Positions 1 to 64,000 of a stretch of DNA of 64,000 nucleotides are shown one piece after another. The stretch comes from Minisyncoccota bacterium. Lineage in GTDB: Bacteria > Patescibacteriota > Minisyncoccia > Phycocordibacterales > CAIZLB01. The notes below the pieces were generated by a model. It saw only the letters and a list, made by a program, of their open reading frames with translations. It did not search any database and was not told where the DNA came from. Within the stretch, counting starts at the first letter, position 1; each line of letters opens with the position of its first letter. A program made the position numbers and the translations under genes. The stretch covers positions 156,895-220,894 of the forward strand of contig JAIPIA010000003.1 of the NCBI GenBank assembly GCA_021734945.1, given 5' to 3'.

Positions 1-462
1 TCCAGAAAAATCTGAGACTGTACCAGTAAAGATACTAGCTAAGTCACCTACTGAGACACTAGCGGGAATATCTGGGAAAAAAGTTTTTACAGTGTTATAT
101 GTTCCAGCATGAATAGGGCTTAGTATATCTATAGTCTTGATGTGTTTTGGTAGATTGTTGATAGCAGAAACTGTCTCAGTATATAGAGGTGGAATAACGA
201 AAGTAAAGGCGCCCGCAACAAAGGCGACTATAGAGATATACATAGACACAGCTGCCAAGACCCGAGGAAACCCTCTTTTTACAAACCAACGAGTTCCAGG
301 TTCAATGACAGAAGCAATCACAACTGAAGAGAGAATGATAAGGAGGAGCCCGCGAAGTTGATATGCAAAATAGACAGCTAAAGCAAAAACAAACACTTTA
401 AAAAGCGTACCCATACTGATGTGTAGGCTCAGCTTTTTTAGTTCTACTTCTTGCTCTTTCAT
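1..462 (-). CDS. AI-2E family (PerM/UPF0118-like) membrane transporter, N-terminal part; CDS continues past the window start
   Basis: Minus-strand ATG at 460-462. Translation MKEQEVELKKLSLHISMGTLFKVFVFALAVYFAYQLRGLLLIILSSVVIASVIEPGTRWFVKRGFPRV shows hydrophobic helices typical of the AI-2E N-terminus. It is absent from the ORF track because it runs off the window edge. Confidence 0.5.
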   Translation of the reverse strand, partial: MKEQEVELKKLSLHISMGTLFKVFVFALAVYFAYQLRGLLLIILSSVVIASVIEPGTRWFVKRGFPRVLAAVSMYISIVAFVAGAFTFVIPPLYTETVSAINNLPKHIKTIDILSPIHAGTYNTVKTFFPDIPASVSVGDLASIFTGTVSDFSG

Positions 463-619
463 GCGATTTTGATTTGCGAAATCGTATTGAGTTTTATCCT
501 TTCGGCCTCAATCTTCATGCGTCTTTTTTCTCTAACTTTACATATACAATACCACTACCCTTCATAGACGGAAAGGTTGGGTGTTGATTACGAAAAGAGA
601 CATACAAACACTAACTCTG

Positions 620-2083
620 TTAGATTTTTGAGATAATATGCAAAAAATCTTTTTTATCTTTTTCACCAAATGGTCCTGTGATGGCGAGATTTACACCAGA
701 AGCCACAAAAACTTCTTTGGCCACAGTATCTACCTCTTCCTTTTTCACTCCCTCTATATGTTCTGATACCTCTTCCTCAGTAGTGATCTTATCGCGAAGG
801 ATTTCTTCTTTTCCATAAAAGTCTGCAAAATCCTCAGTCGTCTCAAGATGTAGTACAAGCCCAGAAAGTCGGTATTCTTTAACTTTTTTCAATTCATCAA
901 GACTAATACCTCCCTCTTTAAATCGTCGAACCTCGCTCATTATTCCCTCCAATGCCTCCTTTACTCTGTCATTTGCAACTCCAGCCGAAATAACCACGTT
1001 GCCGGCGTCGGGTCGAAGTAATGCACTTGAACCAACGTAATAACAGATACCGAGCTCCTCACGCATTTTTTGAAATAGTCGTGAACTCATTCCGCCTCCG
1101 AGTGCTGTAGTAAGTGTTCGCAAAGCTGAAATCTTTTTCTGTATAGCCACTGGATCCAACTTACCACTTACCTTTAGATCGAGTTTCGACGATATACCAC
1201 CATTTTCATATCCATACGCACGAAATGTAAGTATCAAATGCGTCTGATCAGTCTTACGAGTATCAATAGCAATTTGCGGAGCACTTTGTTTTACAATTGT
1301 CTTCGCACGGGTATTCTTTTTTCCCTCTGGCATTTTTCCAAAAGCTTTTTTGATTTCTGATTCAATAGTTTTCTCATCAAAATTTCCAGCAATAACTACA
1401 AGTGTATTTTTTGCGTCGTACTGACTCTTTCGATATTTAACTAAATCAGCTCTACTGAAACTTGAAACAGTTTCCTTTGTACCGAGTATCTCCCACCCCG
1501 CTGGCTGATCACCATAAAGTAAATGTGTAGCAAGCTTAGCTACTCGTGAATGAGGATCGTCTGCATACATATTTATCTCTTGAATTACTACACCTTTTTC
1601 TTTTTCAATTTCTTCTTGTGGAAATGTAGAATTCAAATATACATCTGAAACAATATCAAAAATGTGTCCTGCGTGTTTTTTGTGTGCTCGCGCAAAATAT
1701 CCAGTCAAACCACGTGATGTGAATGCATTATAATCAGCGCCAATAGTATCGAACTCGAGAGCAATACTCTTTGCAGAAGGTCGCTTAGTTGTCCCCTTGA
1801 AACACATATGTTCCAAAAAATGGGAAAGACCGTTTTGCTTTTTTGATTCAAAGTCAGCGCCTGTAGCAACAAGCACCATAGCAAGTATTGTCTGTGTCTC
1901 TTTCATTGGGATAAAAAGATATCGCAAACCATTTTTGAGAGTTTTTTTATAAAATTTTGGAGAGGAGTGTGATAGTTGAGACATCGAGGCTGATTCAGAT
2001 TTTGATGTTGCACGTGCTTTTTTTGACATGATGTACAAAATATACGCCGATGTGACTAAAATGCAAACCAGCCGGGTCCTCAC
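620..2083 (-). CDS. M16 family zinc peptidase (insulinase-like); true start probably the internal MSKK near 2026
   Basis: HxxEH zinc motif (HFLEHMCFKG) and two-lobed M16 architecture; about 430 aa from the internal Met. Confidence 0.8.
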   Translation of the reverse strand: MRTRLVCILVTSAYILYIMSKKARATSKSESASMSQLSHSSPKFYKKTLKNGLRYLFIPMKETQTILAMVLVATGADFESKKQNGLSHFLEHMCFKGTTKRPSAKSIALEFDTIGADYNAFTSRGLTGYFARAHKKHAGHIFDIVSDVYLNSTFPQEEIEKEKGVVIQEINMYADDPHSRVAKLATHLLYGDQPAGWEILGTKETVSSFSRADLVKYRKSQYDAKNTLVVIAGNFDEKTIESEIKKAFGKMPEGKKNTRAKTIVKQSAPQIAIDTRKTDQTHLILTFRAYGYENGGISSKLDLKVSGKLDPVAIQKKISALRTLTTALGGGMSSRLFQKMREELGICYYVGSSALLRPDAGNVVISAGVANDRVKEALEGIMSEVRRFKEGGISLDELKKVKEYRLSGLVLHLETTEDFADFYGKEEILRDKITTEEEVSEHIEGVKKEEVDTVAKEVFVASGVNLAITGPFGEKDKKDFLHIISKI

Positions 2084-2179
2084 TGTTGAGGCCCGGCTGT
2101 GTAGCGCTTGGTTGTAATTCTACGCTTTTTTTGATCTTCGGCGAACTAGGTTGAATGTCGCTGAGCGGATTTTTAGGTC

Positions 2180-2515
2180 CTACTCGTCGTCATCACCCTC
2201 AGGATCCCATGGAGGACTATTGCCACATGGAGTTTTAACCTTCTTTTTGAGCTGCTTTTTAGGCTTCTTCGCTGACCTCTTTTTTGACAGACATTTTGAC
2301 CAAGGAGCGTCGCTTGGTAGATGAAGGCCTTTTCCACTCAAGGCATCCATAATGCCTATACTTTCTTTTTGTACCCACCGTGGATTTTTTGCTCCAGGTG
2401 GTTTTTTACCGCAGGCTCTTATTTTCTGTGGTGGTTTTTTTGCGGTTTTCTTCGCGACTTTTTTGATACTTTTCGCTGGCATGAGTTGACCTCCATCAGT
2501 TCCAACAACTGACAC
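2180..2515 (-). CDS. hypothetical lysine-rich basic protein with acidic C-terminal tail
   Basis: 111-aa ORF rich in K and P, ending PEGDDDE; no family recognised. Confidence 0.35.
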   Translation of the reverse strand: MSVVGTDGGQLMPAKSIKKVAKKTAKKPPQKIRACGKKPPGAKNPRWVQKESIGIMDALSGKGLHLPSDAPWSKCLSKKRSAKKPKKQLKKKVKTPCGNSPPWDPEGDDDE

Positions 2516-2618
2516 ATTGTTTGTGTGATTTGTACTTGCCCCTTAGTTGGAATAAGGTTCTAGGCAAAGTGTATATCACCCATTTAGTAAGTCAATTTAA
2601 AATATTAATAGTAGTCCC

Positions 2619-2696
2619 TTAGTACAAAATAAAATAATGAAAACAGCCTAGCGACAGAGCCCGCGCACAAATGAGGCGTGAGAGTTTCGCTAGGCT
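2619..2696 (-). terminator. intrinsic terminator on minus strand (11-bp GC stem CAGCCUAGCGA/UCGCUAGGCUG followed by a U-rich tract)
   Basis: Perfect inverted repeat at 2643-2653 and 2686-2696; the minus strand then reads UUUUCAUUAUUUUAUUUU. Confidence 0.5.
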
Positions 2697-2880
2697 GGGG
2701 TTTTCGTTGGTTTCGTTGGCTGAGATGGCGAATCTCATGACTGTGAACTTGGGGCTGTTTCTGGTAAAGCCGTACTGCTCCAGACTAGGCGGACCCTGTA
2801 AGGTGCTGCACACAAGAACAGATAAGAAACCAACGCCGACCCTTGAGGGCACTCACTGCATCCGAAGTTCTCAGATTTGA
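2640..2880 (-). ncRNA. GC-rich structured RNA candidate (class unresolved; SRP-, 6S- or tmRNA-like ideas could not be confirmed)
   Basis: A ~55% GC island in ~35% GC DNA with several local hairpins (GAGAU/AUCUC, GGCU/AGCC) and both-strand overlapping short ORFs of GC-artefact composition. It ends in the terminator above. Confidence 0.3.
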
Positions 2881-3043
2881 GCCACTCTCGAACTCTGGAG
2901 AAAAATTCCTTGCTTTTTGCCACCAAGATGACTTCATCAGCATCCTTGGAAGATGTGACTTCTGCAAGTATGTTTTTCCCTGTCTTATCCACAAGAAGGC
3001 TACCCTTCCCTGCAGATGCTAATTTCTCAGCAAGACTTTCCAT
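2735..3043 (-). CDS. hypothetical small protein; only the N-terminal ~57 aa look protein-like, with weak L7Ae-like resemblance. The ORF then reads through the GC-rich element, so its true extent is uncertain
   Basis: The N-terminal sequence MESLAEKLASAGKGSLLVDKTGKNILAEVTSSKDADEVILVAKSKEFFSRVREWLK has ordinary composition. The C-terminal third is Cys/Arg/Pro-rich, typical of translating GC-rich non-coding sequence. Confidence 0.25.
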   Translation of the reverse strand: MESLAEKLASAGKGSLLVDKTGKNILAEVTSSKDADEVILVAKSKEFFSRVREWLKSENFGCSECPQGSALVSYLFLCAAPYRVRLVWSSTALPETAPSSQS

Positions 3044-3284
3044 GATATTTATCCTCTGTCTGACTTCCGGGAATCAGACGGTTTAGTTTTTGTGCAGAAT
3101 GCCAAGCAGTGAAACACCACCAAGCAAGCTTCTCAGGTTCCGGACCAAGAGATTCTGAAGTTAGAATATACTTTGACTAAGATTATTGCAATACCAAAAA
3201 TGACACCCTTTCGAGCGTCATTTTAAGTTCTTTTTCCAAACTATTTTTATACCAACATCGAGATCTACCCAACACGTATTAACT

Positions 3285-4790
3285 CTACTCAACTGAAGCA
3301 ACAAGCATCTCCTTCAACTTATCAATAGTCACTCGCTCCTGTTCACCAGTATCTCGATGTCGTACTGTTACAGTATTCAAAAGTGCAATACCATTTGCAT
3401 CAAGCTTAGCAGCACCACTTTCATCTGTCGCCTCGACTGTATCGAAGTCAATAACTACACAGAACGGCGTACCAATCTCATCTTGTCGTCGATATCGTTT
3501 ACCGATATTTCCATTATCATCAAAGGCAACTCGTCCTGGGAACACTTTTCGTAATGTGTTAAAAATTTCACGCGCTTTTTCAACAAGCTGTGGCTTATTT
3601 TTCAAAAGTGGAGAAACAGCTACGAGGATAGGTGCAATCTTTGGAGAGAACTTCATGTATGCACGTGGTTCACCACCAAGAGTATCTTCTCGATATGCAT
3701 TTGCCATTACAGCGAGAAGAAGTCGTCCGAGGCCGAATGTGGGCTCGATACAATGTGGAATAAAACGCTTTTTTGTAGCGTCCTCTTCTGATTCATCAAA
3801 ATATGAAAGGTCTACTTTTGATGCAGTGGTATGAGCATTGAGGTCAAAGTCTGTTCGATATGCAAGCCCAAGAAGTTCTTTTTGTCCAAATGGAAAATCA
3901 AACTCATGGTCAACACTATGCTTTGAATAATGCGCACGGTCTGATTCTGGAATTTCTACTTGATGAATTTTTGATGCATCAAGTCCGAGAGTATTGATAA
4001 GGAAATCTTTCTGTTCATTTTGAAAATAATCAAAACTCTCTCGCCAATCATTTGGACGAACAAAGTATTCTATCTCCATTTGTTCAAGTTCACGTACACG
4101 GAATATAAAATCACGAGGTGCAATTTCATTTCTAAAAGCCTTTCCAACTTGAGCGAGACCGAAAGGGAGTTTTGGATGAAATGAATCAACAACATTTTTA
4201 AAGTTCACGAACATACCTTGTGCTGTCTCAGGTCGAAGGTAAGAAACAGAAGAATCATCTTGAATAGCACCAACACTTGTCTGAAGCATCATATTGAACT
4301 GTCGAACATCGCCGAGTGGATTTCCTTCTGGGCTTTTGATTCCCTTTTCTTTTATAAGTGCATCCATTTGCTGAAGTGTCAGACCTTTTGGATGAGCTTT
4401 TTCATCACCTGTCTTTTCTACATAATCCTCAAGAAGATGATCTGCTCGATATCGCTTTTTAGTTTTGAGGTCTTCTACCAATGGATCAGCAAAACCCGCA
4501 ACGTGGCCACTCGCCTTCCATACATCCTGATTCATAAGAATAGCAGCATCGATACCATACATATCCTCACGGTCGAGAACAAAACGCTTCCACCAGAGAT
4601 TTTGAATATTGTTTTTCAATGCCACACCTAAAGGTCCATAATCCCATGTACCAGCAAGACCTCCGTAGATTTCAGAGCCTTGATAAATAAAGCCCTTTCG
4701 CTTTGAAAGTGAAATGAGCTTTTCCATAGTACCTTCTGGGTATGCTACTAATTCTTGGTCGGCGTGATTACTCGCGTTTTGTTCATTCAT
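3285..4790 (-). CDS. glyQS: glycine--tRNA ligase, dimeric alpha2 (GlyQS) type
   Basis: 501 aa; N-terminus and class II motifs match alpha2-type GlyRS (FIYQGSEIYGGLAGTWDYGPLG, FRNEIAPRDFIFRVREL). ATG confirmed at 4788-4790. Confidence 0.9.
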   Translation of the reverse strand: MNEQNASNHADQELVAYPEGTMEKLISLSKRKGFIYQGSEIYGGLAGTWDYGPLGVALKNNIQNLWWKRFVLDREDMYGIDAAILMNQDVWKASGHVAGFADPLVEDLKTKKRYRADHLLEDYVEKTGDEKAHPKGLTLQQMDALIKEKGIKSPEGNPLGDVRQFNMMLQTSVGAIQDDSSVSYLRPETAQGMFVNFKNVVDSFHPKLPFGLAQVGKAFRNEIAPRDFIFRVRELEQMEIEYFVRPNDWRESFDYFQNEQKDFLINTLGLDASKIHQVEIPESDRAHYSKHSVDHEFDFPFGQKELLGLAYRTDFDLNAHTTASKVDLSYFDESEEDATKKRFIPHCIEPTFGLGRLLLAVMANAYREDTLGGEPRAYMKFSPKIAPILVAVSPLLKNKPQLVEKAREIFNTLRKVFPGRVAFDDNGNIGKRYRRQDEIGTPFCVVIDFDTVEATDESGAAKLDANGIALLNTVTVRHRDTGEQERVTIDKLKEMLVASVE

Positions 4791-4958
4791 AATGACACTA
4801 TACTATATGATTTAAAGGCTTTTTACAAAGACCCTTCAGCTGAATACTTCAATCTCTTCTGAGACTTGCGAGTGCACCTGGCACGAGCACGAGGCGAATT
4901 GTCTAAAAAGAATTAGCTAATTCGTCCGTGCTCCTCATGTGAGTGTTTTATTTACGAG

Positions 4959-6947
4959 CTAGTTACTATCCGCCCCACCCACCTTATCATCACCATATTT
5001 GAATTTTGGATCTGTCTCAATCTTAATATCCAATGGTTCAGCTTTAATCTCTGTAATTTGACCTGTAAAATTATCCTTACCAGCAATCCTCTGATCCGTA
5101 ACGATAACTGGAGTAGAATTAATCTGACCAATACTTGGTAAGAATGAGACCTGGAAAGCAAAATCCTTTGCAGACTGTGAGTAACCTATTCCTGATTGCA
5201 TATCACCTACTCTCCATGATATTTGTTTTTTATCAGCATTAAATGTTACAGGACTATTGTTTGGATATGTTTGCCCTAGCCACTCTACGTACTGCGGAAG
5301 CGTCGCGGTATACACAACATCCTTTACACTATTGTATGAATTTTTAAGACTTACAAGCACTGTATATGTAGACGCTTGTTCAGGCATTGTAGGTATAGGG
5401 CCTGTATTAACAAAAGGTCCAACATTACGTACCAATCTTGTTGTAAGGTTTAAGTCTGAAGCTATTTTTACAGTTCGAGAAACGTTTGAAGATAGTTCTT
5501 CGGGTACCTTATCCTCATTCAATCGTTTTGCTCGAATAGAAAGTTCAACCTTTAAAGTCTGATTTTTAAATGTAGCGTTGTTTTCTGTACTAGGTTTAAG
5601 GGCAGCAAAACTAAATTGTAGTCGTCCTGTAGAACCAGACTTAACTTCAGCAAGTTCTTTAATTGTTGAATTATCCCAGACTATAGTGTTATCAACAGAA
5701 CGATAAAAACCCTGATTACCTTGAATAGATGACTTATCAAGCATTGGACCTGTGATTCTCGCTTGAATAACAGCGTCGTTTATAGGTACATCCAAATTAT
5801 TTTGATATGTAATTTCACCCTGAATTCCATCACCTGAATGAGCTACATACACGGGATCATTTTTTCCATCAAGAGAAATGTCCGCACTGAGAAACGGTCG
5901 CTTAAGTGTGATTGTTGTTGAATTATTTACAAATACTGTACCTATAGCCAACTTATCTGTTACGTCTTCTGTTCCTGTATAAAATCTAAATACTCGTTGT
6001 TGCAATTCTCCACCAAGAATACGTCCTCTCAATACTATTTCTCTTTCTTCACCAGGTTTAATATCTCCAAGAACCCATGTTGAATTATCACCAGCTGTTG
6101 ATGGCACTGCAGAAATGAAATCAAAACCAAATGGGTACTCAGCTTTAAAGATAAGGCCTTTTATAATTGAAGAACTATTTGAACGAACAGTAATTCTAAA
6201 TTCATTTTCCTGCTCTGGTACGACTTCAGATGCAGAATCAACATTTACAGAAATAGGCGAAGAGCCAATAAAAATTGGATACTGTTTATCTTTCAAAAAA
6301 ATATTTGTTGAACCCTCAATACGGTATTCTAGCGAGACCTTAATATTTTTCTTTGAATTTTCCTCACCAAATAATACAGATTTTATATTTTCACGCACTG
6401 TTTGTCCTTTTCCAATTGTTCCGAGAGAAATACGATCTTGTGTCATTGAAGTTACTCTATCATCAGCATTCCTTGTCCCCTCTGGATATGTAATAACAAG
6501 ATCAGCCAACAACAAATCTGTAGTGTTTCTATTTGTTATATCTACATCAAGAGAAAGTGCTTCACCTGCAGGACTTGTTACAGGTCCAAGGAGTCTGATA
6601 TCAATATTATTACTCGAAACAAAATTTGAACCTGTGTAAAAAGTATATCCAGCAAATCCAAGAGCAAGAACAAAAAATACAGAAACTACAGCCAAGATTC
6701 TCTTGAATGGATTTCCTTTAGATTTTATACTTCTTACATCTAGACCTTTTGCGCCTCCATATGAACTGAATGTTACAGCTTCCTCATCTTTTGCTATTTT
6801 TCCATCATCTTCATCGTCCTTCCACGAACTATTAACTATAACGCTGTGACGTTGCAGTCTCACTCTCGGCTCTTCTGGCATCTCTTCGCCAGAGTTTGAA
6901 AACAATTTCCGTTTTAGACCTTCTATTTTACTATCATCAATAGACAT
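4959..6947 (-). CDS. large membrane-anchored surface protein with repetitive beta-rich ectodomain, function unknown
   Basis: 662 aa with a single TM helix (ILAVVSVFFVLALGFAGYTFY) after a charged N-terminal region; the Asn/Thr/Ser-rich remainder has no catalytic motif. Confidence 0.5.
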   Translation of the reverse strand: MSIDDSKIEGLKRKLFSNSGEEMPEEPRVRLQRHSVIVNSSWKDDEDDGKIAKDEEAVTFSSYGGAKGLDVRSIKSKGNPFKRILAVVSVFFVLALGFAGYTFYTGSNFVSSNNIDIRLLGPVTSPAGEALSLDVDITNRNTTDLLLADLVITYPEGTRNADDRVTSMTQDRISLGTIGKGQTVRENIKSVLFGEENSKKNIKVSLEYRIEGSTNIFLKDKQYPIFIGSSPISVNVDSASEVVPEQENEFRITVRSNSSSIIKGLIFKAEYPFGFDFISAVPSTAGDNSTWVLGDIKPGEEREIVLRGRILGGELQQRVFRFYTGTEDVTDKLAIGTVFVNNSTTITLKRPFLSADISLDGKNDPVYVAHSGDGIQGEITYQNNLDVPINDAVIQARITGPMLDKSSIQGNQGFYRSVDNTIVWDNSTIKELAEVKSGSTGRLQFSFAALKPSTENNATFKNQTLKVELSIRAKRLNEDKVPEELSSNVSRTVKIASDLNLTTRLVRNVGPFVNTGPIPTMPEQASTYTVLVSLKNSYNSVKDVVYTATLPQYVEWLGQTYPNNSPVTFNADKKQISWRVGDMQSGIGYSQSAKDFAFQVSFLPSIGQINSTPVIVTDQRIAGKDNFTGQITEIKAEPLDIKIETDPKFKYGDDKVGGADSN

Positions 6948-6985
6948 GCAGTAAATTATATCACAGAGTCTGATTGAGTATCATG

Positions 6986-7636
6986 CTACAAATGACTACT
7001 CTCAAGAGCTTTCTTAATATGCTTTTCAATTTTTATCCGAAACTCTAGTGATTCTTCTAAACTTAGTTTTTCAATTAACTCAATTTTCCAGACAAAAATA
7101 TCCCGTATCTCATCAAAATCCTTATCATCTGACCCATAGCCGAGAGATTCAAGAACTCTAAATTCAGTAATCAAAGTTAGCGATTTTAGTACATTCGATC
7201 TATGTGGAGAAGATGTAGGAGAGGTCTTAATAAGGTCTGAAAAATATTTTGAATTTTCAAAACAAAAGGTAAACAGTTTTGAGAGCATATCAAAAAGCTC
7301 TTCATGCTTTGCTTCGCCTGCTGTCAATCGTTTTACAAACTGTAATATTCCAGTCATAAACTTACGTACATATAAGGGAACTCTTTTGTCATACAAAGAA
7401 ATGAGTTTTTCCGCACTGGTTAGACGCCAATATTCTTTTCCACGAACGAGTGCAACTTTGGAAAATGACAAATCCTGTATAGAAGGACGCAACTTAGATT
7501 TCATTACCCTCACTCCCTGCGCAGCGACAAACAATAAACCAAGGTCAGCCGTAAAAAGCGTCAGCAATTTATTTGCCTCCCCTACATCCATACTATCTAT
7601 AATGAATGCCTTTGTTTGATAAATGTGATGAGACAT
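6986..7636 (-). CDS. recO: DNA repair protein RecO
   Basis: N-terminal OB-fold pattern KAFIIDSMDVGEANKLLTLFTADLGLLFVAAQGVR; length 216 aa. Confidence 0.55.
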   Translation of the reverse strand: MSHHIYQTKAFIIDSMDVGEANKLLTLFTADLGLLFVAAQGVRVMKSKLRPSIQDLSFSKVALVRGKEYWRLTSAEKLISLYDKRVPLYVRKFMTGILQFVKRLTAGEAKHEELFDMLSKLFTFCFENSKYFSDLIKTSPTSSPHRSNVLKSLTLITEFRVLESLGYGSDDKDFDEIRDIFVWKIELIEKLSLEESLEFRIKIEKHIKKALESSHL

Positions 7637-7688
7637 GTTTCTAGTTTGGAACCTATTTCAAAATTAGACTTTGCAAACCTGTATTTTC

Positions 7689-10600
7689 TTATATCTTTGT
7701 GACTTCGAGCAACGGTTCTTCTACCTCCACTTCAACATACTCCACTTTTTCAGCTTGAATTGGTTTCTTGAGCATTTCTTCATTTTTCTTCAAAATATCA
7801 AGAGTTGAGGATGAAGCGGAAACTGTAAGGACAATAAAATCACTTGGTATAAGGCCCGCATTCTTTCGAGCTTCCTGGACCCCACGAATAGCATCTCGCA
7901 CGATTCCCTCCTCTTTGAGTTCTACTGTAAGGTTCGTATCAAGAGCGAGTTCTGAGCCTTTTTTAACTTCTTTTACATTAAGTTCTTCTTTTATGATCTG
8001 TAGAAAATCTTCAGACAGTTCTATACCCGTTTCACTACTTGCCTCCTCATGAGTATACACAAATGAAGCGAGGGGTTGTCGAACTTTTATACCTGACTTT
8101 GCTCGTATGGCGAGACCAGTCTCTACAAGTTTTCGAGCAACTTTCATTGCATCAATCAAAGCATGATCAACAACTGGTAACGTTGGCCAGTCTGCCAAAT
8201 GAACACTCTCAGGCATAAGTACCGCTGAAGTAGAACTCACCCGAGCAATTTCATTTCGAATACTCTGGTACATATGCTCAGCCATAAATGGCACAAATGG
8301 AGCAATCAATTTTGATAAGGTGAGAAGTGCAAATCGAGTTGTCTGCATTGCTTGCTCTTTATCTTTTGCATCATCACCTTTGAATCTATCTCGTGAACGT
8401 CGAAGGTACCACGTAGATAAATCGTCTACAATATCTGCAATAGGTCGAGCAGCTTTATCAATCTGATATGTATCAAGACCTTTTTCTATATCGTTTTTAA
8501 GCGAAGAAAGACGAGCGACAATCCACTTATCAAGAACATTATCTGAGTGAGGTACCGAATCAGGAGTTAGTCCCTCTGATACTGGAACATGTTCCGCATA
8601 TAGCACATAAAATGAATATACATTTTCGAGTCTATTGAAAATCTTTTTATTGATTTCATCGAGAGTTTTTTCTGAAAAGAGAACTTCTTCTGAATGAGTC
8701 ACTGATGATGAAGCAATAAAATATCTAAGTGGGTCTACACCATATTTGTCAAAAGTTGGCTCCATCGGTGGATAGTTCTTAAGACTCTTAGACATCTTTC
8801 TGCCGTCTTCAGCCAACATCAAACCATTCACGATTACGTTTTTGTAAGGACTCTTACCGAACAAACCAACACCTAGCACCATAAGTGAATAAAACCATCC
8901 ACGAGTCTGATCTAACCCCTCTGCAATAAAGTCTGCGGGAAAAATAGGACTATTATTTTCTTCGAAAAGATCTTTATTCTCAAACGGATAATGAGCTTGT
9001 GCAAACGGCATCGCGCCAGAGTCATACCACACATCAAAAACCTCAGGCACTCGAACCATAGTTTCCTTTTCACCTGATTTTGCCTTTGTTCCATCAAGAA
9101 GTAGCAAACCCTCTTCAACCTCACTCTCCCATGTTACTCGATCTATATACGGACGATGCAAATCAAGCTCCATAGATTCATTATGTGGAAGTTGTTTAAA
9201 ATCCATTTCATGGAGTGAAGCGTTTGGGTCAGAATAATCTCTCCAACCAGACCGGAGGAGATCTCGACATGTTTGACCGTTAATCGTGTTAACCATAAGA
9301 CGTAGTGGTAATCCATGAGTAACAACAAGGATATTTTCGTCTTCATGTTTACTGTCTAGGTCATAGAGAAATTCTGCAGATCGCTTTTTAACATCTTCTA
9401 CAGACTCACCGTTTGTTCCTGGATTCTTCTTGTATACAGTATCGTGACGAGTTTTGAAGTATCCAGTTTCTGCTCTACCTGACCATTTACCACCTTCAAA
9501 ATCTCCACCTCCAACTTCTCGGAGACGAGTATCAAATACTATTTGAGTTTTATCTAGACCAAGAGCGTTAGCTACGTGTTCAGCAGTTTCTCGAGTTCGT
9601 CTGAAATCAGATGAATAGATTTTTGTAATCTTTTTTCCAGTTTCCTTTTGTCTAGCCAAAAGCTTTTGTGCTGCTTCTTCTACTTGTCCACGACCATGCA
9701 TTGTGAGACCATACTTTTCTCTTCCCGCTTCACTTGGATCTGAATTTATTACATCAAGCGTGTTTGACTCTGCTTCACCGTGACGCATAAGAGTAATATT
9801 GTTTCCTCTACTTTCAATTTTAGACTTGAGGTCTGAAACAGAACCAATAAATTCAACCTTACCCGTTTTTTGTCCTCGCCATATTGGAAGTGGAGCTCCC
9901 CAATATCTACTTCGTGAAATTGCCCAGTCACGAACATTTTCAATCCATTTACCAAATCGCCCTTCCCCTACTTCTTTTGGAATCCAATTTACTTTATTGT
10001 TTTCGGCAATCAATGTATCTTTCATATCTGTAACTCGAACAAACCATGACGATGTCGCATAGTTTAGAAGTGGAGTATCACATCGCCAGCAGTGTGGATA
10101 TGAGTGGACAAGTTTTTCTTTTGCAAAAAGAAGTGGTGAATTTGTTGAATTTTTTAACTGTGAAAGAAGCTTAATTACTTCAATATCTGTGAGTTGATGA
10201 TCACCTTTTGGTTTTGCATAAAGACCTGAAAGCGAGCCATTTCCTTCTTTTATTTTTCCATCTGGACCAACATGAATAATAACTGGCAAATTCATTTCTA
10301 CAGAAAGTTTGTAGTCATCGTCACCGAACGCAGGTGCAATATGTACGATACCTGTACCATCTTCTGCTGTTACAAAATCAGCACATTGAACCTTCCAAGC
10401 ATTAGCTCGCTTTGTTTCTTGGTTAGCAGAAAGTGTTCCTGTATTTGCATAAAAATCAAAAGGAGGCACATAGGAAATTCCTTCAAGCTCTGTCCCTGCT
10501 ACTTCTTTTAGAACAGTAGCTTCCTGAGGCAGAATATTTTTTTCTTTAAGTTTTGGAATTAAATCTGTAGCAACCCACAATTTAACAGAAATATCTTTTT

Positions 10601-11450
10601 GTGTAGTTTCAAGGAGTGAATATTTTAATTCTGGGTTTACAGCAAGCGCCGTATTACCTGGAAGTGTCCATGGCGTCGTTGTCCACGCTAAAAACGATTC
10701 ACCTTTTGGCGTACCCACAGCGCTGTCTGTCAGTGCCGTTCCTTCTGTGTCTCTTTTATTCAACAATTCAAATAGCACATACGCAGAAATATCTGGAATA
10801 TCTTTATACCCTTGTCCTACTTCAAAGTTCGAAAGTGTAGTTTGACATCGAGGACAAAATGGCATTACTTTGAAGGCTTCATACACAAAACCTTTATCCT
10901 GCAGGGTTTTGAATGACCACCAGACAGACTCTGTATAACTTGAATCCATAGTATGGTAATCATTTTCCATATCAACCCATCGTCCTGCCCTCCTTACAAG
11001 TCGCTTCCAATCTATGTCATAACGAAACACACTGTCTTTTGCCGCTTTATTAAATTTATCAATACCATATTCTTCAATGGCTTTTTTATCTGTAAGACCA
11101 AGCTCTTTCTCTATGAGATTCTCAATTGGAAGACCGTGACAATCCCAACCCCACTTTCGCGGAACATTATAGCCCTGCATTGTCTTATATCGAGGAATAA
11201 CATCCTTAATAGTTGAAGGAATCATGTGACCGAAATGTGGAAGACCAGTAGCGTACGGTGGCCCATCATAAAAGACGAAATTACCCTTAGGTGAGTCTTT
11301 CTCTAAACTTTTTTGAAATATATCGTGCTCCTGCCAAAAAGCCAAAACAGCTTCTTCTCGCAGGGCAGATTTTGTCTTGAGTGCATCGCCCGCATGTACC
11401 TCTGTCTGGGGCTTTGGATTGAATTCTGCCATGTGATTTTGCGAAATCAC
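7689..11450 (-). CDS. ileS: isoleucine--tRNA ligase, type 2, with a ~210-aa histidine phosphatase (PGAM/SixA-like) domain inserted in the catalytic core (nt ~9171-9809)
   Basis: Type-2 HIGH region GPPYATGLPHFGH and editing-domain motif WTTTPWTLPGN. Further IleRS anchors are WAISRSRYWGAPLPIW, HRPYID and KMSKS. Between IGS and HRPYID sits LMRHGEAESN ... SDFRRTRETAEHVA ... VVTHGLPLRL, where Thermus type-2 IleRS has only ~25 residues. Confidence 0.9.
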   Translation of the reverse strand: MISQNHMAEFNPKPQTEVHAGDALKTKSALREEAVLAFWQEHDIFQKSLEKDSPKGNFVFYDGPPYATGLPHFGHMIPSTIKDVIPRYKTMQGYNVPRKWGWDCHGLPIENLIEKELGLTDKKAIEEYGIDKFNKAAKDSVFRYDIDWKRLVRRAGRWVDMENDYHTMDSSYTESVWWSFKTLQDKGFVYEAFKVMPFCPRCQTTLSNFEVGQGYKDIPDISAYVLFELLNKRDTEGTALTDSAVGTPKGESFLAWTTTPWTLPGNTALAVNPELKYSLLETTQKDISVKLWVATDLIPKLKEKNILPQEATVLKEVAGTELEGISYVPPFDFYANTGTLSANQETKRANAWKVQCADFVTAEDGTGIVHIAPAFGDDDYKLSVEMNLPVIIHVGPDGKIKEGNGSLSGLYAKPKGDHQLTDIEVIKLLSQLKNSTNSPLLFAKEKLVHSYPHCWRCDTPLLNYATSSWFVRVTDMKDTLIAENNKVNWIPKEVGEGRFGKWIENVRDWAISRSRYWGAPLPIWRGQKTGKVEFIGSVSDLKSKIESRGNNITLMRHGEAESNTLDVINSDPSEAGREKYGLTMHGRGQVEEAAQKLLARQKETGKKITKIYSSDFRRTRETAEHVANALGLDKTQIVFDTRLREVGGGDFEGGKWSGRAETGYFKTRHDTVYKKNPGTNGESVEDVKKRSAEFLYDLDSKHEDENILVVTHGLPLRLMVNTINGQTCRDLLRSGWRDYSDPNASLHEMDFKQLPHNESMELDLHRPYIDRVTWESEVEEGLLLLDGTKAKSGEKETMVRVPEVFDVWYDSGAMPFAQAHYPFENKDLFEENNSPIFPADFIAEGLDQTRGWFYSLMVLGVGLFGKSPYKNVIVNGLMLAEDGRKMSKSLKNYPPMEPTFDKYGVDPLRYFIASSSVTHSEEVLFSEKTLDEINKKIFNRLENVYSFYVLYAEHVPVSEGLTPDSVPHSDNVLDKWIVARLSSLKNDIEKGLDTYQIDKAARPIADIVDDLSTWYLRRSRDRFKGDDAKDKEQAMQTTRFALLTLSKLIAPFVPFMAEHMYQSIRNEIARVSSTSAVLMPESVHLADWPTLPVVDHALIDAMKVARKLVETGLAIRAKSGIKVRQPLASFVYTHEEASSETGIELSEDFLQIIKEELNVKEVKKGSELALDTNLTVELKEEGIVRDAIRGVQEARKNAGLIPSDFIVLTVSASSSTLDILKKNEEMLKKPIQAEKVEYVEVEVEEPLLEVTKI

Positions 11451-11654
11451 ACCGAGCGGTCGTCATCTCGGCTCGGCGCTTTTTCTTTATTGTAATTATT
11501 ATGTGTAAATTTTGAACTATATTCGCACACCGTATAAAAAATGTTGCCATTTTTGATTCATTTTGATGCGTTTTTATAGTTTTTTAAATAGTAGCACTTT
11601 GGTCAAAAGTGGCAACTTAGTGAGACTTGTTTCCATTAATTTTCCTATCTATTC

Positions 11655-11698
11655 CAAAGAAAAAACCCCGTCAGTTTCTCAAGCTGACATTGGGGGGT
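11655..11698 (-). terminator. intrinsic terminator on minus strand (CCCC-GUCAG stem followed by U6)
   Basis: Minus strand reads CCCCCCAAUGUCAGCUUGAGAAACUGACGGGGUUUUUUCUUUGG. Confidence 0.6.
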
Positions 11699-11699
11699 T

Positions 11700-11940
11700 A
11701 AGGGTTTATGACACCAAATAAATGATTTTACCTTCGATTAGCCTCGCGAGTGCAGACGACGTCGTGTATTGAAACGATAATTGCAGGCAGTGAGAAGTAT
11801 TAAGCGTCGGACCTTTAAGGCTCCGCACCTGCAACCTCCACGACCTGATGGTTTCATGCAACGACGTTCTGTACCTGTTGAGCTAGTTTCGTTTGCCATA
11901 ATGGCTTTGTTGTTGGTTTCCTTGTTTCTGTGCAAATGAG
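11700..11940 (-). ncRNA. GC-rich long imperfect hairpin RNA candidate (6S- or SRP-like shape; class unresolved)
   Basis: A 5' segment GUACAGAACGUCGUUGCAUGAAAC pairs with a 3' segment GUUUCAAUACACGACGUCGUCUGCAC across ~110 nt; an inner 7-bp helix UUGCAGG/CCUGCAA is also present. The island is ~55% GC, lies directly 5' of the terminator above, and its only ORF (11738-11935) has GC-artefact composition. Confidence 0.3.
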
Positions 11941-12164
11941 CCTCTCACATCTCCCAGAGGAAAATGTGTGACTCATAGAAATCATGATGCCAACAAAGCT
12001 CATATTCGTCAATAGACTCCTACATTGTGTACATGATCTTATTTTACAAAATCACCATAACAACTCCAGATAGGATTACTAAGCAGGCCAGACTTCTCCG
12101 AACAAGTTCTTTCTCTTTAAAGAGATTCCCCCCTATGACAGTAGTGATTACAGCATTTATTTGC

Positions 12165-12920
12165 TTAACAGCATTTAGGAGCCCTGCCTCTACTAGATTT
12201 ACAGCAAACAATATGTGTGACACGATGCGAGATTATAAAAACTACGTTCGCCCAAAAGGACTTTTGCGTCAGTAAAGCCCCATCAATCAACTTCTTCTTC
12301 GCCACAGTAGGCTTTCTGAATGCATTTTTAATAATATCGAATGCAAACATATTTATACATATACCAACTTGAATCATGAGCAAGAAGAGTAATGGATCAA
12401 CACCTCTGTGATGAATAACATATCTATCGCCGACTGCACTGAGTCCGAAGAAGACTAAACCAATAATAAGTATCAGATAAAGATGTGATTTTCCATCACT
12501 TTGAACTACCTTGTGTTTATATTCCAATATAAAAAGTCCAAAAGATGATAGAACTATTCCAAATATCTGCGATTGCGTAAAAAATTCACCAATAAATATA
12601 CTCCCAAATAACGCAACAATAATAGGTGTTGTTGCAAAGAGTGTACTAGACTCACTTATATCTATTTTTTGAACGACATAAGCAATGGCTAATGCATCAA
12701 CCACAGAAATTAATGATAAGCCGTACACAATCCAAAAAGTCTCCCCTGTTATATTAAAATCTTTAACAAAATAAAGAAGTGGTATGGAACAGATTGCTAT
12801 TATAAAACTGATGCCAGATATATAATCTGAGGCATTCTCTTTCACTAACAATTCTTTTTCAGAAATAGTAGCTAGCGATTTAAAAAGTGCAGCAATGCAA
12901 GCAAGTGTAATCCACGTCAT
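12165..12920 (-). CDS. EamA/DMT-family membrane transporter (about 10 TM helices)
   Basis: Two repeated hydrophobic 5-helix halves; no catalytic motifs; the odd Cys-rich C-terminus may be read-through. Confidence 0.55.
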   Translation of the reverse strand: MTWITLACIAALFKSLATISEKELLVKENASDYISGISFIIAICSIPLLYFVKDFNITGETFWIVYGLSLISVVDALAIAYVVQKIDISESSTLFATTPIIVALFGSIFIGEFFTQSQIFGIVLSSFGLFILEYKHKVVQSDGKSHLYLILIIGLVFFGLSAVGDRYVIHHRGVDPLLFLLMIQVGICINMFAFDIIKNAFRKPTVAKKKLIDGALLTQKSFWANVVFIISHRVTHIVCCKSSRGRAPKCC

Positions 12921-12945
12921 ACAAAACTATTGTACACGAATTATA

Positions 12946-13830
12946 CTAAATACAATCGTTGATATACTTTGTCCAACCAGCCATGCATTTAGTCGAGGTC
13001 GCCCACAAATCTTTCATTGGAGCATAAGGTACTGTAAAAACACCGAACGTTGTTGTTGTATTTGTACCTCCATAGCAATAAGAACCAAAAGCTGTTCCAT
13101 CAGCACATCCTTTGTATGTATATGGAGTTGATATATTACAAGTTGTTATAGTAGTAGCAGACAGAGTTGAGTCATTTAATATTCCTACAACTGCTTTAGG
13201 ATCAGTACATTCTGATGCGTCTTTTGGATTGTAAGCAAGCTTTTCACAATAAAATTTAAGACCTGGACCACCGTTGTTACGTGGACCCTCCCATGATGTA
13301 CAGCCAAATTCAAATGGTGAAACGCCGTGGTTTCTTCCAATCCCTTTATCATAACAAGCAACCAAAGGATCATATGATTTTCCAAAAGCATCACAGTATC
13401 CACTAACTGTTTTCCAATATCCACAAAAAGTTTTTCCATTTAAGTTTATTCTACTTGAACCATTTGGACACTGCAGCCTTGTAGCATTTTTTCTTGCCTG
13501 AACATAATCTTGCCAACTTGCATTACCATCAGCATCAGATACAAGAACTTTCCCTGCTCCGGGATTTCCACCTGTTATTTGAACCTTATCTTGCAACGAT
13601 GTACTTCCTGTTACAAGGAGACCCCCTACACCAAGTGTTCCATTCTTAATCTGACTTACATTTGAGATATTTAGAGGTGCAGCTGAGTTATTATCTGGAG
13701 CAGTTCCAGTTGGCTCACTCCACGCATATACTACGACACCAGAAATAGTGAAAAATAGAAAAGCTGACACTAACGCTGTAATGAAAGTTTCCTTTTTCAC
13801 AACTTGATTATATTTTTTAAAAAATGACAT
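12946..13830 (-). CDS. secreted/membrane-anchored cysteine-rich protein, paralog A of a tandem pair
   Basis: N-terminal TM segment, then AAPLNISNVSQIKNGTLGVGGLLVTG...GKVLVSDADGNASWQ, then a C-terminal domain with ~12 Cys (CGYW...NHGVSPFEFGCTSWEGPRNNGGPG...YC). Confidence 0.6.
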   Translation of the reverse strand: MSFFKKYNQVVKKETFITALVSAFLFFTISGVVVYAWSEPTGTAPDNNSAAPLNISNVSQIKNGTLGVGGLLVTGSTSLQDKVQITGGNPGAGKVLVSDADGNASWQDYVQARKNATRLQCPNGSSRINLNGKTFCGYWKTVSGYCDAFGKSYDPLVACYDKGIGRNHGVSPFEFGCTSWEGPRNNGGPGLKFYCEKLAYNPKDASECTDPKAVVGILNDSTLSATTITTCNISTPYTYKGCADGTAFGSYCYGGTNTTTTFGVFTVPYAPMKDLWATSTKCMAGWTKYINDCI

Positions 13831-13861
13831 AGATTTTATTTATTTGACCCAACGCCATTTA

Positions 13862-14491
13862 TTAATTTGTTGGAGCAGGACCCGCCTTACAATACATCAT
13901 TCCTCCAGGACCACCACCATTTCCTGGTCCCTCCCATGCTGTGCAACCTGTAGCAGTAGGATTTACACCGTGATTTTTACCTACACCCATATCTTCGCAA
14001 TAAACTAAAGTATCTGTTCCATTACAATTATATGTTCCTCCACCAATAGATTTTGAGTACCCACAAAATGTCTGCCCGTTAATACTCATTTGTACTGAAG
14101 TTCCAGGACACTGTGCTTGTGCAGTTACATTACAAGTTGGTACAGGTGGTGGATACTGCCACGCTGCATTACCCTGAGCATCTGACATAAGTATCTTACC
14201 TACATCCTGGGTACCGTCTACGATTTTTACTGTTCCATTAAAGACTGACTGTCCAAAAACCCCAAGACCATTTACACCAAGAACTCCAGTCTTTTGCTGT
14301 GTTGCAGAACCTACGTTTATAGGAGCAGCGACGTTTCCAGCAGGAGGAGTCACTCCAGCACCAGGAGCAACCCATGCACTTGCAGCACTTGAAAAACCAA
14401 TTAAAACAACAGCAATCACGAGTGCGTATATAAATTGTGTAATTTGTTCTTTCATATTTTTTATATTATTGGATCTATTTAATATTTCCAC
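13862..14491 (-). CDS. secreted/membrane-anchored cysteine-rich protein, paralog B
   Basis: Same module order as 12946-13830: AAPINVGSATQQKTGVLGVNGLGVFG...GKILMSDAQGNAAWQ...CGYS...NHGVNPTATGCTAWEGPGNGGGPG...YC. Confidence 0.6.
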   Translation of the reverse strand: MEILNRSNNIKNMKEQITQFIYALVIAVVLIGFSSAASAWVAPGAGVTPPAGNVAAPINVGSATQQKTGVLGVNGLGVFGQSVFNGTVKIVDGTQDVGKILMSDAQGNAAWQYPPPVPTCNVTAQAQCPGTSVQMSINGQTFCGYSKSIGGGTYNCNGTDTLVYCEDMGVGKNHGVNPTATGCTAWEGPGNGGGPGGMMYCKAGPAPTN

Positions 14492-14813
14492 CTAGTTCTT
14501 TCATAATCTGCATTTTCTTAGCTTCTGAAATTTTTTGATTCGCTTTAATTATACTTAACATCTTATCCTTTTGCACATCTGAAATGCTACTTTGTGATTG
14601 TTGGAGCGCTGGCGAATCTATTGATTCAATAGGTTTTGGAGGGTTTCCTAAATTATCCAATGGATCAATATCCTGATTTTCTAGTTGGCTAGGTAATAAA
14701 AAATCTGTAATAACACCGTATGAATAATAAAGACTAAAAACAATTGCAAAAACAAGAACAACATACAATGATGTTTTCTTCGCGAACTTGTACGCGTCAA
14801 AATTATGTCTCAT
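14475..14813 (-). CDS. small single-pass membrane protein, hypothetical
   Basis: 112 aa, one TM helix (LYVVLVFAIVFSLYYSY); overlaps the start of the downstream paralog by 17 nt, suggesting co-translation. Confidence 0.4.
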   Translation of the reverse strand: MRHNFDAYKFAKKTSLYVVLVFAIVFSLYYSYGVITDFLLPSQLENQDIDPLDNLGNPPKPIESIDSPALQQSQSSISDVQKDKMLSIIKANQKISEAKKMQIMKELGGNIK

Positions 14814-14851
14814 ATAGAGACTAATAATATCACAAGACTATCAGTTTATAA

Positions 14852-15892
14852 CTAGTGCAGTACACAAGCATTCACACACTCACGACACTCAGGAGAACAA
14901 AATGTAAATCCATGAGCAACTTTCAAGATATTTCGAAGTCGTGCTTCGTCTGATGGATTCTCCTCAATCATATGTTGAGCTTCTTTAATAGAATTAGAAA
15001 GACATTCTGCACAACAAAGCATTTTTAGATGACATTCTATATTTGCGCAATTTGTGTAGTTTTCTGTTGTAGCCTGACAGAGATCACACTTACCTACTAC
15101 AGGTCGCTCTATACCCTTATCAGCAGCAAAGTCCATTGTTTCTCGATTATCAAATACATATAGTGAACCAAGAAAATCTTCTCCAGGAAATTTTTCCATG
15201 TACTTATGCATACCACCATGAAGCTGATATACATTTTTAAAACCCTTTTCGATAATGTAACCTGAGGCTTTTTCACATCGAATGCCTCCTGTGCACACAG
15301 TAATAACTTTTTTACCTTTTTCTGAGGAGTCCTTAATCTGCTGGAGTTTTTCAGATTCACTAAGAACCTTTGGTAAATCACGAAAATTATCCATTTCAGG
15401 ATTTATAGAATTCTTAAAATGACCTACTTTAAATTCATAGTCATTTCGCATATCTATGATTTCAAAATCTTCGCCTGATTCATACCATTTCTTCAATTCT
15501 TCTGGTTCGAGATACTTCCCTGTTACTTTATTTGGATCAATGTCCGCTTCACCGTATCGGTCGAGACCAAGTGAAACAACCTCTTTTCGCACTTTTACTT
15601 TCATTTTTGGGAACGCAGTTCCGTCAGCTGTACCTGGACTATTTTTAAAAGGCATATCACTGAAATCGCCAAAAGTTGTTGCACGCATGAGTTCAATATA
15701 CTTCGTAGTTTTTTCTTTTAGACCTTCAAGTGTTCCATTTATTCCTTCATGTGCAATGAGAATTCGTCCCTTAAAACCAAGTTGTTCGCAAACTTCTTTG
15801 TGCCATTTTACAAAACCCTCAGGATCAGCTACGTGAGTGTATTTGTAATATAGAAGAATTTCGTATGGATTTTTAGGGTCAGTTTTAATCAT
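14852..15892 (-). CDS. trhO: rhodanese-domain protein of the YceA/TrhO family (tRNA U34 hydroxylase-like) with C-terminal Cys-rich zinc-finger-like tail
   Basis: The ILLYYKYT start and rhodanese active-site region VCTGGIRCEKAS match this family; the C-terminus has multiple CxxC pairs. Confidence 0.65.
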   Translation of the reverse strand: MIKTDPKNPYEILLYYKYTHVADPEGFVKWHKEVCEQLGFKGRILIAHEGINGTLEGLKEKTTKYIELMRATTFGDFSDMPFKNSPGTADGTAFPKMKVKVRKEVVSLGLDRYGEADIDPNKVTGKYLEPEELKKWYESGEDFEIIDMRNDYEFKVGHFKNSINPEMDNFRDLPKVLSESEKLQQIKDSSEKGKKVITVCTGGIRCEKASGYIIEKGFKNVYQLHGGMHKYMEKFPGEDFLGSLYVFDNRETMDFAADKGIERPVVGKCDLCQATTENYTNCANIECHLKMLCCAECLSNSIKEAQHMIEENPSDEARLRNILKVAHGFTFCSPECRECVNACVLH

Positions 15893-16076
15893 TTGGTTTA
15901 AAGAGCGACCTATAGGAATAAATCCCTCAGCGCCGTGTATATAGTATATGTTTAATACTTATATAGTGCACAGGTTATTCGTCAGGAGGACGTAGATAAC
16001 CATATATAATTACGCATAATATAGTACAAACTAGGGCTCCGGCGCAACTCTTTAAATTTTATTCAACAAATCAAAC

Positions 16077-18002
16077 CTACATCTTCAGAGGAACACGTAT
16101 ACCGAGCACATCCAAACCATTTTTTATAACAATAGAAAACGCCTGAACTAGGGCGACTTTGTAAGGAGAGCTCGCGTCATCTACTTTTACAATCTGAGTG
16201 TTCGCATAAAAAGAGTTAAATGTTCCAGCGAGGTCAATGAGATAATTTGCCACATGATGTGGAGAAAGATCCTTCCATGATCGTTCAATAGTTTCTGGAT
16301 ATCGCGCGAGAGTTTTTTCAAGCTTGAGCATAGCGCCAAGATTTGAGCCATCAACACCGGCAGTATCTACCACATCAGCACTATTTCCATTCATATCAAC
16401 GTACTGAACAATTCCCTGTTCTTTAGCTTTGGCGAGAATAGATTTTGCTCGCACGTATGCATATTGTAAATATGGACCAGAATCACCTTCAAATGAAAGA
16501 GATTTTTCCGGATCAAAAATAATATCTCGTCCAAGTGATTGTCGAAGCACTGTGTATTTAATTGCCGCAACTGCAACATCTTTAGCAACTGCTTTTTTCT
16601 CATCTTCTGTCATGTCTCTGTCCTTCATCTTTTCGAGAGATTGTTCAATCATATCCATAAGTAGAGATTCACCTGTAATAACATCACCTGTTCGTGATGA
16701 CATTTTTCCAGTTGTAAGTTTGAGCATTCCATGAGAAACGTGTTTTGTCTTGGCTATTATTTCAGGAAAAATAAAAGAAGCTGACTTAAGTACAACCTTA
16801 AAATATTCATCTTGCTCGTTTGCCGTTACATACACACCGAGGTCGTACTTGTATATATCGTATTTTGTAGGTATAAGTCCGATTTCCTTTCCATCATATG
16901 TAGGTAAACCATCTTTATTGAGAAATACTCGTGTATGTAAGCCGTATTTTTCTCCTGGGAAAATAACAGCGCCATTACTCTCTTCAAAAATAGATGCGCC
17001 TTTTGGAGCCGTGTTTGCTTCCACAATTTCCTTGCCGATCTTTGTAACCTGACTTTCAAAAAAGTATCTATCAAATTTTGTTCCTAGTATTTCATACAAT
17101 TCCTCGAAGTGTTCGAGACTCCATTCCTTTCCTTTATCGTAGATTTCGTTAACTTGAACATCTGATCTCTCATAAATTTTTCGATTTAGTTCACGCACCT
17201 CATCCTCCATTTTTTTGAAATCAACTCCGTTTGCACGACCCTGTCCGTCTACCTCACCTGATTCTTTACATGCATCTTCAAGTTTTTTGAACTGCGTAGC
17301 ACCGAGCGCATAAGCTTTTCCAAAGTACGCAACCTTATCACTTATAGTTGCATCATCGTTTGGAATCCCAACATCCATAAGTCGAAGACCCCACATTGTG
17401 AGTGCAATATGTCGCCCAACATCACCTTGATAACAAAATCGCTTTACTTCCCCGCCATTCGCCTCAGCGAGACGCGCAAGTGATTCACCAGCAGTATTTG
17501 CCATGAGATGTCCAATATGAAAAACCTTGAAAGGATTCGGATCAGTATATTCAAATGCGATTTTCTTTCTTTCGCTATCTACACCTTGCTCAGACTGATT
17601 TGTTCCGTACATGTCACCATTACTTAAAATATCTGCAACTGACTTTCTATATACAGAATTTTTGAGTTGAAAATTTATAAACCCAGGACCAGCAATTTCT
17701 ATTTTCTCGATATCTGCAAATTCTTCAATATTTTCCTGACCAAATTTTAGTTTTTCAACAATTTCAATAGCCAAAGAAAGTGGACTCTTTTTAGCCTTTG
17801 GTGCATATACCATAGCAACGTTTGTAGCATAGTCACCATGTGACATATCAGCAGGCCGTTCTAGAACTATTTTTTTGATTTGTTCTGATGACTCCCCTTC
17901 AGTAAAAACACCCATTTCTGTGAGCACCTCGGCTATCTTCTTAATAATAGATTCTTTAATATTCATGTACTCATATATTACACAAAATAAGGGAAAATGC
18001 AC
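16077..18002 (-). CDS. argS: arginine--tRNA ligase; start likely the internal MNIKES
   Basis: ArgRS N-terminal add-1 pattern (ERPADMSHGDYATNVAM, GPGFINF), HIGH-like FHIGHL and C-terminal anticodon-binding domain. Confidence 0.85.
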   Translation of the reverse strand: MHFPLFCVIYEYMNIKESIIKKIAEVLTEMGVFTEGESSEQIKKIVLERPADMSHGDYATNVAMVYAPKAKKSPLSLAIEIVEKLKFGQENIEEFADIEKIEIAGPGFINFQLKNSVYRKSVADILSNGDMYGTNQSEQGVDSERKKIAFEYTDPNPFKVFHIGHLMANTAGESLARLAEANGGEVKRFCYQGDVGRHIALTMWGLRLMDVGIPNDDATISDKVAYFGKAYALGATQFKKLEDACKESGEVDGQGRANGVDFKKMEDEVRELNRKIYERSDVQVNEIYDKGKEWSLEHFEELYEILGTKFDRYFFESQVTKIGKEIVEANTAPKGASIFEESNGAVIFPGEKYGLHTRVFLNKDGLPTYDGKEIGLIPTKYDIYKYDLGVYVTANEQDEYFKVVLKSASFIFPEIIAKTKHVSHGMLKLTTGKMSSRTGDVITGESLLMDMIEQSLEKMKDRDMTEDEKKAVAKDVAVAAIKYTVLRQSLGRDIIFDPEKSLSFEGDSGPYLQYAYVRAKSILAKAKEQGIVQYVDMNGNSADVVDTAGVDGSNLGAMLKLEKTLARYPETIERSWKDLSPHHVANYLIDLAGTFNSFYANTQIVKVDDASSPYKVALVQAFSIVIKNGLDVLGIRVPLKM

Positions 18003-18065
18003 TTAATGTAAAAAGCATCCAAACCTTAAGTGTCTAGATGCTTTTACGCGCAATAATTCAAATCT

Positions 18066-18926
18066 CTAATTACCTAACACCTTCCCTACCTCCTTCCAAA
18101 CCATCTCGTGTATTTCATCTATTGAAAGTAATTTCCCTTCTGGATGTTCTGCTGTTTTAGGAGCACAGTCTATAACAGTCCAACCAAACTTTTTTGCCAC
18201 ATACAAAAATGCCTCACTTGCCTTTCTCATATGATCTTGATCTGCTTCGTGAATATCTGTCTTTTTACCCTTGAGATATTCTTTATCTGGACGACTAGCA
18301 ATGAGACGTTGATTGGTTTCAGGATCTACATACAAAACAATTGTTAGATCAGGTCGTGGAATTTTAAATATTTCAAATTCAAGATTATCGAGCCACTCAA
18401 GATATTTGTCTCGCTCTACAAGATTATCTATTTTTCCAGCTTGATGTCCCATACTTGCAGATACATATCTATCAGATACGAGAATAGTTCCCGCTTCCAA
18501 CTTTTTCTTCATATCAAATGAGTGATCATATCGATCAACTGCATAAAACATAGATGCAACATACGGACCAACATCGAGCGCTGTGCCGAAACCACCATGC
18601 AAATATTTTTCAACAAGATAACATGAGGGTGTACCGTACCGTGGAAAATCCATTGTTTGTATTAATGAGTCTCTTGCACCCAAAGTAGCAATGTCGTTTA
18701 CTTTTTCATCAGCATTTATTCCATTAGCAGTCGCATCATTTTCAGGGTCTGTATCCTCATCGACTTCAGCATCAGCTCCATGCGGAGCAAAAAGACTCTT
18801 CTCACCTGAGGCAAGACTAGCACCTTCCGAAATAAGTCGTTCAAGGAGTTTTGCAGTCTGAGTCTTTTTTCCAGAACCATCAGTACCTTCTATTACAATG
18901 AGTTTACCTTTTGAGGTTTGGTACAT
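18066..18926 (-). CDS. tmk: thymidylate (dTMP) kinase with an acidic ~45-aa insertion
   Basis: P-loop IVIEGTDGSGKKTQ, DRY motif and LID region. Confidence 0.8.
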   Translation of the reverse strand: MYQTSKGKLIVIEGTDGSGKKTQTAKLLERLISEGASLASGEKSLFAPHGADAEVDEDTDPENDATANGINADEKVNDIATLGARDSLIQTMDFPRYGTPSCYLVEKYLHGGFGTALDVGPYVASMFYAVDRYDHSFDMKKKLEAGTILVSDRYVSASMGHQAGKIDNLVERDKYLEWLDNLEFEIFKIPRPDLTIVLYVDPETNQRLIASRPDKEYLKGKKTDIHEADQDHMRKASEAFLYVAKKFGWTVIDCAPKTAEHPEGKLLSIDEIHEMVWKEVGKVLGN

Positions 18927-18935
18927 GTATGTCGT

Positions 18936-20219
18936 TTATATTTTTATTCCCTTCAAAACCTTATCAATTTTTTCTGCTATTTTTTTAAAATCTGCTTCTT
19001 TCTTTCCACGAGTAGTTTCCGCTGGAGTACCAAGTCGAATACCTGATGGATCAAACGGAGAACGTTTTTCGCCTGGCACTGTATTTTTATTACAAATGAT
19101 TCCAGCCTTTTCAAGCTCAAGCTCAGCTACTTTTCCTGGAATTCCTCCTGCGCCAAGGGCCATTTCGCCGTGTTTAATACTTCTTGCTGCAATTTCAGAT
19201 ACTTTCTCTCCATTCATCCATGTATCAACAAGTACCATATGACTATCAGTTCCATCGGCTACTACATGCCAACCTCTCTTCTGAAGTTCGCTTGCGAGCA
19301 CCTTTGCATTTTTTATAACCTGCTTTGCGTATGATTTAAACTTTGCATCGGTTGCCTCTTTGAGAGCAACTGCAATACCTGCAATCTGACTCTCGTGTGG
19401 ACCACCTTGAAGACCTGGAAATACTGCCTTATCAATTTTTTTGTACAACTCTCGTGAATCTATTCTCGAAAAAATCATTGCACCTCGTGGACCACGAAGA
19501 GTTTTGTGAGTAGTTGTAGTTACAACATCAGCATATGGAAATGGACTTGGATATGCTTTACCAGCAATGAGCCCTGCAAGGTGTGACATGTCTACCATGA
19601 GGAGAGCGCCAGCTTCGTCTGCTATTTTTCTAAAACGCTTCCAATCAACTTCTCGTGGATAAGCAGTGAACCCCGCAACTATAATGGCTGGCTTTTCACT
19701 CTTTGCGAGTTCTTCTACGTAATCATAATCGAGCACTTCTGTCTCCGGATCAACAATATATGTAACTGGTTCCCAAACTTTTCCAGTAATAGAAACTTTT
19801 TGTGCGTGTGAAAGATGTCCTCCTGATGTGAGAGCCATTCCCATAATCTTAGAACCAATAGGAGCAAGCCCTAGGTATACTGCTAAGTTTGCATTAGCAC
19901 CTGACCATGGTTGTACATTTACATGCCACTTACTTTTGTGTGGGTTTTTATCACTAAACTTTTCAACATGTTCACCTTTATCTAAACCAAAAAGTTTTAT
20001 AGCTCTCTCTTGTGCAAGCAATTCAAGCTGATCGACAACTTGGTTTCCACCGTAGTATCGTGCACCTGGATATCCTTCTGCATATTTATTATCAAAAACT
20101 GAACCGAGGGCTTCCAGTGAATCTGCTGAGCAATAGTTTTCTGAGGCAATAAGATTAATTACACTTTTTTGTCGTTTCTTTTCAGCATCTATAAGTTTCT
20201 TGATTTGGAGGTCTTTCAT
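18936..20219 (-). CDS. glyA: serine hydroxymethyltransferase
   Basis: NLIASENY..., PLP-lysine region TTTTHKTLRGPRGAMIF; 427 aa. Confidence 0.9.
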   Translation of the reverse strand: MKDLQIKKLIDAEKKRQKSVINLIASENYCSADSLEALGSVFDNKYAEGYPGARYYGGNQVVDQLELLAQERAIKLFGLDKGEHVEKFSDKNPHKSKWHVNVQPWSGANANLAVYLGLAPIGSKIMGMALTSGGHLSHAQKVSITGKVWEPVTYIVDPETEVLDYDYVEELAKSEKPAIIVAGFTAYPREVDWKRFRKIADEAGALLMVDMSHLAGLIAGKAYPSPFPYADVVTTTTHKTLRGPRGAMIFSRIDSRELYKKIDKAVFPGLQGGPHESQIAGIAVALKEATDAKFKSYAKQVIKNAKVLASELQKRGWHVVADGTDSHMVLVDTWMNGEKVSEIAARSIKHGEMALGAGGIPGKVAELELEKAGIICNKNTVPGEKRSPFDPSGIRLGTPAETTRGKKEADFKKIAEKIDKVLKGIKI

Positions 20220-20437
20220 TCGATTTGATGCAATTTTGCGAATTAATTTAATAAATATTTAAACAAAAAGTAATGTCTACTCGATTATTATCGCCTACCA
20301 TTATGTAACGTTTTAATTATACTTCGGAAGGATTAATTTGGTCTAGAAAAAGAGTAACTGCGACACCAAATCACCTTCCCTGCAAGGATAGAACAATAGA
20401 TTAGTTGGTGCTCATTATGATAAAATTGACTAAATAA

Positions 20438-20863
20438 ATGAAACTCAAAATCAAAAAACTCCACCCAAACGCAAAAATTCCAAGTTATGCATACCATGGC
20501 GATGCAGGTTTTGATTTGTATGTTCCAGAAGTTATTACCCTTCTACCAGGCGATCGTAAAACAATTCCACTCGGTATTGCAGTGGAGATACCTGACGGGT
20601 ATGTAGGTCTCATGTTTGATAAAAGTAGTCTTTCTCACAAACAGGGACTTAAGACTTTTGGAAATGTCATTGATTCAGGGTATCGGGGTGAAATACACGC
20701 CGGACTTATCAATCAATCAGGACAAGCACAGACATTAGAAGCCGGACAAAAAATTATACAGATGTTAATCATTCCTGTTATAACAGTAGATATTGAAGAA
20801 ACATATACACTAAGTGAATCTGGACGTGGAGGTGGAGGTTTTGGAAGTAGTGGAAAAAACTAA
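20438..20863 (+). CDS. dut: dUTP diphosphatase
   Basis: dUTPase motifs AGFDLY, GLMFDKSSL, IDSGYRGEI and Gly-rich C-terminus. Confidence 0.85.
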   Translation: MKLKIKKLHPNAKIPSYAYHGDAGFDLYVPEVITLLPGDRKTIPLGIAVEIPDGYVGLMFDKSSLSHKQGLKTFGNVIDSGYRGEIHAGLINQSGQAQTLEAGQKIIQMLIIPVITVDIEETYTLSESGRGGGGFGSSGKN

Positions 20864-20871
20864 TTTCATAA

Positions 20872-20913
20872 ATAAAAAGCTACCTGTCACAGTGACAGGT
20901 AGCTTTTTATTTT
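20872..20913. terminator. bidirectional intrinsic terminator between dut and rplK
   Basis: Perfect hairpin AGCUACCUGUCAC-AGU-GACAGGUAGCU flanked by A-rich and U-rich tracts. Confidence 0.7.
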
Positions 20914-20925
20914 GCGAGTTGCAGA

Positions 20926-21351
20926 CTATCCAATAACCTCTACTCCGAGTGATCGACATGTTCCTTCGATCATCTTCATAGCACCTTCAATGTCCTTTGC
21001 GTTCATATCTGGCATCTTTCGCTCTGCGATTTCTCGAACCTGAGCTCGAGTAATCTTTCCTACTTTCTTTGTGTTAGCAGTTCCAGAACCTGATTCGATA
21101 TTGATAGCCTTTTTAACGAGGTTAGCAGCAGGAGGAGTCTTGAGAATGAAGTCGTATGATCGGTCTTCATATACAGTGATCACTGTAGGGATAATGTCAC
21201 CCATCATAGACATAGTTGCATCATTGAACTTCTTTACGAAATCACCGATAGCGATACCTGCCTGACCGAGAGCTGGACCAATAGGTGGAGCTGGGTTAGC
21301 TTTTCCTGCAGGAATCTGCAGTTTGAGCTTTTTAGTTATTTTTTTAGCCAT
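20926..21351 (-). CDS. rplK: 50S ribosomal protein L11
   Basis: [33 protein letters not shown] is canonical L11. Confidence 0.9.
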
Positions 21352-21419
21352 ATTTTTGGTATAAGGACTCTTATTCCGAGCCTTGATATATTAATTGATT
21401 AATTGGGTCTTAGAGTACC

Positions 21420-21962
21420 TTATGTTCTCTTAACTTGCAAGAAGTCGAGTTCTACTGGAGTTTCTCGTCCAAACATTGAAACAAGAACCTTTACCTTTCC
21501 TCGGTCGTTGTCTACTTCTGACACCTTACCTTCCATATCCTTGAACGGACCATCTGTGATAGAGATAAGATCTCCAGCACTGAGGTCAATAGTGTGCTTA
21601 ACGTTCTCAGTATTCATTCGTTTAAAAAGAGTATCCACTTCTGATTTATCAAGTGGCACAGGTACAGTTCCAGAACCAACGAAACCAGTTACTCGAGGAG
21701 TGTTTCGTACTACGTACCAAGAGTCATCAGTTACAATCATGTCTACAAGCACATATCCAGGGTAGATTTTTTCTTCCTCTTCAACTCGCTTCCCTGCTTT
21801 GATTTTGATTTTCTTTTCAGTAGGAACAATTACATTAAAAATTTTGTCTTCCATAAGAAGAGACTCTATACGCTGCTTGAGATTTCGAAGTACAGCATTT
21901 TCATATCCAGCATATGTGTGGATTGCGTACCAATTTCGCTGACCTTCTGCTTGTTTTGCCAT
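21420..21962 (-). CDS. nusG: transcription termination/antitermination factor NusG
   Basis: NGN domain (WYAIHTYAGYENAV) plus C-terminal KOW; sits in the conserved secE-nusG-rplK context. Confidence 0.9.
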   Translation of the reverse strand: MAKQAEGQRNWYAIHTYAGYENAVLRNLKQRIESLLMEDKIFNVIVPTEKKIKIKAGKRVEEEEKIYPGYVLVDMIVTDDSWYVVRNTPRVTGFVGSGTVPVPLDKSEVDTLFKRMNTENVKHTIDLSAGDLISITDGPFKDMEGKVSEVDNDRGKVKVLVSMFGRETPVELDFLQVKRT

Positions 21963-22047
21963 AGTGTTTTGCGCCGAAGCGCTAGTTAGTTAAAGTTTAT
22001 TAAAATTGAACCGTCTCTCTTAATCTAAATATCTGTATTTAATCTAA

Positions 22048-22236
22048 TTAGCTCAGTGAAGGGATGAGAAGTTTGAGCCCAGCTGCAAAGACTGAATCAA
22101 GGAGACCCAAATATGCAGAGACAAAGAAAGAAACTGCAATAACGAGAATACCGTAAATAACAGTCTGACGTCGTGTAGGCCATGTTACATGTTTCATTTC
22201 AGCCATTGTTTCGTTTATGTATTGTTTTATAGCCAT
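22048..22236 (-). CDS. secE: preprotein translocase subunit SecE
   Basis: 62 aa with one TM helix, directly upstream of nusG. Confidence 0.7.
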   Translation of the reverse strand: MAIKQYINETMAEMKHVTWPTRRQTVIYGILVIAVSFFVSAYLGLLDSVFAAGLKLLIPSLS

Positions 22237-22261
22237 TTGATTTGTTTTAGATGATAAAACT

Positions 22262-22292
22262 TGTATTTAAAAACACCCTTGCGGGTGTCTTT
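22262..22292 (-). terminator. intrinsic terminator on minus strand after the SIMPL-domain gene
   Basis: Minus strand reads ACACCCGCAAGGGUGU followed by UUUUUAAAU. Confidence 0.5.
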
Positions 22293-22347
22293 ATGTATGG
22301 GCTTATTCTATGCTTTTGCTGGGTTTTGTCAACCAGGTGACCGGAGC

Positions 22348-23247
22348 CTACTTAATCTGATACGTAATATTTACCTCTGAACTTACCTTGTTTGTTCCTG
22401 TAGGTAGATCAGGTGTTACAGCGGCTTTTTCCATCATAGATGACCGTGATGACATCGCATCCATAGCGTATGGATAGTAACCTCCACCGTTTTCATTAAA
22501 CGAAGTTATTCGAACAAGCTTTACACCGAGAGATTTTGCCAAAACCTCTGCCTCCTGTCTTGCTTTGAGGATTGCCTCATCTCGTACTACTCGTTTGTAT
22601 GCATCCATATCATCAATAGTATTAACAGGAGTAGAAACTCTAACTCCTACTGTCGCAAGGCCAGCAACAAGCTCTCCCACTATTTTTTGGTTCTTGTTAA
22701 TATCTCGTACTTTTACTCGTACACTTTGAGACGTTGTATATCCTGAAATAACTGATTCCGTATTACATGGTGGCATTATTGTTGGAGAAGCTACAGTCAT
22801 GCCAGATACAGTCGTCTTGTTAGACATAGGACTTATACAGTTTTTGTATGATGTCTCATATTTTGGATATGTATTAAGACCTGTTGTCTTGATATCCGCT
22901 TCTTTGATACCTTTTTCTTTAACAAAAGCAATCGCTTTATTGTTAATTGTTGCAGATTTCGACTGTGACTCTTCACTTGTCTTTCCGTCAGCTTCAATGC
23001 TCCATTCAAAAGTAGTTATATCTGGAGTAACATCCATATCAGATTTACCTGTAACTGAAATTACATTTTGTACACTAAAAGATGCGTCATCGCCGATAGT
23101 TGAGTACGTTTTTATTTCGTTCATTGTTTTAACAACGAGAAAGAGAGTAAGAACACCTATAGCAGCAGCTCCTACAATTTTGAGGAAACTATTTAACTCT
23201 TCAGATGTGAAATTAAAATGGTGAGATGTATTCATTTGATTTTTCAA
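22348..23247 (-). CDS. membrane-anchored SIMPL-domain (DUF541/YggE-like) protein
   Basis: N-terminal TM helix followed by a two-lobed SIMPL-like periplasmic region. Confidence 0.45.
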   Translation of the reverse strand: MKNQMNTSHHFNFTSEELNSFLKIVGAAAIGVLTLFLVVKTMNEIKTYSTIGDDASFSVQNVISVTGKSDMDVTPDITTFEWSIEADGKTSEESQSKSATINNKAIAFVKEKGIKEADIKTTGLNTYPKYETSYKNCISPMSNKTTVSGMTVASPTIMPPCNTESVISGYTTSQSVRVKVRDINKNQKIVGELVAGLATVGVRVSTPVNTIDDMDAYKRVVRDEAILKARQEAEVLAKSLGVKLVRITSFNENGGGYYPYAMDAMSSRSSMMEKAAVTPDLPTGTNKVSSEVNITYQIK

Positions 23248-23287
23248 TATAAATTAATAATATTTGATTTGTTAAGTATAGCATAAA

Positions 23288-24190
23288 TTACTTACCTATC
23301 TTTTTCAAATATGCGTCATACACGTTCTGAAACAATGATGAAACTGTGAGTGGACCAACACCTCCTGGTACTGGAGAAATAGCCGCAACTATTTGTGACA
23401 CAGCATTATAATCAACATCTCCTGTTATTTTTTCAACTTCCTCATCTTTAATAAAAGTAGTCCCAACATCAATTATCACTTGATGAGGCCTAACACAATG
23501 TTCGTCTATAAGTCTTGGGAAACCAACCGCACTAATTATAATATCGGCTTCCAAAGTATGGTCAGCAAGCTTTACAGTACCGCTGTGACAAACTGTCACA
23601 GTTGCACCTTTATTTATAAGTGCCATAGCTGTCGGCTTACCTACAAGAGTTGATCTACCCACTACTACAACTTTTTTTCCACTAACCTGAATATCGTAAT
23701 AATCGAGCATAGTAAGAATAGCCCGAGCTGTAGCTGGTAATATATACCCCTTATCATTTGTCCAAAGTCCTCTTATATTCTCTGAAGTAAGCCCATCAAC
23801 GTCCTTAGATGAAATAACCGCTTCCACAAGTACATCCCTGTCTATATGTTTCGGTAGTGGAAGTTGAATTATTATTCCATGAACAGAATCATCAGTATTA
23901 AGCGATGAAATTTCCTTCAACACCTCAGAATCACTGACTGTATCAGGTAGATGGATGTGTAGAACTTCGGCACCAATAGTATGTCCAAATTTCTTTTTAT
24001 GCTCAATGTATTTTGTAGACTCCTTTGTATTACCAATCTGAATAATAGCAAGGCAAGGCTTAGCAAAACCATCGGCAAGATTAATAGCAATCCTAGTACT
24101 CAGGTCCTGTCTGATTTCACTGTTTATCTTTTTTCCATCAAGTATAAGTGGCATATGAGAATAGTGTATGTGAGGCTTAAATTCTAGCAA
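23288..24190 (-). CDS. folD: bifunctional methylenetetrahydrofolate dehydrogenase/cyclohydrolase; start likely MPLILDG
   Basis: FolD signature regions (PCLAIIQIGNTKES, DVDGL, VVVGRSTLVGKP, PVPGGVGP). Confidence 0.85.
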   Translation of the reverse strand: MLEFKPHIHYSHMPLILDGKKINSEIRQDLSTRIAINLADGFAKPCLAIIQIGNTKESTKYIEHKKKFGHTIGAEVLHIHLPDTVSDSEVLKEISSLNTDDSVHGIIIQLPLPKHIDRDVLVEAVISSKDVDGLTSENIRGLWTNDKGYILPATARAILTMLDYYDIQVSGKKVVVVGRSTLVGKPTAMALINKGATVTVCHSGTVKLADHTLEADIIISAVGFPRLIDEHCVRPHQVIIDVGTTFIKDEEVEKITGDVDYNAVSQIVAAISPVPGGVGPLTVSSLFQNVYDAYLKKIGK

Positions 24191-24193
24191 TAC

Positions 24194-24985
24194 TTACACA
24201 AAATATAGTACACCCAAAAATACAATTGCCAAGACGATTCTGTATACACCAAAAGCGGCAAATGAATGCTTTTGTATATAAGCAAGAAATGTCTTGATTG
24301 CGAGCAGTGCTACAAAGAATGCCGTTATAAAACCTATACTCAACATTTCTAACTGATTGCCGACAAATGAGTCATGATGTTTGTATACATCGAGAGCAGT
24401 AGCAGCCAACATAACAGGTATCGCAAGTAAGAATGAAAATTCAACAATCACCTTTCGAGAGAGACCCAACATTTGACCACCTATAATAGTAGCAGCAGAA
24501 CGGGACACCCCTGGAACAATAGCTATCGACTGAAAGAGACCTATATACAAAGCTTGTTTAACAGTGACTGAGGATTCAACTAAATCTGTATCTACCTGCG
24601 CAACCATACCTTTCATATTTTTTTTCTCAAATAACCAGATAATGATACCTCCGAAAAAAAGTGAAGCGATGACAACATACACATTTCCAAGCAGATATCT
24701 TTTTACTACTGAATACAGAGCGAGCCCGATAACAGCCGTTGGTAGAAAAGCTAAAAAAACTTTGTACATGAGTGCAAAATTACTAAAAATCTTTTTTCTA
24801 TATACAAAAACCACAGCAAGAATTGCACCGAGTTGTATGATTATCTCAAAACTTTTAGTAAATGAGTCTTCTCCAATCTGCAATAAACTACTAACAAGAA
24901 TCATGTGACCAGTTGATGAAACCGGCAAAAACTCTGTTATTCCTTCAACTATACCAAGTATCAAAGCATCTAAATAAGTCATCAT
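24194..24985 (-). CDS. uppP: undecaprenyl-diphosphate phosphatase
   Basis: BacA/UppP N-terminus ILGIVEGITEFLPVSSTGHMIL, 8 TM helices, and the second motif PGVSRSAATI. Confidence 0.85.
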   Translation of the reverse strand: MMTYLDALILGIVEGITEFLPVSSTGHMILVSSLLQIGEDSFTKSFEIIIQLGAILAVVFVYRKKIFSNFALMYKVFLAFLPTAVIGLALYSVVKRYLLGNVYVVIASLFFGGIIIWLFEKKNMKGMVAQVDTDLVESSVTVKQALYIGLFQSIAIVPGVSRSAATIIGGQMLGLSRKVIVEFSFLLAIPVMLAATALDVYKHHDSFVGNQLEMLSIGFITAFFVALLAIKTFLAYIQKHSFAAFGVYRIVLAIVFLGVLYFV

Positions 24986-25056
24986 AGTAGCTATAATAAC
25001 ATTTATTAATTATTTAGGAATTTCCGCCCAGCACCTTGTACATCACATACTTCTAC

Positions 25057-25608
25057 TTATCTTTGATGCTTCTCATACATAAGGATAGAAAATGAAGAGA
25101 TAATTAAACCTATAAATAAACCCCCGATAACATCTGTGGCGTAATGCACACCTAAATATATACGGCTCATTGAGACAACTAGAACAATACAGATACACAT
25201 AAAAATAAAAACACCTCTAGTTATCTTATTCCTAAAATGAGATTTATAAGAATATGCAATTAAAGTAAAAAATACTACAGCCATCATTGCGTGAGCACTT
25301 GCAAACCCATATCCGATCTCGGGGATCAAACCTCCAGTTGGTCTAGGTAATCTTACAAGCTCTTTTGTACCCACTGCCACTATCGCAGTTGTACCCATCG
25401 TCAATATAAACTGCGATAGGTGCGAATACTTTTTATGTAACCACATAAACATAACCAAGACGAGACAATATAAAGCTATACTTGAAGGACCGCCTATGTC
25501 TGTCAAAAAAATCATACTCTTGGTAAGAAATGGATTTTGAATAGACTCAAAAATATTTTTAAAGTAAATATTTATTACATTCAATTGATTTAAGTAGAAA
25601 AAGTCCAT
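25057..25608 (-). CDS. PAP2-family membrane phosphatase (PgpB-like)
   Basis: PAP2 motifs KELVRLPRP ... SAHA ... SRIYLGVHYATDV. Confidence 0.7.
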   Translation of the reverse strand: MDFFYLNQLNVINIYFKNIFESIQNPFLTKSMIFLTDIGGPSSIALYCLVLVMFMWLHKKYSHLSQFILTMGTTAIVAVGTKELVRLPRPTGGLIPEIGYGFASAHAMMAVVFFTLIAYSYKSHFRNKITRGVFIFMCICIVLVVSMSRIYLGVHYATDVIGGLFIGLIISSFSILMYEKHQR

Positions 25609-25653
25609 TTTATTTGTATTTAGATTATACTACGATTCTGTTATACTTTTGTT

Positions 25654-26841
25654 ATGTCTAAGCCCCTCTTAATCCTCATCATTCTAGTAAGTATATATGG
25701 AACTCCCTGCACTACTCAAGCTGAGGAAAATATAATTGAACCAAACAATACCGCTAGTACTAATCCTTTTAATCTCTCAATTCCTGAGACCTTTATTCTT
25801 CAAACCAATTTATCTACTAGTTCACCCCTTATCGATGTATTTAATGCTGCACAAATGACAGAAGCAATACTTAGTTCCTCTCTTGTAAGTTCAACCTCTA
25901 CAGAGTTTTTTGGCCCTACTTTTTTTGATGAATCCAATTCAAACCCTATAGAGCAAATTGAATCTTCTACTACAACGCTCTCAATTGAAGCACCTTTTAT
26001 AAAGCAATGGCAAACATTAGGTGGAATAACACGGACGTTATCACTCAATACTAAAAATGATCAGGTTCTACTCTTACAAGGCGCACTCAAAGGTCTTGTA
26101 CCCGAATTCAAACCTACATATATAACAAGCTATTTTGGAATAAAAACAAAAGAAGCAGTAATTCTCCTCCAAAAAAGATATGGAATAGAGCAAAATGGAG
26201 TAGTAGGACCTAAAACTAGAGCACTTCTCAATCAAAAATACTTAAATAACTTATGTCCTCAGAAAGCAAGCGTTGTAAGACTGTACGAAAATATAAACAG
26301 AACAAACTCGGTTCCTCTTGACTATACTCCACCCGAATTAAGAAAACTTCAATCACCTATTAAGACCACTGGGGTTATTTGCCTTTCTGATGAACCCGCT
26401 ACAGCGCTCGAATTACTTTTTAATGATGCAAAAAAAGAGGGACACCAGCTTATAGTTCTATCAGGGTACCGAAGACCTGAAATACAAAAACTCCTTCTTG
26501 CATGGTCAAGTAAAAACAATATAAAATCCACAGATGAAGAAGCACTTAGTCTAGCGGAAGCAGGACACTCTGAACATCAACTAGGTACAACAGTAGACCT
26601 TGGTGGCAGAAGTCAAAATTTTAATGGTCCTTATTCAAGTTTTGGGGAGACTCCGGAAGGAAAATGGTTAAGATTGAATAGTTACAAATATGGATTTAGC
26701 ATGAGTTATCCAAAAGGAAAAGAGGATGTAACAGGGTATATCTATGAACCTTGGCACTTCAGATATATAGGAACAACTACAGCAAAAGAAATTTATGATA
26801 ATGGTATTAGCATTCAAGAATATCTAAGCCGACAAAATTAA
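25654..26841 (+). CDS. secreted peptidoglycan-binding (PG_binding_1) protein with VanY/M15-type D,D-carboxypeptidase domain
   Basis: Signal peptide; PG-binding repeat GIEQNGVVGPKTRALL; M15 motifs SGYRRPEIQ, SEHQLGTTVDLG, EPWHFRYIG. Confidence 0.75.
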   Translation: MSKPLLILIILVSIYGTPCTTQAEENIIEPNNTASTNPFNLSIPETFILQTNLSTSSPLIDVFNAAQMTEAILSSSLVSSTSTEFFGPTFFDESNSNPIEQIESSTTTLSIEAPFIKQWQTLGGITRTLSLNTKNDQVLLLQGALKGLVPEFKPTYITSYFGIKTKEAVILLQKRYGIEQNGVVGPKTRALLNQKYLNNLCPQKASVVRLYENINRTNSVPLDYTPPELRKLQSPIKTTGVICLSDEPATALELLFNDAKKEGHQLIVLSGYRRPEIQKLLLAWSSKNNIKSTDEEALSLAEAGHSEHQLGTTVDLGGRSQNFNGPYSSFGETPEGKWLRLNSYKYGFSMSYPKGKEDVTGYIYEPWHFRYIGTTTAKEIYDNGISIQEYLSRQN

Positions 26842-26842
26842 A

Positions 26843-27565
26843 CTAGTGTAAGAAATCAGGCAAAGAAGATGAAGAAAAGGTACGAACAAATACTAACGGC
26901 CTGCCAGGTCCACCTTTAAAAACTAAGACAAACTTTTCTGTATCAAGTTGTTGAATCTGATACACATACTGTTCCCCTTTGTGACCTGATTCATACTGCT
27001 GTTTTTGGAAAAAAAACTTTGAATCATCTGTGGAAGTATTATCAAACTGACTTTTTGTATAAGCTGAGGGAGATAAAAGACTTACAGATGTAGAAGTATT
27101 ATTACTATTCACACTTGAAGCGTCTGCTGCCTCCTGTGGTTCATATATTCTCCCATTAATTTTTAGACTATCGGAAAGATTAACATCATTTTGTGAACCA
27201 GCAAAAACTCTCCAAACACCATAACCCTCTTTGTTGCTATCATAATATTCGATAAATTTATTATTCAAATCAATTTGGATTTTGTACCGCCCATCATGCT
27301 CGCTAACCCAAGTTCCCTCAATATAATCATGTATTTGAGATAAGGTATTAGCTTCCACTTGTGTTAAAACCTTCATTTGTGTTGTTTTATCAGTCTGAAT
27401 TTTTAGGACTGCATTCTCTTCACTTAAAATTCCTGTGGCTGTCTGTTGGTACTTATCGAGCTGTGTTACAAAAAAATATGGAACACCAATAAACAGCATA
27501 GTTAAAAATATAATTTTAACTATCAAAGTTAGTACAAGTGGATTTTTTTGTTTTTCACTACTCAT
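26843..27565 (-). CDS. membrane-anchored hypothetical protein
   Basis: Single N-terminal TM helix; no recognisable domain. Confidence 0.4.
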   Translation of the reverse strand: MSSEKQKNPLVLTLIVKIIFLTMLFIGVPYFFVTQLDKYQQTATGILSEENAVLKIQTDKTTQMKVLTQVEANTLSQIHDYIEGTWVSEHDGRYKIQIDLNNKFIEYYDSNKEGYGVWRVFAGSQNDVNLSDSLKINGRIYEPQEAADASSVNSNNTSTSVSLLSPSAYTKSQFDNTSTDDSKFFFQKQQYESGHKGEQYVYQIQQLDTEKFVLVFKGGPGRPLVFVRTFSSSSLPDFLH

Positions 27566-27594
27566 TTTACTAATATTGTAACACGCAAATATTT

Positions 27595-28581
27595 TTAAAT
27601 AGCACTTATGTTGTTAACAAAAGTGTCCAATATTTTTGTATATCCAGTTCCACTTATGTTTATAATAATAAAATCATCTATACTTAAAGCAATGATGAGA
27701 GTTTTTGATCTACTTGTACCGTCAAATATTGGTTTATTATTTTTTGTTGAACGAGTCGGAACAACTGTCTGAGGTATTATTTTATCGCCCAAAGAAGAAA
27801 TATCGCCAAAATATTCAAGGCGCATCCATGTTTTTTCATTAGTATTATAAAAATAAGTCGAATTTCCATTCACTTCATCATTTGTAGTGACTGAAGTTCC
27901 ATGAAATCTACTCACAAAAATAGTGTCTTTTGCTTCTGGGCCTACCTGTTTAAGAATCAAATTCTCCCCTGTAGTTGTCTGCGTCCAAAATGGATCTTTC
28001 AAAAAGGTTATTTTCAACTCTTTCGACGTTACTTTCTCGGATAAGTCTTGCACACGAAGTGTCGTAGTCCCAGTTCCATTTGAAGTAGAAGTGGCTTTAA
28101 TCACATATTCAGTAATGATATTAGTATTTGTAGTAGTAGAAGTACTCGTACCAGAATTGGGCTGTGTAAAAATGTCTTTGTCGAGAGATGAAGACCGTCT
28201 GATCGTACCGCTTGCATTCTCGTCTGTAGAAACTTTTAGCTGAGCTAGATTATCTTGCCTCGCCTGCTCATCACTCTTAGTTGTATCAATAAAAAGCTCT
28301 GAAATATTACTATTTTTTGAAGGTTGAACATATTTTTTTACATAAATACCAAAACCAGAAATGAGTGCTAATGCGCCGATTAAAGTAAAAGCAATTGAAA
28401 GTGTATAATCTTTCTTCTCTTCAGTATCTAATTCTTCATATTCTGACTCTAAACGAGACTCCAAAGTCGTTTCTACAACAGGTTCCTCTTCTTTAATAAA
28501 AGAGCCTATGTGAGGTTCCTCAGTTTCAGGCTGAACAGGTCTACGTATCTGAAATTTTGTTTGGTGCTTTAAAGGGTCCAT
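27595..28581 (-). CDS. membrane-anchored Ser/Thr-rich hypothetical protein
   Basis: TM helix (YTLSIAFTLIGALALISGFGIYV) and a T/S-rich low-complexity tract. Confidence 0.4.
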   Translation of the reverse strand: MDPLKHQTKFQIRRPVQPETEEPHIGSFIKEEEPVVETTLESRLESEYEELDTEEKKDYTLSIAFTLIGALALISGFGIYVKKYVQPSKNSNISELFIDTTKSDEQARQDNLAQLKVSTDENASGTIRRSSSLDKDIFTQPNSGTSTSTTTNTNIITEYVIKATSTSNGTGTTTLRVQDLSEKVTSKELKITFLKDPFWTQTTTGENLILKQVGPEAKDTIFVSRFHGTSVTTNDEVNGNSTYFYNTNEKTWMRLEYFGDISSLGDKIIPQTVVPTRSTKNNKPIFDGTSRSKTLIIALSIDDFIIINISGTGYTKILDTFVNNISAI

Positions 28582-28617
28582 AGTTTCTTAAGTATATCAA
28601 ACTTTAAATCTTTCTTT

Positions 28618-29253
28618 ATGCTCGAAGAATATCAAAATAGTGCTTACACGAGGTTTATGCATCGCCATTTCTTTACTTTTGCTATACTACAATCATACTC
28701 GCTAATAAAAGTTACAATGAACCTCGCAAGCTCTGTTAATACAATACTTTCAATCTTAACTATATTAGGTCAAATCTTTGCAGTCTATATTTTTATAGTG
28801 CTTATACTAGGCAAACGATCACATAAAATACTTGGTAAGCCATTTTTACTACTCGAAAGACACGGAATTCTTTTTGGGTTTTTAGTCGCACTAATATCTA
28901 TGCTTGGCAGTCTGACATATTCAGACATTCTCGGATATGAACCCTGCAAACTTTGTTGGTTTCAAAGAATATTTATGTACCCTCAAGTGTTCTTGCTCGG
29001 ACTTGCACTTTTTCGTAAAGAACGTTTTATAGTTCCCTACGCGCTCCTATTGGCTGTTATAGGTGAAATAGTCGCCTTATACCACTACATCGTGCAACTA
29101 GGTTTTTTTCCAGCCCCTTGTTCAGTAAGTGGTTACTCTATTACTTGTTCAAAAGTGTTCACTCTTCAGTATGGATATATAACTATTCCACTTATGGCCT
29201 TCACTGCTTTTATACTGATTATCTTTGGAATGTTATTTAGTAAAAAAGAGTAA
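28618..29253 (+). CDS. dsbB: disulfide bond formation protein (DsbB/BdbC family); start likely an internal Met
   Basis: Hallmark CKLCWFQR motif in the first periplasmic loop, 4 TM helices and a second Cys pair. Confidence 0.7.
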   Translation: MLEEYQNSAYTRFMHRHFFTFAILQSYSLIKVTMNLASSVNTILSILTILGQIFAVYIFIVLILGKRSHKILGKPFLLLERHGILFGFLVALISMLGSLTYSDILGYEPCKLCWFQRIFMYPQVFLLGLALFRKERFIVPYALLLAVIGEIVALYHYIVQLGFFPAPCSVSGYSITCSKVFTLQYGYITIPLMAFTAFILIIFGMLFSKKE

Positions 29254-29255
29254 CT

Positions 29256-29288
29256 AATAAACCCACACAAGTGTGGGTTTATTTTGAT
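29256..29288. terminator. bidirectional intrinsic terminator
   Basis: AAACCCACAC-AA-GUGUGGGUUU followed by AUUUUG. Confidence 0.6.
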
Positions 29289-29321
29289 TCATACATTGAT
29301 GAAAGCTATTCAACTGTAAAA

Positions 29322-29537
29322 TTAGAGACTCAGACTCGTTGTAGCTGTAACCTCAATTTTATTGTCTGAAGAGCAAGGTTCACCTGTTATAATATTGAAC
29401 TTATCCCCTTCAGCACACACTACAGGTGACGATATAGACGGCGCTGTATCTTTTTTATAATAGTAAAAAGCTGCCCCGATTAAAATCAAAACAACAATAC
29501 TAATAATCATCATTTTATTATTTTGGTATGTTTGCAT
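29322..29537 (-). CDS. small membrane protein, hypothetical
   Basis: 71 aa with one TM helix. Confidence 0.3.
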   Translation of the reverse strand: MQTYQNNKMMIISIVVLILIGAAFYYYKKDTAPSISSPVVCAEGDKFNIITGEPCSSDNKIEVTATTSLSL

Positions 29538-29631
29538 AGTGACTATAGTATACCACTCCCACTAAATAGGTTAAACCCTGACATATAAAAGAAAAACCCA
29601 ACCACCGTAGTGGTTGGGTTACTCAAAGAAC

Positions 29632-30024
29632 TTACAACTCCATCTGTGGAGCAAGAGTATAAGTTTCCATTAAAATTGACCTCGGAGTAACAACTACACC
29701 GTTACCCAAATGACGAGTGCAGTGAATTATTGTATCGTCTGAATATACAATTCCAACGTGACTCCATAGTCGAGGTGAGTTTTTTGCTTTCCTTTTAAAG
29801 AAAACACTGTGCCCGATTGGCATAGTCAAGAACTCCTTTTCAGACAAATGAAATTCTCTTGGAGGAAAACTATATCTTTCTATTACAGGGAGTAATATAT
29901 TTAGCTGAGCATACACTTCTATTACAAAATGCACGCAATTGAACGAGCTCCAGTCAAATTTTCTGTCAATATATTTCTCCGAAATACCAACAATACTGTC
30001 TGATAATTTTTTAGATAACAACAT
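29632..30024 (-). CDS. papain-fold (NlpC/P60- or LRAT-like) putative hydrolase
   Basis: Conserved Cys (SFNCVHFV) and His (HVGIVYSDDTIIHCTR) in the order typical of permuted NlpC/P60 enzymes. Confidence 0.35.
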   Translation of the reverse strand: MLLSKKLSDSIVGISEKYIDRKFDWSSFNCVHFVIEVYAQLNILLPVIERYSFPPREFHLSEKEFLTMPIGHSVFFKRKAKNSPRLWSHVGIVYSDDTIIHCTRHLGNGVVVTPRSILMETYTLAPQMEL

Positions 30025-30254
30025 AAGAACTTCCTTTCTATGTATAGGGTTGATTTTAAATTATTTGATTGCACTTCAATTTTACAATCTTTAAAATATT
30101 GAGATATCTACGCAGAGGCGCATTATATAAAACTAGACCAAGTTGTAATTCGTTTGTTTTGAATCATATCGAAGACAGGATACCCTATCTGAGCAATTTT
30201 GTATAATTGAGTTATTTGGGGGTCACTGTCCGTCTTTTGTTATACCGACCATTT

Positions 30255-30848
30255 CTAGCTAAAATACTTATCAGGAAAATCGGCAGTCTGTTCCATCATA
30301 AATGAGTGTTTAGATTCAAACGCCTTGCGGACTTCGGGAAGAACCACTTTTCTATTCCAGTCCTTTATAAGCTTGTTTCTGTTTGACTGAACAAGCTCTG
30401 GTACTGTCTTTCCGGGATTCTCCCAGAAATAAATCGAGTAGAAAGGTCCGACCAAGTGAGAAGCGGCATCAGAGGAAGAAGCTATTTTCACTTCAATTGG
30501 TGCGATATTTAAATCGACGGTCATCTTGCTTTCAAATATTTCGAGATACTCTAGAATCTTATTTATGAATTCGACAGGAAAGCCTATTTCCATCATGAGT
30601 TCCCTGCTCCTTTCGAGCATTTCGGCTTCATGTTCCCGCGACTTGTCCAAAATCTTGGCGTAGTCATGGATCCAAACCAACGCAAAGACAATATCCTTGT
30701 CTGCTTCTTTGTAAATGTCGCAAAGCTCCATCGCCAGCTTTTCAACGAAAAGAAGGTGAAAATCAACGAACCATGCGTGATGGATAAAATCTGGATTCTT
30801 GGATTTCTCGATCACTTTGGCTTTGAGGTTTTGTAGAAGCTTTTCCAT
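30255..30848 (-). CDS. HD-domain-like metal-dependent hydrolase, hypothetical; GC content (~43%) is above the local background
   Basis: His ... HD-type motif (HHAWFVDFHL ... WIHDYAK). Confidence 0.4.
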   Translation of the reverse strand: MEKLLQNLKAKVIEKSKNPDFIHHAWFVDFHLLFVEKLAMELCDIYKEADKDIVFALVWIHDYAKILDKSREHEAEMLERSRELMMEIGFPVEFINKILEYLEIFESKMTVDLNIAPIEVKIASSSDAASHLVGPFYSIYFWENPGKTVPELVQSNRNKLIKDWNRKVVLPEVRKAFESKHSFMMEQTADFPDKYFS

Positions 30849-30871
30849 GTAGATAAATTATACCAGTTCCA

Positions 30872-31321
30872 TTATCTTAAATCTCTAAAATCAAAAAACT
30901 CCTTACCTTTTATCAGACCTTCCTCTATGAGATATTTATGAGGCGCAAATAAGTTACTTGGAAGATCATCCATATCGAACCAGTCCCAACCTTCGCACCT
31001 TTCTGGTTCCATAAGTTTCACTTCGCCATCAAATGCTTTGACTAAGAAATTAATGTGAATATAATGACTTCCATCGACAGCAGACAATATCGTATTCGCA
31101 ATATTTACAAAATCCATCGTTTTTGCGACAAGTCCAGTTTCTTCCTTCAATTCTCTAATTGCACCCTCGTTTGCTAATTCCGCATATTCTAAGTGGCCAC
31201 CTGGTACGCAATAAGTTCCCGCACCCACAGTACCTTTTCTTTTTCCAAGGAGAATCTTATTGTCCTTTAATACAAAAGTGTTTACTGCAACTTTAATTAT
31301 TTTCTTATTTTCCATATGCAT
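30872..31321 (-). CDS. NUDIX hydrolase
   Basis: Nudix box GGHLEYAELANEGAIRELKEETGL. Confidence 0.8.
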   Translation of the reverse strand: MHMENKKIIKVAVNTFVLKDNKILLGKRKGTVGAGTYCVPGGHLEYAELANEGAIRELKEETGLVAKTMDFVNIANTILSAVDGSHYIHINFLVKAFDGEVKLMEPERCEGWDWFDMDDLPSNLFAPHKYLIEEGLIKGKEFFDFRDLR

Positions 31322-31359
31322 GAATTATACCAGTTCGATTCTCGTTAGTCCCAAACAAC

Positions 31360-31390
31360 AAAACCACCCTTTTTTTACGAGGGTGGTTTT
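31360..31390. terminator. intrinsic terminator (CCACCCU/GGGUGG stem)
   Basis: AAAACCACCCU-UUUUUUACGA-GGGUGGUUUUG. Confidence 0.55.
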
Positions 31391-31408
31391 GTATATGCGG
31401 AAATCTTG

Positions 31409-31481
31409 GGGCGACTAGAGAGAATCGGACTCTCGATACCGGTTCCACAAACCGGAGTTTTACCACTAAACTATAGTCGCC
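31409..31481 (-). tRNA. tRNA-His (anticodon GUG); CCA and G-1 not encoded
   Basis: Cloverleaf with acceptor GGCGACU/AGUCGCC, anticodon stem CCGGU/ACCGG with loop UUGUGGA, T-arm and discriminator C. The D-arm spacing is slightly non-canonical by eye. Confidence 0.6.
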
Positions 31482-31653
31482 ATATTTAGGTATAGATCAG
31501 CATATTAAATGCCAAACCAACAACCATTTAGTCCACCCTTAAATACTTCCATAAGTATCTACGTAATAGCAGACGTGAACAAAGTTATATCAGATTTATA
31601 TGTATAAATCCAGCCTTCGTAGGAGAAAAGCATACACCTCGGAACCTCCTCAC

Positions 31654-32511
31654 TTACTTCAAATAAGATCGTGGTGCGAGATATGATTCCAATTCATTCA
31701 TTGGTACAGAAATCTTAATTTCACCAAACACATATGGTGCAACTTGATATTGGCCAAAAACCCATTCTATTCGATCCTCGTGAACATAAAAAACTCCATA
31801 ATTCTCTAATTTAGGGTCAGCACCTGATGGTTCAAAAATCTTCGAGACATCTGGACTAGTTCCATCTGTAGTCTTAGACATCTTTTTCAGTTGTTCCATA
31901 ATCTTAGGCTTTACTAAGTTTGAGATACCAGTGAGAGATGTTTTAAAATCCTTGTCTGTGGCTACTGCGCTTGTGTCACTAGACCCCTCGCCACTTTCTC
32001 TTTTAAGAATATCTTCTAATCGAATAAGCTGTCCTGTTTCTTTTACAAAATTGTATACAGATCTCTGTGAAAGTGGGTGTGCTGAGCCTGAAATATATGA
32101 ATTAATCTCAGTGTCTACATAAAAGACTTTTTTACTTGCTGACAATGGAGTTCCCCCATTCACCGTAAGCTGATGTTTCATATCTTTTGAGAAAATATCT
32201 ACACCAGCAGTATCTGCTATAAATAATTTCTTTATGTCGCCAAAAGCAGTATCTAACTGTGAATTAACGATATTGTTAATTAAATTGGATGGAAGCCCGG
32301 TAACAACAGGCTGTGTTATGTGAATTGAAGTTGTATCCGTCTCTACATCATCTTTTTTAAAACTGTATCCAACGGTCTCATACCCATTTGTTACTGGTTC
32401 AACATTTGAGATAATTGGGGCCTCTACTTTCCCAGATCGAGTAATTAAAAAAATTATTACGGCGCAGAGGATAACTATTATGAGACCCAGCACTTTTGTT
32501 TTATTTTTCAT
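31654..32511 (-). CDS. membrane-anchored protein, DUF3298/DUF4163 (RsiV-like) candidate
   Basis: N-terminal TM helix with a 260-aa extracytoplasmic domain; no catalytic motif. Confidence 0.35.
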   Translation of the reverse strand: MKNKTKVLGLIIVILCAVIIFLITRSGKVEAPIISNVEPVTNGYETVGYSFKKDDVETDTTSIHITQPVVTGLPSNLINNIVNSQLDTAFGDIKKLFIADTAGVDIFSKDMKHQLTVNGGTPLSASKKVFYVDTEINSYISGSAHPLSQRSVYNFVKETGQLIRLEDILKRESGEGSSDTSAVATDKDFKTSLTGISNLVKPKIMEQLKKMSKTTDGTSPDVSKIFEPSGADPKLENYGVFYVHEDRIEWVFGQYQVAPYVFGEIKISVPMNELESYLAPRSYLK

Positions 32512-32638
32512 ATGATTTATTTTGATTTGGCAGACTATAATTAGTGTTTAACTAAGAACGTAGACGTACCACGCAGACTTATATGACTATTATACTCTTA
32601 TAAAAATTAAATGGAGAACTTGGTCACAGGTTATTCAT

Positions 32639-32732
32639 GTGGTCACAGGTTTCCTCACTGCAGTTCGGAACCCACTACCCCGACTCGCGTGTCTCGTCTA
32701 TTAACTCGACATCGCTCCGTCTCGCCCATGCA
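32639..32732 (-). repeat. GC-rich ~95-nt element, copy B of a duplicated tRNA-adjacent module (GUGCAUGGGCGAGACGGAGC.AUGUCGAGU ... GUGACCAC)
   Basis: The first ~45 nt are near-identical to 50395-50440 on the plus strand, and both copies end in GUGACCAC. It lies just 3' of tRNA-Leu and its terminator. Confidence 0.45.
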
Positions 32733-32766
32733 CAAAAAAAGACCAGAGCAGTCCGGTCTTTTTTGT
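32732..32766 (-). terminator. intrinsic terminator after tRNA-Leu (GACUGCUCUG-containing hairpin between A7 and U6-7)
   Basis: Minus strand reads AAAAAAGACCGGACUGCUCUGGUCUUUUUUUG; its loop motif is shared with the tRNA-Lys terminator. Confidence 0.5.
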
Positions 32767-32770
32767 CATG

Positions 32771-32854
32771 TGCGCGGGAGAGGACTTGAACCTCCATGCC
32801 CTTGCGGGCGCTACCACCTCAAGGTAGTACGTCTACCAGTTTCGCCACCCGCGC
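32771..32854 (-). tRNA. tRNA-Leu (anticodon GAG), long variable arm; CCA not encoded
   Basis: Acceptor GCGCGGG/CCCGCGC, anticodon stem CUACC/GGUAG with loop UUGAGGU, variable arm CGCCCGCAAGGGCAUG, T-arm GAGGUUCAAGUCCUC. It overlaps the spurious plus-strand ORF 32611-32907. Confidence 0.85.
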
Positions 32855-33027
32855 ATTCACTTAGAAACCGAAGTTTCTTAGTGGGGCTATCATACCCAAA
32901 AAACTGATAAGTTTCAACCTTTTAGTCAATTTTAAAAAGTTTTCTATTTTAGATACTGTAGGCAAAAAGAAAACTCCCTTTCGGGAGCTCCTTTTGACAT
33001 ATCATGTCGAGATTTTGTTTAGCTAGA

Positions 33028-33480
33028 TTATTCTGCTTTTGCTTCTTCTGCTGGAGTTTCTTCTACTTCTTCTTTTACTCCTTTTGAAGAGTCAGTTCGC
33101 ATCATTTCCATTTTCATACGTTTACTGATTTCTTTTGCTGCTTTGTCTCGGATGTAGTAAAGCTTAGCTCGTCGAACCTTAGCTCGTCGTACAACTTCAA
33201 CTTTGTCAATAAGTGGTGAGAATAGAGGGAAAATTCTTTCTACTCCGTATCCGAGAGAGTTTTTTCGTACTGTAAATGTAGCACCTTTTTCAGTACCGTG
33301 GTTTCGAGTAAGAATCATACCTTCGAAGATCTGAATTCGAGTTTTTCCTTTTTCTTGGATTTTCAAGTGAACCTTTACAGTATCACCAACTCGCATATCA
33401 AAATCCTTAATAGACTTATTAGCAGTCTTTACGAGTTTAATTTCCTTTGTCTTTTTTGTGGCTGTTTTAGCTGCTGTCAT
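33028..33480 (-). CDS. rplS: 50S ribosomal protein L19 with Lys-rich N-terminal and acidic C-terminal extensions
   Basis: Core [28 protein letters not shown]...[41 protein letters not shown]. Confidence 0.85.
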
Positions 33481-33566
33481 GGGACATCAATATAGCAGAC
33501 CTCATATAAATAGTAAAGTACCCCGTCGCCTACAAAATTGCTTCAAACTTAACCTCCAACTAATCT

Positions 33567-34559
33567 TTAGAAATTTTTGAGGGCTTTTTTAAAATCTTCG
33601 GGGAGAGGCGCTTCCACTGTAACTCTCTTACCATTCAAACTTGTGAATGAAATAGTTCTAGAATGTAGCGCTAGACGCTTAAAACCGAGCATTTGGGGGT
33701 GGTTTGGGGCATACAGAGCATCTCCTACCACAGGGTGGTTAATAGCCTTAAAATGAACACGTATCTGATGTGTACGACCAGTTTTTGGATAAGCTTCTAC
33801 AAAAGAGAAGTTTAATGGGATTTTAGAGTTTTTAGATTCCTTTGAACTTAATTTTACACTTTCTTCAGCTCCCCATGAGTCTTCACCTTCCCCAATAGTC
33901 TTTCTACTCAGTACTTTGTAATCCGTTACAGCAGGACGAAGATCTCCACGAGCAAATCGCTCAGCTGACCATTTTCTAAAATCAGTTTTACTTCTACCAA
34001 TTGGACGATCTATTGTCCCCTCATCTTCTTTTACAAGCCCCCATACAAATGTATTGTATGTTTTTTGGACATCTCTAGTTTGGAATGAATTCTTAAGAAA
34101 TTCGAACGACTCCTGAGTTTTTGCAATAACAAGCACGCCTGATGTCTCTCTATCAAGTCGATGAACAATACCAGGACGATCAAGCAGAGTACCGTCTGGT
34201 GCCTTTGAAGGCTCGCCTACTCCCACTATTTTCGGATACTTCTGAGTAATCCAGTCACAAAGCGTCGGTTCTACAGTCTTCCCATCCGGGTGTACAACGA
34301 GCCCTGCTGGTTTATTTATTATTAGAAAATATTTATCTTCTTGTAAAATTTGAGGAACGAGTTCTTTAGGGAATTTTGGAGTTGATACCTTTGTGATTTT
34401 TAAGGATTTCGGAGATTTTGGTTTCACTTTTGGAGAAACATTAACAATCTCCTTACTAAGAGTTTTCTTCTTAAAACTATCTTTAAGCTCTTTTTTCAAC
34501 TCTGCTCGAGTTTTACGCTCAGGTAGATTTTGTTTTGGAAATGAAGTTGACGGATTCAT
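33567..34559 (-). CDS. RluA-family pseudouridine synthase with Lys-rich N-terminal extension
   Basis: Catalytic motif HRLDRETSGVLVIAKT and the C-terminal RluA fold. Confidence 0.8.
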   Translation of the reverse strand: MNPSTSFPKQNLPERKTRAELKKELKDSFKKKTLSKEIVNVSPKVKPKSPKSLKITKVSTPKFPKELVPQILQEDKYFLIINKPAGLVVHPDGKTVEPTLCDWITQKYPKIVGVGEPSKAPDGTLLDRPGIVHRLDRETSGVLVIAKTQESFEFLKNSFQTRDVQKTYNTFVWGLVKEDEGTIDRPIGRSKTDFRKWSAERFARGDLRPAVTDYKVLSRKTIGEGEDSWGAEESVKLSSKESKNSKIPLNFSFVEAYPKTGRTHQIRVHFKAINHPVVGDALYAPNHPQMLGFKRLALHSRTISFTSLNGKRVTVEAPLPEDFKKALKNF

Positions 34560-34611
34560 AATTTTGTTTCAATGTACCACAAGGGTGCAAAAAGGGCAAA
34601 GAATATGGTTT

Positions 34612-35286
34612 TTAAAAGATTCCAGCAATAAGTAATTTAAGTATTTTATTAGTCCACCCCTTAATTCTTAGAAACAATCTCGTGTCACACACATAAATAT
34701 CGAATGTACCAAATGGTAAATTATTTTTTAACCCCTTACTCGAGGTACTTGGTTTTACATAAGTTTTAAAAAAATTAGTTTTGGCAATACCTGTCACATT
34801 TGACCAGTATTTTTCAGCTTCGAAAACTTGAACCTGAGAATGAGTATGTATATGGCCTTTAAATTTACCTTTTGGAACGTCACATACGTCTTGTAAAAAT
34901 TTCATCATCAATTTGATTACCTGAGGATTACTATTTGAGAATCGAACAAGACCTCGTTGAGTCTTTCCCCCTTCAGCAAGATAAAGCATTACACCAGCAA
35001 CTCTTAAATCTTTCTTATCCAAATTTTGAATTTCTTTTTCTGCTGCGTCTATTATATTTTGTCTTTTCAAATCCTCATTCTTTAATCTTGATTGCCTCCG
35101 CCTTTCAATAACCTCAAAATCAGTATTTTTTAACTTTAAAGTATATTTTTGATCTTTATTCAAAACAACACTCCTTACCCAAAGACTCACACTTGCCTTA
35201 GAAACACCTAATATATTGGCTATTTCAAGTATAGACATACCTTCCTCTCTATATTTAATAGCTTGTTGCTTTTCTTTATATTTCAT
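34612..35286 (-). CDS. HTH-containing protein with possible LAGLIDADG-like nuclease core, hypothetical
   Basis: N-terminal HTH (MSILEIANILGVSKASVSLWVR); downstream LYLAEGGKT resembles a degenerate LAGLIDADG motif; adjacent to tRNA-Val. Confidence 0.3.
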   Translation of the reverse strand: MKYKEKQQAIKYREEGMSILEIANILGVSKASVSLWVRSVVLNKDQKYTLKLKNTDFEVIERRRQSRLKNEDLKRQNIIDAAEKEIQNLDKKDLRVAGVMLYLAEGGKTQRGLVRFSNSNPQVIKLMMKFLQDVCDVPKGKFKGHIHTHSQVQVFEAEKYWSNVTGIAKTNFFKTYVKPSTSSKGLKNNLPFGTFDIYVCDTRLFLRIKGWTNKILKLLIAGIF

Positions 35287-35365
35287 AAATTAGTACCCAG
35301 TAAGTATAACTTAGATGTTCATATATTTGAAATATATTAAGAAATAGTTTATAGTCTTAGTCATC

Positions 35366-35441
35366 GGGGGATTAGCTCAGTTGGTAGAGCAACACATTTA
35401 CACTGTGAAGGTCATAGGTTCGAGTCCTATATCCCCCACCA
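35366..35441 (+). tRNA. tRNA-Val (anticodon UAC), CCA encoded
   Basis: GGGGGAUUAGCUCAGUUGGUAGAGCAACACAUUUACACUGUGAAGGUCAUAGGUUCGAGUCCUAUAUCCCCCACCA. Confidence 0.9.
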
Positions 35442-35449
35442 AATTAAAG

Positions 35450-35485
35450 TACCCAGTCCGAAAGGATTTGGGTATTTTAATTTTC
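35450..35485 (+). terminator. intrinsic terminator after tRNA-Val
   Basis: UACCCAGUCCGAAAGGAUUUGGGUA followed by UUUUAAUUUU. Confidence 0.6.
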
Positions 35486-35523
35486 TGTTTGGATATAGAA
35501 CGAGATGGAATAACGTTAAAATA

Positions 35524-36783
35524 CTACTTATTCAAAGCAGCTCTTGTGGCTGGGCCTACGATTCCTAGTTTTGAAATTTTATGCAGGGCTTGATATTTTA
35601 TAACAGCAGCCTTAGTCAGAGGACCAAAACTTCCATTTGTTGGGCCACTATATACACCTTCCGTTTTCAACTTTTTTTGTAATTCAATTACTTCAGCTCC
35701 CTTTGAGCCAAAAGACAATGCTTTCTTGAATACATAATTACCTGCACTACTAGTTTGAGGTTTTGTCGAAACTGTCGAACTAGGTTCAGATGGAGTGACT
35801 GTAGGTACTACAGCAGATGAATTTGTTCTAGCTACCACATCTACAACCAGCTGAGTCTTTGCAACATTTACATCTTCCACTGCAGTAATAGTTATAGTAT
35901 GTCTGCCAATATCTTGAGATTGGGGTTTCCATCCAAAGCTATTTACGTTAATAGCAACGGAATCCAAAGTGCTATTTCCAAAACTATCGCTTAGTGAATA
36001 TGTAGGATAATTAAAACCATACAGGTTTGTAGCAAAATTAAATGCTGTATCAGTGTATGCTGTAGAAATTGAGCCTGCGTATATGTCTCTCATCGAAATA
36101 CCATTTACTACTATTGTTTGATACACAGTGTCTTGTCTACCATTCGATGCAGAAACTCGAATTGAAATATTATGTATTCCCACATCGCTTTCTTTTGGAG
36201 TCCAATTCACATTTCCAAATGAGTCTATATTTCTACTTGAAATCGTGGTTGCACCATTCCCACCAACAAACGAATCAAAGAGACTAAACGTTGGGTTTAT
36301 ATATCCTGGTGCAGAAACACCAAATGAAACACCTTTATTTGGAAAGACACTTGAACCTGGAGACAATGAAACAATTTTTACAGGAGAAGCCTCTGTAATA
36401 GTAAGGGTCTGATAGTACGTGTTTCTACTTCCTAAGGGATCTGTAGTTGTAATAGTTAAACTATGCACGCCTATATCAGTCTCAATTGGTGTCCAAGAAA
36501 AAACACCTGCTGTATTTATACTTGAATTTGAAATTGTACTTCCAGAAAGTGAATCACTTATTGTATAGTTCAATCGTACATAATCATCTGTCTTCACTGT
36601 AAAAGAAACACCTGTTCCAACAGCTACTGTTGTGTTTGGACTCACAGTACTTATAGTTACAGTACGGGCTTCTACCTGAGATAGAGGTAAAACTGTACAT
36701 ACAAACAAGACAACTGACGCTAATAATGTCTTTGATTTTTTGAATGAGATTTGTTTTATCATAACTTTATATATTATACACAA
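35524..36783 (-). CDS. secreted protein with repeated Ig-like beta domains and C-terminal PG_binding_1 domain
   Basis: Signal/TM segment, three to four ~90-aa repeats, C-terminal GSKGAEVIELQKKL...GPATRAALNK. Confidence 0.5.
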   Translation of the reverse strand: MCIIYKVMIKQISFKKSKTLLASVVLFVCTVLPLSQVEARTVTISTVSPNTTVAVGTGVSFTVKTDDYVRLNYTISDSLSGSTISNSSINTAGVFSWTPIETDIGVHSLTITTTDPLGSRNTYYQTLTITEASPVKIVSLSPGSSVFPNKGVSFGVSAPGYINPTFSLFDSFVGGNGATTISSRNIDSFGNVNWTPKESDVGIHNISIRVSASNGRQDTVYQTIVVNGISMRDIYAGSISTAYTDTAFNFATNLYGFNYPTYSLSDSFGNSTLDSVAINVNSFGWKPQSQDIGRHTITITAVEDVNVAKTQLVVDVVARTNSSAVVPTVTPSEPSSTVSTKPQTSSAGNYVFKKALSFGSKGAEVIELQKKLKTEGVYSGPTNGSFGPLTKAAVIKYQALHKISKLGIVGPATRAALNK

Positions 36784-36815
36784 AACAACTACCTTGGTTT
36801 ATTTATTTAGGATAA

Positions 36816-37316
36816 TTAAACTTCAAACTTCTCAAGTATATCTTTACACTTTCCAACTATAACCATTGCGTACTCATCCTTCTCGATTCCAATTTTCTCA
36901 TACCAAGACATAGGAAATTCTTTTCCAGCAAAGGTTATCCCTTCAAAAGTTTCTGCATTATATTTATGCAAAGCTCTCTCAATTACTTTTTTAAACAAAT
37001 CCTTACCTATTCCTCTGCTCTGAGACGAAGGATCAACAAAAAGCATTCCATCATTACATCGAATATCTGTCCGCCAAGGTTTTATATTTACTACCATGCC
37101 ACCGAGTGGTGTACCATCTTCACCAATCGCCACATAAAACAAATCTGGCTGTTTTTTGATCCAATATTTCAAATTTTCGTAAGAATGACCTTCATCCCAG
37201 GGTTTTTCTGGGTCAGCTTGAGTAAATGATTTAGACAAAGCTTTTGATAAAGAAGGCAAATCTTTTTCCTCAATCAATCTAAGTGTATACATAATTTGCA
37301 GTAAATAATACCACAC
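36816..37316 (-). CDS. GNAT-family N-acetyltransferase; start likely MYTLRLIEE
   Basis: Acetyl-CoA-binding motif QSRGIGKDLFKKVIE. Confidence 0.7.
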   Translation of the reverse strand: MWYYLLQIMYTLRLIEEKDLPSLSKALSKSFTQADPEKPWDEGHSYENLKYWIKKQPDLFYVAIGEDGTPLGGMVVNIKPWRTDIRCNDGMLFVDPSSQSRGIGKDLFKKVIERALHKYNAETFEGITFAGKEFPMSWYEKIGIEKDEYAMVIVGKCKDILEKFEV

Positions 37317-37332
37317 TCCATCAAAATTCTTT

Positions 37333-37407
37333 TGGTGCCCTCGGTAGGAATCGAACCTACAATAACGGCTTAGAAGTCCGCAGTTATATCCATTTAACTA
37401 CAAGGGC
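37333..37407 (-). tRNA. tRNA-Arg (anticodon UCU), CCA encoded
   Basis: GCCCUUGUAGUUAAAUGGAUAUAACUGCGGACUUCUAAGCCGUUAUUGUAGGUUCGAUUCCUACCGAGGGCACCA; the 31-39 pair is A-G. Confidence 0.7.
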
Positions 37408-37492
37408 ATAATGTATTACGACCAACTTCGTTAGCATAGCTTAAAATCACCTAAAAACGCAAGAAAATAACAAAAACCTACTTTAATCCATA

Positions 37493-37819
37493 TTACCTTG
37501 AAGGGTCACCTAGCTCTAAAACAGAGGAATCTCTCACACCACTCACTACGGCGTCATTCTCCATTTTCTTTGCTTCAAATTTCATAATTAAATTTCGAAG
37601 CTCATCTTCTCTTTCTCCAGCTACACTATTTAAAGAACTGCCTCTTAAAGATTCAGAATCAGCAATTTCTTGCTTCGTCCGTATGTAGAAAAAAACACTC
37701 CAAGTGAAAGAAATTAGTATTAGACTTACAAAACTCAAAAACATCCTTCTCCAGTCTTTATCTGGGTCCGTTGTAAATATTGACAGTTTTTCCAAAATTT
37801 CCTTGAGCTTATTTTTCAT
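37493..37819 (-). CDS. small membrane protein downstream of pilMNO, hypothetical
   Basis: 108 aa with one TM helix. Confidence 0.35.
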   Translation of the reverse strand: MKNKLKEILEKLSIFTTDPDKDWRRMFLSFVSLILISFTWSVFFYIRTKQEIADSESLRGSSLNSVAGEREDELRNLIMKFEAKKMENDAVVSGVRDSSVLELGDPSR

Positions 37820-37897
37820 ACGATTTTACTTATTCTATTATATATCAGATTATCCACATTCATTCTTTCAATACATATTACCTACTAAAAACTATCC

Positions 37898-38500
37898 TTA
37901 TTTCTTTTCCTTAATTTTTACAACCGAAAAGATTATAGAAAGTTTCCACGATATTTCTGTAGGTACAGCTTTTAAACTCGCTTTACCTGATGAGTCTACT
38001 GTAGACGTTTCAGTATTTTCAACCGCTACCCCAGAAGACATCTCTACTTTGTCTACACGCACAGCATAAGGTAGAGATTCAATATATGTTAAGAATTTTA
38101 GGATGTTTTTCCAACCTCCTGACAGAGACATACTGATCTTAAGAATTTGCTTCCCTTGAGAAGACAGTTCTTCATATTCCACATTTTCAATTGAATTTGT
38201 ATTATATTTTAATGAAAAATCAGCAGCTGCAGATTCTACAGAGGAAATAAAATCTATTGAACCATCAGGCTTAATAAAATGCTCCATGATTTTAACAGCA
38301 TCACCAGAAGTCTTTTCAGCTGACTTATTTACATTTTGGATATGATTTATCTTTATCTGTTTACTTTCAATTTCGCCTTTTAGGTCTGCTGATTTTTGAG
38401 ACAAGCTACTTACATATGTAACAACATAGTAAAAACACCCTACTACACATAAAGTGATAATACTTATCAGAATGAGAGATGTATTAGTTTTGTTTTTCAT
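37898..38500 (-). CDS. pilO: PilO-like type IV pilus assembly protein
   Basis: N-terminal TM helix, coiled coil, position after pilN. Confidence 0.5.
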   Translation of the reverse strand: MKNKTNTSLILISIITLCVVGCFYYVVTYVSSLSQKSADLKGEIESKQIKINHIQNVNKSAEKTSGDAVKIMEHFIKPDGSIDFISSVESAAADFSLKYNTNSIENVEYEELSSQGKQILKISMSLSGGWKNILKFLTYIESLPYAVRVDKVEMSSGVAVENTETSTVDSSGKASLKAVPTEISWKLSIIFSVVKIKEKK

Positions 38501-39110
38501 TTTTTGTTGATGAAGAATTTATAACTGTATCAATAGTTGAAGTGCTCACAATAATCTTCAGAGAAAAGTTGATATTTTTTTCTTTTGCAAAATCGCTCAG
38601 CGGAATAATGACATCATCAAAAGCAGAATTATCATTTAATCCTTGTTTAAATTGGACAAGACTTTTTCGAACATCTGCTGTGCCAGACAAATCCACAGTC
38701 ATTGCAGCATCCTCTCCAGGAGTAAATATGAAATTTCGAATCTTTATACCGTTCGGTTTTGCACTAACAATACCATTCAAGATAGCGCTCGGATTCTTTG
38801 AGTCTTCAAAAATTTTCAACGCCTCAATAGATAATGTTACATTTTTAATATTTTCAGACGAACCACTCTCTTCTTTTACCGCAAGTTCATAGTCGAGAGC
38901 CTTACTCTTCTCTAGAACAACCGCATATTTACCATAAGAAATAAAGAAAGTTGGAAGTATAAAAACAGAACCTATTATACAAACACAAAGCACACCAAAA
39001 AGAAAAGTAATAACTACTCTCTTTCGATATTCCACAACCACCTTTTTCCTTTGTTCGTCTGTTAGTAAATGTAACATATTAATATTTTGATTTTGGTAAT
39101 GCCAGGCCAA
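38484..39110 (-). CDS. pilN: PilN-like type IV pilus assembly protein
   Basis: Short cytoplasmic N-terminus, TM helix, periplasmic domain; overlaps both pilM and pilO. Confidence 0.55.
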   Translation of the reverse strand: MAWHYQNQNINMLHLLTDEQRKKVVVEYRKRVVITFLFGVLCVCIIGSVFILPTFFISYGKYAVVLEKSKALDYELAVKEESGSSENIKNVTLSIEALKIFEDSKNPSAILNGIVSAKPNGIKIRNFIFTPGEDAAMTVDLSGTADVRKSLVQFKQGLNDNSAFDDVIIPLSDFAKEKNINFSLKIIVSTSTIDTVINSSSTKNEKQN

Positions 39111-40167
39111 TTACCGTTGCGTAGTTCAGAGATTCGAGATGCTCTATAGGTGGAATTTCTTGATCAAATGAGAATACATTAACCCAAACATTTGCGAGGT
39201 CCACAGGAACTTTTAATGAAAGTGCCATATATTCTCTAAAACCAATTATAGATGAATCACGACCAGTTAGCAGAACTTTAAAAGGTGCCGTTGGGTCTTT
39301 ACCGTTTTTATCAATGTGAGACAACCAATACATATATACTCGTTGAATTTCATCTCGAAGTGCTGAAACAACATTGATGAGAGACAAGAAGAAATCATTA
39401 TTATTTTCTGTCCTTACAAAACCCTTTTCTTTAATCATCCTCTCGGCAGCTTCTTTTGAAATAGAATTTTCTTTTGCAATTGCTGAAGCAAAATTATCAC
39501 CTCCAATATTAACAGTCGAAGTAAACTGCACCGTCTGTTCATTCACAATAGAAAGTACTGTTTTTGTTTTACCTATATTTACAACTAGATACGTTTGCAT
39601 ATCGTCGAGTGCAATAATAGATCGAGTAATCGCTTGATTTTCAATCAAAAAAGAAACCGGGGTCATTCCACATTTTTCAAACAAAGAAATATAATCTTCT
39701 ATTACACCCCTAGGGACCACAGACACTGACGCAAAATCAGTTCCCTTCTTACTATTTTCTTTAATAATATGATAATCAAAAACAGTATCAGCAAGAGCGA
39801 CTGGCACATTCTCTTCTAAATGAAATTCTATATGACTCCTGATTGCCTCATCATTACCAGTAGGTATCTCCGTAGTAAAAAGATAAGCCTTTTCTTCAGG
39901 TATAGAAATTTCAACAAAGTTAAATTTATTAACCTTTTGAATTTTTTTTAAAGCTAACATAAGATCTTGGTTTGATGATAAATGTTCGTCAAATACAACA
40001 GGATTTGGGAGTTCCTGTATACCAAATCTACCCAGAGTCAGACCCTTAGGGGATTTTACTATCTCAATATATCTGATAGCGTTTGAAGATATTTCAAAAC
40101 CAACATGAGACATACCCATATATTTTGGTGTAGGAAAGTATTTAAAAAAAGAAGAATAGCCTTTCAT
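39079..40167 (-). CDS. pilM: PilM-like actin-fold type IV pilus assembly ATPase
   Basis: 362 aa with actin/FtsA-like fold signature, first gene of the pilMNO arrangement. Confidence 0.7.
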   Translation of the reverse strand: MKGYSSFFKYFPTPKYMGMSHVGFEISSNAIRYIEIVKSPKGLTLGRFGIQELPNPVVFDEHLSSNQDLMLALKKIQKVNKFNFVEISIPEEKAYLFTTEIPTGNDEAIRSHIEFHLEENVPVALADTVFDYHIIKENSKKGTDFASVSVVPRGVIEDYISLFEKCGMTPVSFLIENQAITRSIIALDDMQTYLVVNIGKTKTVLSIVNEQTVQFTSTVNIGGDNFASAIAKENSISKEAAERMIKEKGFVRTENNNDFFLSLINVVSALRDEIQRVYMYWLSHIDKNGKDPTAPFKVLLTGRDSSIIGFREYMALSLKVPVDLANVWVNVFSFDQEIPPIEHLESLNYATVIGLALPKSKY

Positions 40168-40277
40168 AGAACACCCAATGAGTTGAGTGTTTTTATTTTA
40201 ACACATTTAGCAAAGTTTACAGCAGTTCAGAATAATTTTATTTAAAATAAACTTGAATAACAGTACCCTATTGCAAA

Positions 40278-40700
40278 TTATCCTAATGTTGTACCAGATT
40301 GAATTTCTCTTGTAGGTGAAAATAGTACTAACCCTTGTTCATCACTACCTGCGAGAATCATTGCCCGACTCTCCATTCCCATAATACTTCTAGGTTCAAG
40401 GTTTATAACAAATACAAAACTTTTTTCTATCAAATCTTCAGGTAAAAATGTCTTGGCAATACCTGAAAGAACCTGCCTAGGTTTGTTATTCATTACAGTT
40501 TCTCCTGCTTCATTCTTTTCCTCCTCTTTTTCATTAAAATCGACAGATAACTTGAGAAGTTTCGGTGATCCTTCAACTTTTTCAGCAGACAATACCTTAC
40601 CTACTGCCATTTTAACCTTCAAAAAATCATCAAAGCCTATGTTTACATTTTTAACGACTTCTTCACCTACTTCTTGATTTGTGTGTATGATTTCGCTCAT
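40278..40700 (-). CDS. tRNA-binding domain protein (CsaA/Myf-like, homologous to the MetRS C-terminal domain)
   Basis: KMAVGKVLSAEKVEGSPKLLKLSVDF ... RQVLSGIAKTFLPEDLIEKSFVFVINLEP matches the OB-fold tRNA-binding consensus. Confidence 0.7.
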   Translation of the reverse strand: MSEIIHTNQEVGEEVVKNVNIGFDDFLKVKMAVGKVLSAEKVEGSPKLLKLSVDFNEKEEEKNEAGETVMNNKPRQVLSGIAKTFLPEDLIEKSFVFVINLEPRSIMGMESRAMILAGSDEQGLVLFSPTREIQSGTTLG

Positions 40701-40748
40701 TTTATATTTATATTTAATTTATGAAATTTTATCTATTAATTATGTAAA

Positions 40749-41231
40749 TTATTCATCTTTCTGGATGTACTTAGTATCTTCTATTTCTTCTAGCGACCTC
40801 TGTGGGGATTTTTGATGTTTTATTCTATCAAGATAACTTTGCAAAATAACAGCTGCTGCCGAAGCATCTATATCTGACCTCTGCCCTTGGAGGCGTTCTG
40901 CTTGCATTGTTGAAAATATCTCTGGTTCAAAAATTACATCCAAACCTCTCGCCTCAAGGTGATTAATAAATTCATAGACTTCCTTCATTACCACATTGTC
41001 CTCTCCTTTAAAGTTTTTAGATTCCCCTAGCACAACCTCTCGTGCTCCAACCTCATTACATACTCGTGACACCTCGTCTGCAACGTTCTCAAGACCTGTG
41101 TTTTGTATAATACCCTTCGGAAAAGCCATTGATCCCTGATCATCAGAAACAGCCAAACCTATACGCTTGGTACCATAATCAATACCCACATACTTCTTAT
41201 ACACATTTGTCTCAGAAACGTCAGTACTCAT
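40749..41231 (-). CDS. ruvX: YqgF/RuvX-family putative pre-16S rRNA nuclease / Holliday junction resolvase-like
   Basis: VGIDYGTKRIGLAVSD is the RNase H-like YqgF N-terminus. Confidence 0.8.
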   Translation of the reverse strand: MSTDVSETNVYKKYVGIDYGTKRIGLAVSDDQGSMAFPKGIIQNTGLENVADEVSRVCNEVGAREVVLGESKNFKGEDNVVMKEVYEFINHLEARGLDVIFEPEIFSTMQAERLQGQRSDIDASAAAVILQSYLDRIKHQKSPQRSLEEIEDTKYIQKDE

Positions 41232-41310
41232 ATATTGGGCAATATACCATAATATTGCCTTCTAAAGCAGGATAGTTGAAAAAACATTTATTTTAATATA
41301 TAGTCTTACG

Positions 41311-41398
41311 CGGAGGAGTGGCAGAGTGGTCTATCGCGCTTGTCTTGAAAACAAGAGTCCCTTCACGGGGACCGTGAGTTCGAATCTCACCTCCTCCG
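41311..41398 (+). tRNA. tRNA-Ser (anticodon UGA), long variable arm, discriminator G; CCA not encoded
   Basis: Acceptor GGAGGAG/CUCCUCC, anticodon stem CUUGU/ACAAG with loop CUUGAAA, variable arm AGUCCCUUCACGGGGACC, T-arm GUGAGUUCGAAUCUCAC. Confidence 0.85.
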
Positions 41399-41408
41399 CA
41401 AAAACAAA

Positions 41409-41441
41409 GGAGTCCAGCTTTATGCTGGGCTTTTTTGTTTT
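41409..41441 (+). terminator. intrinsic terminator after tRNA-Ser
   Basis: AGUCCAGC-UUUAU-GCUGGGCU followed by UUUUUUGUUUU. Confidence 0.6.
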
Positions 41442-41639
41442 AAACAGATGGTAGCGTGGTGAGATTCGAAAGTGATGTTAAAAGCAAACTGCTTTGTCTT
41501 TTTTACGAGCCGACTATGAAGGGAGTGTTTCCAATCTGAGTGAGAATACAGTTTACAGTTCGGGCGAAACAGGAAACACTCACGAAGTGGAATCTCACCT
41601 TATTTAAAATGTTACAAGAAATATTAGCAAAAATATAAA

Positions 41640-42055
41640 ACTTATCCTTCCTACTTCTGCCAACGCTTACCCCAACCAATATAAAGATTATTTAAAAATG
41701 TATTCCACTTTTTAACAGAAAGATACTTTGGATATATACAAGGGTCCAACGGCTCATCAGATTCCCAAACAACTTCAAACTGTCCATCAATTTCAATTCT
41801 ACCTATTCTGGCAGTTCTTTTTAAATGCTGTGTTTCTTTATCAAATCTGACTATCCCCTCAGGTGACTGGAATGAAATCTCACCTAAAGACTCACGTACA
41901 CTTCTTGAATCATCCGCACCAGCTTTTTCTACTGCTTTTGCAAAAAGATATACACTTGTATATGCAGTTGCAATTGGATCATTAACGACCCTATGGCTCC
42001 CATATTTCTTTTTAAAATTTTCAACAAATATTTTATTTGTCTTTGAGTTGATATT
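41640..42055 (-). pseudogene. C-terminal remnant (~138 aa) of a LivJ-type (PBP type 1) substrate-binding protein; no start, with upstream frameshift/stop
   Basis: A 138-codon open frame translates to FVENFKKKYGSHRVVNDPIATAYTSVYLFAKAVEKAGADDSRSVRESLGEISFQSPEGIVRFDKETQHLKRTARIGRIEIDGQFEVVW. It is bounded 5' by TAG at ~42055; a neighbouring frame reads YQKYKNKD*. It is homologous to the intact SBP at 54523-55605. Confidence 0.55.
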
Positions 42056-42177
42056 CTAATCTTTATTCTTGTACTTTTGGTAGATAGCTGCACTCTCAAC
42101 ATATAGCCACACTCATCGGGTAATAGAGATTTATTTCAATTAAATAAAAATTAAAGTAAAATGGATTATATACATAA

Positions 42178-43314
42178 ATGAAAAAAGCTCTATTTCTCAT
42201 GTTAAACAGGTCACATGACCAAAATTCTATAAAAGATGGAGGGCCTGCTTTGACTAGTGAATTAACAAAAGCTCTTAAACGTAAAAATTATTCCATTGAT
42301 TATATAAGTGGAAATGATATGGCTAAAACAAAACAACACTCAGACTTATCCCCCCTTCTACAACGTATACAAAAAGCAAATGAATTCGGAAAATTTGTTG
42401 ATAAAAATATTTTTAAAGATTATGATTTAATTTTTCTTTCGCACCCAAGCACCGCAATGGGTTTCGAGGCTACAGATTTTCCTATTGAAAAGACCGTTTT
42501 ATTTCCTACCCTACTCGGGAGAGAGTATGCACATTTTATGGAAGTACCAAAAGAATATATAGATTTAGAAAAGAAAATACTTAGTTTCGGATACAAAATT
42601 CAAACACCCTCTAATCAGCAATTTAAAATATTAAACGAAGAATACAATGTTCCAAAAGAGAATATTTTAATTAAACAAAGAGGTTTTTCACCATCTATTT
42701 TTCCAATCAAAGTAAGACACCTACGTAATGATGTTTCTAAAGAAAAACCATTGCGACTAATGAGCGCTAACGCTGTAAGACCCCAAAAAGGCTACATGGA
42801 ATTAATAGACATTGTCGATTTTTGTATAAAAAAAGAATTACCAGTTCAAATAGTTATATATGGTGACACTATTCAATCAAGCAATGAAACATATCTTAAA
42901 TATGCACAGAATTTTGTTGATAAGGTCCAAGAGAAGAATCTTCAAGAATATTTTGAATTTCATCCTTCTGTTGAACAAGAATTATTAAGTAAAGAGATGG
43001 AAAAAGTTGACCTTGCAATAATACCTTCAATCTATGAAAGTTTTGGTAAATCAGCCTTGGAAGCATCAGCAAGTGGTTTACCTACCATTGTCTTTGATGA
43101 CATTTCTGTATATAGAGAATTTTTAAATGATCAGACTGCTATTTTTACTAAAAGAAATCCTAAAGATTTTTACAAATCTATTATCGAATTGATTTCTGCG
43201 CCTGAAAAATATAACAACATCAGTATAAGTGGCATAGAAAATGGAAAAAAATATGTTTCTGAGAATATATATGACGAATTAATTCAGGAGATAGAAGACA
43301 TCTCTAGTAATTAA
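42178..43314 (+). CDS. family 4 (GT4) glycosyltransferase
   Basis: GT4 C-terminal signature IPSIYESFGKSALEASASGLPTIVFDD. Confidence 0.7.
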   Translation: MKKALFLMLNRSHDQNSIKDGGPALTSELTKALKRKNYSIDYISGNDMAKTKQHSDLSPLLQRIQKANEFGKFVDKNIFKDYDLIFLSHPSTAMGFEATDFPIEKTVLFPTLLGREYAHFMEVPKEYIDLEKKILSFGYKIQTPSNQQFKILNEEYNVPKENILIKQRGFSPSIFPIKVRHLRNDVSKEKPLRLMSANAVRPQKGYMELIDIVDFCIKKELPVQIVIYGDTIQSSNETYLKYAQNFVDKVQEKNLQEYFEFHPSVEQELLSKEMEKVDLAIIPSIYESFGKSALEASASGLPTIVFDDISVYREFLNDQTAIFTKRNPKDFYKSIIELISAPEKYNNISISGIENGKKYVSENIYDELIQEIEDISSN

Positions 43315-43913
43315 TCTTTCAAAATAGATATCAAGAATTTAATCTTTTCAATATCGTCCAAATTTTTTTGTCTTACCTTAAGACCAACTTGATTATGCCA
43401 ACCAATCTTTTCTTCAAGTAGATATTCTAACTTTAAAAATCTAGCTTTTACTCCTAAGAAAGATATTTCAACACTAGCATCGCGAGCATTAGTACTAAAT
43501 TTTAATAATTTTCCATGACTTGGCATAGTTGCACGACCAAATTCATCTTCCCAATATCTATGTATATCAGCATGGCAGTACATTGGTTTATCTTCTCTTG
43601 CTTGATCTACTTTGTAACACTCTCCTCTCACTTCTTCAGGCTCATACACAACATGACCCTTACTTTCCAAAAAAACTTTTATTCTTTCTACCGTCAAACT
43701 ATCAGCCATAAGATCAATATCACCATGCTGTCTTGTAAAATACCCACAATGAGCATCAATTGCAAAACCCGCCAAAAAATAGACTACCCACCCTTCTGTT
43801 AATGCCTCACTAGCAATTTCTTTATATAAAATTAAAGATCTCTTACTTCTTTCATCCAAAGCATCTAGTGGCATTGGTGGGTATTTTTCCTCTAGATTAG
43901 GAGAACACATCAT
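43311..43913 (-). CDS. ANT(2'')/Lnu-family nucleotidyltransferase (aminoglycoside/lincosamide nucleotidyltransferase-like)
   Basis: GWVVYFLAGFAIDAHCGYFTRQHGDIDLM aligns with the AadB catalytic region LWIGGGWAIDARLGRVTRKHDDIDL; length 200 aa. Confidence 0.55.
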   Translation of the reverse strand: MMCSPNLEEKYPPMPLDALDERSKRSLILYKEIASEALTEGWVVYFLAGFAIDAHCGYFTRQHGDIDLMADSLTVERIKVFLESKGHVVYEPEEVRGECYKVDQAREDKPMYCHADIHRYWEDEFGRATMPSHGKLLKFSTNARDASVEISFLGVKARFLKLEYLLEEKIGWHNQVGLKVRQKNLDDIEKIKFLISILKD

Positions 43914-43999
43914 AAGTAAACAATATCATGTGTTTAGGAAGTATAAAAAAAGAAACACCCTTCACACCCAATTAAATATATTGTATTATCGAGCCACCC

Positions 44000-44308
44000 T
44001 TGAATGTTCAAGGTTTCAAACCGTTAAAAGTTAGTTCATCAGACAGACAATCATATATCCACCCTGAAACACAGTCCCTCCACTCACCCATGAAAACGCT
44101 CGTTCACCTTCTCTCCGTCTTGGCTTTTGCCACCCTCGCAGCACCCAGCTGCACAATGCAAAAAACCGTCCCTATTTCCTCAGACCGCAGTAATGGCCTG
44201 CTGGACAATGTTCACATCGTCGACAACGACAACATTCGCGAGCAGCAACGAATTGTGACGGGGAGCGACACAAAAGTCCTCCCAATCCTGACCTTCACAG
44301 GCCAATAG
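44000..44308 (+). CDS. small secreted/lipoprotein-like protein in a GC-rich (~55%) segment; likely start MKTLVHLL at ~44090
   Basis: Signal-peptide-like MKTLVHLLSVLAFATLAAPSC; composition differs sharply from the background; strong terminator follows. Confidence 0.35.
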   Translation: MNVQGFKPLKVSSSDRQSYIHPETQSLHSPMKTLVHLLSVLAFATLAAPSCTMQKTVPISSDRSNGLLDNVHIVDNDNIREQQRIVTGSDTKVLPILTFTGQ

Positions 44309-44351
44309 TCAATTCTCTGACTCACAAGCGTCGATCAGCTCGACAAAATCA

Positions 44352-44395
44352 CAGGCCGGAGGCCCAACCCTCACTCCGGCCTGTTTTTTATTTTC
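44352..44395 (+). terminator. strong intrinsic terminator
   Basis: GGCCGGAG-GCCCAACCCUCA-CUCCGGCC followed by UGUUUUUUAUUUU. Confidence 0.7.
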
Positions 44396-44504
44396 AAAAT
44401 TATATTTATAAGAGTTTTATTTTAGACCAACGCTTTATTTATTTCACTAACAACCATATTAATAAATACAACACAAATCTTTTTTCATATGCTAAAATAT
44501 ATTT

Positions 44505-44975
44505 ATGGGAAAAGATCCATTTATTTGGAATGCACATGAATACTATTTTCAGACAAAAACAGCTGATTGGTATTGGGCTGTTGGTATTATTGGTGTATCG
44601 CTCGCAACTATCTCTATTATCTATGGAAATGTATTATTCGCTCTACTTGTACTTGTTAGTACAATTGCACTATCTGTGTTTGCTTCAAAAGAACCAGCTT
44701 TTGTACGTTTTGAAATAAACAAAAGTGGAATAATTATTGGAAAAACATTATTTCCATTTGGAACACTCGACTCTTTTTGGGTAGAAGACAACAAACACCT
44801 CGGTCATGCTTCGCAGCTTTTTATAAAATCTAAAAAAGTTATGGTTCCTATAATAGCCATTCCCCTCGAAGGAATGAACCCTGAGGACATTCGAGATTTC
44901 TTACTTGACCATTTATTTGAAACTCCACACTCTGAGCCACTTGGACAAAAAATTCTTGAGTACTTTGGTTTCTAA
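44505..44975 (+). CDS. membrane protein with bacterial PH-like (YdbS/bPH_2-like) domain, hypothetical
   Basis: Two TM helices followed by a ~80-aa beta-rich domain. Confidence 0.35.
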   Translation: MGKDPFIWNAHEYYFQTKTADWYWAVGIIGVSLATISIIYGNVLFALLVLVSTIALSVFASKEPAFVRFEINKSGIIIGKTLFPFGTLDSFWVEDNKHLGHASQLFIKSKKVMVPIIAIPLEGMNPEDIRDFLLDHLFETPHSEPLGQKILEYFGF

Positions 44976-45032
44976 ACTTTTTGTGATATTTTGCTGCTAT
45001 TGTTGATGGTGTTTTACATACACCCTTTTACA

Positions 45033-45104
45033 GCTCTCGTCGTTCAATGGATAGGACGTAACTTTGCGGAAGTTATGATGCAGGTTCGATTCCTGCCGAG
45101 AGCA
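45033..45104 (+). tRNA. tRNA-Arg (anticodon GCG as read by eye); CCA not encoded
   Basis: Acceptor GCUCUCG/CGAGAGC, anticodon stem UAACU/AGUUA with loop UUGCGGA, T-arm GCAGGUUCGAUUCCUGC. Confidence 0.7.
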
Positions 45105-45351
45105 CACTAAAAATAAAATAACCTGCCATAAGGTATTTTTTTACATTCTATTCGACAAAACAAAAAGGATAGATTGAATCTTTACTTATGTTATTCTTTA
45201 GACATATGACCTATGAAGATTTTGAACAATATCAAAGAGATGAGGAAGAAAGAAGGCGTCGAGAAGGAAAACATCTTGATGATCAGAAAATTGATGCAAC
45301 TATAGATGAGGATAATAAATAAAAATAATATTTTACTCAAATATAAATTCA

Positions 45352-45873
45352 ATGAATACTGTTACTGCAAAACATCTACTAATCATTAACGGTGTACAAT
45401 TTAAAAAGAACCTCTCTCCTGATCGAGAGTTTATAGCAAGACTTGAAAAGGCCGCAGATTTTATAAAACACAACCCAATAGACAGCGTTGTAATTAGTGG
45501 TGGTTTCACTAGAAAGGGGTGTCCATCAGAAGCATCATTTGGGAAACAATATCTTAAAAAGCATACCAACATACCCATTTATAAAGAAGAAGGATCTTAT
45601 ACAACCATTGAGAATATAAAATTTACAAAGAAGATTTTTGTTGAATTCGATAAAATAACCGTTATAACAACGACAGGTAGGCTAACTAGGCTCAAATATC
45701 TCTACCAGACGATCTGGAAAGAAACTGCAGGTAAAATAGAATTTATAATAACTCCCCACTCCCAACATATTTTTCTACCTCTCCTAGAAACCTTCTACTT
45801 ACTCTACTCTTGGTTTGATATTCACGAAAAAATTTTACCTCGCGTTGCTAAGAGAATTCTAAGGAACAAATAG
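45352..45873 (+). CDS. DUF218 (YdcF/ElyC-like) domain protein
   Basis: SVVISGGFTRKGCPSEASFG ... YTTIENIKF matches the DUF218 core. Confidence 0.55.
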   Translation: MNTVTAKHLLIINGVQFKKNLSPDREFIARLEKAADFIKHNPIDSVVISGGFTRKGCPSEASFGKQYLKKHTNIPIYKEEGSYTTIENIKFTKKIFVEFDKITVITTTGRLTRLKYLYQTIWKETAGKIEFIITPHSQHIFLPLLETFYLLYSWFDIHEKILPRVAKRILRNK

Positions 45874-45915
45874 ATAAAAATTTCTCTCCTACAGTCGTTA
45901 TGCTAAAATAAAGGT

Positions 45916-46131
45916 ATGCCTGCACTTACAGATATTAAAACATACGCTACCTTTATATATGCGTTTCTTATGCTCGTATACTGGAGTGGTACATTTGTGA
46001 TTTTATACCACCTTATTCGTTTCGGTATTGGCAATCAACCAAAAAAAATTGCTGTTGTGTTTCTCAGTGGATCACTCATTCTTTCTATAATCACTACACT
46101 GTTTTTTGCTCAAGTAATTTTTACACAATAA
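45916..46131 (+). CDS. small two-TM membrane protein, hypothetical (YdbS-like position)
   Basis: 71 aa, immediately upstream of the bPH_2 gene. Confidence 0.3.
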   Translation: MPALTDIKTYATFIYAFLMLVYWSGTFVILYHLIRFGIGNQPKKIAVVFLSGSLILSIITTLFFAQVIFTQ

Positions 46132-46132
46132 T

Positions 46133-46981
46133 ATGTTTAATTTTTTAAAAAATACATCTTATACTTTCGAAGGTAAAAAAGATGAAGAAAGCGTGGTTCT
46201 ATTCCTCCATAGACATTGGTATGTTCTAACAGGAAAAATTACTACTATCCTTATAATGAGTCTTGTACCTATTCTCCTTCTTATTGTATTTGGACAACTT
46301 ATACTCTCTAATAATCTAATTCCTCTTTTTACGTTTCTTTGGGCTTCATACATTATGGCTCTTTGGTACTATCTCTTTTATGTACTAACAATGTACACTC
46401 TAGACTATTGGATAGTTACAAATGAACGTATAGTAAATAATATTCAACGAGGTTTTTTTAATCGAAGCATAGCTGAGCTTAGTATTCACATGATTCAAGA
46501 TGTTTCAGTAAAGTTAGTTGGAATGATACCGACCATGCTCAATTTTGGTTCTGTTGAAGTTCAAACAGCAGCAGAAGAGGGTCATTTTAAACTCCAAGAT
46601 GTTCCAAAACCTCAATCTGTAAAAGATAAAGTTATGGAAATAATAGAAGAAACGGAAAGCGAGTTAGGGCCACGAATGCATGGTATGACACAACGTCATC
46701 ATTTTCATCCAGACAAATATGTTATTCAAAGAATTAGTGAGGAAACAAAAAACAAACTTCCTGAGACAGATACAACTAGTGATGTTGAGATGGGTGAAAA
46801 TAATAATGAAGGTTTCTTTGATAATAAAAGCATAGACACAGTCAGTGATGAGGGATTAGATAAAGAGACCCAACTTAAGAGGCAAATTGAATGGCAGGAG
46901 CAAAACCGCATCAATGAAGATAATACTGGTAACAACGCTCCATCTAAAAGCAACTTTGTCCCACCAAACCTACCCCTATAA
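46133..46981 (+). CDS. membrane-flanked bacterial PH (bPH_2/DUF304, YdbT-like) domain protein with acidic C-terminal tail
   Basis: HRHWYVL motif, two TM helices, and a PH-like domain. Confidence 0.45.
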   Translation: MFNFLKNTSYTFEGKKDEESVVLFLHRHWYVLTGKITTILIMSLVPILLLIVFGQLILSNNLIPLFTFLWASYIMALWYYLFYVLTMYTLDYWIVTNERIVNNIQRGFFNRSIAELSIHMIQDVSVKLVGMIPTMLNFGSVEVQTAAEEGHFKLQDVPKPQSVKDKVMEIIEETESELGPRMHGMTQRHHFHPDKYVIQRISEETKNKLPETDTTSDVEMGENNNEGFFDNKSIDTVSDEGLDKETQLKRQIEWQEQNRINEDNTGNNAPSKSNFVPPNLPL

Positions 46982-47049
46982 AGCGCGGTCCGTATGGGTT
47001 TCCGAGAATTTTCTGGAAAGGATAACATTGCAAATAAAGGTCAATCTAA

Positions 47050-47085
47050 TAAAAATACCCTCCATCTCTGGTGGGTATTTTTACA
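47050..47085. terminator. bidirectional intrinsic terminator after rpsT
   Basis: AUACCCUCCA-UCUC-UGGUGGGUAU flanked by A and U tracts. Confidence 0.55.
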
Positions 47086-47111
47086 ACTAATCTATCTAGT
47101 CTAGCTTGAAA

Positions 47112-47375
47112 CTATGCGTTTCGCTTAATAAAAGCAGAGAGTCGTGATTTCTTTCGGTCAGCTGCACCTTTTTTGATTGTGCCAGCCTTTGCAGCCTTAT
47201 CTAGAGCACTGTAAGCCTCTGATATTGCTTTTGTAGCTTCTTTGATTTTCTTGTCTGCTACGAGCTTTTTAATGTCTTTGATAGCTACTTCTACCTTCTT
47301 CTGTCGTCGAATATTGTATACTCGCTTCTTTTCAGAACCTCGAAGTGCTTTTTTTGCTGATTTGATAATTGGCAT
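47112..47375 (-). CDS. rpsT: 30S ribosomal protein S20
   Basis: MPIIKSAKKALRGSEKKRVYNIRRQKK is canonical S20. Confidence 0.85.
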   Translation of the reverse strand: MPIIKSAKKALRGSEKKRVYNIRRQKKVEVAIKDIKKLVADKKIKEATKAISEAYSALDKAAKAGTIKKGAADRKKSRLSAFIKRNA

Positions 47376-47478
47376 ATGTAGTCAAGAATGTACCAAATAA
47401 AGACAGATTTGGCAAACTTTGTAAGAACGAGGACTCCAGCAAGCAAAACTTAGCCGAGTTTGATAGAATGAGTCCAAG

Positions 47479-48060
47479 ATGATTTCATACCTCAAAGGGA
47501 CTATTCAACACAAAGATATCAAATACGTAGTGATTATGACTAACGGCGGAGTTGGCTACAAAGTCTATACCACCCTTGAAACTCTTGGACAAAGCAGTAC
47601 AGGAGAACAGGTTGAATTATGGATTCACACAGTAGTAAGAGAGGACGCACTCGATCTATATGGGTTTAGCAACAAACGAAGTTTAGATTTTTTTGAACTT
47701 CTTTTGACTATATCTGGTATAGGTCCAAAATCTGCATTAGGAATTCTCAGTGCCACAACCGTTGACTCAATTATAGAAGCAATTACAACTGGAGAAAGTG
47801 CCTACCTCACAAAGATTGCTGGTATTGGAAAAAAAGTCGTAGAGAAAATTATTCTCGAACTCAAAGGTAAAATTGGTGATAACTTCGGAGCGAGTACAGA
47901 CTCATATGGAGTTGGTAATCATGATGTGGATACAATCGAGGCTCTTAAATCACTTGGGTATACACACAAAGAAGCTAAAGATGCTCTCGATGAAATTCCA
48001 AAAGATGTTAAGACCACAAGTGACAAGATTAAAGCTGCTTTAAAACTTCTCGGTCGGTAA
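47479..48060 (+). CDS. ruvA: Holliday junction DNA helicase RuvA
   Basis: OB domain, tandem HhH (ISGIGPKSALGIL, IAGIGKKVVEKI), C-terminal domain III. Confidence 0.85.
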   Translation: MISYLKGTIQHKDIKYVVIMTNGGVGYKVYTTLETLGQSSTGEQVELWIHTVVREDALDLYGFSNKRSLDFFELLLTISGIGPKSALGILSATTVDSIIEAITTGESAYLTKIAGIGKKVVEKIILELKGKIGDNFGASTDSYGVGNHDVDTIEALKSLGYTHKEAKDALDEIPKDVKTTSDKIKAALKLLGR

Positions 48061-48154
48061 GTTTTAAACATGTTATACACAGGTTTAAAACCTATTGGAC
48101 ACGGATTTAAAACACTTGTAAATCTGTACATCGTATAGAAATAAATTAAACACT

Positions 48155-49123
48155 ATGCCAGAACTACCTGAAGTTCAAACAACTGTTGATGGAATAAATA
48201 AGACTGTAAAAAACTTACAGATTATTGATGTGTGGACAAACTATAATAGTTCACACTATGCAGATAAAGATGAAATAAAGAACCCTACTTTTTTTAAAAA
48301 GTTTAAAGAAATAGCAATAGGATCGACGATAAAAAAAGCATCAAGAAAAGCTAAAAATATTCTGATTGAATTATCAAATGGATATACAATTCTGATTCAC
48401 ATGAAAATGACAGGCCATGTTATGTATGGAAAATATATATTCGACCCTGAAGGTAAAAATACAAACACAAGTGTAAACGGTGCTAGCGAAAATGTTGGAA
48501 CAGAGAAAGACCCTTGGAAAAGTACAGACGAGGGTCCCCTCAAAGATCCTTTTAATAGACACATCCGTTTGGTTTTCACCCTTAATAATGGGAAACATCT
48601 CGTTCTTTCTGATATGCGACGCTTCGCAAAAGTGACGGTACAGAAGACCACAACCATTGATGAGAGTTCTCATCTTAAATCAATTGGTCCAGAGCCTCTG
48701 GATCAAAACTTTACATATCAACTATTCGAATCAAGATTACTCACCAAGAAGAATGGAAAAATCAAAACCGTACTAATGGATCAATCTGTTTTTGCTGGGG
48801 TTGGAAATATTTATTCTGATGAAGCACTTTGGAGGGCTTCTATTAATCCAGAAGAAAAAGTTTCTAATATTCCTAAAGGTAACCTCAAAAAATTACACAT
48901 TTCAGTGATTGAGGTTCTTAGACAAGGTATTGATTTTGGAGGAGATTCAATGTCTGACTACAGAAACATATATGGAGAACGTGGACAGTTTCAATTGAAA
49001 CATCATGCGTATAGAAAAACCAACAAAGATTGTGACAAAAAAGGGTGCCAAGGAATAATCCAAAGAAAAGTAGTTGGTGGACGCAGCGCACATTTTTGTA
49101 GTGAACATCAAAAACTAAATTAA
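48155..49123 (+). CDS. mutM: formamidopyrimidine-DNA glycosylase (Fpg/Nei family)
   Basis: N-terminal MPELPEV, H2TH region, C-terminal zinc finger CDKKGCQGIIQRKVVGGRSAHFCSEHQ. Confidence 0.8.
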   Translation: MPELPEVQTTVDGINKTVKNLQIIDVWTNYNSSHYADKDEIKNPTFFKKFKEIAIGSTIKKASRKAKNILIELSNGYTILIHMKMTGHVMYGKYIFDPEGKNTNTSVNGASENVGTEKDPWKSTDEGPLKDPFNRHIRLVFTLNNGKHLVLSDMRRFAKVTVQKTTTIDESSHLKSIGPEPLDQNFTYQLFESRLLTKKNGKIKTVLMDQSVFAGVGNIYSDEALWRASINPEEKVSNIPKGNLKKLHISVIEVLRQGIDFGGDSMSDYRNIYGERGQFQLKHHAYRKTNKDCDKKGCQGIIQRKVVGGRSAHFCSEHQKLN

Positions 49124-49816
49124 TTCATATAGAATTATTCCAGCCGAAACGGAAACATTTAATGATTCTTTATTCCCTTTCATAGGAATATCAATACAAT
49201 CATCGCATAGTTTGAGTAACCCTTTTGGTATTCCAGTCACCTCAGTACCAAAAACAATTGCTAATTTTATTTCCTGCATCAGGTTATTACTTTTCGTCTT
49301 TTTGCCTTTCTTATTTTTATTTCTCTTAAATAAGTCTTTGAAAAAAACTTTATAGTCAATTGATCTTTCAGTTTGTTCAACAGCAATAATCCTAAATCCT
49401 TCATTTTTTAAATCACGCAATGCTTTCAAAGAAGAGTCTTTATATACCCAAGGAACGTCTTTTTCAGCACCAAGTGCTGTCTTAGCAATTTCCTTTTGTG
49501 GTCTATTAAACTTGTCTACAGGTCGAGGAGAATAACCAGCTAGTACGATTTCAGAAACACCAACAGCATCACACGTCCGAAAAATTGAGCCCACATTATA
49601 AGAACTCCTAATATCTGGAAGAACCACAACAACTTTCATACTATTATTAGATTTCATATATATTTCGGTTATACCATAAAGATATAAAGAATGATAATAT
49701 AGAACAATCATGACAAATCCATTCCCAGAGCTTTTAACTTTCTCTTTACTCGCCCCAACATTACTTAGACTAACTTTAGGTATTTTTGTAATACTACTTG
49801 GATACAACAAACTCAA
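49115..49816 (-). CDS. SpoU/TrmH-family RNA 2'-O-methyltransferase; start likely MKSNNSMKVVVVL
   Basis: SPOUT motifs VGSIFRTCDAVGV, LAIVFGTEVTGIP, NVSVSAGIILYEL. Confidence 0.75.
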   Translation of the reverse strand: MSLLYPSSITKIPKVSLSNVGASKEKVKSSGNGFVMIVLYYHSLYLYGITEIYMKSNNSMKVVVVLPDIRSSYNVGSIFRTCDAVGVSEIVLAGYSPRPVDKFNRPQKEIAKTALGAEKDVPWVYKDSSLKALRDLKNEGFRIIAVEQTERSIDYKVFFKDLFKRNKNKKGKKTKSNNLMQEIKLAIVFGTEVTGIPKGLLKLCDDCIDIPMKGNKESLNVSVSAGIILYELI

Positions 49817-50114
49817 AAACCCACAAAAAGGAATAGTTGATTTTTTTGAAGCACTAAGCTTTAAACCGAGTTCATACTATATAAAGACCCTTTCTATTGC
49901 AGAAATTGTTATGGGTATCGCTCTCTTTTTCGGCTTTCTTACTCAAATAGCAGCATTAGTAGTAGCGATAATTACTTTTGTTTCACTTCTAGTTACAATA
50001 AGGCACCCGGAAGCAGGACTTCAAAAAGCTTCTCTGTACACTCTATTTTTTGTAATATCTATCTCTCTCGTCCTCACAGGAGCTGGGCTTATAGCTATCG
50101 ACTTACCTCTCTAG
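49710..50114 (+). CDS. DoxX-family membrane protein
   Basis: 134 aa with 4 TM helices and a DoxX-like N-terminus. Confidence 0.45.
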   Translation: MTNPFPELLTFSLLAPTLLRLTLGIFVILLGYNKLKNPQKGIVDFFEALSFKPSSYYIKTLSIAEIVMGIALFFGFLTQIAALVVAIITFVSLLVTIRHPEAGLQKASLYTLFFVISISLVLTGAGLIAIDLPL

Positions 50115-50278
50115 TCCAAGGAAACACATAACCAATAACTGAGTAAAATTTAGTAAAGAAGACTTAGTTAGGGTTGCTACTTTAGTATTTTCTGATATAT
50201 TTCTTGGTATTCTGTTTGTTTTTTGAGGCCTGTATTTTATAGGTCAAAATATGAACAATATAGATACAGATTAGACAT

Positions 50279-50351
50279 GCGCTCGTAGCTCAGTCGGTAG
50301 AGCAGCTCCCTTTTAAGGAGATGGTCGTAGGTTCGATTCCTACCGAGCGCA
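50279..50351 (+). tRNA. tRNA-Lys (anticodon UUU); CCA not encoded
   Basis: GCGCUCGUAGCUCAGUCGGUAGAGCAGCUCCCUUUUAAGGAGAUGGUCGUAGGUUCGAUUCCUACCGAGCGCA. Confidence 0.9.
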
Positions 50352-50361
50352 CAAAGATTCA

Positions 50362-50394
50362 AAAACCCAGACTGCTCTGCTGCAGTCTTTTTTC
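50362..50394 (+). terminator. intrinsic terminator after tRNA-Lys
   Basis: AGACUGC-UCUGCU-GCAGUCU followed by UUUUUU. Confidence 0.6.
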
Positions 50395-50496
50395 GTACAT
50401 GGGCGAGACGGAGCTATGTCGAGTCAGCAGATGAGACAAGCGAGGCGGGGTCGAGGAAATCTGCGAGCGACCGGCGAGTAGATTATCCGTGACCAC
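50395..50496 (+). repeat. GC-rich ~100-nt element, copy A of the duplicated tRNA-adjacent module; followed by a second weak hairpin and U-tract
   Basis: GUACAUGGGCGAGACGGAGCUAUGUCGAGUCAGCAGAUGAGACAAGCGAG ... GUGACCAC; the 5' ~45 nt are near-identical to the minus-strand copy at 32639-32732. Confidence 0.45.
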
Positions 50497-50529
50497 TAAC
50501 TTTCGTGGTTTTGGTATACTTATATTTAA

Positions 50530-51333
50530 ATGAAAACTCTCCTTATCGACAAAGATCGCTACATGATAAAAACTGCGAATCTGGACAAAATCACCGGCAA
50601 ATGGAAAGACGCTGTCGATGCTGCAATTGATGTATATAAAAAAGTATTCGGTGAAAGCTTGGTGTCCGTATATGTTGGAGGAAGTGTTGCCTGCGGTGAA
50701 GCGATAGAAAGTAAGTCTGACATTGACACATATGCTGTTTTAAATATTCCACAAGAGAAAGTTGAAGAGATTGTTAAGACAACGCTCGACGGAGAAAGAT
50801 TAAGGCTTGATAGTGAATTTCCATTTCTCACAAAATTTGAAATGCATGCGTATTCACTTGATATTTTAGGTATTCGAAAACAATTTCAGTTGAGAATTTT
50901 AGCGGTTTGCGTGTACGGTAAAAATTTTGACGCAGATTTCCCAAATTACCCCTTAACAAGAGAAACGTTCCAAAAAGTGCGAATAAGCATGTCCGGCGAT
51001 ATTGAAAAAGCTCGATTGCAACTACAGAAAGCTGATTTGAGTCAGCCTGAATATTCTAAGTATGTTGCAACTGGTGCTCGATGGGTCGCAAAGAGATTGA
51101 TTCGAAACGCAGGAACATTAGCACTTTGGAAGGAAAATTTTTACACAATGAACGTACCAATGATGGCTGAAATATTCGCAGAAGCATATCCAGATAAAAA
51201 GGCAGAGATTGGGGTTCTGCTGAGTTGGGTTGAAAATCCACCAAGTGACGCAAATGTAGTCTTGAATGTTTTAGACACATTTGGTAAATGGCTCATTGAG
51301 GAAGATGAGAGGGTGTTTGGAAAAATGGAGTGA
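50530..51333 (+). CDS. AadA-like ANT(3'')/ANT(9)-family nucleotidyltransferase (aminoglycoside adenylyltransferase-like)
   Basis: NTase motif VSVYVGGSVACGEAIESKSDIDTYAVL and a C-terminal helical (DUF4111-like) domain; 267 aa matches the family size. Confidence 0.55.
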   Translation: MKTLLIDKDRYMIKTANLDKITGKWKDAVDAAIDVYKKVFGESLVSVYVGGSVACGEAIESKSDIDTYAVLNIPQEKVEEIVKTTLDGERLRLDSEFPFLTKFEMHAYSLDILGIRKQFQLRILAVCVYGKNFDADFPNYPLTRETFQKVRISMSGDIEKARLQLQKADLSQPEYSKYVATGARWVAKRLIRNAGTLALWKENFYTMNVPMMAEIFAEAYPDKKAEIGVLLSWVENPPSDANVVLNVLDTFGKWLIEEDERVFGKME

Positions 51334-51464
51334 TATATAAAAATTTGCTCAATTAATTCCCTTAAGGTTTAAGCAGCCTCCTCCCTTTGCAAAGCTCTAA
51401 TAAACAACAACTTATTATAAAGACCATCCATATACTCCCTGTTGGACAGGATAGTTATAATATC

Positions 51465-51545
51465 GTTACGTCTGCCGCACAGTAAAATAAAATGGTCTGC
51501 CATAAGGTATGGCTATTTTATTTACACCCGTTCGATAGGATGAGA
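51465..51545 (+). repeat. partial duplicate of tRNA-Arg 3' end plus ~60 nt of its downstream flank (copy of ~45090-45175)
   Basis: cgtctgccgcacag-taaaataaaatggtctgccataaggtat ... acacccgttcgatagg parallels tRNA-Arg 3' cctgccgagagcacac-taaaaataaaataacctgccataaggtat ... acattctattcgacaaaac ... ggatag. Confidence 0.45.
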
Positions 51546-51646
51546 AAGCCGGACTGAAGCTTCGATGTGAACTAATACGATTTAGTTAGTGAACCAGAAG
51601 CAAAAGAGGAGGGGTCAACAGGACTTTTGTATAACAAAAAGAAAGG

Positions 51647-51671
51647 GTGACCGATTCCTACCAAGCGCACA
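51647..51671 (+). repeat. direct repeat of the tRNA-Lys 3' end (att-like), ~1.3 kb downstream of the tRNA
   Basis: GUGACCGAUUCCUACCAAGCGCACA versus tRNA-Lys 3' GGUUCGAUUCCUACCGAGCGCACA (20 of 21 matches from CGAUUCC); followed by an AGACUGC-containing U-rich tract like the tRNA-Lys terminator. Confidence 0.5.
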
Positions 51672-51746
51672 TGACAAAAAAGACTGCACTACTTCATTCT
51701 TTTTTTTACACATCCACGATATCAATACTTTGCTATACTTGTTTTC

Positions 51747-52775
51747 ATGAATAGACCTGAAAAACATCTATCCTTCGAAACTCCAACAGGAAAAAGTCGC
51801 CAAGAACTCACAAACGACGCAGTTATCTTTCTAGAAAAGACTGGCGCGTTCGAACTTTTTAATGACCCAGTCAGAAAATCTGAATGGATTCAAACAACAA
51901 CAGCAGAAGAAGCTGAACAATATATTGAGAGATTAAATGGGATTTTAATAGGAAACCCGATTTATAAAAGAGAGATATATGAAAATCCAGGTATCCTTGT
52001 TGATCCAGATGATAATTTAGTCGACAAACCTACAAACCCAGAAATATCAAGACACCTTTTCAGAGATCTTATTTTTCCAGCGTGTCAAAGAATACCTATT
52101 AATGATGCCTCTGAACTTATGGCAACGTCGATAAATTTACTTCACATGTTTCCGGACGGTAATGGCAGGACGTCTCGATCGACTTATTCCCTCTTTTTTG
52201 AACCTACTCGTGCAAAAATTAAACCACAAGAAAGGAAAGAATTTTTAGAGTGGCAGACAGGAGAACAAAAAGGTGTATTAAATTGGAATCCTCGTTTAAT
52301 TAGATCTAATATTAATTCAATTATTAGAAATAGAATTGATTCAACCAAACCAAGCTTTTTAGAAGCACAAGAATCTTCTGCATTTCCTGAAGAGATATTG
52401 AATTACAAAGGAGAAAACCTTGCTATACAATCTTTAAGAGAAACTTGTCTTTCGAGAGACCCTGATGTCGCTATGGCACTTATTATGCACGCAGGTCGAA
52501 ATGAACTTAACCCAGACGAATTCATTGTAAAAGGAAACAAACTTCTCAATAACCAAAAGATTCTTGAGAGTGTGGATGAATCAACTGCAGTAAGTGTTCT
52601 GGAGTGTCTCGAAACAATTAAGATGCTAAGGGTGGTCACACTTGTTGATGTTTTTGAACACCCAAATGAATATAAAAGCCCGATTGATACCTATAACCTA
52701 AAAGAATATTTTGAATTACTTGTAAAAACAAAAGCTCTTCAAGAACAAAATCCTGATTTAGATATTTCATCCTAA
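51747..52775 (+). CDS. Fic/Doc-family protein (putative AMPylase/toxin-like)
   Basis: Canonical Fic motif HMFPDGNGRTSR (HxFx[DE]GNGRxxR); no (S/T)xxxE(G/N) inhibitory motif found by eye. Confidence 0.7.
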   Translation: MNRPEKHLSFETPTGKSRQELTNDAVIFLEKTGAFELFNDPVRKSEWIQTTTAEEAEQYIERLNGILIGNPIYKREIYENPGILVDPDDNLVDKPTNPEISRHLFRDLIFPACQRIPINDASELMATSINLLHMFPDGNGRTSRSTYSLFFEPTRAKIKPQERKEFLEWQTGEQKGVLNWNPRLIRSNINSIIRNRIDSTKPSFLEAQESSAFPEEILNYKGENLAIQSLRETCLSRDPDVAMALIMHAGRNELNPDEFIVKGNKLLNNQKILESVDESTAVSVLECLETIKMLRVVTLVDVFEHPNEYKSPIDTYNLKEYFELLVKTKALQEQNPDLDISS

Positions 52776-52823
52776 ATTATTTTACCTACAACTATGGATT
52801 CTCTTACCACATTCCTCTCTTCA

Positions 52824-53558
52824 CTAAGAGAAACACAACCTCTCCAACTCAATCATAAAATCAACTTCTCCTCTATGTGCCTTGTGATACATATCCAACA
52901 GACTATCCAAAAAAATCGCTAACTCCTCTTTTTTCCAATTCTTTTTGAAACTTTGGCATTTTGAAAACGTATAAGGTTTCATATCAACATCATGAGCAGA
53001 CTGAGCATCATAAGCCATATATAAAGACTTAAATTGCCACCATACTACTCCGTGAATTTCCTCAGCCGCCAAACTATCCAAAGAAAGTTCCTGAAATAGT
53101 TTCCATGAATTCACTTTATTCCGCGAAGCAAGGGCATCAGCAAATGCAAATGTTTGTGGTGCTTTTTTACCACCACCAATAGTGCCTTCGCCACCAATTA
53201 CTTTTAGATTATGTTCCTCTATTTTTTCAGCCTTCTTTTCAAGTTTTGTAAGTAAAGCTTTATTAATTTTTGAATCCAATATTATACAAACATGCTCCGA
53301 CCCACTCAATTCTCCTATCCTCTCTTCAATATAATCAACTGATTCTTTATTAGAAATAAGTGAGTCCAAAATAATAATATTTTTGGGAGTAAAAAGATTC
53401 ACCCCAGAGAGCACTTCATCCAAAAAACCTTGATTCCAATTTTCAGGAGACAGACGAAAGAGAGTAGCGTCAGGACGCTTTGACTGCAAAACACCTACCA
53501 AGGATTGGAGTTTACTTCTGCCTTTTTGAGTATCTGTTCCATGTATTACGTAAAGCAT
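52824..53558 (-). CDS. holA: DNA polymerase III delta subunit-like (HolA), reduced form
   Basis: N-terminal YVIHGTD ... LFRL pattern resembles the delta-subunit start. Confidence 0.45.
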   Translation of the reverse strand: MLYVIHGTDTQKGRSKLQSLVGVLQSKRPDATLFRLSPENWNQGFLDEVLSGVNLFTPKNIIILDSLISNKESVDYIEERIGELSGSEHVCIILDSKINKALLTKLEKKAEKIEEHNLKVIGGEGTIGGGKKAPQTFAFADALASRNKVNSWKLFQELSLDSLAAEEIHGVVWWQFKSLYMAYDAQSAHDVDMKPYTFSKCQSFKKNWKKEELAIFLDSLLDMYHKAHRGEVDFMIELERLCFS

Positions 53559-53634
53559 TTTTTAACATTGTACCTGTATCTAGGATGGTTCGCCACTATT
53601 TCATTTTGCCTAAAATATGATTTTACTCCTCTGA

Positions 53635-54399
53635 CTACCTCTCCTTCAAATTTGACCAAGAAGCATCAAATATAGACTTAAATGTATTAGATATTGAAAC
53701 ATCCTCAATACGTATCGCAAAGACATTTTTTTCTTGCAGCCTAAATATTGCTACACAATTATCAAAAATAATCGTGTCATTTTCAATGTCTTTTGAAGGA
53801 GAGGTTTTAAACTTATATGTAGAACCAGAAATCTGACGCACATGCTTTGCATACCTTATTGAAGACTTATTATCAGCAATAATTTCTTTTGTATTAATTT
53901 GTCTTTCGTTTATCATTTCTGCCAACTGTATATATGTATCCTCAAAAATATGATATACACCGCCTATATTTGACCAAACTCTCAAACTTTTAGATGAACC
54001 TATCTCTTTATACAACTCTCTTACGTGCGTGATTCCCTCAAGAACCCTAACTTGGGGTTTACCTAGGTGGCTCAAATTTTTTTGATACGTATCACTCAGA
54101 GATTCAATAGTTATTTGATCAAGAGCTACTTGTTCTAAAAGAATTTTTGGGTCGCACGCCTTAAAATATGTTTTTTTATTTATTTGAATCTTTTCAACGA
54201 GACCTCTAGTAATTAATTCTTGCAATTGTATATACGCAGTAGGTCTTTTAATGTTTGTAATCTGGGATAAGTGAGCAACGGTCGTCACTCCACTTCCAAT
54301 AGCTGCCTTATACAGATTTAGAGATTTTTCACTTAAACCAAATGAATTCATATATCTACACAATATCAACTTAATCAATTTTGTCAATATAACTGACAA
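53635..54399 (-). CDS. TrmB-family transcriptional regulator; start likely MNSFGLSEK
   Basis: N-terminal wHTH FGLSEKSLNLYKAAIGSGVTTVAHLSQITNIKRPTAYIQLQELITRGLVEK plus C-terminal TrmB-like domain. Confidence 0.6.
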   Translation of the reverse strand: MSVILTKLIKLILCRYMNSFGLSEKSLNLYKAAIGSGVTTVAHLSQITNIKRPTAYIQLQELITRGLVEKIQINKKTYFKACDPKILLEQVALDQITIESLSDTYQKNLSHLGKPQVRVLEGITHVRELYKEIGSSKSLRVWSNIGGVYHIFEDTYIQLAEMINERQINTKEIIADNKSSIRYAKHVRQISGSTYKFKTSPSKDIENDTIIFDNCVAIFRLQEKNVFAIRIEDVSISNTFKSIFDASWSNLKER

Positions 54400-54522
54400 A
54401 TTATGAATATATCGTACCTAAAAATAAGCTTTATTTAAAATAAATATAAGTTTTTGCCATTATTATTAACATAATTCCCTTCTTTACGTATGATTTTCGA
54501 AATTATTAATATTTAAACTATT

Positions 54523-55605
54523 ATGAACAAGACGAAACATATTTTTGCTATTATTTTTCTTCTACTAATTGTTGGGCTAATATACTATTTTAAAGGGGGT
54601 TACACTGCGGTGAAAGAAAACAGATCGGCAAATACAGGATTAAAAGTAGGGGTAATATTACCCTTAAGTGGTGATTTGGCTCAACTAGGCGAAGAAGTCC
54701 AGAAAGGGATTGAATTAGGTGTAGAGGAAGCTAGAAAAAATGGATATAAAATTGATGTCATATACGGCGATGATAAAAGTAACTTTGGTGCAGATTCTGT
54801 CAGCGAGGCCAATAAACTTATACATATAAATAAAGTTGATGTTGTATTGACTCTTTTTGCAGAAGAAGCAAAACCAATCATACCAATAGTATCAAAGAGC
54901 AGGGTTCCTCTTCTCGTCTTATGGGATAGCAATAGATTTATAACTGAAGCTGGACCGTATGTGTTTAGTAATGGTTTTTCAACTGAAAAAGCCGCTATTA
55001 AAATGGCAGATTATGCTTTTAATGAATTAGAAAAAAGAAAAATCGCTATTGTGGGACATATAGATCCTTGGGTAGAAATCGCCGTCGAGTCTTTTAAAAA
55101 GCAATTTATTGGCCATGGTGGTCAAATTACATTTGAAGAAATTGTTCCTGTTACTACTGATGACTATCGAACAACAATTACAAAACTAAAACAGACCGAC
55201 TTTGATGCAGTTTATTTTCCTCTTATTCCCCCTTCTACTGCTCAATTTCTTATTCAAGCAAAACAACTCGGAATTAATACCACTTTATTGACTGGAGATC
55301 TAATACCAAGTGTTGTAGATGAAGCAAAGACTTCTGCTGAAAATGTATATACAACAAATATCTTTACTGACGAAGACGACGCTTTAAACCAAAAATATAA
55401 AGACTTTTTTGGCACTGAGATTGGAGACAGCACTCTCGTATCTTTTGGATATGATGGTATTGATTCAATCATTAAGGCAAAAAACAAAGACTCTGAAAGT
55501 CTTGCGACTGGATTTTTATTACTTTACGGTAAAAAACATTCTGCAGATAAAGAGGAGAGGCTCTACCAAGTTCAAAAAGGCGAACAAGTTCTAATTGAAA
55601 AATAA
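54523..55605 (+). CDS. ABC transporter substrate-binding protein, LivJ/branched-chain amino-acid type (PBP type 1)
   Basis: Signal anchor, two Rossmann-like lobes (KVGVILPLSGDLAQLGEE...) and a C-terminus homologous to the pseudogene at 41640-42055. Confidence 0.75.
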   Translation: MNKTKHIFAIIFLLLIVGLIYYFKGGYTAVKENRSANTGLKVGVILPLSGDLAQLGEEVQKGIELGVEEARKNGYKIDVIYGDDKSNFGADSVSEANKLIHINKVDVVLTLFAEEAKPIIPIVSKSRVPLLVLWDSNRFITEAGPYVFSNGFSTEKAAIKMADYAFNELEKRKIAIVGHIDPWVEIAVESFKKQFIGHGGQITFEEIVPVTTDDYRTTITKLKQTDFDAVYFPLIPPSTAQFLIQAKQLGINTTLLTGDLIPSVVDEAKTSAENVYTTNIFTDEDDALNQKYKDFFGTEIGDSTLVSFGYDGIDSIIKAKNKDSESLATGFLLLYGKKHSADKEERLYQVQKGEQVLIEK

Positions 55606-55633
55606 AGATATCTTTATTTAAAAAGACAATTCA

Positions 55634-58219
55634 CTACAGCTCCAAAGCCTCCAACTTATTCCAATTCTTCCCCGCGTTTGCAGATGTCACAATAGGTACA
55701 CCCTTAGACTGTTCGGGAGTCAGAACACTTTCCATGGTCTGTTTAATCATTATTGCTGCTTTTTTAACCTCTGGTGTACGTATTTCAAAGACAAGCTCAT
55801 CATGTACCTGCAAGAGTAGACGAACATCATTTAGCATTCCGAGTGCGGTAAGTTTTGCATTAATCATATTCATACTTATCTTCACCATATCTGCCGTTGC
55901 TGTTCCTTGTATTGGTGCATTTATTGCCATTCGCTCAGCCGCAGCTCTTATGAATGGTAGTTTAGAATTAATTCCTTCAAAATATCGCCGACGTCCAAAA
56001 AGTGTTTCAGTATAGCCATTTTTAGCAGTCTCAAATTTAACTTTATTTAAATACTCAGCAATTCCCTTAAAATTCTTAAAGTATTCATCATAAAACGCTC
56101 GAGCTTCTGCTTGTGTGCTTCCGAGATTCGCTTTTAATGCATTCACACCCATTCCATACAGAATTCCGAAGTTAATAACCTTTGCTTGTCTTCTCATCTC
56201 TTTTGTCACATCTTTTTCTTCAACTCCAAAAACCTGTGCAGCAACCCCTGTGTGAACATCAATTCCCTTCTTGAAGATATCTATAAGTTTTTCATCTCCC
56301 GAAAGTATTGCAGCAACACGAAGCTCAACTTGAGAATAATCAAAAGACACAAGAGTGTAACCATCTTCTGAAATAAATGCTTCACGTATCGCTCGACCGA
56401 GCTCTGTCTTTATAGGAATATTTTGAACACTTGGATTTGTTGTAGCCATTCGTCCAGTACTCGCTCCCATTTGTATAAAATCTGGATGAATTCTATTTTT
56501 AGAATCTACAAGCCCAGGTAATACATCAATATATGTTCCAAGAAGTTTCGCTAATTCTCGATATTCAAGAATCATATCGATAATAGGGTGTGTTCCCTTC
56601 ATTTTTTCCAATTCTGATTCTTTTGTGGACTTAGCACCACCAGCAGTTTTTTTAATATTTTTTCCACCAAGACCCATTTTATCGAAAAGAATTTCACCCA
56701 TTTGTTTTGGTGAATTTATATTAAACTCTTGGTCAGACTCCTTCCAGATTTTTGTTTCCAACTCTCGAAGTTTTTTATGATACTCTCTGCCTAAATTTTT
56801 AAGAAAATCGACATCCAATTTTACACCCACCTCTTTCATTTTTTCAAGCACCGGTATTAAAGGCCATTCTATTTCATAGAGTATTTTATCCATATTCTTA
56901 GCCTTTATTGCACTTTCTAATTTTTCTAAAGCCACATTAGGATCATACGTTTTAGTAATAGCAAAAACATCATCAAGTGTTGGGTCTGTAATAGTAGAAT
57001 TCAAAACAGATACGGCAATTTTAAGTTTCTTTTCTAAAACAGGATCTACTGTAGCAAAAAGTTGTTCTGGTTCAGATTGATTATTTAAAATATTTTCTTC
57101 TTCAGAATCTGTTTGATTTTCGGATTTTAGAGAGTCACTACCAATATTTTTACTAGATGAATTTTGAGTGCCACCTTGAGCTCCTCTCTGTATTACATTT
57201 TCTAAGTCTTTTTTTGCTTCGCCGTTTACACTTCCAGTGAGAACCTGTCGAACTCGTGGAATAAGTGAACGAAATTCTAGTTCTCTAAATAATTCCTCAA
57301 TTGTAGAAACTGAAACCGTACTTTTCCACTCTTCTTTAGGAAGTTGAAAATCAATAGGAGCATCCCTACGAATAGTAGCAAGCATTTTACTAAACAAGGC
57401 CTCTTCTTTTCCTTTATCAAGAAGCTCTATCATTCGGTCTGATATACCTGCTTTTTTCAGTAGGTTTGGATCTTTTTCTAATGCTTCATAAATACCCTCT
57501 ATTGTTCCAAAACTTGTAATAAGGGTTGTGGCAGTTTTTTCACCTACACCTGCAATACCAATAATATTATCCGAAGGGTCACCTCGCAAACCTTTATAGT
57601 CGGTTAATTGTAGTGGACCAAACTGATATCTTTCTCTAACAGCATCTTCATTATAAATAATTGTATCTTTAATTCCCTTTTTTAAAGTAAAAACACGAAC
57701 ACGATCACCTGTAACAAGCTGAAGAGTATCCATATCTCCTGAAGCTATCACTATATTTATATTATCCATTTCTTTTCTATCTAAAACCTCGTGTACTATT
57801 GTTCCCAACATATCATCAGCCTCAAAACCGACCTTATCCACCATTGGAATATTAAAAGCTTCAAAAATCTTTCGTGAAGACTTAAGTTGTTCAACTAGTG
57901 CATCGTCCGTTTTTTTTCTACCTCCTTTGTAGTCTTTGTACGCCTCGTGTCTATAAGTTGGTTGAGGAAGATCGTAACAAGCAACAATATAATTTGGTTT
58001 AAATTTTTCTAAAATCCCCATCAACATTGTTGAAAGCCCATACAAAGCGCCCGTAGGAGAACCTGTACTTGAGGCAAAATCTGGTAGTGCATGGTATGCA
58101 CGATGAATAATCGCATGAGAATCAAGTAAAACAAGGGTTTTTTTGTCGCCTTTTTTACTTGTTTTATCCACAGACTTATTCACAGTCTCTTTTTTAGGGG
58201 TTTCTCGAGAATCTTTCAT
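55634..58219 (-). CDS. polA: DNA polymerase I
   Basis: 5'-3' exonuclease N-terminal domain (LVLLDSHAIIHRAYHAL) and C-terminal family A polymerase motifs A/B/C (DYSQVELR, KVINFGILYGM, VHDELVFE). Confidence 0.9.
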   Translation of the reverse strand: MKDSRETPKKETVNKSVDKTSKKGDKKTLVLLDSHAIIHRAYHALPDFASSTGSPTGALYGLSTMLMGILEKFKPNYIVACYDLPQPTYRHEAYKDYKGGRKKTDDALVEQLKSSRKIFEAFNIPMVDKVGFEADDMLGTIVHEVLDRKEMDNINIVIASGDMDTLQLVTGDRVRVFTLKKGIKDTIIYNEDAVRERYQFGPLQLTDYKGLRGDPSDNIIGIAGVGEKTATTLITSFGTIEGIYEALEKDPNLLKKAGISDRMIELLDKGKEEALFSKMLATIRRDAPIDFQLPKEEWKSTVSVSTIEELFRELEFRSLIPRVRQVLTGSVNGEAKKDLENVIQRGAQGGTQNSSSKNIGSDSLKSENQTDSEEENILNNQSEPEQLFATVDPVLEKKLKIAVSVLNSTITDPTLDDVFAITKTYDPNVALEKLESAIKAKNMDKILYEIEWPLIPVLEKMKEVGVKLDVDFLKNLGREYHKKLRELETKIWKESDQEFNINSPKQMGEILFDKMGLGGKNIKKTAGGAKSTKESELEKMKGTHPIIDMILEYRELAKLLGTYIDVLPGLVDSKNRIHPDFIQMGASTGRMATTNPSVQNIPIKTELGRAIREAFISEDGYTLVSFDYSQVELRVAAILSGDEKLIDIFKKGIDVHTGVAAQVFGVEEKDVTKEMRRQAKVINFGILYGMGVNALKANLGSTQAEARAFYDEYFKNFKGIAEYLNKVKFETAKNGYTETLFGRRRYFEGINSKLPFIRAAAERMAINAPIQGTATADMVKISMNMINAKLTALGMLNDVRLLLQVHDELVFEIRTPEVKKAAIMIKQTMESVLTPEQSKGVPIVTSANAGKNWNKLEALEL

Positions 58220-58237
58220 ACACCACTATATTACACC

Positions 58238-58807
58238 TTAATACGATATTTTTCTCGTATTTTCATCTATAGATTCAAAAGACAACATTATAGTGTCTCT
58301 TGGCAACACCTCAGCTATTTTCTCTGGCCACTCTATAAAAATAAGAGTATTTGGTTTTTCAAATAATTCTACAAAACGTAAGGTTTCTACTTCTTTTATA
58401 TCTTCAATTCTATACGCATCTATGTGTACAAATTCAGTAAAAATACGTGTTGCTTTTTCGAGCACTAAACTATCAGACGAATTATGAAGATTTGTTTTAT
58501 ATTGCTTTTGAATACCAAAAGTTGGGCTTGTCACCACTTCTTCGACCCCAAGTAAACTTGCTACACATTTTGAAAAAGTTGTCTTACCAGCACCAAGATC
58601 ACCAGAGAGACCTATCACAGTCGCCTGAATTTCTTGTTTTTGAGGTAGGTTAGCTATTTTTTTAAGAAAGACTCTAGCAAAAGAATTGAGTTCTTCGAGA
58701 TTCTTTACAATCACATTTTCTTTAAATATATTTTTTGACTCATTCACAGTAACTGAACTATATATAAACAGGGAACTCCCTGCAACTACCCCGAGTAACC
58801 AAAGCAT
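58238..58807 (-). CDS. tsaE: tRNA threonylcarbamoyladenosine biosynthesis protein TsaE (YjeE) with N-terminal membrane-anchor extension
   Basis: Walker A GLSGDLGAGKTTFSK and the downstream SPTF motif. Confidence 0.7.
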   Translation of the reverse strand: MLWLLGVVAGSSLFIYSSVTVNESKNIFKENVIVKNLEELNSFARVFLKKIANLPQKQEIQATVIGLSGDLGAGKTTFSKCVASLLGVEEVVTSPTFGIQKQYKTNLHNSSDSLVLEKATRIFTEFVHIDAYRIEDIKEVETLRFVELFEKPNTLIFIEWPEKIAEVLPRDTIMLSFESIDENTRKISY

Positions 58808-58997
58808 ATACTTTGGTTACTCAATACAAACAGACAAAAAAACTCCAGTTTTATTTTTATACAGTATTCAATATAATTTTTCGTGCAATAGATTCAAAAA
58901 AAGTATAAAATAGTATAAAGATATCAAAGTCGCGCTAAGAGGACGATCGGCATATGCCGGGCACGAACTAGAGGTTCTCACAATTTAACTAAATCAA

Positions 58998-60839
58998 ATG
59001 CCAATACACTTTGACGAAGATAAACAGAATCAACGAATAAAAACACTCCTTAGTGATGAGGAAGAAAAAGCAATCCAAATGCTTTCTGAAAAGTATGGCA
59101 TCTCATATATTGATCTAACGCGAGTGCCTATCAACACAGACGGCTTGCGTCTTATTATTGAAGAAGAAGCTCGAAAAAACAAACTAGCAGTATTTGATAT
59201 TGTAGGAAAAAGAATTTCTATAGCAATACATACACCTCAAGATCCAAACACGATCGCTTCTATTCGAGCACTCCAAGCAAAAGGCTACGAAACTGTTATT
59301 TATATGGCTTCTATGCATAGTATTGAAAAAGCTTGGGATAGATACAAAGACCTTTCTTTTGCGTTTGAAACAGAAGCCGGTTCACTTGATATTTCAAATG
59401 AAGAGATTGAAACTCTCATAGATAAAGCAAAAAAACTTCCAGATATTTCAATACTTATAAATGAAGCACTCTCTATTAAGAAAAGTCACAAAGTTTCTCG
59501 TTTGATGGCTATCATTATGGCTGGTGGACTTGCCACAAAGTCTTCTGATATTCACATAGAACCAGAAGCTGACTACGCACGACTTCGATACCGACTTGAT
59601 GGTGTACTTGTAGAGGTTGTTAAATTTGATATTGAAACGTTCAGACTTATGCTTTCACGACTCAAGCTTTTGTCTGGACTTAAACTCAACATGAAAGAGT
59701 CTGCTCAAGACGGACGATTCACAGTAAAGATTTACATGAATGATATCGAAATTCGTACATCAACAGTACCAGGCTCATATGGTGAAGCTGTAGTAATGCG
59801 TATCTTGAATCCAAAAAGTATTTCTGTTCCAATAGAAGACCTTGGTTTTCCCCCAAGACTTTTCAAAATACTCATGGCTGAAATCGCTCGACCGAACGGA
59901 CTCATCCTTACTACTGGACCAACAGGTTCTGGTAAAACAACAACACTCTACTCATTTCTTAGAAAGTCTCAGAGTCCAGAGATGAAGATTATTACTATCG
60001 AAGATCCTATCGAATACCACCTTGAAGGAGTTGTTCAAACTCAAGTAGAAGAAAAGAAAGGTTATACCTTTGAAGCAGGTCTTCGAGCAGCGCTTCGACA
60101 AGATCCTGACATTATTATGGTGGGAGAAATCCGAGATGGAGAAACAGCTTCCACAGCTATTCAAGCTGCCCTTACTGGTCACTTAGTATTTTCAACACTC
60201 CACACCAACAACGCAGCGGGTACATTTACTCGACTTGTTGACCTTGGTGTTGATCCAAAAGTACTCACCTCTTCTATTCGAGTTGCTATGGCTCAACGAC
60301 TTATCCGAACACTCTGTAAAGAATGTAAAAAGAAAGTTCCAATTTCAAAAGAAAGACAAGTGTATGTAGACGAATTATTCGCCTCTATCATTGGATATGA
60401 AGAAATGGCTGATTTTCCAACTATTCCTACTGAAGTGTATGAGGCGGTAGGTTGTGAACTTTGTAACAAAACTGGGTACAAAGGGAGAATTGGAGTATAC
60501 GAAGCAATTCTTGCTGACAGAAGTATTGAAAATATAGTAAGAGAGAATCCATCTGAACGAGAAATTAAAATGGCTGCTTTACCTCAAAAAATTCTCAACA
60601 TGAAACAAGATGGTTTAATTAAAATTCTTAAAGGGGTAACTTCTTTTGATGAACTTGAACGAGTAGTTGATATGGCTGAAGAACTTATTGCTGTTAAAGA
60701 TATTAAAACAAATGATTCTCCTGACTCTTCGCTTTCTGAAGCAGAACTATCAACTCCTCTTGAAGATTTAAGTGTAGACCTAGGGGTTGATAGTTTAAAA
60801 CTAGAAACTGATACAAAGCCAACAACAGAAACGGTGTAA
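58998..60839 (+). CDS. pilB: type IV pilus assembly / type II secretion ATPase (PilB/GspE family)
   Basis: N-terminal GSPII-like domain, Walker A GPTGSGKTTTL, Asp and His boxes, and the tetracysteine motif CKECKK...CELCNKTGYKGRIGVYE. Confidence 0.9.
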   Translation: MPIHFDEDKQNQRIKTLLSDEEEKAIQMLSEKYGISYIDLTRVPINTDGLRLIIEEEARKNKLAVFDIVGKRISIAIHTPQDPNTIASIRALQAKGYETVIYMASMHSIEKAWDRYKDLSFAFETEAGSLDISNEEIETLIDKAKKLPDISILINEALSIKKSHKVSRLMAIIMAGGLATKSSDIHIEPEADYARLRYRLDGVLVEVVKFDIETFRLMLSRLKLLSGLKLNMKESAQDGRFTVKIYMNDIEIRTSTVPGSYGEAVVMRILNPKSISVPIEDLGFPPRLFKILMAEIARPNGLILTTGPTGSGKTTTLYSFLRKSQSPEMKIITIEDPIEYHLEGVVQTQVEEKKGYTFEAGLRAALRQDPDIIMVGEIRDGETASTAIQAALTGHLVFSTLHTNNAAGTFTRLVDLGVDPKVLTSSIRVAMAQRLIRTLCKECKKKVPISKERQVYVDELFASIIGYEEMADFPTIPTEVYEAVGCELCNKTGYKGRIGVYEAILADRSIENIVRENPSEREIKMAALPQKILNMKQDGLIKILKGVTSFDELERVVDMAEELIAVKDIKTNDSPDSSLSEAELSTPLEDLSVDLGVDSLKLETDTKPTTETV

Positions 60840-60930
60840 AACTAGATTGACTTTATACCTGTGGAATATATCCTTATAAGTAAGGAGTTTAGTGTTGATT
60901 TTGAAAATTTCATATTATTTAGAAATAAAA

Positions 60931-61108
60931 AAAAACAGCTGTTTAAATCTCTAAGCAATGCTTTCAATCCGGAGATCAGAAGCCCGATAGTCCTTTGAGG
61001 ATAGATCCAGGAACTCGCCCGCGAAGACTTGCACCAGATCGTCCTGTAAGGAAAACCGATTGAAACTACGAGGTTTCTATTGCTTAGAGATTTAAGAAGC
61101 TGTTTTTC
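60931..61108. ncRNA. 178-nt element closed by a ~28-bp near-perfect inverted repeat around a GC-rich core; candidate 6S-like RNA or MITE
   Basis: Left arm aaaaacagctgtttaaatctctaagcaat (60931-60959), right arm attgcttagagatttaagaagctgtttttc (61079-61108). Inside are a further 8-bp pairing (tttcaatc/gattgaaa) and two small hairpins GUCCUUUGAGGA and GUCCUGUAAGGA. Confidence 0.35.
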
Positions 61109-61373
61109 ACTACCTTAGGTTTTACCCTTTTTAGCAGCATCTCTTTCTTATAAAGAGATAATCGCGACCCTTTCGGGTCAGCGACTCTAGTAACATCATA
61201 GCATGTTTTGAAATGTTGTCAAGCTTTTATGCCATACTCTCTTTTAGCCGTCTAGTATTACCTATTTAGCCTTTAGCTTGATATACTGTTTACATACTGA
61301 ACAAATAGATTAAATTCTATAAAATCGTTATTTTTAGCCATTTTATAAATTATTTTGAAGTATCAATAAACCA

Positions 61374-62408
61374 ATGACCGATTCACTTGTCGAAAATTCA
61401 CAAATAGAGGAATCTACTACTATTGAAGATGGTGTTCTAGACCAAACACTTAGACCAAGTCGTTTCGATGATTATATTGGTCAGCAAAACATCAAAGACA
61501 ACCTCAAAATTCTCCTCGAAGCTGCAAAACAACGAAATCACCCTCCTGAGCACCTACTCTTTTATGGACCACCTGGGCTCGGTAAAACAACCCTTGCACA
61601 CCTTATAGCTAAAGAGATGGGTGTACAGATGAAAATCACGTCTGGGCCTGCTATAGAGCGTGTAGGAGACCTTGCTTCAGTACTTACAAACCTTTCACCT
61701 GGAGATATTCTTTTTATTGATGAAATTCACAGGCTCAACAAAGCTGTTGAGGAGGTTTTATATCCAGCAATGGAATCTGGACAAATAGATATTATTATAG
61801 GAAAAGGACCTTCAGCACGTAGTATTCAACTCGACCTTCCACCATTTACCCTTATCTCTGCTACAACACGCATTGCAATGGTTTCATCCCCTCTTCGATC
61901 CCGTTTTTCTGGTGGTGTTTTTCGACTTGAATTTTATACACACGAAGAGATTGAAAAAATCGTTCATCGGTCAGCAAAAATTCTTTCAATAGAGACCGAG
62001 GATTCAGCTATTAAAGAAATTGCACTACGGAGTAGAAGTACACCCCGAACAGCAAACTATCTTTTAAAGAGATGCCGCGATTTTGCACAGGTTAAAAATA
62101 CAAACCTTTCAAAGAAGACAGTCGACGATGCTTTAAAAATGATTGGTATCGATCACAAAGGACTTACTCATTCTGATAGAACAATCCTTGAAACTATTAC
62201 TCATAAATATAATGGGGGGCCTGTTGGTCTAAACACTATTGCAGCTTCTCTTTCTGAAGACCAGGCTACTATCGAAGAATTTAATGAACCCTACCTTATT
62301 CAACTCGGCTTTATAGAAAGAACACCAAGAGGAAGGACTGTTACAGAGTTAGGATATAAGCACCTTGGGTTAGATTATCCTGAAGAGAAAAAGATGTTGT
62401 TTAATTAA
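61374..62408 (+). CDS. ruvB: Holliday junction DNA helicase RuvB
   Basis: AAA+ Walker A GPPGLGKTTLA, sensor motifs and C-terminal winged helix. Confidence 0.9.
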   Translation: MTDSLVENSQIEESTTIEDGVLDQTLRPSRFDDYIGQQNIKDNLKILLEAAKQRNHPPEHLLFYGPPGLGKTTLAHLIAKEMGVQMKITSGPAIERVGDLASVLTNLSPGDILFIDEIHRLNKAVEEVLYPAMESGQIDIIIGKGPSARSIQLDLPPFTLISATTRIAMVSSPLRSRFSGGVFRLEFYTHEEIEKIVHRSAKILSIETEDSAIKEIALRSRSTPRTANYLLKRCRDFAQVKNTNLSKKTVDDALKMIGIDHKGLTHSDRTILETITHKYNGGPVGLNTIAASLSEDQATIEEFNEPYLIQLGFIERTPRGRTVTELGYKHLGLDYPEEKKMLFN

Positions 62409-62452
62409 GTTTAAATTCCATAATATTTACCAAAAGATTTTATATTTATTTT

Positions 62453-62929
62453 ATGAGAATTTTATCTATAGACCCTGGATATGAAAGACTTGGAGTAGCA
62501 ATAATAGATAAAACAAAAGGACAAAAAGAATTTTTAGTATTTTCTGATTGTTTTAAAACTGATGCAAAGGAATTATTTGAAGATAGACTTACTTCGATTG
62601 GATTACGGGTTGAAAAATTAATTGAAGAATATAAACCTGAAGCTCTTTCTATTGAAAATTTATTTATTTCAAATAACCAAAAGACCGCAATGCGTGTGGC
62701 TGAGGTTAGAGGAACCCTTATTTATATATGTAGAAAAAATAACCTCACCATCAAAGAATTTACACCCTTACAAGTAAAACTTGCTGTTACTGGTGATGGT
62801 AAGAGTTCAAAAGATCAAGTAATTAAGATGGTTAAATTGCTAATTAAAAATACAAAAGAAAAAGCTCTTGATGATGAATTTGATGCAATTGCTGTAGGTT
62901 TGGCATATTTCGCATATTCTCGTTTTTAG
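62453..62929 (+). CDS. ruvC: crossover junction endodeoxyribonuclease RuvC
   Basis: MRILSIDPGYERLGVAIID start and catalytic acidic residues. Confidence 0.85.
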   Translation: MRILSIDPGYERLGVAIIDKTKGQKEFLVFSDCFKTDAKELFEDRLTSIGLRVEKLIEEYKPEALSIENLFISNNQKTAMRVAEVRGTLIYICRKNNLTIKEFTPLQVKLAVTGDGKSSKDQVIKMVKLLIKNTKEKALDDEFDAIAVGLAYFAYSRF

Positions 62930-63074
62930 TACATTTGAACAAAAAAACAGTCTAATCTAGTAATTTTATATACTTATCAACATGTTCAATTTTTTAAGGA
63001 GGTTGCATATTTTTTTATGTATGTTACATATATGTTCATAGATAATTTAGTTATTAATTGAATATAAACAATAC

Positions 63075-63356
63075 ATGTCAGACACTCTAAAAGATGATGA
63101 TATAAAAGATAAGGATGAAGAAATCGAGGATGCTGAAGTCGATTTAGAAGCAGCCAGTGAAGAACCCGATTTCGCACCTACTGCAGCTGCACCAGTTGTA
63201 GATGATGAGGACGATCTAGAAGCAGATCCTCACTCTGCCTTTGATACACCTGTTGAATCAGAAGACCCACATATGGACATTTATGGTGACGGAGGTGTTC
63301 CTGGTGAAGAAGATGAGGAGGAAGACGATTATGACGGAGATTCAGATTCATACTAA
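63075..63356 (+). CDS. highly acidic small protein, hypothetical
   Basis: 93 aa with >40% Asp/Glu; terminator follows. Confidence 0.35.
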   Translation: MSDTLKDDDIKDKDEEIEDAEVDLEAASEEPDFAPTAAAPVVDDEDDLEADPHSAFDTPVESEDPHMDIYGDGGVPGEEDEEEDDYDGDSDSY

Positions 63357-63370
63357 AATTAAAATCCCAT

Positions 63371-63416
63371 ATAAAAAACCTGCAAAGTTATTCAAACTCG
63401 CAGGTTTTTTATTTTA
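63371..63416. terminator. bidirectional intrinsic terminator between the acidic-protein gene and tyrS
   Basis: ACCUGC-AAAGUUAUUCAAACUC-GCAGGU followed by UUUUUUAUUUU. Confidence 0.65.
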
Positions 63417-63427
63417 TAAACATATCG

Positions 63428-64000
63428 TTACATCAACACCTTTATGTCTAAAAATCTTCTCTTGCCAACTTTAACCACAATCGGTTTTGAAACTAAATAA
63501 TTAAAATCTTTTATTTCTTCACCTTCTGTTGTATTAACCGCCCCTTCTCTAACAAGTCTCTTAAACTCTCCCGCTGAAGCGACTATCTTTTCATTCTGTA
63601 AAATAATACCAAGTGGAGTACCTGCAGGCACACCAATTTCTTGAATATTTTCTGGAATTTCTCCTTTAGAAAAAGTATTTATAAAATTTTCTTCAGCTAA
63701 TCGTGCTTTTTCTTCTCCATAATAAATTTTTACAATCTCTTTTGCGAGCATCAGCTTAAAATCTCTAGGGTTTGAAACACCTTCATTAAATTGTTTTTTA
63801 ATTTCAGATAGATTTTCATTACTTACATTTGTACATAATTCAAAACCATTTAAAATCATATCATCTGTCCAACTCATTATTTTTCCAAACATTTCTATAT
63901 TTGAATCAAGTAATGAAACCATATTACCCTCTGTTTTACCCATTTTTTTACCCGTGGTATCAGCAAGAAGCTTCATAGTGATACTGGTTTTTTCCTTATT
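63428..64000 (-). CDS. tyrS: tyrosine--tRNA ligase, C-terminal part (KMSKS region plus S4-like domain); continues beyond the window end
   Basis: KMGKTEGN (KMSKS variant) followed by an S4-like C-terminal domain. Confidence 0.85.
   Translation of the reverse strand, partial: NKEKTSITMKLLADTTGKKMGKTEGNMVSLLDSNIEMFGKIMSWTDDMILNGFELCTNVSNENLSEIKKQFNEGVSNPRDFKLMLAKEIVKIYYGEEKARLAEENFINTFSKGEIPENIQEIGVPAGTPLGIILQNEKIVASAGEFKRLVREGAVNTTEGEEIKDFNYLVSKPIVVKVGKRRFLDIKVLM

What the first reader, a model, noticed from the sequence alone, without database searches (positions are those of the whole stretch)
9171..9809. Isoleucyl-tRNA synthetase with a complete histidine-phosphatase (PGAM/SixA-like) domain inserted in its catalytic core
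The 1253-aa IleRS (7689-11450, minus) has all type-2 IleRS landmarks. It is about 200 aa too long. Thermus IleRS has ~25 residues between IGS and HRPYVD; this protein has ~210 aa there. The insert carries both catalytic His motifs of the histidine-phosphatase superfamily (LMRHGEAESN and VVTHGLPLRL) and the SDFRRTRETAE substrate-arginine motif. It is in-frame with no stops, so it is not a pseudogene or intron-like insertion. A phosphatase module inside a synthetase active-site domain could act on a phosphorylated nucleotide or RNA end, or a regulatory alarmone. I am not aware of this architecture being described.
Basis: partly seen in the sequence, partly recalled or inferred. Interest (0 to 1): 0.8.

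Follow-up and report, generated by a model that had tools for sequence, protein, structure and literature searches.

The report
Phosphatase embedded in isoleucyl-tRNA synthetase
In this tiny-genome (Patescibacteria) bacterium, the enzyme that loads isoleucine onto tRNA carries a complete, apparently active phosphatase in one of its surface subdomains; many related species share the trait, it traces back to a gene that sits next to the synthetase gene in sister lineages, I found no paper describing it, and its substrate is unknown.

Summary
ORF 7689-11450 (-) is an intact type-2 IleRS (TIGR00392, 872 bits against a cutoff of 621). It carries a full His_Phos_1 domain at aa 552-752 (E=1.5e-32).

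The domain lies in CP3, a peripheral and structurally variable subdomain, not in the active site. It is PhoE/PspA/CobC/GpgP-like, not dPGM- or SixA-like.

It is not an artefact. All 80 independently assembled Paceibacterota loci I inspected carry it in frame, out of at least 585 matching stretches in species-representative genomes. Arg556, His557, Arg618 and His712 are identical in 81/81 sequences and Glu645 in 79/81. pN is far below pS.

New here: the closest free-standing homologs are encoded directly beside insert-free ileS, in the window's own synteny (argS-hisphos-ileS-recO-DUF11). Other relatives carry copies at other IleRS sites, in tandem, or in ValRS.

So this is a lineage-wide bifunctional IleRS-phosphatase that arose from a neighbouring partner gene. 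The substrate is unknown. NCBI names the protein only "class I tRNA ligase family protein", and no paper describing it was found.

Verdict: real, a new variant of a known kind, moderately high interest.

The parts
7689..11450 (-). ileS: type-2 isoleucyl-tRNA synthetase with embedded phosphatase. 1253 aa from GTG; NCBI's MCF7865722.1 starts at the ATG at 11432 (1247 aa).
11226..11237 (-). HIGH signature (HFGH, aa 72-75)
10341..10682 (-). CP1 editing-domain landmarks: TTTPWT (aa 257-262) to GTGIVH (aa 365-370)
   Evidence: the PDB editing-domain chains 1wk8 and 1udz align here
9897..9926 (-). CP2-CP3 linker WAISRSRYWG (aa 509-518). In yeast IleRS the equivalent stretch lines the tRNA CCA / reveromycin pocket.
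   Evidence: PMC7955072
9810..9896 (-). N-terminal part of CP3 (aa 519-547): beta hairpin plus helix alpha1. The CxxC zinc ligands are lost here (RGQKTG).
9195..9797 (-). His_Phos_1 domain (aa 552-752), PhoE/PspA/CobC/GpgP-like phosphomonoesterase fold
9777..9785 (-). RHG motif (R556, H557 the predicted phospho-acceptor, G558). R and H are 81/81 conserved.
9597..9599 (-). R618 (SDFRRTRET), phosphate-binding Arg, 81/81
9516..9518 (-). E645, predicted general acid/base, 79/81
9315..9317 (-). H712 (VVTHG), second catalytic His, 81/81
9141..9200 (-). Conserved junction F751..PHN..ELDLHRPYID (aa 751-770), which returns the chain to CP3. It overlaps the most conserved segment measured, aa 753-775 (median pairwise identity 0.65).
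9051..9170 (-). C-terminal part of CP3 (aa 761-800). The CxC zinc ligands are lost, and there is a lineage-specific variable stretch.
8784..8798 (-). KMSKS signature (aa 885-889)
8070..8531 (-). Anticodon-binding domain (Pfam Anticodon_1, aa 974-1127)
7728..8033 (-). C-terminal DUF5915 domain (aa 1140-1241); every type-2 IleRS inspected here also carries it
6986..7636 (-). recO, a synteny marker. The same argS...ileS-recO-DUF11 order is found in lineages with a free-standing phosphatase gene.
4959..6947 (-). DUF11/CLIPPER-type surface protein, synteny marker
16077..18002 (-). argS, synteny marker. In sister lineages the phosphatase gene sits between argS and ileS; here no free-standing copy exists.

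Best explanation
This is the organism's working type-2 IleRS. A complete, catalytically competent branch-1 histidine phosphatase has been inserted into the alpha1-alpha2 loop of its CP3 subdomain.

The phosphatase should hydrolyse a phosphomonoester through a phospho-His557 intermediate. Arg556, Arg618 and His712 would hold the phosphate, and Glu645 would act as the acid.

The module descends from a free-standing gene of about 190 aa. In sister lineages that gene lies immediately beside an insert-free ileS, often as a tight argS-hisphos-ileS unit. The fusion therefore makes an older two-protein partnership permanent, much as an editing factor can be either free-standing or inserted into a synthetase.

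The phosphatase most likely acts as a second, independent active site partnered with IleRS. Its substrate is probably a small, possibly nucleotide-like, phosphomonoester. It probably does not change the aminoacylation chemistry.

Shown: the architecture, intact catalytic residues, purifying selection, clade-wide distribution, origin next to ileS, and recurrence at other sites and in ValRS.

Inferred: that the partnership is functional, and the class of substrate.
For: Architecture and family scores.

The insert lies in CP3: (PMC7955072, PMC7191050), with the boundaries.

Not an artefact: 80 of 80 independent loci carry one in-frame ORF with the domain.

Active-site conservation: R556, H557, T583, G586, S614, R618, E682, R690 and H712 are 81/81; N563 is 80/81; E645 is 79/81.

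Selection: pN 0.113 against pS 0.768 versus ortholog L001. Median pairwise identity of the insert is 0.40, comparable to the editing domain (0.49) and anticodon domain (0.47) and above the C-terminal domain (0.34).

Structure: confident fold (pLDDT 88.9, pTM 0.85). The closest solved structures are the ~200-aa metabolite phosphatases GpgP, PspA, PhoE, HFP and CobC.

Adjacency: free-standing homologs P0156, P0025, P0021 and P0064 all lie next to insert-free ileS in the window's synteny. They form the sister clade of the inserts.

No free-standing copy lies within about 6 kb of any insert-bearing ileS, or anywhere in the window.

Independent insertion sites, tandem copies and ValRS hosts all keep the catalytic residues.
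Against: No substrate evidence of any kind exists.

No clade-specific pocket signature was found beyond the superfamily core.

Gene adjacency in compact CPR genomes can be fortuitous, and one adjacent arrangement is convergent rather than co-transcribed.

The IleRS-body tree is unresolved, so one origin versus several at the host-gene level is open.

The tools return no coordinates, so the distance and orientation of the phosphatase site relative to the synthetic site are unknown.

The papers read do not report CP3 contacting tRNA.
Confidence: 0.55

Rival explanations
1. Pure passenger. The phosphatase is an ordinary housekeeping metabolite phosphatase with no functional link to IleRS. It happened to lie next to ileS, was captured into a permissive surface loop (CP3), and is kept only because its own activity is needed. 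Copies elsewhere arose by intragenic duplication and by recombination between the paralogous ileS and valS genes.
For: CP3 is structurally variable among IleRSs and tolerant of change. The closest solved relatives are all small-metabolite enzymes. No specificity signature links it to nucleic acid or protein substrates. More distant free-standing relatives sit in metabolic neighbourhoods: transaldolase/DeoC/inositol-P and Mur ligase. CPR genomes are compact and mix functions within gene clusters.
Against: All four tested members of the sister clade are adjacent to ileS, in three different arrangements. Insertions recur at three or more different positions and in a second class Ia synthetase. 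Copies at other sites group with different free-standing lineages in the NJ tree, which argues for repeated capture rather than one accident (no support values). The junction region is the most conserved part of the protein.
Confidence: 0.25
2. Built-in repair or antitoxin site. The phosphatase removes a blocking phosphate from a macromolecule handled by the synthetase. Candidates are a 3'-phosphate or pyrophosphate on the tRNA CCA end (as added by toxSAS toxins or left by RNases), or a phospho-Ser/Thr placed on the synthetase by a HipA/HipT-like kinase.
For: The persistent association is with class Ia synthetases only: 112 of 113 long domain-bearing proteins. The fusion has a rigid, conserved junction. 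The CP2-3 linker just upstream lines the tRNA CCA pocket in yeast IleRS. Tandem amplification is reminiscent of arms-race loci. Kinase and pyrophosphokinase toxins that target synthetases and tRNA ends are established; this last point is from my own knowledge.
Against: To my knowledge no branch-1 histidine phosphatase is known to act on RNA 3' ends. The fold matches small-molecule enzymes rather than SixA/Sts/PGAM5-type protein phosphatases. There is no PADLOC match. No toxin-like genes lie beside ileS in the window. CP3-tRNA contacts are not reported in the papers read. Multiple tandem copies are hard to rationalise for self-dephosphorylation.
Confidence: 0.14
3. Non-catalytic sensor or scaffold. 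The domain binds a phosphometabolite or alarmone and regulates aminoacylation allosterically, or it merely replaces the CP3 zinc knuckle structurally.
For: 28 of 79 insert-bearing proteins, including this one, have lost both halves of the CP3 zinc site. The domain could therefore have taken over a structural role.
Against: The catalytic Arg/His/Arg/His set is identical in 81/81 sequences and Glu645 in 79/81, and it is kept in nearly every extra copy. That is the signature of retained catalysis. In addition, 41 of 79 proteins keep the zinc ligands together with the insert.
Confidence: 0.05
4. Artefact: an assembly chimera, a pseudogene, or two ORFs wrongly joined.
For: Some related entries are fragmented (L081, probably long-read indels) or carry an in-frame stop (P0107/L093).
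Against: The window ORF is uninterrupted. 80 of 80 independent assemblies from many studies show the same in-frame architecture. Purifying selection is strong. No compositional break is seen across 9171-9809.
Confidence: 0.01

Closest known systems
Type-2 ('eukaryote-like') IleRS, e.g. Thermus thermophilus IleRS (PDB 1ILE/1JZQ) and Priestia megaterium IleRS2 (8C8U)
   Same: Same enzyme family and domain order: Rossmann fold with HIGH and KMSKS, CP1 editing domain, CP2, CP3, anticodon-binding domain and DUF5915 C-terminus. 1ILE scores E=1.9e-206, and the TIGR00392 cutoff is passed.
   Different: None of the solved IleRSs has anything in the CP3 alpha1-alpha2 loop. About 250 residues here replace 27 in Thermus. 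The window protein has also lost the Thermus-type CP3 zinc ligands.
Small branch-1 histidine phosphatases: PhoE (1H2E/1EBB), PspA phosphoserine phosphatase (4IJ5), CobC alpha-ribazole phosphatase (6NRU), GpgP Rv2419c (4PZ9/6S2Q), riboflavin-pathway HFP (9MMH)
   Same: Same fold (target TM 0.72-0.78, E about 1e-11 to 1e-12). Same catalytic RHG...R...E...H set. Similar size of about 200 aa.
   Different: Those are free-standing enzymes with assigned substrates. The insert reaches none of their equivalog cutoffs: CobC 81 against 163, PspA 60 against 350, archaeal dPGM 70 against 225. It also has an extra C-terminal strand and linker (F751..PHN) that leads back into CP3.
Bifunctional RNase H / acid phosphatase (Rv2228c type, NCBIfam NF005567)
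   Same: A CobC-like histidine phosphatase fused to an enzyme of nucleic-acid metabolism. It is the second-best NCBIfam phosphatase match (76 bits).
   Different: That is an end-to-end fusion to RNase HI, not an insertion into a synthetase. The cutoff of 326 is not met. The functional link in that protein is also unresolved (own knowledge).
Bacterial ProRS INS editing domain versus free-standing YbaK/ProXp (own knowledge)
   Same: Same evolutionary pattern. An accessory catalytic module is a separate gene product in some lineages and an insertion inside the synthetase catalytic domain in others.
   Different: INS/YbaK are aminoacyl-tRNA deacylases with an obvious link to charging fidelity. Here the module is a phosphomonoesterase with no known place in the aminoacylation cycle.
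NCBIfam NF040702 'isoleucine--tRNA ligase, N-acetyltransferase domain-containing'
   Same: A curated precedent for an IleRS that carries an extra enzymatic domain. One relative, P0188, carries both His_Phos_1 and a GNAT domain.
   Different: It carries a different accessory domain (GNAT). The window protein scores 332 against a cutoff of 1999.

Membership tests
Isoleucyl-tRNA synthetase (TIGR00392 equivalog) | Whole-protein score above the curated cutoff | tested here: met
   872.3 bits against a cutoff of 621.4, in two stretches split by the insert
Isoleucyl-tRNA synthetase (class Ia) | HIGH and KMSKS signature motifs intact | tested here: met
   HFGH at aa 72-75 and KMSKS at aa 885-889
Isoleucyl-tRNA synthetase (class Ia) | CP1 editing domain present with its conserved motifs | tested here: met
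   TTTPWT at 257 and GTGIVH at 365. PDB editing-domain chains 1wk8 and 1udz align to aa 214-453.
Type-2 (Thermus/eukaryote-like) IleRS | Closer to Thermus/eukaryotic IleRS than to type-1 (S. aureus / E. coli-like), with a type-2 C-terminus | tested here: met
   1ILE scores 692 bits and IleRS2 8C8U 662 bits, against type-1 1FFY at 289 bits. DUF5915 C-terminal domain present.
Isoleucyl-tRNA synthetase | Aminoacylation and editing activity | not testable with these tools
   Inferred from intact motifs and purifying selection on the body: pN 0.07-0.09 against pS 0.56-0.69
Histidine phosphatase superfamily branch 1 (PF00300) | Score above the gathering threshold over nearly the full profile | tested here: met
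   113.3 bits against 21.7, profile positions 1-182 of 194
Histidine phosphatase superfamily branch 1 | Catalytic RHG His, two phosphate-binding Arg, Glu acid and second His, present and conserved in orthologs | tested here: met
   R556, H557, R618 and H712 are 81/81; E645 is 79/81; N563 is 80/81
Histidine phosphatase superfamily branch 1 | The alpha/beta/alpha fold of the family | tested here: met
   AF2 pLDDT 88.9. Foldseek probability 1.00 and target TM 0.72-0.78 to PspA, PhoE, GpgP and CobC.
Histidine phosphatase superfamily branch 1 | Phosphatase activity and substrate | not testable with these tools
No specificity signature was found.
Cofactor-dependent phosphoglycerate mutase (dPGM) | Equivalog or subfamily cutoff | tested here: not met
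   TIGR01258 21.9 against 81.7; NF038349 70.1 against 225; NF010713 20.6 against 305
SixA phosphohistidine phosphatase (TIGR00249) | Equivalog cutoff and the short (~155 aa) SixA architecture | tested here: not met
   30.5 bits against 74.5, and only the N-terminal 86 residues align
CobC alpha-ribazole phosphatase (TIGR03162) | Equivalog cutoff | tested here: not met
   80.7 against 162.9
PspA-type phosphoserine phosphatase (NF045917) | Equivalog cutoff | tested here: not met
   60.4 against 350. It is nevertheless the best PDB profile hit: 4IJ5, E=1e-26.
Known anti-phage defence proteins (PADLOC-DB) | Any model match | tested here: not met
   0 families for the insert

The most novel reading that the evidence does not exclude
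The embedded phosphatase is a third catalytic site of a class Ia synthetase and acts on the tRNA itself. It would strip a blocking 3'-phosphate or pyrophosphate from tRNA(Ile) (toxin- or RNase-inflicted damage) so that the same enzyme can then charge it. That would be a built-in tRNA end-healing or antitoxin activity, present as a separate partner protein in sister lineages and amplified in tandem in others.
Probability: 0.12. Interest if true: 0.9.

Novelty: new variant of a known kind. Interest (0 to 1): 0.66.

Why it matters
Aminoacyl-tRNA synthetases are among the best-studied enzymes. Extra catalytic domains inside their catalytic fold are rare and have so far concerned editing.

Here a phosphomonoesterase is kept with IleRS across a large part of the Patescibacteria, as a neighbouring gene, as a CP3 insertion, in tandem copies, and occasionally in ValRS. 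That points to an unrecognised biochemical link between a phosphatase reaction and class Ia aminoacylation in organisms with minimal genomes.

The link is directly testable. One can express the protein, screen phosphomonoesters and modified tRNA ends, and mutate His557.

There is also a practical consequence. NCBI labels these proteins only 'class I tRNA ligase family protein' or 'histidine phosphatase family protein, partial'. IleRS may therefore be scored as missing, or a spurious 'phosphoglycerate mutase' scored as present, in metabolic reconstructions of CPR genomes.

Tried and rejected
1. Assembly or pseudogene artefact: rejected.

2. dPGM, SixA, CobC or PspA membership: all curated cutoffs are missed.

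3. The genome-contig scan with the 16-sequence alignment A2 failed because no stretch was conserved enough. It was repeated with the 6-sequence alignment A3.

4. P0016 looked like a free-standing form. It is a frameshift-fragmented ortholog on a long-read contig.

5. The IleRS-body NJ tree (241 columns) did not resolve whether insert-bearing IleRSs are monophyletic.

6. A search for clade-specific pocket residues found nothing beyond the superfamily core.

7. PADLOC defence models: no hit.

8. The afdb50 fold library was unavailable, so UniProt/AFDB naming could not be checked.

9. Six literature queries found no description. A search for CP3-tRNA contacts gave nothing new.

10. A full-length structure prediction was not run. 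The tool returns no coordinates, so the key question, the distance and orientation of His557 relative to the synthetic site and the tRNA path, could not have been answered.

11. The ValRS with four copies (P0107) ends at an in-frame TAA with homology continuing beyond it, on 2x-coverage contigs. It is treated as doubtful. ValRS P0206 is the cleaner example.
Full report
**1. Observation**

The minus-strand ORF 7689-11450 encodes 1253 aa from a GTG start, with no internal stop. NCBI holds the same protein starting at the ATG six codons downstream. That entry is MCF7865722.1, 1247 aa, on a 230,953-bp contig, named only 'class I tRNA ligase family protein [Candidatus Paceibacterota bacterium]'.

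Pfam finds tRNA-synt_1 split in two, a His_Phos_1 domain at aa 552-752 (E=6.9e-31), then Anticodon_1 and DUF5915.

The protein passes the IleRS equivalog TIGR00392, 872 bits against 621. Its best solved relative is Thermus IleRS 1ILE (E=1.9e-206). That alignment breaks at query 544 / Thermus 479 and resumes at query 797 / Thermus 507.

HIGH (HFGH 72-75), KMSKS (885-889) and the editing-domain motifs are intact. Base composition shows no break across the insert.

**2. Where the insert sits**

In yeast and Candida IleRS, the segment between the 'W..SR.RYWG' linker and the second half of the Rossmann fold is the CP3 subdomain. Its topology differs between IleRSs, and in Thermus it carries a zinc-binding motif (PMC7955072, PMC7191050).

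The insert lies between the first CP3 helix (…IGSVSDLKSK…) and the conserved ELDLHRPYID. It is therefore in a loop of a peripheral, variable subdomain and not in the active site itself.

Among 79 insert-bearing relatives, 41 keep both the CxxC and the CxC halves of the zinc knuckle on either side of the insert. The window protein and 27 others have lost both.

**3. It is real and widespread**

A word-indexed protein search with aa 501-810 returned at least 15 fragments annotated PF00133+PF00300 at 31-43% identity. Sources name some of them Patescibacteria or Paceibacterota.

The best 80 loci are all labelled Paceibacterota, Parcubacteria or Patescibacteria, or carry generic labels. They include early GW2011 and RIFCSP genome bins.

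In all 80 loci the domain lies in frame inside a single long ORF, and no second copy occurs in the flanks.

An exhaustive search of 1.84 billion cluster representatives gave 4880 hits at E<=1e-3. Pooling the 150 listed best hits with the proteins, 113 proteins of at least 400 aa carry the domain, and 112 of them have a class Ia synthetase body.

Insert-free type-2 IleRS fragments at 50-54% identity also exist. Some are labelled Patescibacteria or Paceibacteria, so the trait is clade-restricted and not universal.

**4. The phosphatase looks active**

Across 81 inserts, R556, H557, T583, G586, S614, R618, E682, R690 and H712 are invariant. N563 is 80/81 and E645 is 79/81. This is the canonical catalytic set of branch-1 histidine phosphatases.

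Against the closest ortholog (L001), the insert has pN 0.113 against pS 0.768. The synthetase body has 0.07-0.09 against 0.56-0.69.

Family-wide, the insert's median pairwise identity is 0.40. That is similar to the editing domain (0.49) and anticodon domain (0.47) and above the C-terminal domain (0.34). The junction segment 753-775 is the most conserved of all, at 0.65.

AlphaFold2 on aa 501-810 with the fusion alignment gives pLDDT 88.9 and pTM 0.85.

The nearest solved structures are ~200-aa metabolite phosphomonoesterases: GpgP Rv2419c, PspA, PhoE, the riboflavin-pathway HFP and CobC. Target TM is 0.72-0.78, and the profile E-value is 1e-26 to PspA 4IJ5.

All curated subfamily cutoffs (dPGM, SixA, CobC, PspA, RNase H/acid phosphatase) are missed. 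The domain can therefore be placed only at superfamily level, in the PhoE/PspA/CobC neighbourhood.

**5. Origin and association with IleRS (the main new result)**

The free-standing proteins most similar to the insert are encoded beside insert-free ileS.

- P0156: argS, then a 3-nt gap, hisphos, a 1-nt gap, ileS (931 aa, one contiguous TIGR00392 match of 902 bits), an ORF, recO and DUF11. This is the window's own gene order. In the window the order on the minus strand is DUF11 4959-6947, recO 6986-7636, ileS 7689-11450 and argS 16077-18002.
- P0025: the end of argS, then hisphos overlapping ileS by 4 nt. That IleRS aligns to the window protein at 32-548 and 763-1013, with no insert.
- P0021: argS, GIY-YIG, hisphos, DnaJ, ileS (957 aa), an ORF, recO.
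- P0064: convergent with ileS, with a 4-nt overlap, on two contigs.

Three more distant free-standing relatives are not near ileS.

In an NJ tree of the domains (no support values), the CP3 inserts form one clade. Its sister clade contains all four ileS-adjacent genes.

The IleRS-body tree (241 columns) is unresolved. Insert-bearing and adjacent-type lineages interleave.

**6. Variations on the theme**

- P0151 has two tandem copies in CP3.
- P0148 is a complete 1419-aa gene on a 28.6-kb contig. It has an ordinary zinc CP3 but carries copies after 'CWFESGSMPYA' and before the anticodon-binding domain.
- P0132 has two copies after an intact CP3.
- P0206 is a ValRS (580 bits to NF004349) with a copy after 'DTWFSSG'.
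- P0107 is a ValRS with four copies, but it ends at an in-frame TAA on low-coverage contigs and is doubtful.
- P0188 combines IleRS, a REP-type tyrosine-transposase-like segment, His_Phos_1 and a GNAT domain.

Nearly all of these copies keep the catalytic residues.

**7. Interpretation**

The data show a bifunctional enzyme: a working IleRS with a catalytically competent phosphomonoesterase rigidly attached to CP3.

The adjacency in sister lineages, the local mutual exclusivity of 'adjacent' and 'inserted' forms, and the recurrence at several sites and in ValRS all argue that the pairing itself is selected. It resembles the way some editing factors are either free-standing or inserted into a synthetase (own knowledge).

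What the phosphatase hydrolyses cannot be read from sequence. No clade-specific pocket signature was found. No defence-system model matches. No toxin-like neighbours are present. The papers read do not report CP3 touching tRNA.

My ranking is:
- a small, possibly nucleotide-like, phosphomonoester substrate with a functional partnership: 0.55;
- a pure passenger: 0.25;
- macromolecular repair, either of the tRNA 3' end or of phospho-IleRS: 0.14;
- a non-catalytic role: 0.05;
- an artefact: 0.01.

**8. Novelty**

The architecture has long been present in public genomes, but only under generic names. Six full-text literature queries found no description.

It is a new variant of a known kind: a synthetase with an accessory catalytic domain. 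The type of domain, its location, its breadth of distribution, and the neighbour-to-insert history are new.

Noticed in passing
protein P0188 (from; no locus fetched): An IleRS that contains, in one reading frame, a REP-associated tyrosine-transposase-like segment (aa ~326-472, inside the editing-domain region), a His_Phos_1 domain in CP3, and a GNAT acetyltransferase after 'WFESGSMPYA...FPFEN'. The product ends at the GNAT domain. It could be a decaying gene or an extreme case of domain accretion.
   Followed up: partly
L093 366-3947 (also L094): A ValRS N-terminal half with four His_Phos_1 copies. The ORF ends at an in-frame TAA inside the fourth copy, and homologous sequence continues in the same frame after the stop. 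Coverage is about 2x. It may be a pseudogene, a sequencing error or read-through.
   Followed up: partly
window 7689-11450 (annotation issue): NCBI names this protein only 'class I tRNA ligase family protein', and names fragments of relatives 'histidine phosphatase family protein, partial'. IleRS could be scored as absent, or a PGM-like enzyme as present, in automated reconstructions of these genomes.
   Followed up: partly
L081 1937-4022: In a syntenic relative, an IS605 OrfB/TnpB-like gene and a Cas1 gene lie between argS and a frameshift-fragmented ileS.
   Followed up: no
L081 11250-12561: The gene in the position of the window's glyS is called as one product with both HGTP_anticodon and AI-2E_transport Pfam hits. 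It may be a fusion or a gene-calling or indel artefact on a long-read contig.
   Followed up: no
window 12946-13830 and 13862-14491 (-): Two ORFs (294 and 209 aa) between ileS and argS have no Pfam or NCBIfam match.
   Followed up: no
window 9810-9896 and 9051-9170 (-): The window IleRS has lost all four CP3 zinc ligands. Relatives have CxxC where it has RGQKTG, and CxC where it has TWESEVEEG. It also has a lineage-specific, poorly conserved stretch at aa 776-800. By contrast, 41 of 79 relatives keep the zinc site.
   Followed up: partly
window 18066-18926 (-): A dTMP-kinase-like protein scores below both curated cutoffs (102 against 193; 58 against 83). About 80 extra N-terminal residues precede the matched region.
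   Followed up: no
window 14852-15892 (-): A TrhO-type protein (oxygen-dependent tRNA U34 hydroxylase, 243 bits against a cutoff of 170) lies between ileS and argS. The window also holds GlyRS (3285-4790), ArgRS, SHMT (18936-20219), PolA (55634-58219) and seven tRNA genes between 31.4 and 50.4 kb.
   Followed up: no
window 11424-11450 (-): The start codon is ambiguous. The longest ORF begins at GTG 11450, while the public record uses ATG 11432.
   Followed up: yes

Follow-up and report, generated by a model that had tools for sequence, protein, structure and literature searches.

Which molecules does a member of the Patescibacteria use to recognise and hold another cell, and could three adjoining genes in one such genome encode them? 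To our knowledge, molecules of this kind are not known for most Patescibacteria outside the cultivated Saccharibacteria. Within the stretch of DNA analysed here (the window, 64 kb) from a Paceibacteria/Patescibacteria (CPR) bacterium, three co-directional minus-strand genes form one conserved cassette that encodes a small membrane protein, a short paralog (p2) and a long paralog (p1). The two open reading frames from which an earlier, sequence-only reading had started, at 12946-13830 and 13862-14491, are both present on the minus strand, and directly upstream of them lies, as it had claimed, a reading frame for a 112-aa membrane protein. The cassette and its modules are as follows (^, predicted signal cleavage position):

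14475..14813, minus strand: small single-pass membrane protein (112 aa; ORF list), with a basic N-terminus, a TM segment at about aa 16-38, a Pro/acidic linker and a Lys/Glu-rich C-terminal helix KISEAKKMQIMKEL
13862..14455, minus strand: short paralog p2 (197 aa; NCBI MCF7865725.1, 'hypothetical protein'; ORF and ortholog starts)
14375..14455, minus strand: putative signal peptide of p2, aa 1-27, ending SAASA^W (read from the sequence; AF2 helix 2-26)
14156..14374, minus strand: N1 + N2 of p2, aa 28-100 (profile matches)
13889..14110, minus strand: six-Cys all-beta head of p2, aa 116-189 (AF2 model, profile A3)
12946..13830, minus strand: long paralog p1 (294 aa; NCBI locus tag K9M11_04445, 'hypothetical protein'; ORF and homology)
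13723..13830, minus strand: putative signal peptide of p1, aa 1-36, ending VVYA^W (sequence)
13510..13722, minus strand: N1 + N2 of p1, aa 37-107 (alignment, profile)
13246..13470, minus strand: six-Cys head of p1, aa 121-195, homologous to the p2 head (alignment, profile)
12949..13245, minus strand: p1-specific C-terminal extension, aa 196-294 (99 aa), with six Cys (alignment)

Comparison of p1 with p2 by BLASTP revealed 41% identity over 207 aa (E 2e-38) in the same module order. Because these statistics are composition-adjusted, the similarity is not one of low complexity, and the proposed tandem paralogy stands, as do all of the motifs on which it had been based: AAP[LI]N, Q.K.G.LGV, GK[VI]L.SDA.GNA.WQ, CGY, NHGV.P, GC..WEGP.N.GGPG and YC are each found in the p1/p2 alignment. 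Of further paralogs, tblastn found none in the 64-kb window. As judged from the ortholog starts, p2 begins at ATG 14455, not at GTG 14491: all orthologs begin M-K-E/D-x-I/V-x-Q-F, matching this ATG, extensions upstream of it are unrelated between lineages or absent, and the database copy likewise has 197 aa. The stop codon of the small gene (14475-14477) is then separated from the p2 ATG by a 19-nt gap. The 17-nt overlap, from which translational coupling of the two genes had been read, needs a start at GTG 14491 and is therefore a longest-ORF artefact.

Each paralog consists of four parts, namely a Sec-type signal ending AxA^W, a base motif N1, a neck hairpin N2 (GKvLxSDAxGNAxWQ) and a distal six-Cys head. 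In p2, N1 reads W-x-x-P...PP-x-G-N-x-A-A-P-I-N...Q-x-K-x-G-x-L-G-V and N2 reads V-K-I-x-D-G-T...G-K-I-L-M-S-D-A-Q-G-N-A-A-W-Q; the AF2 monomer model has no regular structure at residues 27-87 and a beta-hairpin at 88-100. Across the family, Ala stands ahead of the conserved W in 58 of 78 members and Gly, Ser or Thr in 13, and position -3 is A, V, I, S or L in 61 of the 78. With an n-h-c organisation and small residues at -1 and -3, both p1 and p2 carry signals of the Sec/SPase-I type, at which cleavage is predicted. Alternatively, the hydrophobic N-terminus could persist as an uncleaved anchor, which would make an anchoring role for the small protein unnecessary. Neither an LPXTG motif nor a lipobox Cys is present in p1 or p2.

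The N-terminal modules extend well beyond this cassette. More than 75 other proteins, the named ones mostly from Patescibacteria, have N1 immediately after their signal, and the N1/N2 profile matches 112 proteins, in which N2 is separable and repeatable. The C-terminal heads of this wider family comprise H_lectin (H-type lectin), Lcl_C, Peptidase_S74, Phage_depo_C, He_PIG, Gly_rich_2 and the Cys head. An N2 of the form V-K-I-x-D-G-T-x-G-x-G-K-V-L-T-S-D-x-x-G-x-A-x-W recurs in cellular proteins ending in Phage_depo_C or in Peptidase_S74, the chaperone of S74 phage tail fibres and tailspikes, and lectin heads, too, follow this neck in other proteins. The earlier impression of a phage tail-fibre motif holds only indirectly, for the SDAxGNAxW hairpin in cellular, tail-fibre-like proteins. 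It does not extend to phages: p2 had no tblastn match in the 50,697 phage records of INPHARED. These hairpin-bearing proteins, along with weak BFVD matches to tail-fibre models, are what could suggest that p1 and p2 are remnant phage or tailocin tail-fibre genes. We regard this as extremely improbable, since p1 and p2 have no PF13884 match, detectable similarity to sequenced phages or phage context and carry Sec signals, a scan of IMG/VR confirmed no relative of the head, and no phage genes lie near the cassette, which stably keeps its syntenic place among housekeeping genes in related genomes.

Like the type IV pilins of Patescibacteria, p1 and p2 would lie outside the cell, begin with a hydrophobic helix and are candidates for the molecules with which an episymbiont contacts its host. 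A preprint on cultivated Saccharibacteria describes host binding mediated by type IV pili (bioRxiv 10.1101/2024.11.25.624915), and two distant carriers of the Cys core, P0130 and P0123, have prepilin-like N-termini. That the pair belong to a type IV pilus or some other filament, as minor pilins or tip adhesins, is nevertheless very improbable. No prepilin motif (G^[FM]-[TS]-L-[IL]-E) turned up when the first 45 residues of p1, p2 and the small protein (p3) were scanned with a regular expression, the conserved region of p1 and p2 lies after the hydrophobic segment rather than before it, the LPXTG signal is lacking, and no pilus genes adjoin the cassette in any locus examined. Of the adhesin or pilus-tip-like pair that had been envisaged, the adhesin or surface-fibre part is favoured by the swapped heads and the distal Cys core, whereas the pilus-tip part found no support.

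Nor does either paralog match another well-known family. At E up to 1, hmmscan of p1 against Pfam-A returned no family, and the sole Pfam match of p2 (Big_3_5, E 0.023) was far under the cut-off, as were the remaining weak family matches, to V-ATPase K and PHROG (E at least 0.06).

The distal head is the most distinctive part of both proteins. A '10-12-Cys domain' had been described here, but the common head has six Cys, with spacings of 14, 9-12, 8-12, 17 and 17; p1 has 12 in total, six in the head and six in the extension that p2 does not have, and p2 has seven, the seventh being an unpaired C108 in the neck just ahead of the head. The core motif, C-x-G-x-D...C-x-D-x-G-x-G-x-N-H-G...G-C-x-A-W-E-G-x-x-N-x-G...C, spans roughly 55-75 aa, and its D, G, N, H, E and N positions are invariant across 57 domains. 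The head matches no family in Pfam or NCBIfam, and its profile (A3) retrieved 34 clusters among 1.84 billion representatives, Woesearchaeota surface proteins included; the head is a rare domain in no catalogued family. A 55-aa core-only profile (A7), with 57 candidates past the word filter and one match, was uninformative. Two scans of GTDB species representatives and one of IMG/VR gave pattern matches of which none was confirmed, which is weak evidence of absence because they relied on just one or two peptide patterns. The core is distal in three unrelated architectures: C-terminal to an N1/N2 stalk, as in p1 and p2; C-terminal in the pilin-like P0130 and P0123; and directly behind the signal in proteins with a C-terminal TM anchor (Woesearchaeota P0121, P0122 and P0125).

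AF2 modelled p2 with a mean pLDDT of 85.5 and its head, which is all-beta, at 95-97. The first p1 model, built from 19 sequences, reached a pLDDT of 54.7 and had no Foldseek match below E 1.4. The p1 extension, which ends in a C-x-A-G-W-x-K-Y-x-x-x-C hairpin and is confined to orthologs of about 290 aa, was modelled with low confidence (pLDDT 32-69). Sequence searches of the PDB gave nothing meaningful, whether started from the single protein or from profiles of the head and of the whole protein. Foldseek against the PDB placed resistin (1rfx), RELM-beta and the C-terminal modules of PCSK9, small six-stranded beta-sandwiches rich in disulfides, first, as weak matches (probability 0.98-0.5, E 0.099-2.3; rmsd 3.4-3.9 Å over 59-73 columns; TM on target 0.41-0.46 for resistin and RELM-beta). 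None of the fold matches was significant, the best in the PDB being at E 0.099 and those in BFVD at E at least 7e-3 with rmsd 15-20 Å.

We know of no counterpart in resistin of the DxGxGxNH and WEGxxNxG motifs. Resistin and RELM-beta form trimers that are linked into hexamers, those of resistin being joined through an extra N-terminal Cys (PMC9869618), and the three C-terminal modules of PCSK9 resemble a resistin homotrimer (PMC9869618, PMC9113161). Each PCSK9 module has six Cys, the number found in the common head, in three intradomain disulfides paired 1-6, 2-5 and 3-4 (PMC9113161). A further likeness is that the resistin head sits on an N-terminal oligomerising stalk with an extra Cys (PMC9869618), as p2 has an odd Cys in its neck. 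The resistin stalk, however, is an alpha-helical coiled coil and that of p1 and p2 is not; the RELM signature C-X11-C-X8-C-X-C-X3-C-X10-C-X-C-X-C-X9-CC-X3-6-end (PMC9869618) is absent from both proteins, and neither matched the Pfam Resistin model (hmmscan, E up to 1). A bolder proposal, which we consider doubtful, is that the head core is an undescribed prokaryotic counterpart of the resistin/PCSK9-CHRD fold, and that ultra-small, host-dependent cells of the Patescibacteria and Woesearchaeota/DPANN use it as the tip that contacts their hosts; the patescibacterial form would sit on a secreted mini-fibre peculiar to the lineage, with an N1 base, an N2 neck and a dedicated membrane-tethered partner, and the heads would be swapped like phage receptor-binding proteins.

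The same fold matches bear on whether p1 and p2 could be diffusible antibacterial or host-membrane-active effectors, with resistin/RELM-like heads that permeabilise membranes and the small protein as immunity factor, much as the bacteriocin/toxin option had supposed. Recombinant RELM-beta is described as permeabilising bacterial membranes (PMC13647132), and a small single-TM gene directly upstream is typical of immunity genes. We nonetheless find this quite unlikely: the fold match is not significant and comes without the RELM cysteine signature, and the N-terminal two-fifths of the proteins are common to lectin-headed and S74-headed fibre-like proteins. An exporter, a C39 peptidase and a double-glycine leader are all missing, the neighbours are housekeeping genes, and the PADLOC defence models did not match the cassette. 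A match of p1 aa 16-110 to the JUQZ-1/BLB8 bacteriocin family NF053514 (E 0.085, 13 bits against a cut-off of 40) is ascribed to chance, as none of ten relatives with the same modules matched; JUQZ-1 itself is a Brevibacillus bacteriocin (PMC11747845).

The small protein provides a further argument on this point. Its single hydrophobic segment peaks at aa 18-36, and the predicted topology is N-in, C-out (type II). It matched no family in Pfam, NCBIfam, PHROG or PADLOC; an Imm6 match, which would suit an immunity protein, is weak (E 0.029, 14.7 bits against a cut-off of 25), and one to BRR2_plug was far under the cut-off. The C-terminal helix may resemble LTXXQ/Spy-type motifs, for which the Pfam search gave no match. 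The family comprises about 10 clusters in 5.8 billion proteins, on contigs that are partly the same as those of the Cys proteins, and two Cys-head paralogs follow directly downstream in every context examined. Upstream of N1 proteins whose heads are unrelated there are again single-TM proteins, of 115-122 aa and with a similar helix at the C-terminus (twice in locus L011 and once in L013), a finding that weakens the toxin-immunity option and points to the stalk, not the head, as their partner. Similarity between these proteins and that of the window was not significant (BLASTP E 0.08; hhalign probability 24%); they have only architecture and gene position in common. At two other N1 loci (L012 and L014), no small protein was called directly upstream.

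In the window, the cassette is surrounded by housekeeping genes (argS, rhodanese, EamA, ileS and recO), and no adhesion-related genes are among these neighbours. The order of a small TM protein, a paralog of about 195-211 aa and a paralog of about 209-297 aa was found at all examined loci with a family member, and among the related Patescibacteria loci examined the trio occupies three different genomic neighbourhoods. In loci L001-L005 and L009-L010 it is flanked by the argS-rhodanese genes and by ileS-recO, in L007 its flanks are different, and in L006 and L008, where an extra N1N2-only gene is present, it adjoins a histidine kinase. A conserved syntenic place of this kind would also suit purely structural envelope parts, that is, spacers or struts of the CPR wall or S-layer with the head as a stabilising knob. 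Identity among the long-paralog orthologs is 57-80%, a strong conservation of the head that contrasts with the fast diversification often seen in receptor-binding tips, and its conserved glycines could be structural turns. Yet invariant polar residues (D, N-H, E and N) in so small and disulfide-rich a domain are what one would rather expect of a binding site, recognised lectin heads occur on the same stalk in relatives, and the core sits at the distal tip in unrelated architectures, all of which makes a purely structural role unlikely.

We therefore favour, with moderate confidence at about the midpoint of our scale, the view that p1 and p2 form short fibres on the cell surface, with a tip that binds a ligand and a partner tethered to the membrane. 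This proposal builds on the paralogy, the module order, the conservation of the cassette, head-swapping in the wider family, the rare distal head and its confident all-beta model. Sec would export both proteins, and signal peptidase I would cleave them immediately before the invariant Trp. The N1 base and N2 neck would then assemble as a short stalk, probably a trimer by analogy with tail-fibre-like relatives, either homomeric or mixed p1/p2. The small type-II protein would probably fix the base of this stalk at the cell surface through its ectodomain, or else assist in assembly, and the stalk would display the disulfide-locked beta-sandwich head at its distal end. There, the invariant polar and glycine patch formed by D-x-G-x-G-x-N-H and C-x-x-W-E-G-x-x-N-x-G would bind a ligand outside the cell, for which a glycan or protein on the surface of another cell is the most plausible candidate. 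The second Cys-rich module of p1 could give the pair two tip specificities or one composite tip.

The cassette thus offers concrete, small and expressible candidates in which a conserved stalk carries interchangeable heads, with a head that is extremely rare and found also at the tips of DPANN archaeal surface proteins. Should the head bind a defined surface ligand, it would provide a handle on predicting or fishing the partners of uncultured CPR lineages as well as a new small disulfide-rich binding scaffold; should it be only a structural knob, the gain in annotation would be modest.

Among known systems, the fibres proposed here are analogous to, but not members of, the mosaic adhesive trimer (MAT) fibres of Bdellovibrio bacteriovorus, in which a signal peptide and a conserved N-terminal domain near the surface are combined with a trimeric stalk whose adhesive tips are swapped (Caulton et al. 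2024, PMC10769870). In both, a conserved N-terminal module stands immediately behind the signal and is thought to be located at the surface of the producer. A fibre region related to phage S74-type fibres is a further common trait, and so are exchangeable C-terminal tips, among them lectin-type ones and previously unseen beta-sandwiches, a feature seen here at the level of the wider N1/N2 family; attachment to other bacteria, by which Bdellovibrio lives, may be another. They differ in size, MAT proteins having about 1,000 aa against 294 and 197 aa for p1 and p2, which are five times shorter and without beta-helix repeats, and in their base motif; p1 and p2 are, moreover, a fixed paralog pair with a small membrane protein, and their producer is a presumed monoderm CPR cell. 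The MAT capping-loop motif, V-G-G/N-pi-x-x-P-x-x-x-L, is absent from p1 and p2 by reading and present in the relatives P0026 and P0029, where the 'GxGT..P...L' loop motif (PMC10769870) directly precedes N2. The MAT N-terminal model NF053851 (Bdello_MAT_N, a beta-rich domain of about 130 aa) had no match in p1 or p2 at E up to 1. Separately, NF053851 matches the unrelated N-terminus of another relative, P0096.

The cassette consists of three genes on the minus strand, with the following open reading frames (ORFs):

14813–14475, minus strand: small membrane protein, ORF of 112 aa
14491–13862, minus strand: short paralog (p2), longest ORF, 209 aa counted from GTG
13830–12946, minus strand: long paralog (p1), ORF of 294 aa

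BLASTP with compositional adjustment aligned p1 and p2 at 41% identity and 55% positives across 207 aa (E = 2e-38), and the motifs quoted in the sequence-only reading were all present in the pairwise and 19-sequence alignments. This confirms the paralogy and common module order proposed there, which far exceed chance similarity; tblastn found no further copy within the window. The domain common to both paralogs, described as having 10–12 Cys, has six, and the other six Cys of p1 sit within its 99-aa C-terminal extension. The database has a protein identical to p1, annotated as hypothetical, from a 'Candidatus Pacebacteria bacterium' MAG. Translational coupling had been proposed from a 17-nt overlap of the small gene with p2, and fell with it. 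Short orthologs all start M-K-E/D-x-I/V-x-Q-F, corresponding to ATG 14455 in p2; at the related locus L001 the equivalent ATG lies 10 nt past the stop of the small gene with no in-frame start upstream, at L009 the extension upstream of this ATG is unrelated in sequence, and the database entry for p2 (MCF7865725.1) has 197 aa. The overlap is thus a longest-ORF artefact, and 19 nt actually separate the two genes.

The small protein, short paralog and long paralog are a conserved unit. In the window they lie among co-directional housekeeping genes (argS, UPF0176/rhodanese gene, cassette, EamA-like gene, ileS, recO). Orthologs of the long form (57–80% identity) and of the short form were carried by the same contigs, and loci L001–L005 and L009–L010 had the order argS, rhodanese, small protein (118–120 aa), short paralog (195–211 aa), long paralog (290–297 aa) and ileS. 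L007 kept the trio with different flanks. At L006 and L008, from more distant Patescibacteria (the L008 small protein is labelled Taylorbacteria), a 109–110-aa small membrane protein is followed by Cys-head proteins of 196 and 209 aa and preceded by a protein of 103–110 aa with only N1 and N2, the base motif and neck hairpin described below; a histidine kinase adjoins. The small-protein family comprised only ~10 clusters in a profile search of 5.8 billion proteins, with two paralogs directly downstream in every context examined.

Both paralogs open with a hydrophobic N-terminus whose final residues are small and abut an invariant Trp (SAASA|W in p2, VVYA|W in p1). Among 78 family members, residue −1 was Ala in 58 and Gly, Ser or Thr in 13, and residue −3 was A, V, I, S or L in 61, so these N-termini fit a putative signal-peptidase-I site. 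N1 (W-x-x-P-(T/S)-x-x-P-P-x-G-N-x-A-A-P-I-N-...-Q-x-K-x-G-x-L-G-V-x-G-L) almost always directly follows the signal, in >75 proteins whose named sources are mostly Patescibacteria. N2 (V-K-I-x-D-G-T-x-x-x-G-K-(I/V)-L-x-S-D-A-x-G-N-A-x-W-Q), a beta-hairpin in the AF2 model, is separable from N1, can occur as two or three repeats per protein and is also found in Bacteroidota proteins. Because proteins with N1 and/or N2 end in H_lectin, Lcl_C, Peptidase_S74, Phage_depo_C, He_PIG or Gly_rich_2 domains, the N-terminal part of p1/p2 reads, by sequence comparison, as a common stalk carrying swapped heads. Beside this array of heads, a purely structural role of p1/p2 in the envelope seems unlikely. The suggested association with phage tail fibres stands indirectly, through the N1/N2 stalk and its swapped heads, but p2 had no match in phage genomes; that the cassette, set among housekeeping genes, is a phage remnant is extremely improbable. 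N1 had no regular structure in the p2 model (pLDDT 58–83), as would be expected if its folding needs an oligomer.

The head is a distal domain of ~75 aa with six Cys. In the p2 AF2 model, built on a 74-row alignment (mean pLDDT 85.5), it is all-beta (aa 121–192) at pLDDT 95–97. It matched nothing in Pfam, NCBIfam, PHROGs, PADLOC or PDB sequences, and when 1.84 billion cluster representatives were searched exhaustively with HMMER, 34 clusters carried it (E up to 1e-3). The widely shared core is ~55 aa (C-x-G-x-D-...-C-x-D-x-G-x-G-(R/K)-N-H-G-...-N-G-C-x-A-W-E-G-x-x-N-x-G-...-C), with D, G, G, N, H, C, E, G, N and G nearly invariant; its Cys complement differs among members (for example, CC...CC variants), and the N-terminal C-P-x-G-S-S...C-G-Y hairpin is an addition of the window's clade. 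Source-named carriers include Candidatus Woesearchaeota (P0118, P0121), Taylorbacteria (P0109) and a 'Pseudomonadota' MAG (P0130). In each of three unrelated architectures the core sits at the membrane-distal end:

C-terminal end of the N1/N2 stalk: p1/p2
C-terminus of pilin-like proteins: P0130, P0123
directly after the signal peptide, with a TM anchor at the protein end: archaeal P0121, P0122, P0125

The core thus occurs on pilin-like proteins; a sequence scan found no prepilin motif, lipobox or LPXTG in p1/p2, for which a pilus-associated role is very unlikely. In metagenome contigs, P0110, P0113 and P0116 are small secreted proteins with Pro-rich linkers and two tandem copies of a six-Cys core variant that opens C-D-D-P-x-x-G-G-x-P-G-A-R-L-V-x-C.

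Foldseek gave no significant match of the head to PDB structures. Its top, non-significant matches form a coherent group of resistin (1rfx/1rgx), RELM-beta (1rh7) and PCSK9 C-terminal modules (E 0.099–2.3, probability up to 0.98, rmsd 3.4–3.9 Å over 59–73 columns), with a TM on target of 0.41–0.46 for resistin/RELM-beta; BFVD matches were weak with large rmsd. Each of the three PCSK9 modules carries six Cys in three disulfides, and the three together resemble the resistin homotrimer (PMC9113161). Because these matches are non-significant and a pattern check found no RELM cysteine signature in p1/p2, we do not assign the head to resistin/CHRD; the likeness is a model-based lead on head shape and possible three-fold packing, not membership. 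In resistin-family trimers an N-terminal Cys links them into hexamers (PMC9869618). By analogy, Cys108 of p2 (14132–14134, minus strand), an odd, unpaired seventh Cys that lies in the neck and immediately precedes the head ('PVPTCN'), is a candidate inter-chain disulfide; it is conserved in P0010–P0014 and P0016, whereas P0017, P0018 and the long paralog lack it.

In the small protein, a basic N-terminus is followed by one TM segment, then by a Pro/acidic linker and a C-terminal helix rich in Lys and Glu, a layout that predicts an N-in topology with an ectodomain of ~74 aa. In other Patescibacteria, single-TM proteins of 115–122 aa that share this layout and end in a similar helix ('[ST]xx[ED][KR]xx[IM][ILM]') precede N1 genes with quite different heads: at L011 (585–2808) small-protein and N1 genes alternate twice, and at L013 (2103–3349) the partner is H-lectin-headed. 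The window's small protein had no significant sequence similarity to those of L011/L013, and no small protein was called directly upstream at the N1 loci L012 and L014. A small membrane partner plus an N1 fibre may be a general two-gene module. Because similar-layout proteins precede unrelated heads, the small protein appears tied to the stalk rather than the Cys head, which suggests, and only suggests, that an anchoring or assembly role fits better than an immunity role. That p1/p2 are membrane-active effectors with the small protein as immunity protein is accordingly quite unlikely.

We rate as about an even call that p1 and p2 would be exported by Sec and form short, probably trimeric, stalk-and-head fibres on the cell surface, with the small protein tethering or assembling the fibre base and the disulfide-locked head binding an external ligand. 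Among functional analogues, the nearest is the mosaic adhesive trimer (MAT) fibre family of Bdellovibrio bacteriovorus, in which a signal peptide and a conserved N-terminal domain near the surface precede a trimeric stalk, and the adhesive tips are swapped and include lectin folds as well as new beta-sandwiches (PMC10769870). However, p1/p2 did not match the N-terminal MAT model and do not have the capping-loop motif, and we therefore reject them as MAT members. Systems of this kind, secreted modular fibres whose binding tips can be exchanged, are known; the novelty lies in the head domain, in the N1 base motif and in the constant grouping of the two paralogs with a small membrane partner, none of which was found in the libraries or literature searched. 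The cassette is a solid, testable candidate for cell–cell contact in an uncultured CPR lineage, with a function that we infer throughout.

Around the cassette, the EamA-like ORF (12165–12920, minus strand) matched a single EamA repeat (aa 2–132) and has an odd Cys/Arg-rich tail, and a 59-aa ORF in another frame (12044–12223, minus strand) resembles the C-terminal helices that it lacks; these features point to a frameshift, pseudogene or assembly error around 12200–12225 in the gene (12044–12920), which is absent from the relatives' syntenic loci. The ~700 bp between it and ileS (11451–12164) have no plausible gene ORF and no tRNA. The ileS product (7689–11450, minus strand; isoleucyl-tRNA synthetase, 1253 aa) has a His_Phos_1 (histidine-phosphatase, PGAM-like) domain inserted into its class-I catalytic core at aa 552–752 (Pfam E = 6.9e-31), and the same insertion is annotated in IleRS of L001, L003, L005, L009 and L010. 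A terminator-like hairpin at 14807–14821 (minus strand; GTCTCTATATGAGAC then a T-rich tract) encloses the ATG of the small gene and might terminate the rhodanese transcript or occlude that start codon.

Follow-up and report, generated by a model that had tools for sequence, protein, structure and literature searches.

A putative structured RNA family in the 3' trailers of CCA-less tRNA genes of Paceibacteria-like CPR bacteria

Two GC-rich modules behind tRNA genes

The window, by which we mean the whole 64,000-nt stretch of DNA analysed here, carries among ordinary cellular genes (e.g. L19, a pseudouridine synthase, SpoU, Fpg) two copies of a GC-rich module, which sit where a preliminary description had placed them: copy A (32639-32733, minus strand) after tRNA-Leu(GAG) and copy B (50395-50496, plus strand) after tRNA-Lys(UUU), each past a hairpin and a U tract. 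The window's NTase, DoxX and RsiV/DUF3298 proteins match those of a Candidatus Pacebacteria (CPR) metagenome-assembled genome at 100% identity, which assigns the window to such a genome. The features of both loci are as follows.

32770..32854, minus: tRNA-Leu(GAG) (ARAGORN; Rfam tRNA, 48.4 bits), no encoded CCA, ending ...GCGCA, then C
32734..32769, minus: trailer hairpin A, AUGACAAAAAAGACCGG-ACUGCU-CUGGUCUUUUUUU, terminator-like with U7, starting 1 nt after the tRNA
32733..32639, minus: T1 module copy A, GUGCAUGGGCGAG...CUGUGACCAC (covariance model (CM) R1, 104.6 bits; RNAalifold, pair counts)
32733-32728, minus: GUGCAU of copy A, part of the trailer hairpin
32727-32722, minus: single-stranded GGGCGA of copy A
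32721..32682, minus: P0 and P1 domain of copy A with GGA/GA internal loop and tandem G-A
32679..32641, minus: P2 hairpin of copy A, GG before and AC after it
32589..32594, minus: TATAAT, -10 element of GAGTATAAT, the separate promoter of DUF3298, situated past the module
50279..50352, plus: tRNA-Lys(UUU) (ARAGORN; Rfam tRNA, 74 bits), no encoded CCA, ending ...GCGCA, then C
50353..50394, plus: trailer and hairpin B, AGACUGC-UCUGCU-GCAGUCU then U6, terminator-like on both strands (fold)
50395..50496, plus: T1 module copy B, GUACAUGGGCGAG...CCGUGACCAC, architecture as in copy A (CM R1, 106.8 bits)

Copies A and B are identical at 49 of their first 57 nt (86%), which agrees with the figure of some 85% previously given for their 5' parts, and they share the 3' end GUGACCAC; the contrast in GC content previously described is equally real (0.58 and 0.59 versus 0.365 for the window). 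What had been interchanged are the downstream neighbours, since the membrane protein gene belongs to copy A, which lies 127 nt upstream of a DUF3298/RsiV-like gene (31654-32511, minus), and the nucleotidyltransferase (NTase) gene (50530-51333, plus) to copy B, which lies 33 nt upstream of it.

The similarity between the two copies begins before the module, at the first base past each tRNA and within the trailer hairpin. Hairpin A has 18 bp (-17.1 kcal/mol), its 3' strand extending into the module's GUGCAU, and a simple terminator scan called hairpin B on both strands and did not call hairpin A. The motif reported as common to both trailer hairpins, GACTGCTCTG, does occur in both and is found as an exact match nowhere else in the window; as a 10-mer with one mismatch it is, taken alone, not significant. 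The 17-mer CATGGGCGAGACGGAGC has exactly two occurrences in the window even when 3 mismatches are allowed (shuffles 0.03). The modules are purine-rich (G 0.37-0.38, C 0.20-0.22), and while their high CM scores are expected because both copies helped to build the model, the next match in the window reaches just 12.6 bits. A promoter-like TTGAAA-17-TATGAT lies at 32917..32889 for tRNA-Leu(GAG).

Fold, covariation and folding strand

In the consensus, the tRNA discriminator plus C is followed by a long trailer hairpin with a (A)CUGC(U) loop and, past this hairpin, by GGGCGA, P0 (GAC/GUC), an internal loop (GGA/GA), P1 (GCU-A-UGUC-GA-GUC, loop, GAC-GA-GACA-AGC) and finally GG, a P2 hairpin (GGUCG.GG, variable stem, CC.GUGACC) and AC. 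The P2 stem often has further CGAG/CGAG tandem G-A pairs, and three such motifs are present; the number of P2 units is variable, with an additional hairpin unit in loci L013, L014 and L147 and a T1 module that lacks P2 in L147. The trailer hairpins differ by type, the A tract of T1 pairing with the U tract to resemble a bidirectional terminator and the T3 trailer being devoid of a U tract. Across genomes their loop ACUGCU is kept and their stem covaries, including the outermost pairs (AUG/CAU with ACG/CGU), which take in the module's first bases; such pairing would be relevant only in read-through RNA.

Covariation, which the preliminary description had proposed as a check, is strong. RNAalifold on five copies gave compensatory changes in 12 of 29 pairs, and 16 CM-aligned copies raised this to 22 of 29, with 93.9% of cells paired, a level reached by none of 500 shuffles; sliding the partners by 1-3 columns lowered pairing in this alignment to 29-48%, these pairing figures being inflated somewhat as the 16 copies were fitted to the model. 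Compensatory change is already evident within the window, where P1a reads GCU/AGC in copy B versus GCG/CGC in copy A. Among genomes P1 occurs as UGUC-GA-GUC/GAC-GA-GACA, UGUUUUGUC/GACAAAACA, UGUUUUAUC/GAUAAAACA and UGUCGC/GCGACA, and P0 as GAC/GUC, GUC/GAC and GCC/GGC.

Wobble pairs are biased (31 G-U/U-G versus 6 A-C/C-A cells) and the sense strand folds better than the antisense strand, with sense z-scores of -3 to -6.6 and, for copy B, of -2.4 versus +0.8 for antisense. From this wobble excess and sense folding advantage we infer that the folded strand is the tRNA-sense one. It is hence unlikely that the C-rich antisense strand serves as an antisense RNA or a rut site, given that folds, G-U pairs and covariation all reside in the sense strand. 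Nor do the modules (95-105 nt) contain an ORF: a small frame from the module's ATG has 24 aa in copy A and 11 aa in copy B, and neither frame nor start codon is conserved, with no ATG in L012, L142 or T3. We found no closing helix of T1 that is consistent between copies and, by eye, no pseudoknot partner for the conserved UGGGC.

Tandem G-A pairs are also a feature of kink-turns (L7Ae sites, box C/D), and the P0/P1 junction has their strand polarity; its bulge, however, measures 1 nt rather than 3 (GAC-G-GA-GCU / AGC-GA-GUC), and we know of no L7Ae-family partner in these bacteria.

Copies in related genomes and their tRNA-derived closure

The further copies and the tRNA association that the preliminary description suggested looking for both exist, with about 14 more copies in about ten related CPR genomes, nearly all directly after a tRNA. 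Scanning GTDB species genomes for an exact pattern turned up five copies at four CPR loci, and a CM built from five copies was run on loci retrieved through homologues of DoxX and DUF3298, the flanking proteins. T1 modules follow tRNA-Lys in the window, L011 (and L058, see below), L013, L014, L142, L147, L152 and L158, and tRNA-Leu in the window, L012 and L170; T3 follows tRNA-Arg(GCG) in L011, L147 and L158. T2 units, which score weakly with the CM, follow tRNA-Lys in L014 and L152 and, decayed, in the window. Known by architecture are T4, which follows tRNA-Arg(GCG) in L142 and tRNA-Ser in the window, and a module that L156, a distant genome (DoxX 40% identical), carries behind tRNA-Lys. Altogether 15 of 17 copies lie directly 3' of a tRNA, on its strand and without a promoter of their own, the exceptions being L014b and the T1 of L152, which are preceded by another terminator or a decayed tRNA remnant.

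A relaxed pattern in metagenomes produced 73 chance matches in high-GC DNA and one true match, L058, which duplicates L011; in viral contigs, the 17-mer gave only 3 chance matches inside GC-rich coding DNA, and two more scans, one with a T2 core and one with a degenerate P1/P2 pattern, gave 53 loci with zero CM matches. Phages and plasmids yielded no match by blastn. The Rfam search that had been proposed turned up no family, group II intron and tmRNA models included: with Rfam 15 (4227 models) only tRNAs pass the gathering threshold in the window, where nothing covers either module at E up to 10, and nothing covers the modules of L012, L014 and L152 at E up to 1. A literature search found no description of such an element, which is weak evidence of novelty as coverage was incomplete. 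RNAs made from tRNA trailers and from tRNAs are already known kinds, and the combination seen here, of a conserved multi-domain fold trailing tRNAs with T-arm-closed sister forms and confinement to a CPR clade, is a new variation on them.

These sister forms, T2 and T4, are represented in the window by the features below.

41458..41599, plus: T4-type module after tRNA-Ser(UGA) (41312-41399) and its terminator (sequence, fold)
51450..51480, plus: probable decayed tRNA-Lys 3'-half remnant (...GTCTGCCGCAC), judged by its alignment to the tRNA-Lys of L014
51481..51652, plus: T2-type unit, degenerate, ACACCCGUUCGAUAGG-AUGAGAAAGCCGGA...GGGUGACC, homologous to L014 36-199 and L152 3491-3646
51653..51670, plus: 18-nt tRNA-Lys 3'-end copy GATTCCTACCAAGCGCAC, 17/18 (0 expected by chance)
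51671..51708, plus: decayed T1-type trailer ATGACAAAAAAGACTGCACTACTTCATTCTTTTTTTT, module-less (sequence)

T2 and T4 modules are enclosed by a helix whose 3' strand repeats the cognate tRNA, starting at T-loop position 57, over 17-18 nt for Lys (window, L014, L152, L156) and Arg (L142) and 10-11 nt for Ser (window). Its 5' strand consists of the T-stem 5' strand plus the exact complement of four T-loop bases (AAUC/GAUU, AUUC/GAAU, AUUU/AAAU) and is followed by GAAAG. The copies (L014 200-217, L152 3647-3664, L156 3171-3187, L142 about 1290-1307) carry lineage-specific bases, such as AAATCC... in L156 and ...CCTGTC... in L142; that of the window T2, at 51653-51670, spans T-loop position 57 to the base past the discriminator and supplies the T2 closing helix with its 3' strand. 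The junction GACC-GATTCC is common to the window, L014 and L152. The window T2 itself is worn (weak CM match of 9.3 bits, fold z only -1.4), with its trailer hairpin at 51481-51524 and, before it, the remnant, which also contains a TATAAT.

The window T4 is closed by a helix of 10 bp (GGUGAGAUUC/GAAUCUCACC) built with duplicated tRNA-Ser sequence (T-loop 3' half and T-stem 3' strand; 41590-41599), and its 5' arm, like that of other closed types, is followed by GAAAG. The L142 T4 (1205-1307, after tRNA-Arg) has the same architecture and a z of -6.65. That the tRNA-Ser T4 keeps only the helix-pairing part and not the acceptor argues for selection on the helix rather than on tRNA identity. T1 flanks resemble those of a T2 without closure (5' UCGUAC versus UCGUAGG; 3' CAC, then a trailer-like start), with no long tRNA copy and just a 7-16 nt repeat of CAC plus trailer start, which in L012 takes the form of a 16-nt direct repeat, CACACGACAAAAAAGA, flanking the unit. 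Closure by a T-arm copy suggests that the family originated in partial tRNA duplication with an expanded T loop, and the closed sister types may mimic part of a tRNA.

Structured RNA gene or recombination cassette

Of the two options left by the preliminary description, a small RNA family or a recombination signal, the evidence favours the former, and the latter stays as a less probable rival. We propose, with a probability of roughly 0.5, that the modules are genes for an uncatalogued structured RNA family located in the 3' trailers of CCA-less tRNAs of Paceibacteria-like CPR bacteria. Between the window genome and L012, L014 and L058, protein orthologues share 55-60% identity (L19, 79%), and the module's 5' domain is still 90-100% identical across those genomes, a conservation which, judged from these alignments, exceeds neutral expectation and is comparable to that of tRNA. 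Synteny around the tRNA-Lys module is kept as well (RuvA, Fpg, SpoU, DoxX, tRNA-Lys, module, variable genes, holA, polA). It is this tRNA-level conservation, together with the upkeep of unpaired joiners and of compensatory stems with sense-strand G-U pairs, that speaks for a functional RNA.

As for its source, all three window tRNAs with encoded CCA (His, Val, Arg-UCU) are followed by plain terminators and no module, and three of the four CCA-less ones (Leu, Lys, Ser) carry one, the fourth, Arg-GCG, having its module in other genomes. With no U tract in the trailer hairpins of tRNA-Arg, the module at these loci would be co-transcribed, and this presumed co-transcription of T3, along with the fixed sense-strand site after CCA-less tRNAs, points to an extension of the tRNA transcript. 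In T1, a hairpin with U6-7 precedes the module and leaves no space for a separate promoter, which would make RNA output dependent on read-through.

Conservation, covarying structure, folding strand, position, orientation and absence from the catalogue are observed; transcription, processing and any protein partner are inferred. Transcription would begin at the tRNA promoter and read through the trailer hairpin or, in the tRNA-Arg type, just continue past it. The transcript would be cut after the discriminator by tRNA 3' processing, presumably by RNase Z, an enzyme that processes CCA-less tRNA precursors in other bacteria, and RNase III might cut the 20-bp trailer hairpin, setting free an RNA of about 100-140 nt. 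Such an RNA would comprise the trailer hairpin, the purine-rich joiner GGGCGA, the P0/P1 arm with its GGA/GA loop and P2 hairpins, one or two in number, that each end helix-A-C, like the CCA-less tRNA ends of the genome. Tandem G-A motifs and a variable number of P2 units suggest, on the predicted fold, a protein-binding scaffold or decoy. We detected no consistent terminator after the module.

A precedent may be seen in E. coli 3'ETS-leuZ, reportedly an sRNA cut from a tRNA precursor, which like the module is encoded directly 3' of a tRNA, in sense and without a promoter, and is a by-product of tRNA 3' processing, the route by which we propose the module to be released. 3'ETS-leuZ is, however, a short, weakly structured sponge that acts by base pairing, whereas the module RNA would have a three-domain fold of 100-140 nt with conserved joiners, paralogues at several tRNAs and a terminator-like hairpin between tRNA and module. 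Another parallel concerns the tRNA-like domain of tmRNA and the Y RNA-like YrlA module, to which T2 and T4 are similar through their T-stem-like closing helix from a tRNA copy; in T2 this helix also takes in the acceptor 3' strand. This tRNA-derived closure points to descent from partial tRNA duplication. Unlike tmRNA or YrlA, the closed types have no acceptor stem and no tag ORF, their insert lies inside the T loop and neither ARAGORN nor Rfam recognises them, and in T1, the commonest type, tRNA-derived closure has been lost.

The rival to be taken most seriously, though we consider it distinctly less probable than an RNA gene, sees the unit as a miniature non-autonomous recombination cassette that inserts into T loops or at the 3' ends of tRNA genes: as ssDNA or RNA, the folded module would be recognised by a recombinase supplied in trans, and insertions would build arrays and bring cargo. 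That cognate tRNA copies starting at T-loop position 57 sit exactly at module ends, that further units are preceded by decayed tRNA 3' halves and that the L012 unit is flanked by its 16-nt repeat is what such insertions might leave behind. The tRNA-Lys islands fit, too. That of the window reads T1, NTase, decayed tRNA remnant, T2, tRNA copy, dead T1 trailer and a Fic-like gene; that of L014 reads T2, T1, three genes, another T1 and further genes, the T1 pair bracketing a 3-kb block; and in L147 and L013 there is almost nothing between module and holA. Gene content from tRNA-Lys to holA varies accordingly (NTase, Fic-like, ResIII helicase, AbiEii, INT_rpt protein), many short contigs break within tRNA-Lys, T1 is missing from L172 despite 93% identity to L170 downstream (L165 retains a 31-nt remnant) and P2 variants have been shuffled among the Lys, Leu and Arg loci and between genomes.

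On the other hand, none of 26 proteins from the flanks or islands was recognised by Pfam or NCBIfam as an integrase, transposase or HUH enzyme. The stretches that tRNA copies delimit span just 160-190 nt and are gene-less, copy number is low (2 T1, 1 T2 remnant and 1 T4 in 64 kb), and the element is missing from the viral contigs, phages and plasmids searched. Occupancy of the same site at about 57% protein identity with highly conserved joiners is what one would rather expect of an RNA gene, the tRNA-Ser T4 retains nothing of the tRNA copy beyond the 10-11 nt engaged in its closing helix, and the boundary of the L170/L172 indel does not fall at the module 3' end. The INT_rpt repeat protein of L014 is non-catalytic.

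Comparison with known elements is similarly divided. Integration into tRNA genes is said to use T-loop crossover sites, and attL/attR pairs with CIME-like accretion show the same direct repeat from T loop to 3' end, arrays beside one tRNA and variable TA- or defence-like genes downstream. In contrast to tRNA-integrating islands, the units have no integrase and their repeats enclose 160-190 nt with a conserved fold; unlike a conventional att core, the repeat is base-paired to a complement located some 120 nt upstream, and the island-type tRNA 3' repeat at the far end of the insert is present for T2 and T4 only. Integron attC sites and CTX-phage attP(+) share with the module a strand-specific fold with conserved base, a distal stem and length that vary and a place at cassette boundaries. 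Yet the ends (3' GUGACCAC) lack R'/R'' boxes, with GTTRRRY at neither end, no integrase or IntI/Xer context was found, and joiners and tandem G-A pairs are foreign to attC. As to REP, PATE or MITE elements, there are only 2 strong copies in the 64 kb of the window, and the inverted repeats of T2 and T4 derive from the local tRNA and are not element-intrinsic.

Dispensable copies at single loci, P2 shuffling, the L012 repeat and tRNA copies or remnants also fit a mobile or recombining DNA cassette, and a single-stranded DNA hairpin would give the same strand bias. The two could moreover be compatible, with the RNA gene as a recombination target or the RNA riding on the cassette. A variant that we hold to be improbable regards T2/T4 as the active form of a novel sort of tRNA-targeting mobile cassette in CPR bacteria (about 170 nt, gene-less, with a folded scaffold) and T1 as its domesticated derivative; here, the 17-18 nt tRNA copy may direct insertion into the T loop, by structure recognition or in a guide-like manner, with the enzyme encoded elsewhere. 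If true, this would amount to integron-like or guide-like island building at tRNA genes without a linked integrase.

The remaining readings (debris, known family or leader) are contradicted by our data. It is very unlikely that the modules are functionless, be it as debris of tRNA duplication or integration, as palindromic, GC-rich selfish DNA of the REP or yeast mitochondrial GC-cluster kind or as fragments of a known RNA. Nearby tRNA remnants and decayed copies (the window T2, the L165 remnant, the L147 T1 without P2) would suit debris, which would not, however, hold 90-100% identity and compensatory pairs at about 57% protein identity, and the copy number in these 64 kb falls far short of that of REP-like elements. 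The 5' GUGCA and 3' AC faintly recall the ends of group II introns, whose marks are domain V/VI, a 5' GUGYG and either an intron-encoded protein or a length of 400 nt and more; the modules start with GUGCA or GUACA or lack this end (T3), are ORF-less and, at 95-105 nt, far too small, and neither Intron_gpII nor tmRNA nor any other Rfam model matches at E up to 10. ARAGORN likewise found no tmRNA in the window or the loci. Least credible of all is a cis-regulatory leader (riboswitch or attenuator) of the next gene, as implied by the earlier tie to NTase and membrane protein genes, since, even if 33 nt separate copy B from the NTase start codon and L013 shows the same pairing, NTase homologues of 52-82% identity have upstream gaps of 25-153 nt with no module, the next gene differs by locus and is convergent in L058, L142, L147 and L014a, no riboswitch family in Rfam matches, and the DUF3298 promoter lies past the module and is kept at the same position in the window, L012, L165, L170 and L172 whether T1 is present or not, so that the module is unnecessary as that gene's leader.

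CPR bacteria (Patescibacteria) have tiny genomes with, to our knowledge, hardly any described non-coding RNAs past the housekeeping set. An element with two to four copies per genome beside specific tRNAs, which appears to have evolved from the tRNA's own T arm, is a strong candidate for a lineage-specific RNA in tRNA biology, protein sequestration or genome plasticity. The element also flags a hot spot of recombination, with turnover of toxin-antitoxin-like and defence-like genes, and the family is now searchable with a covariance model and testable directly in metatranscriptomes.

Modules and remnants behind the tRNA genes

Besides the two copies of T1 (the GC-rich module 3' of tRNA-Leu and tRNA-Lys), with which the flanking genes are co-oriented in both cases, the window holds three further features of related kind, here described in terms of the sister types T2 and T4 and of the trailer, the hairpin directly 3' of a tRNA.

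41458-41599, plus strand: third tRNA-linked structured module of the window, T4-type, 3' of tRNA-Ser(UGA) and its terminator
51450-51708, plus strand: array 3' of the nucleotidyltransferase (NTase) gene, running from a probable decayed tRNA-Lys 3' half through a degenerate T2 unit and a tRNA-Lys 3'-end copy to a dead T1-type trailer
45106-45165, plus strand: trailer of tRNA-Arg(GCG), ACTAAAAATAAAATAACCTGCCATAAGGTATTTTTTT ACATTCTATTCGA..., similar to the trailer hairpin of T2 units together with the opening bases of their 5' flank

The T4 module is closed by a perfect helix of 10 bp (GGUGAGAUUC/GAAUCUCACC), which is copied from the T arm of tRNA-Ser, and it encloses a hairpin (AAAGCAAACUGCUUU) with the CUGC loop motif common to the trailer hairpins of the other types. 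Within the array behind the NTase gene, the tRNA-Lys 3'-end copy matches at 17 of 18 positions, and intact counterparts with the same order of elements occur in two related loci (L014 1-260, L152 3417-3664). No module stands behind the tRNA-Arg(GCG) trailer in the window; in locus L155 a near-exact T2 trailer comes directly after tRNA-Arg(GCG).

As for the tRNA 3' ends themselves, tRNA-Lys, tRNA-Arg(GCG) and tRNA-Arg(UCU) have 16-17 of their last 18 bases in common. CCA is encoded by the His, Val and Arg(UCU) genes of the window and not by Leu, Lys, Arg(GCG) and Ser, all four of which carry C-A after the discriminator.

Promoter-like motif, strand switch and contig ends

A recurring motif upstream of genes or units consists of TATAAT and, 6-8 nt on, A(C/A)GTCTGC, and may represent a promoter with a conserved transcript start.

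51455-51478, plus strand: motif, overlapping a putative tRNA remnant at 51455
32594-32570, minus strand: motif
about 31600-31570, minus strand: motif

To the left of about 41.2 kb nearly every long ORF is encoded on the minus strand, and between 42.2 and 52.8 kb most are plus-strand. The GC skew takes on a different character around 47 kb. The strand switch at about 41.3-42.2 kb could mark a replication origin, or no more than the border between operons.

Many short metagenomic contigs stop within tRNA-Lys or tRNA-Leu, or right ahead of the module (L146, L148-L151, L153, L154, L164, L166-L169), as would be expected if the downstream sequence were repeated in the genome or differed among co-existing strains.

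Gene content between tRNA-Lys and holA

The variable segment from tRNA-Lys to holA is occupied, in the window and in relatives, by toxin-antitoxin-like or defence-like genes.

50530-51333: 267-aa nucleotidyltransferase (window)
51747-52775: weak Fic/Doc-like protein (window)
L147 7492-8196 and L152 6729-7463: AbiEii nucleotidyltransferases (relatives)

Some toxins of the same kind as these NTases modify tRNA 3' ends, and a relation to the tRNA-end-like modules could merit attention.

In L014 (2344-3372, plus strand) a gene encodes a protein of 342 aa in which Pfam INT_rpt, the 'integrase repeat unit', occurs four times and which is without a catalytic domain; this gene, which has a ResIII helicase gene upstream, ends directly before the second T1 copy (3420-3576).
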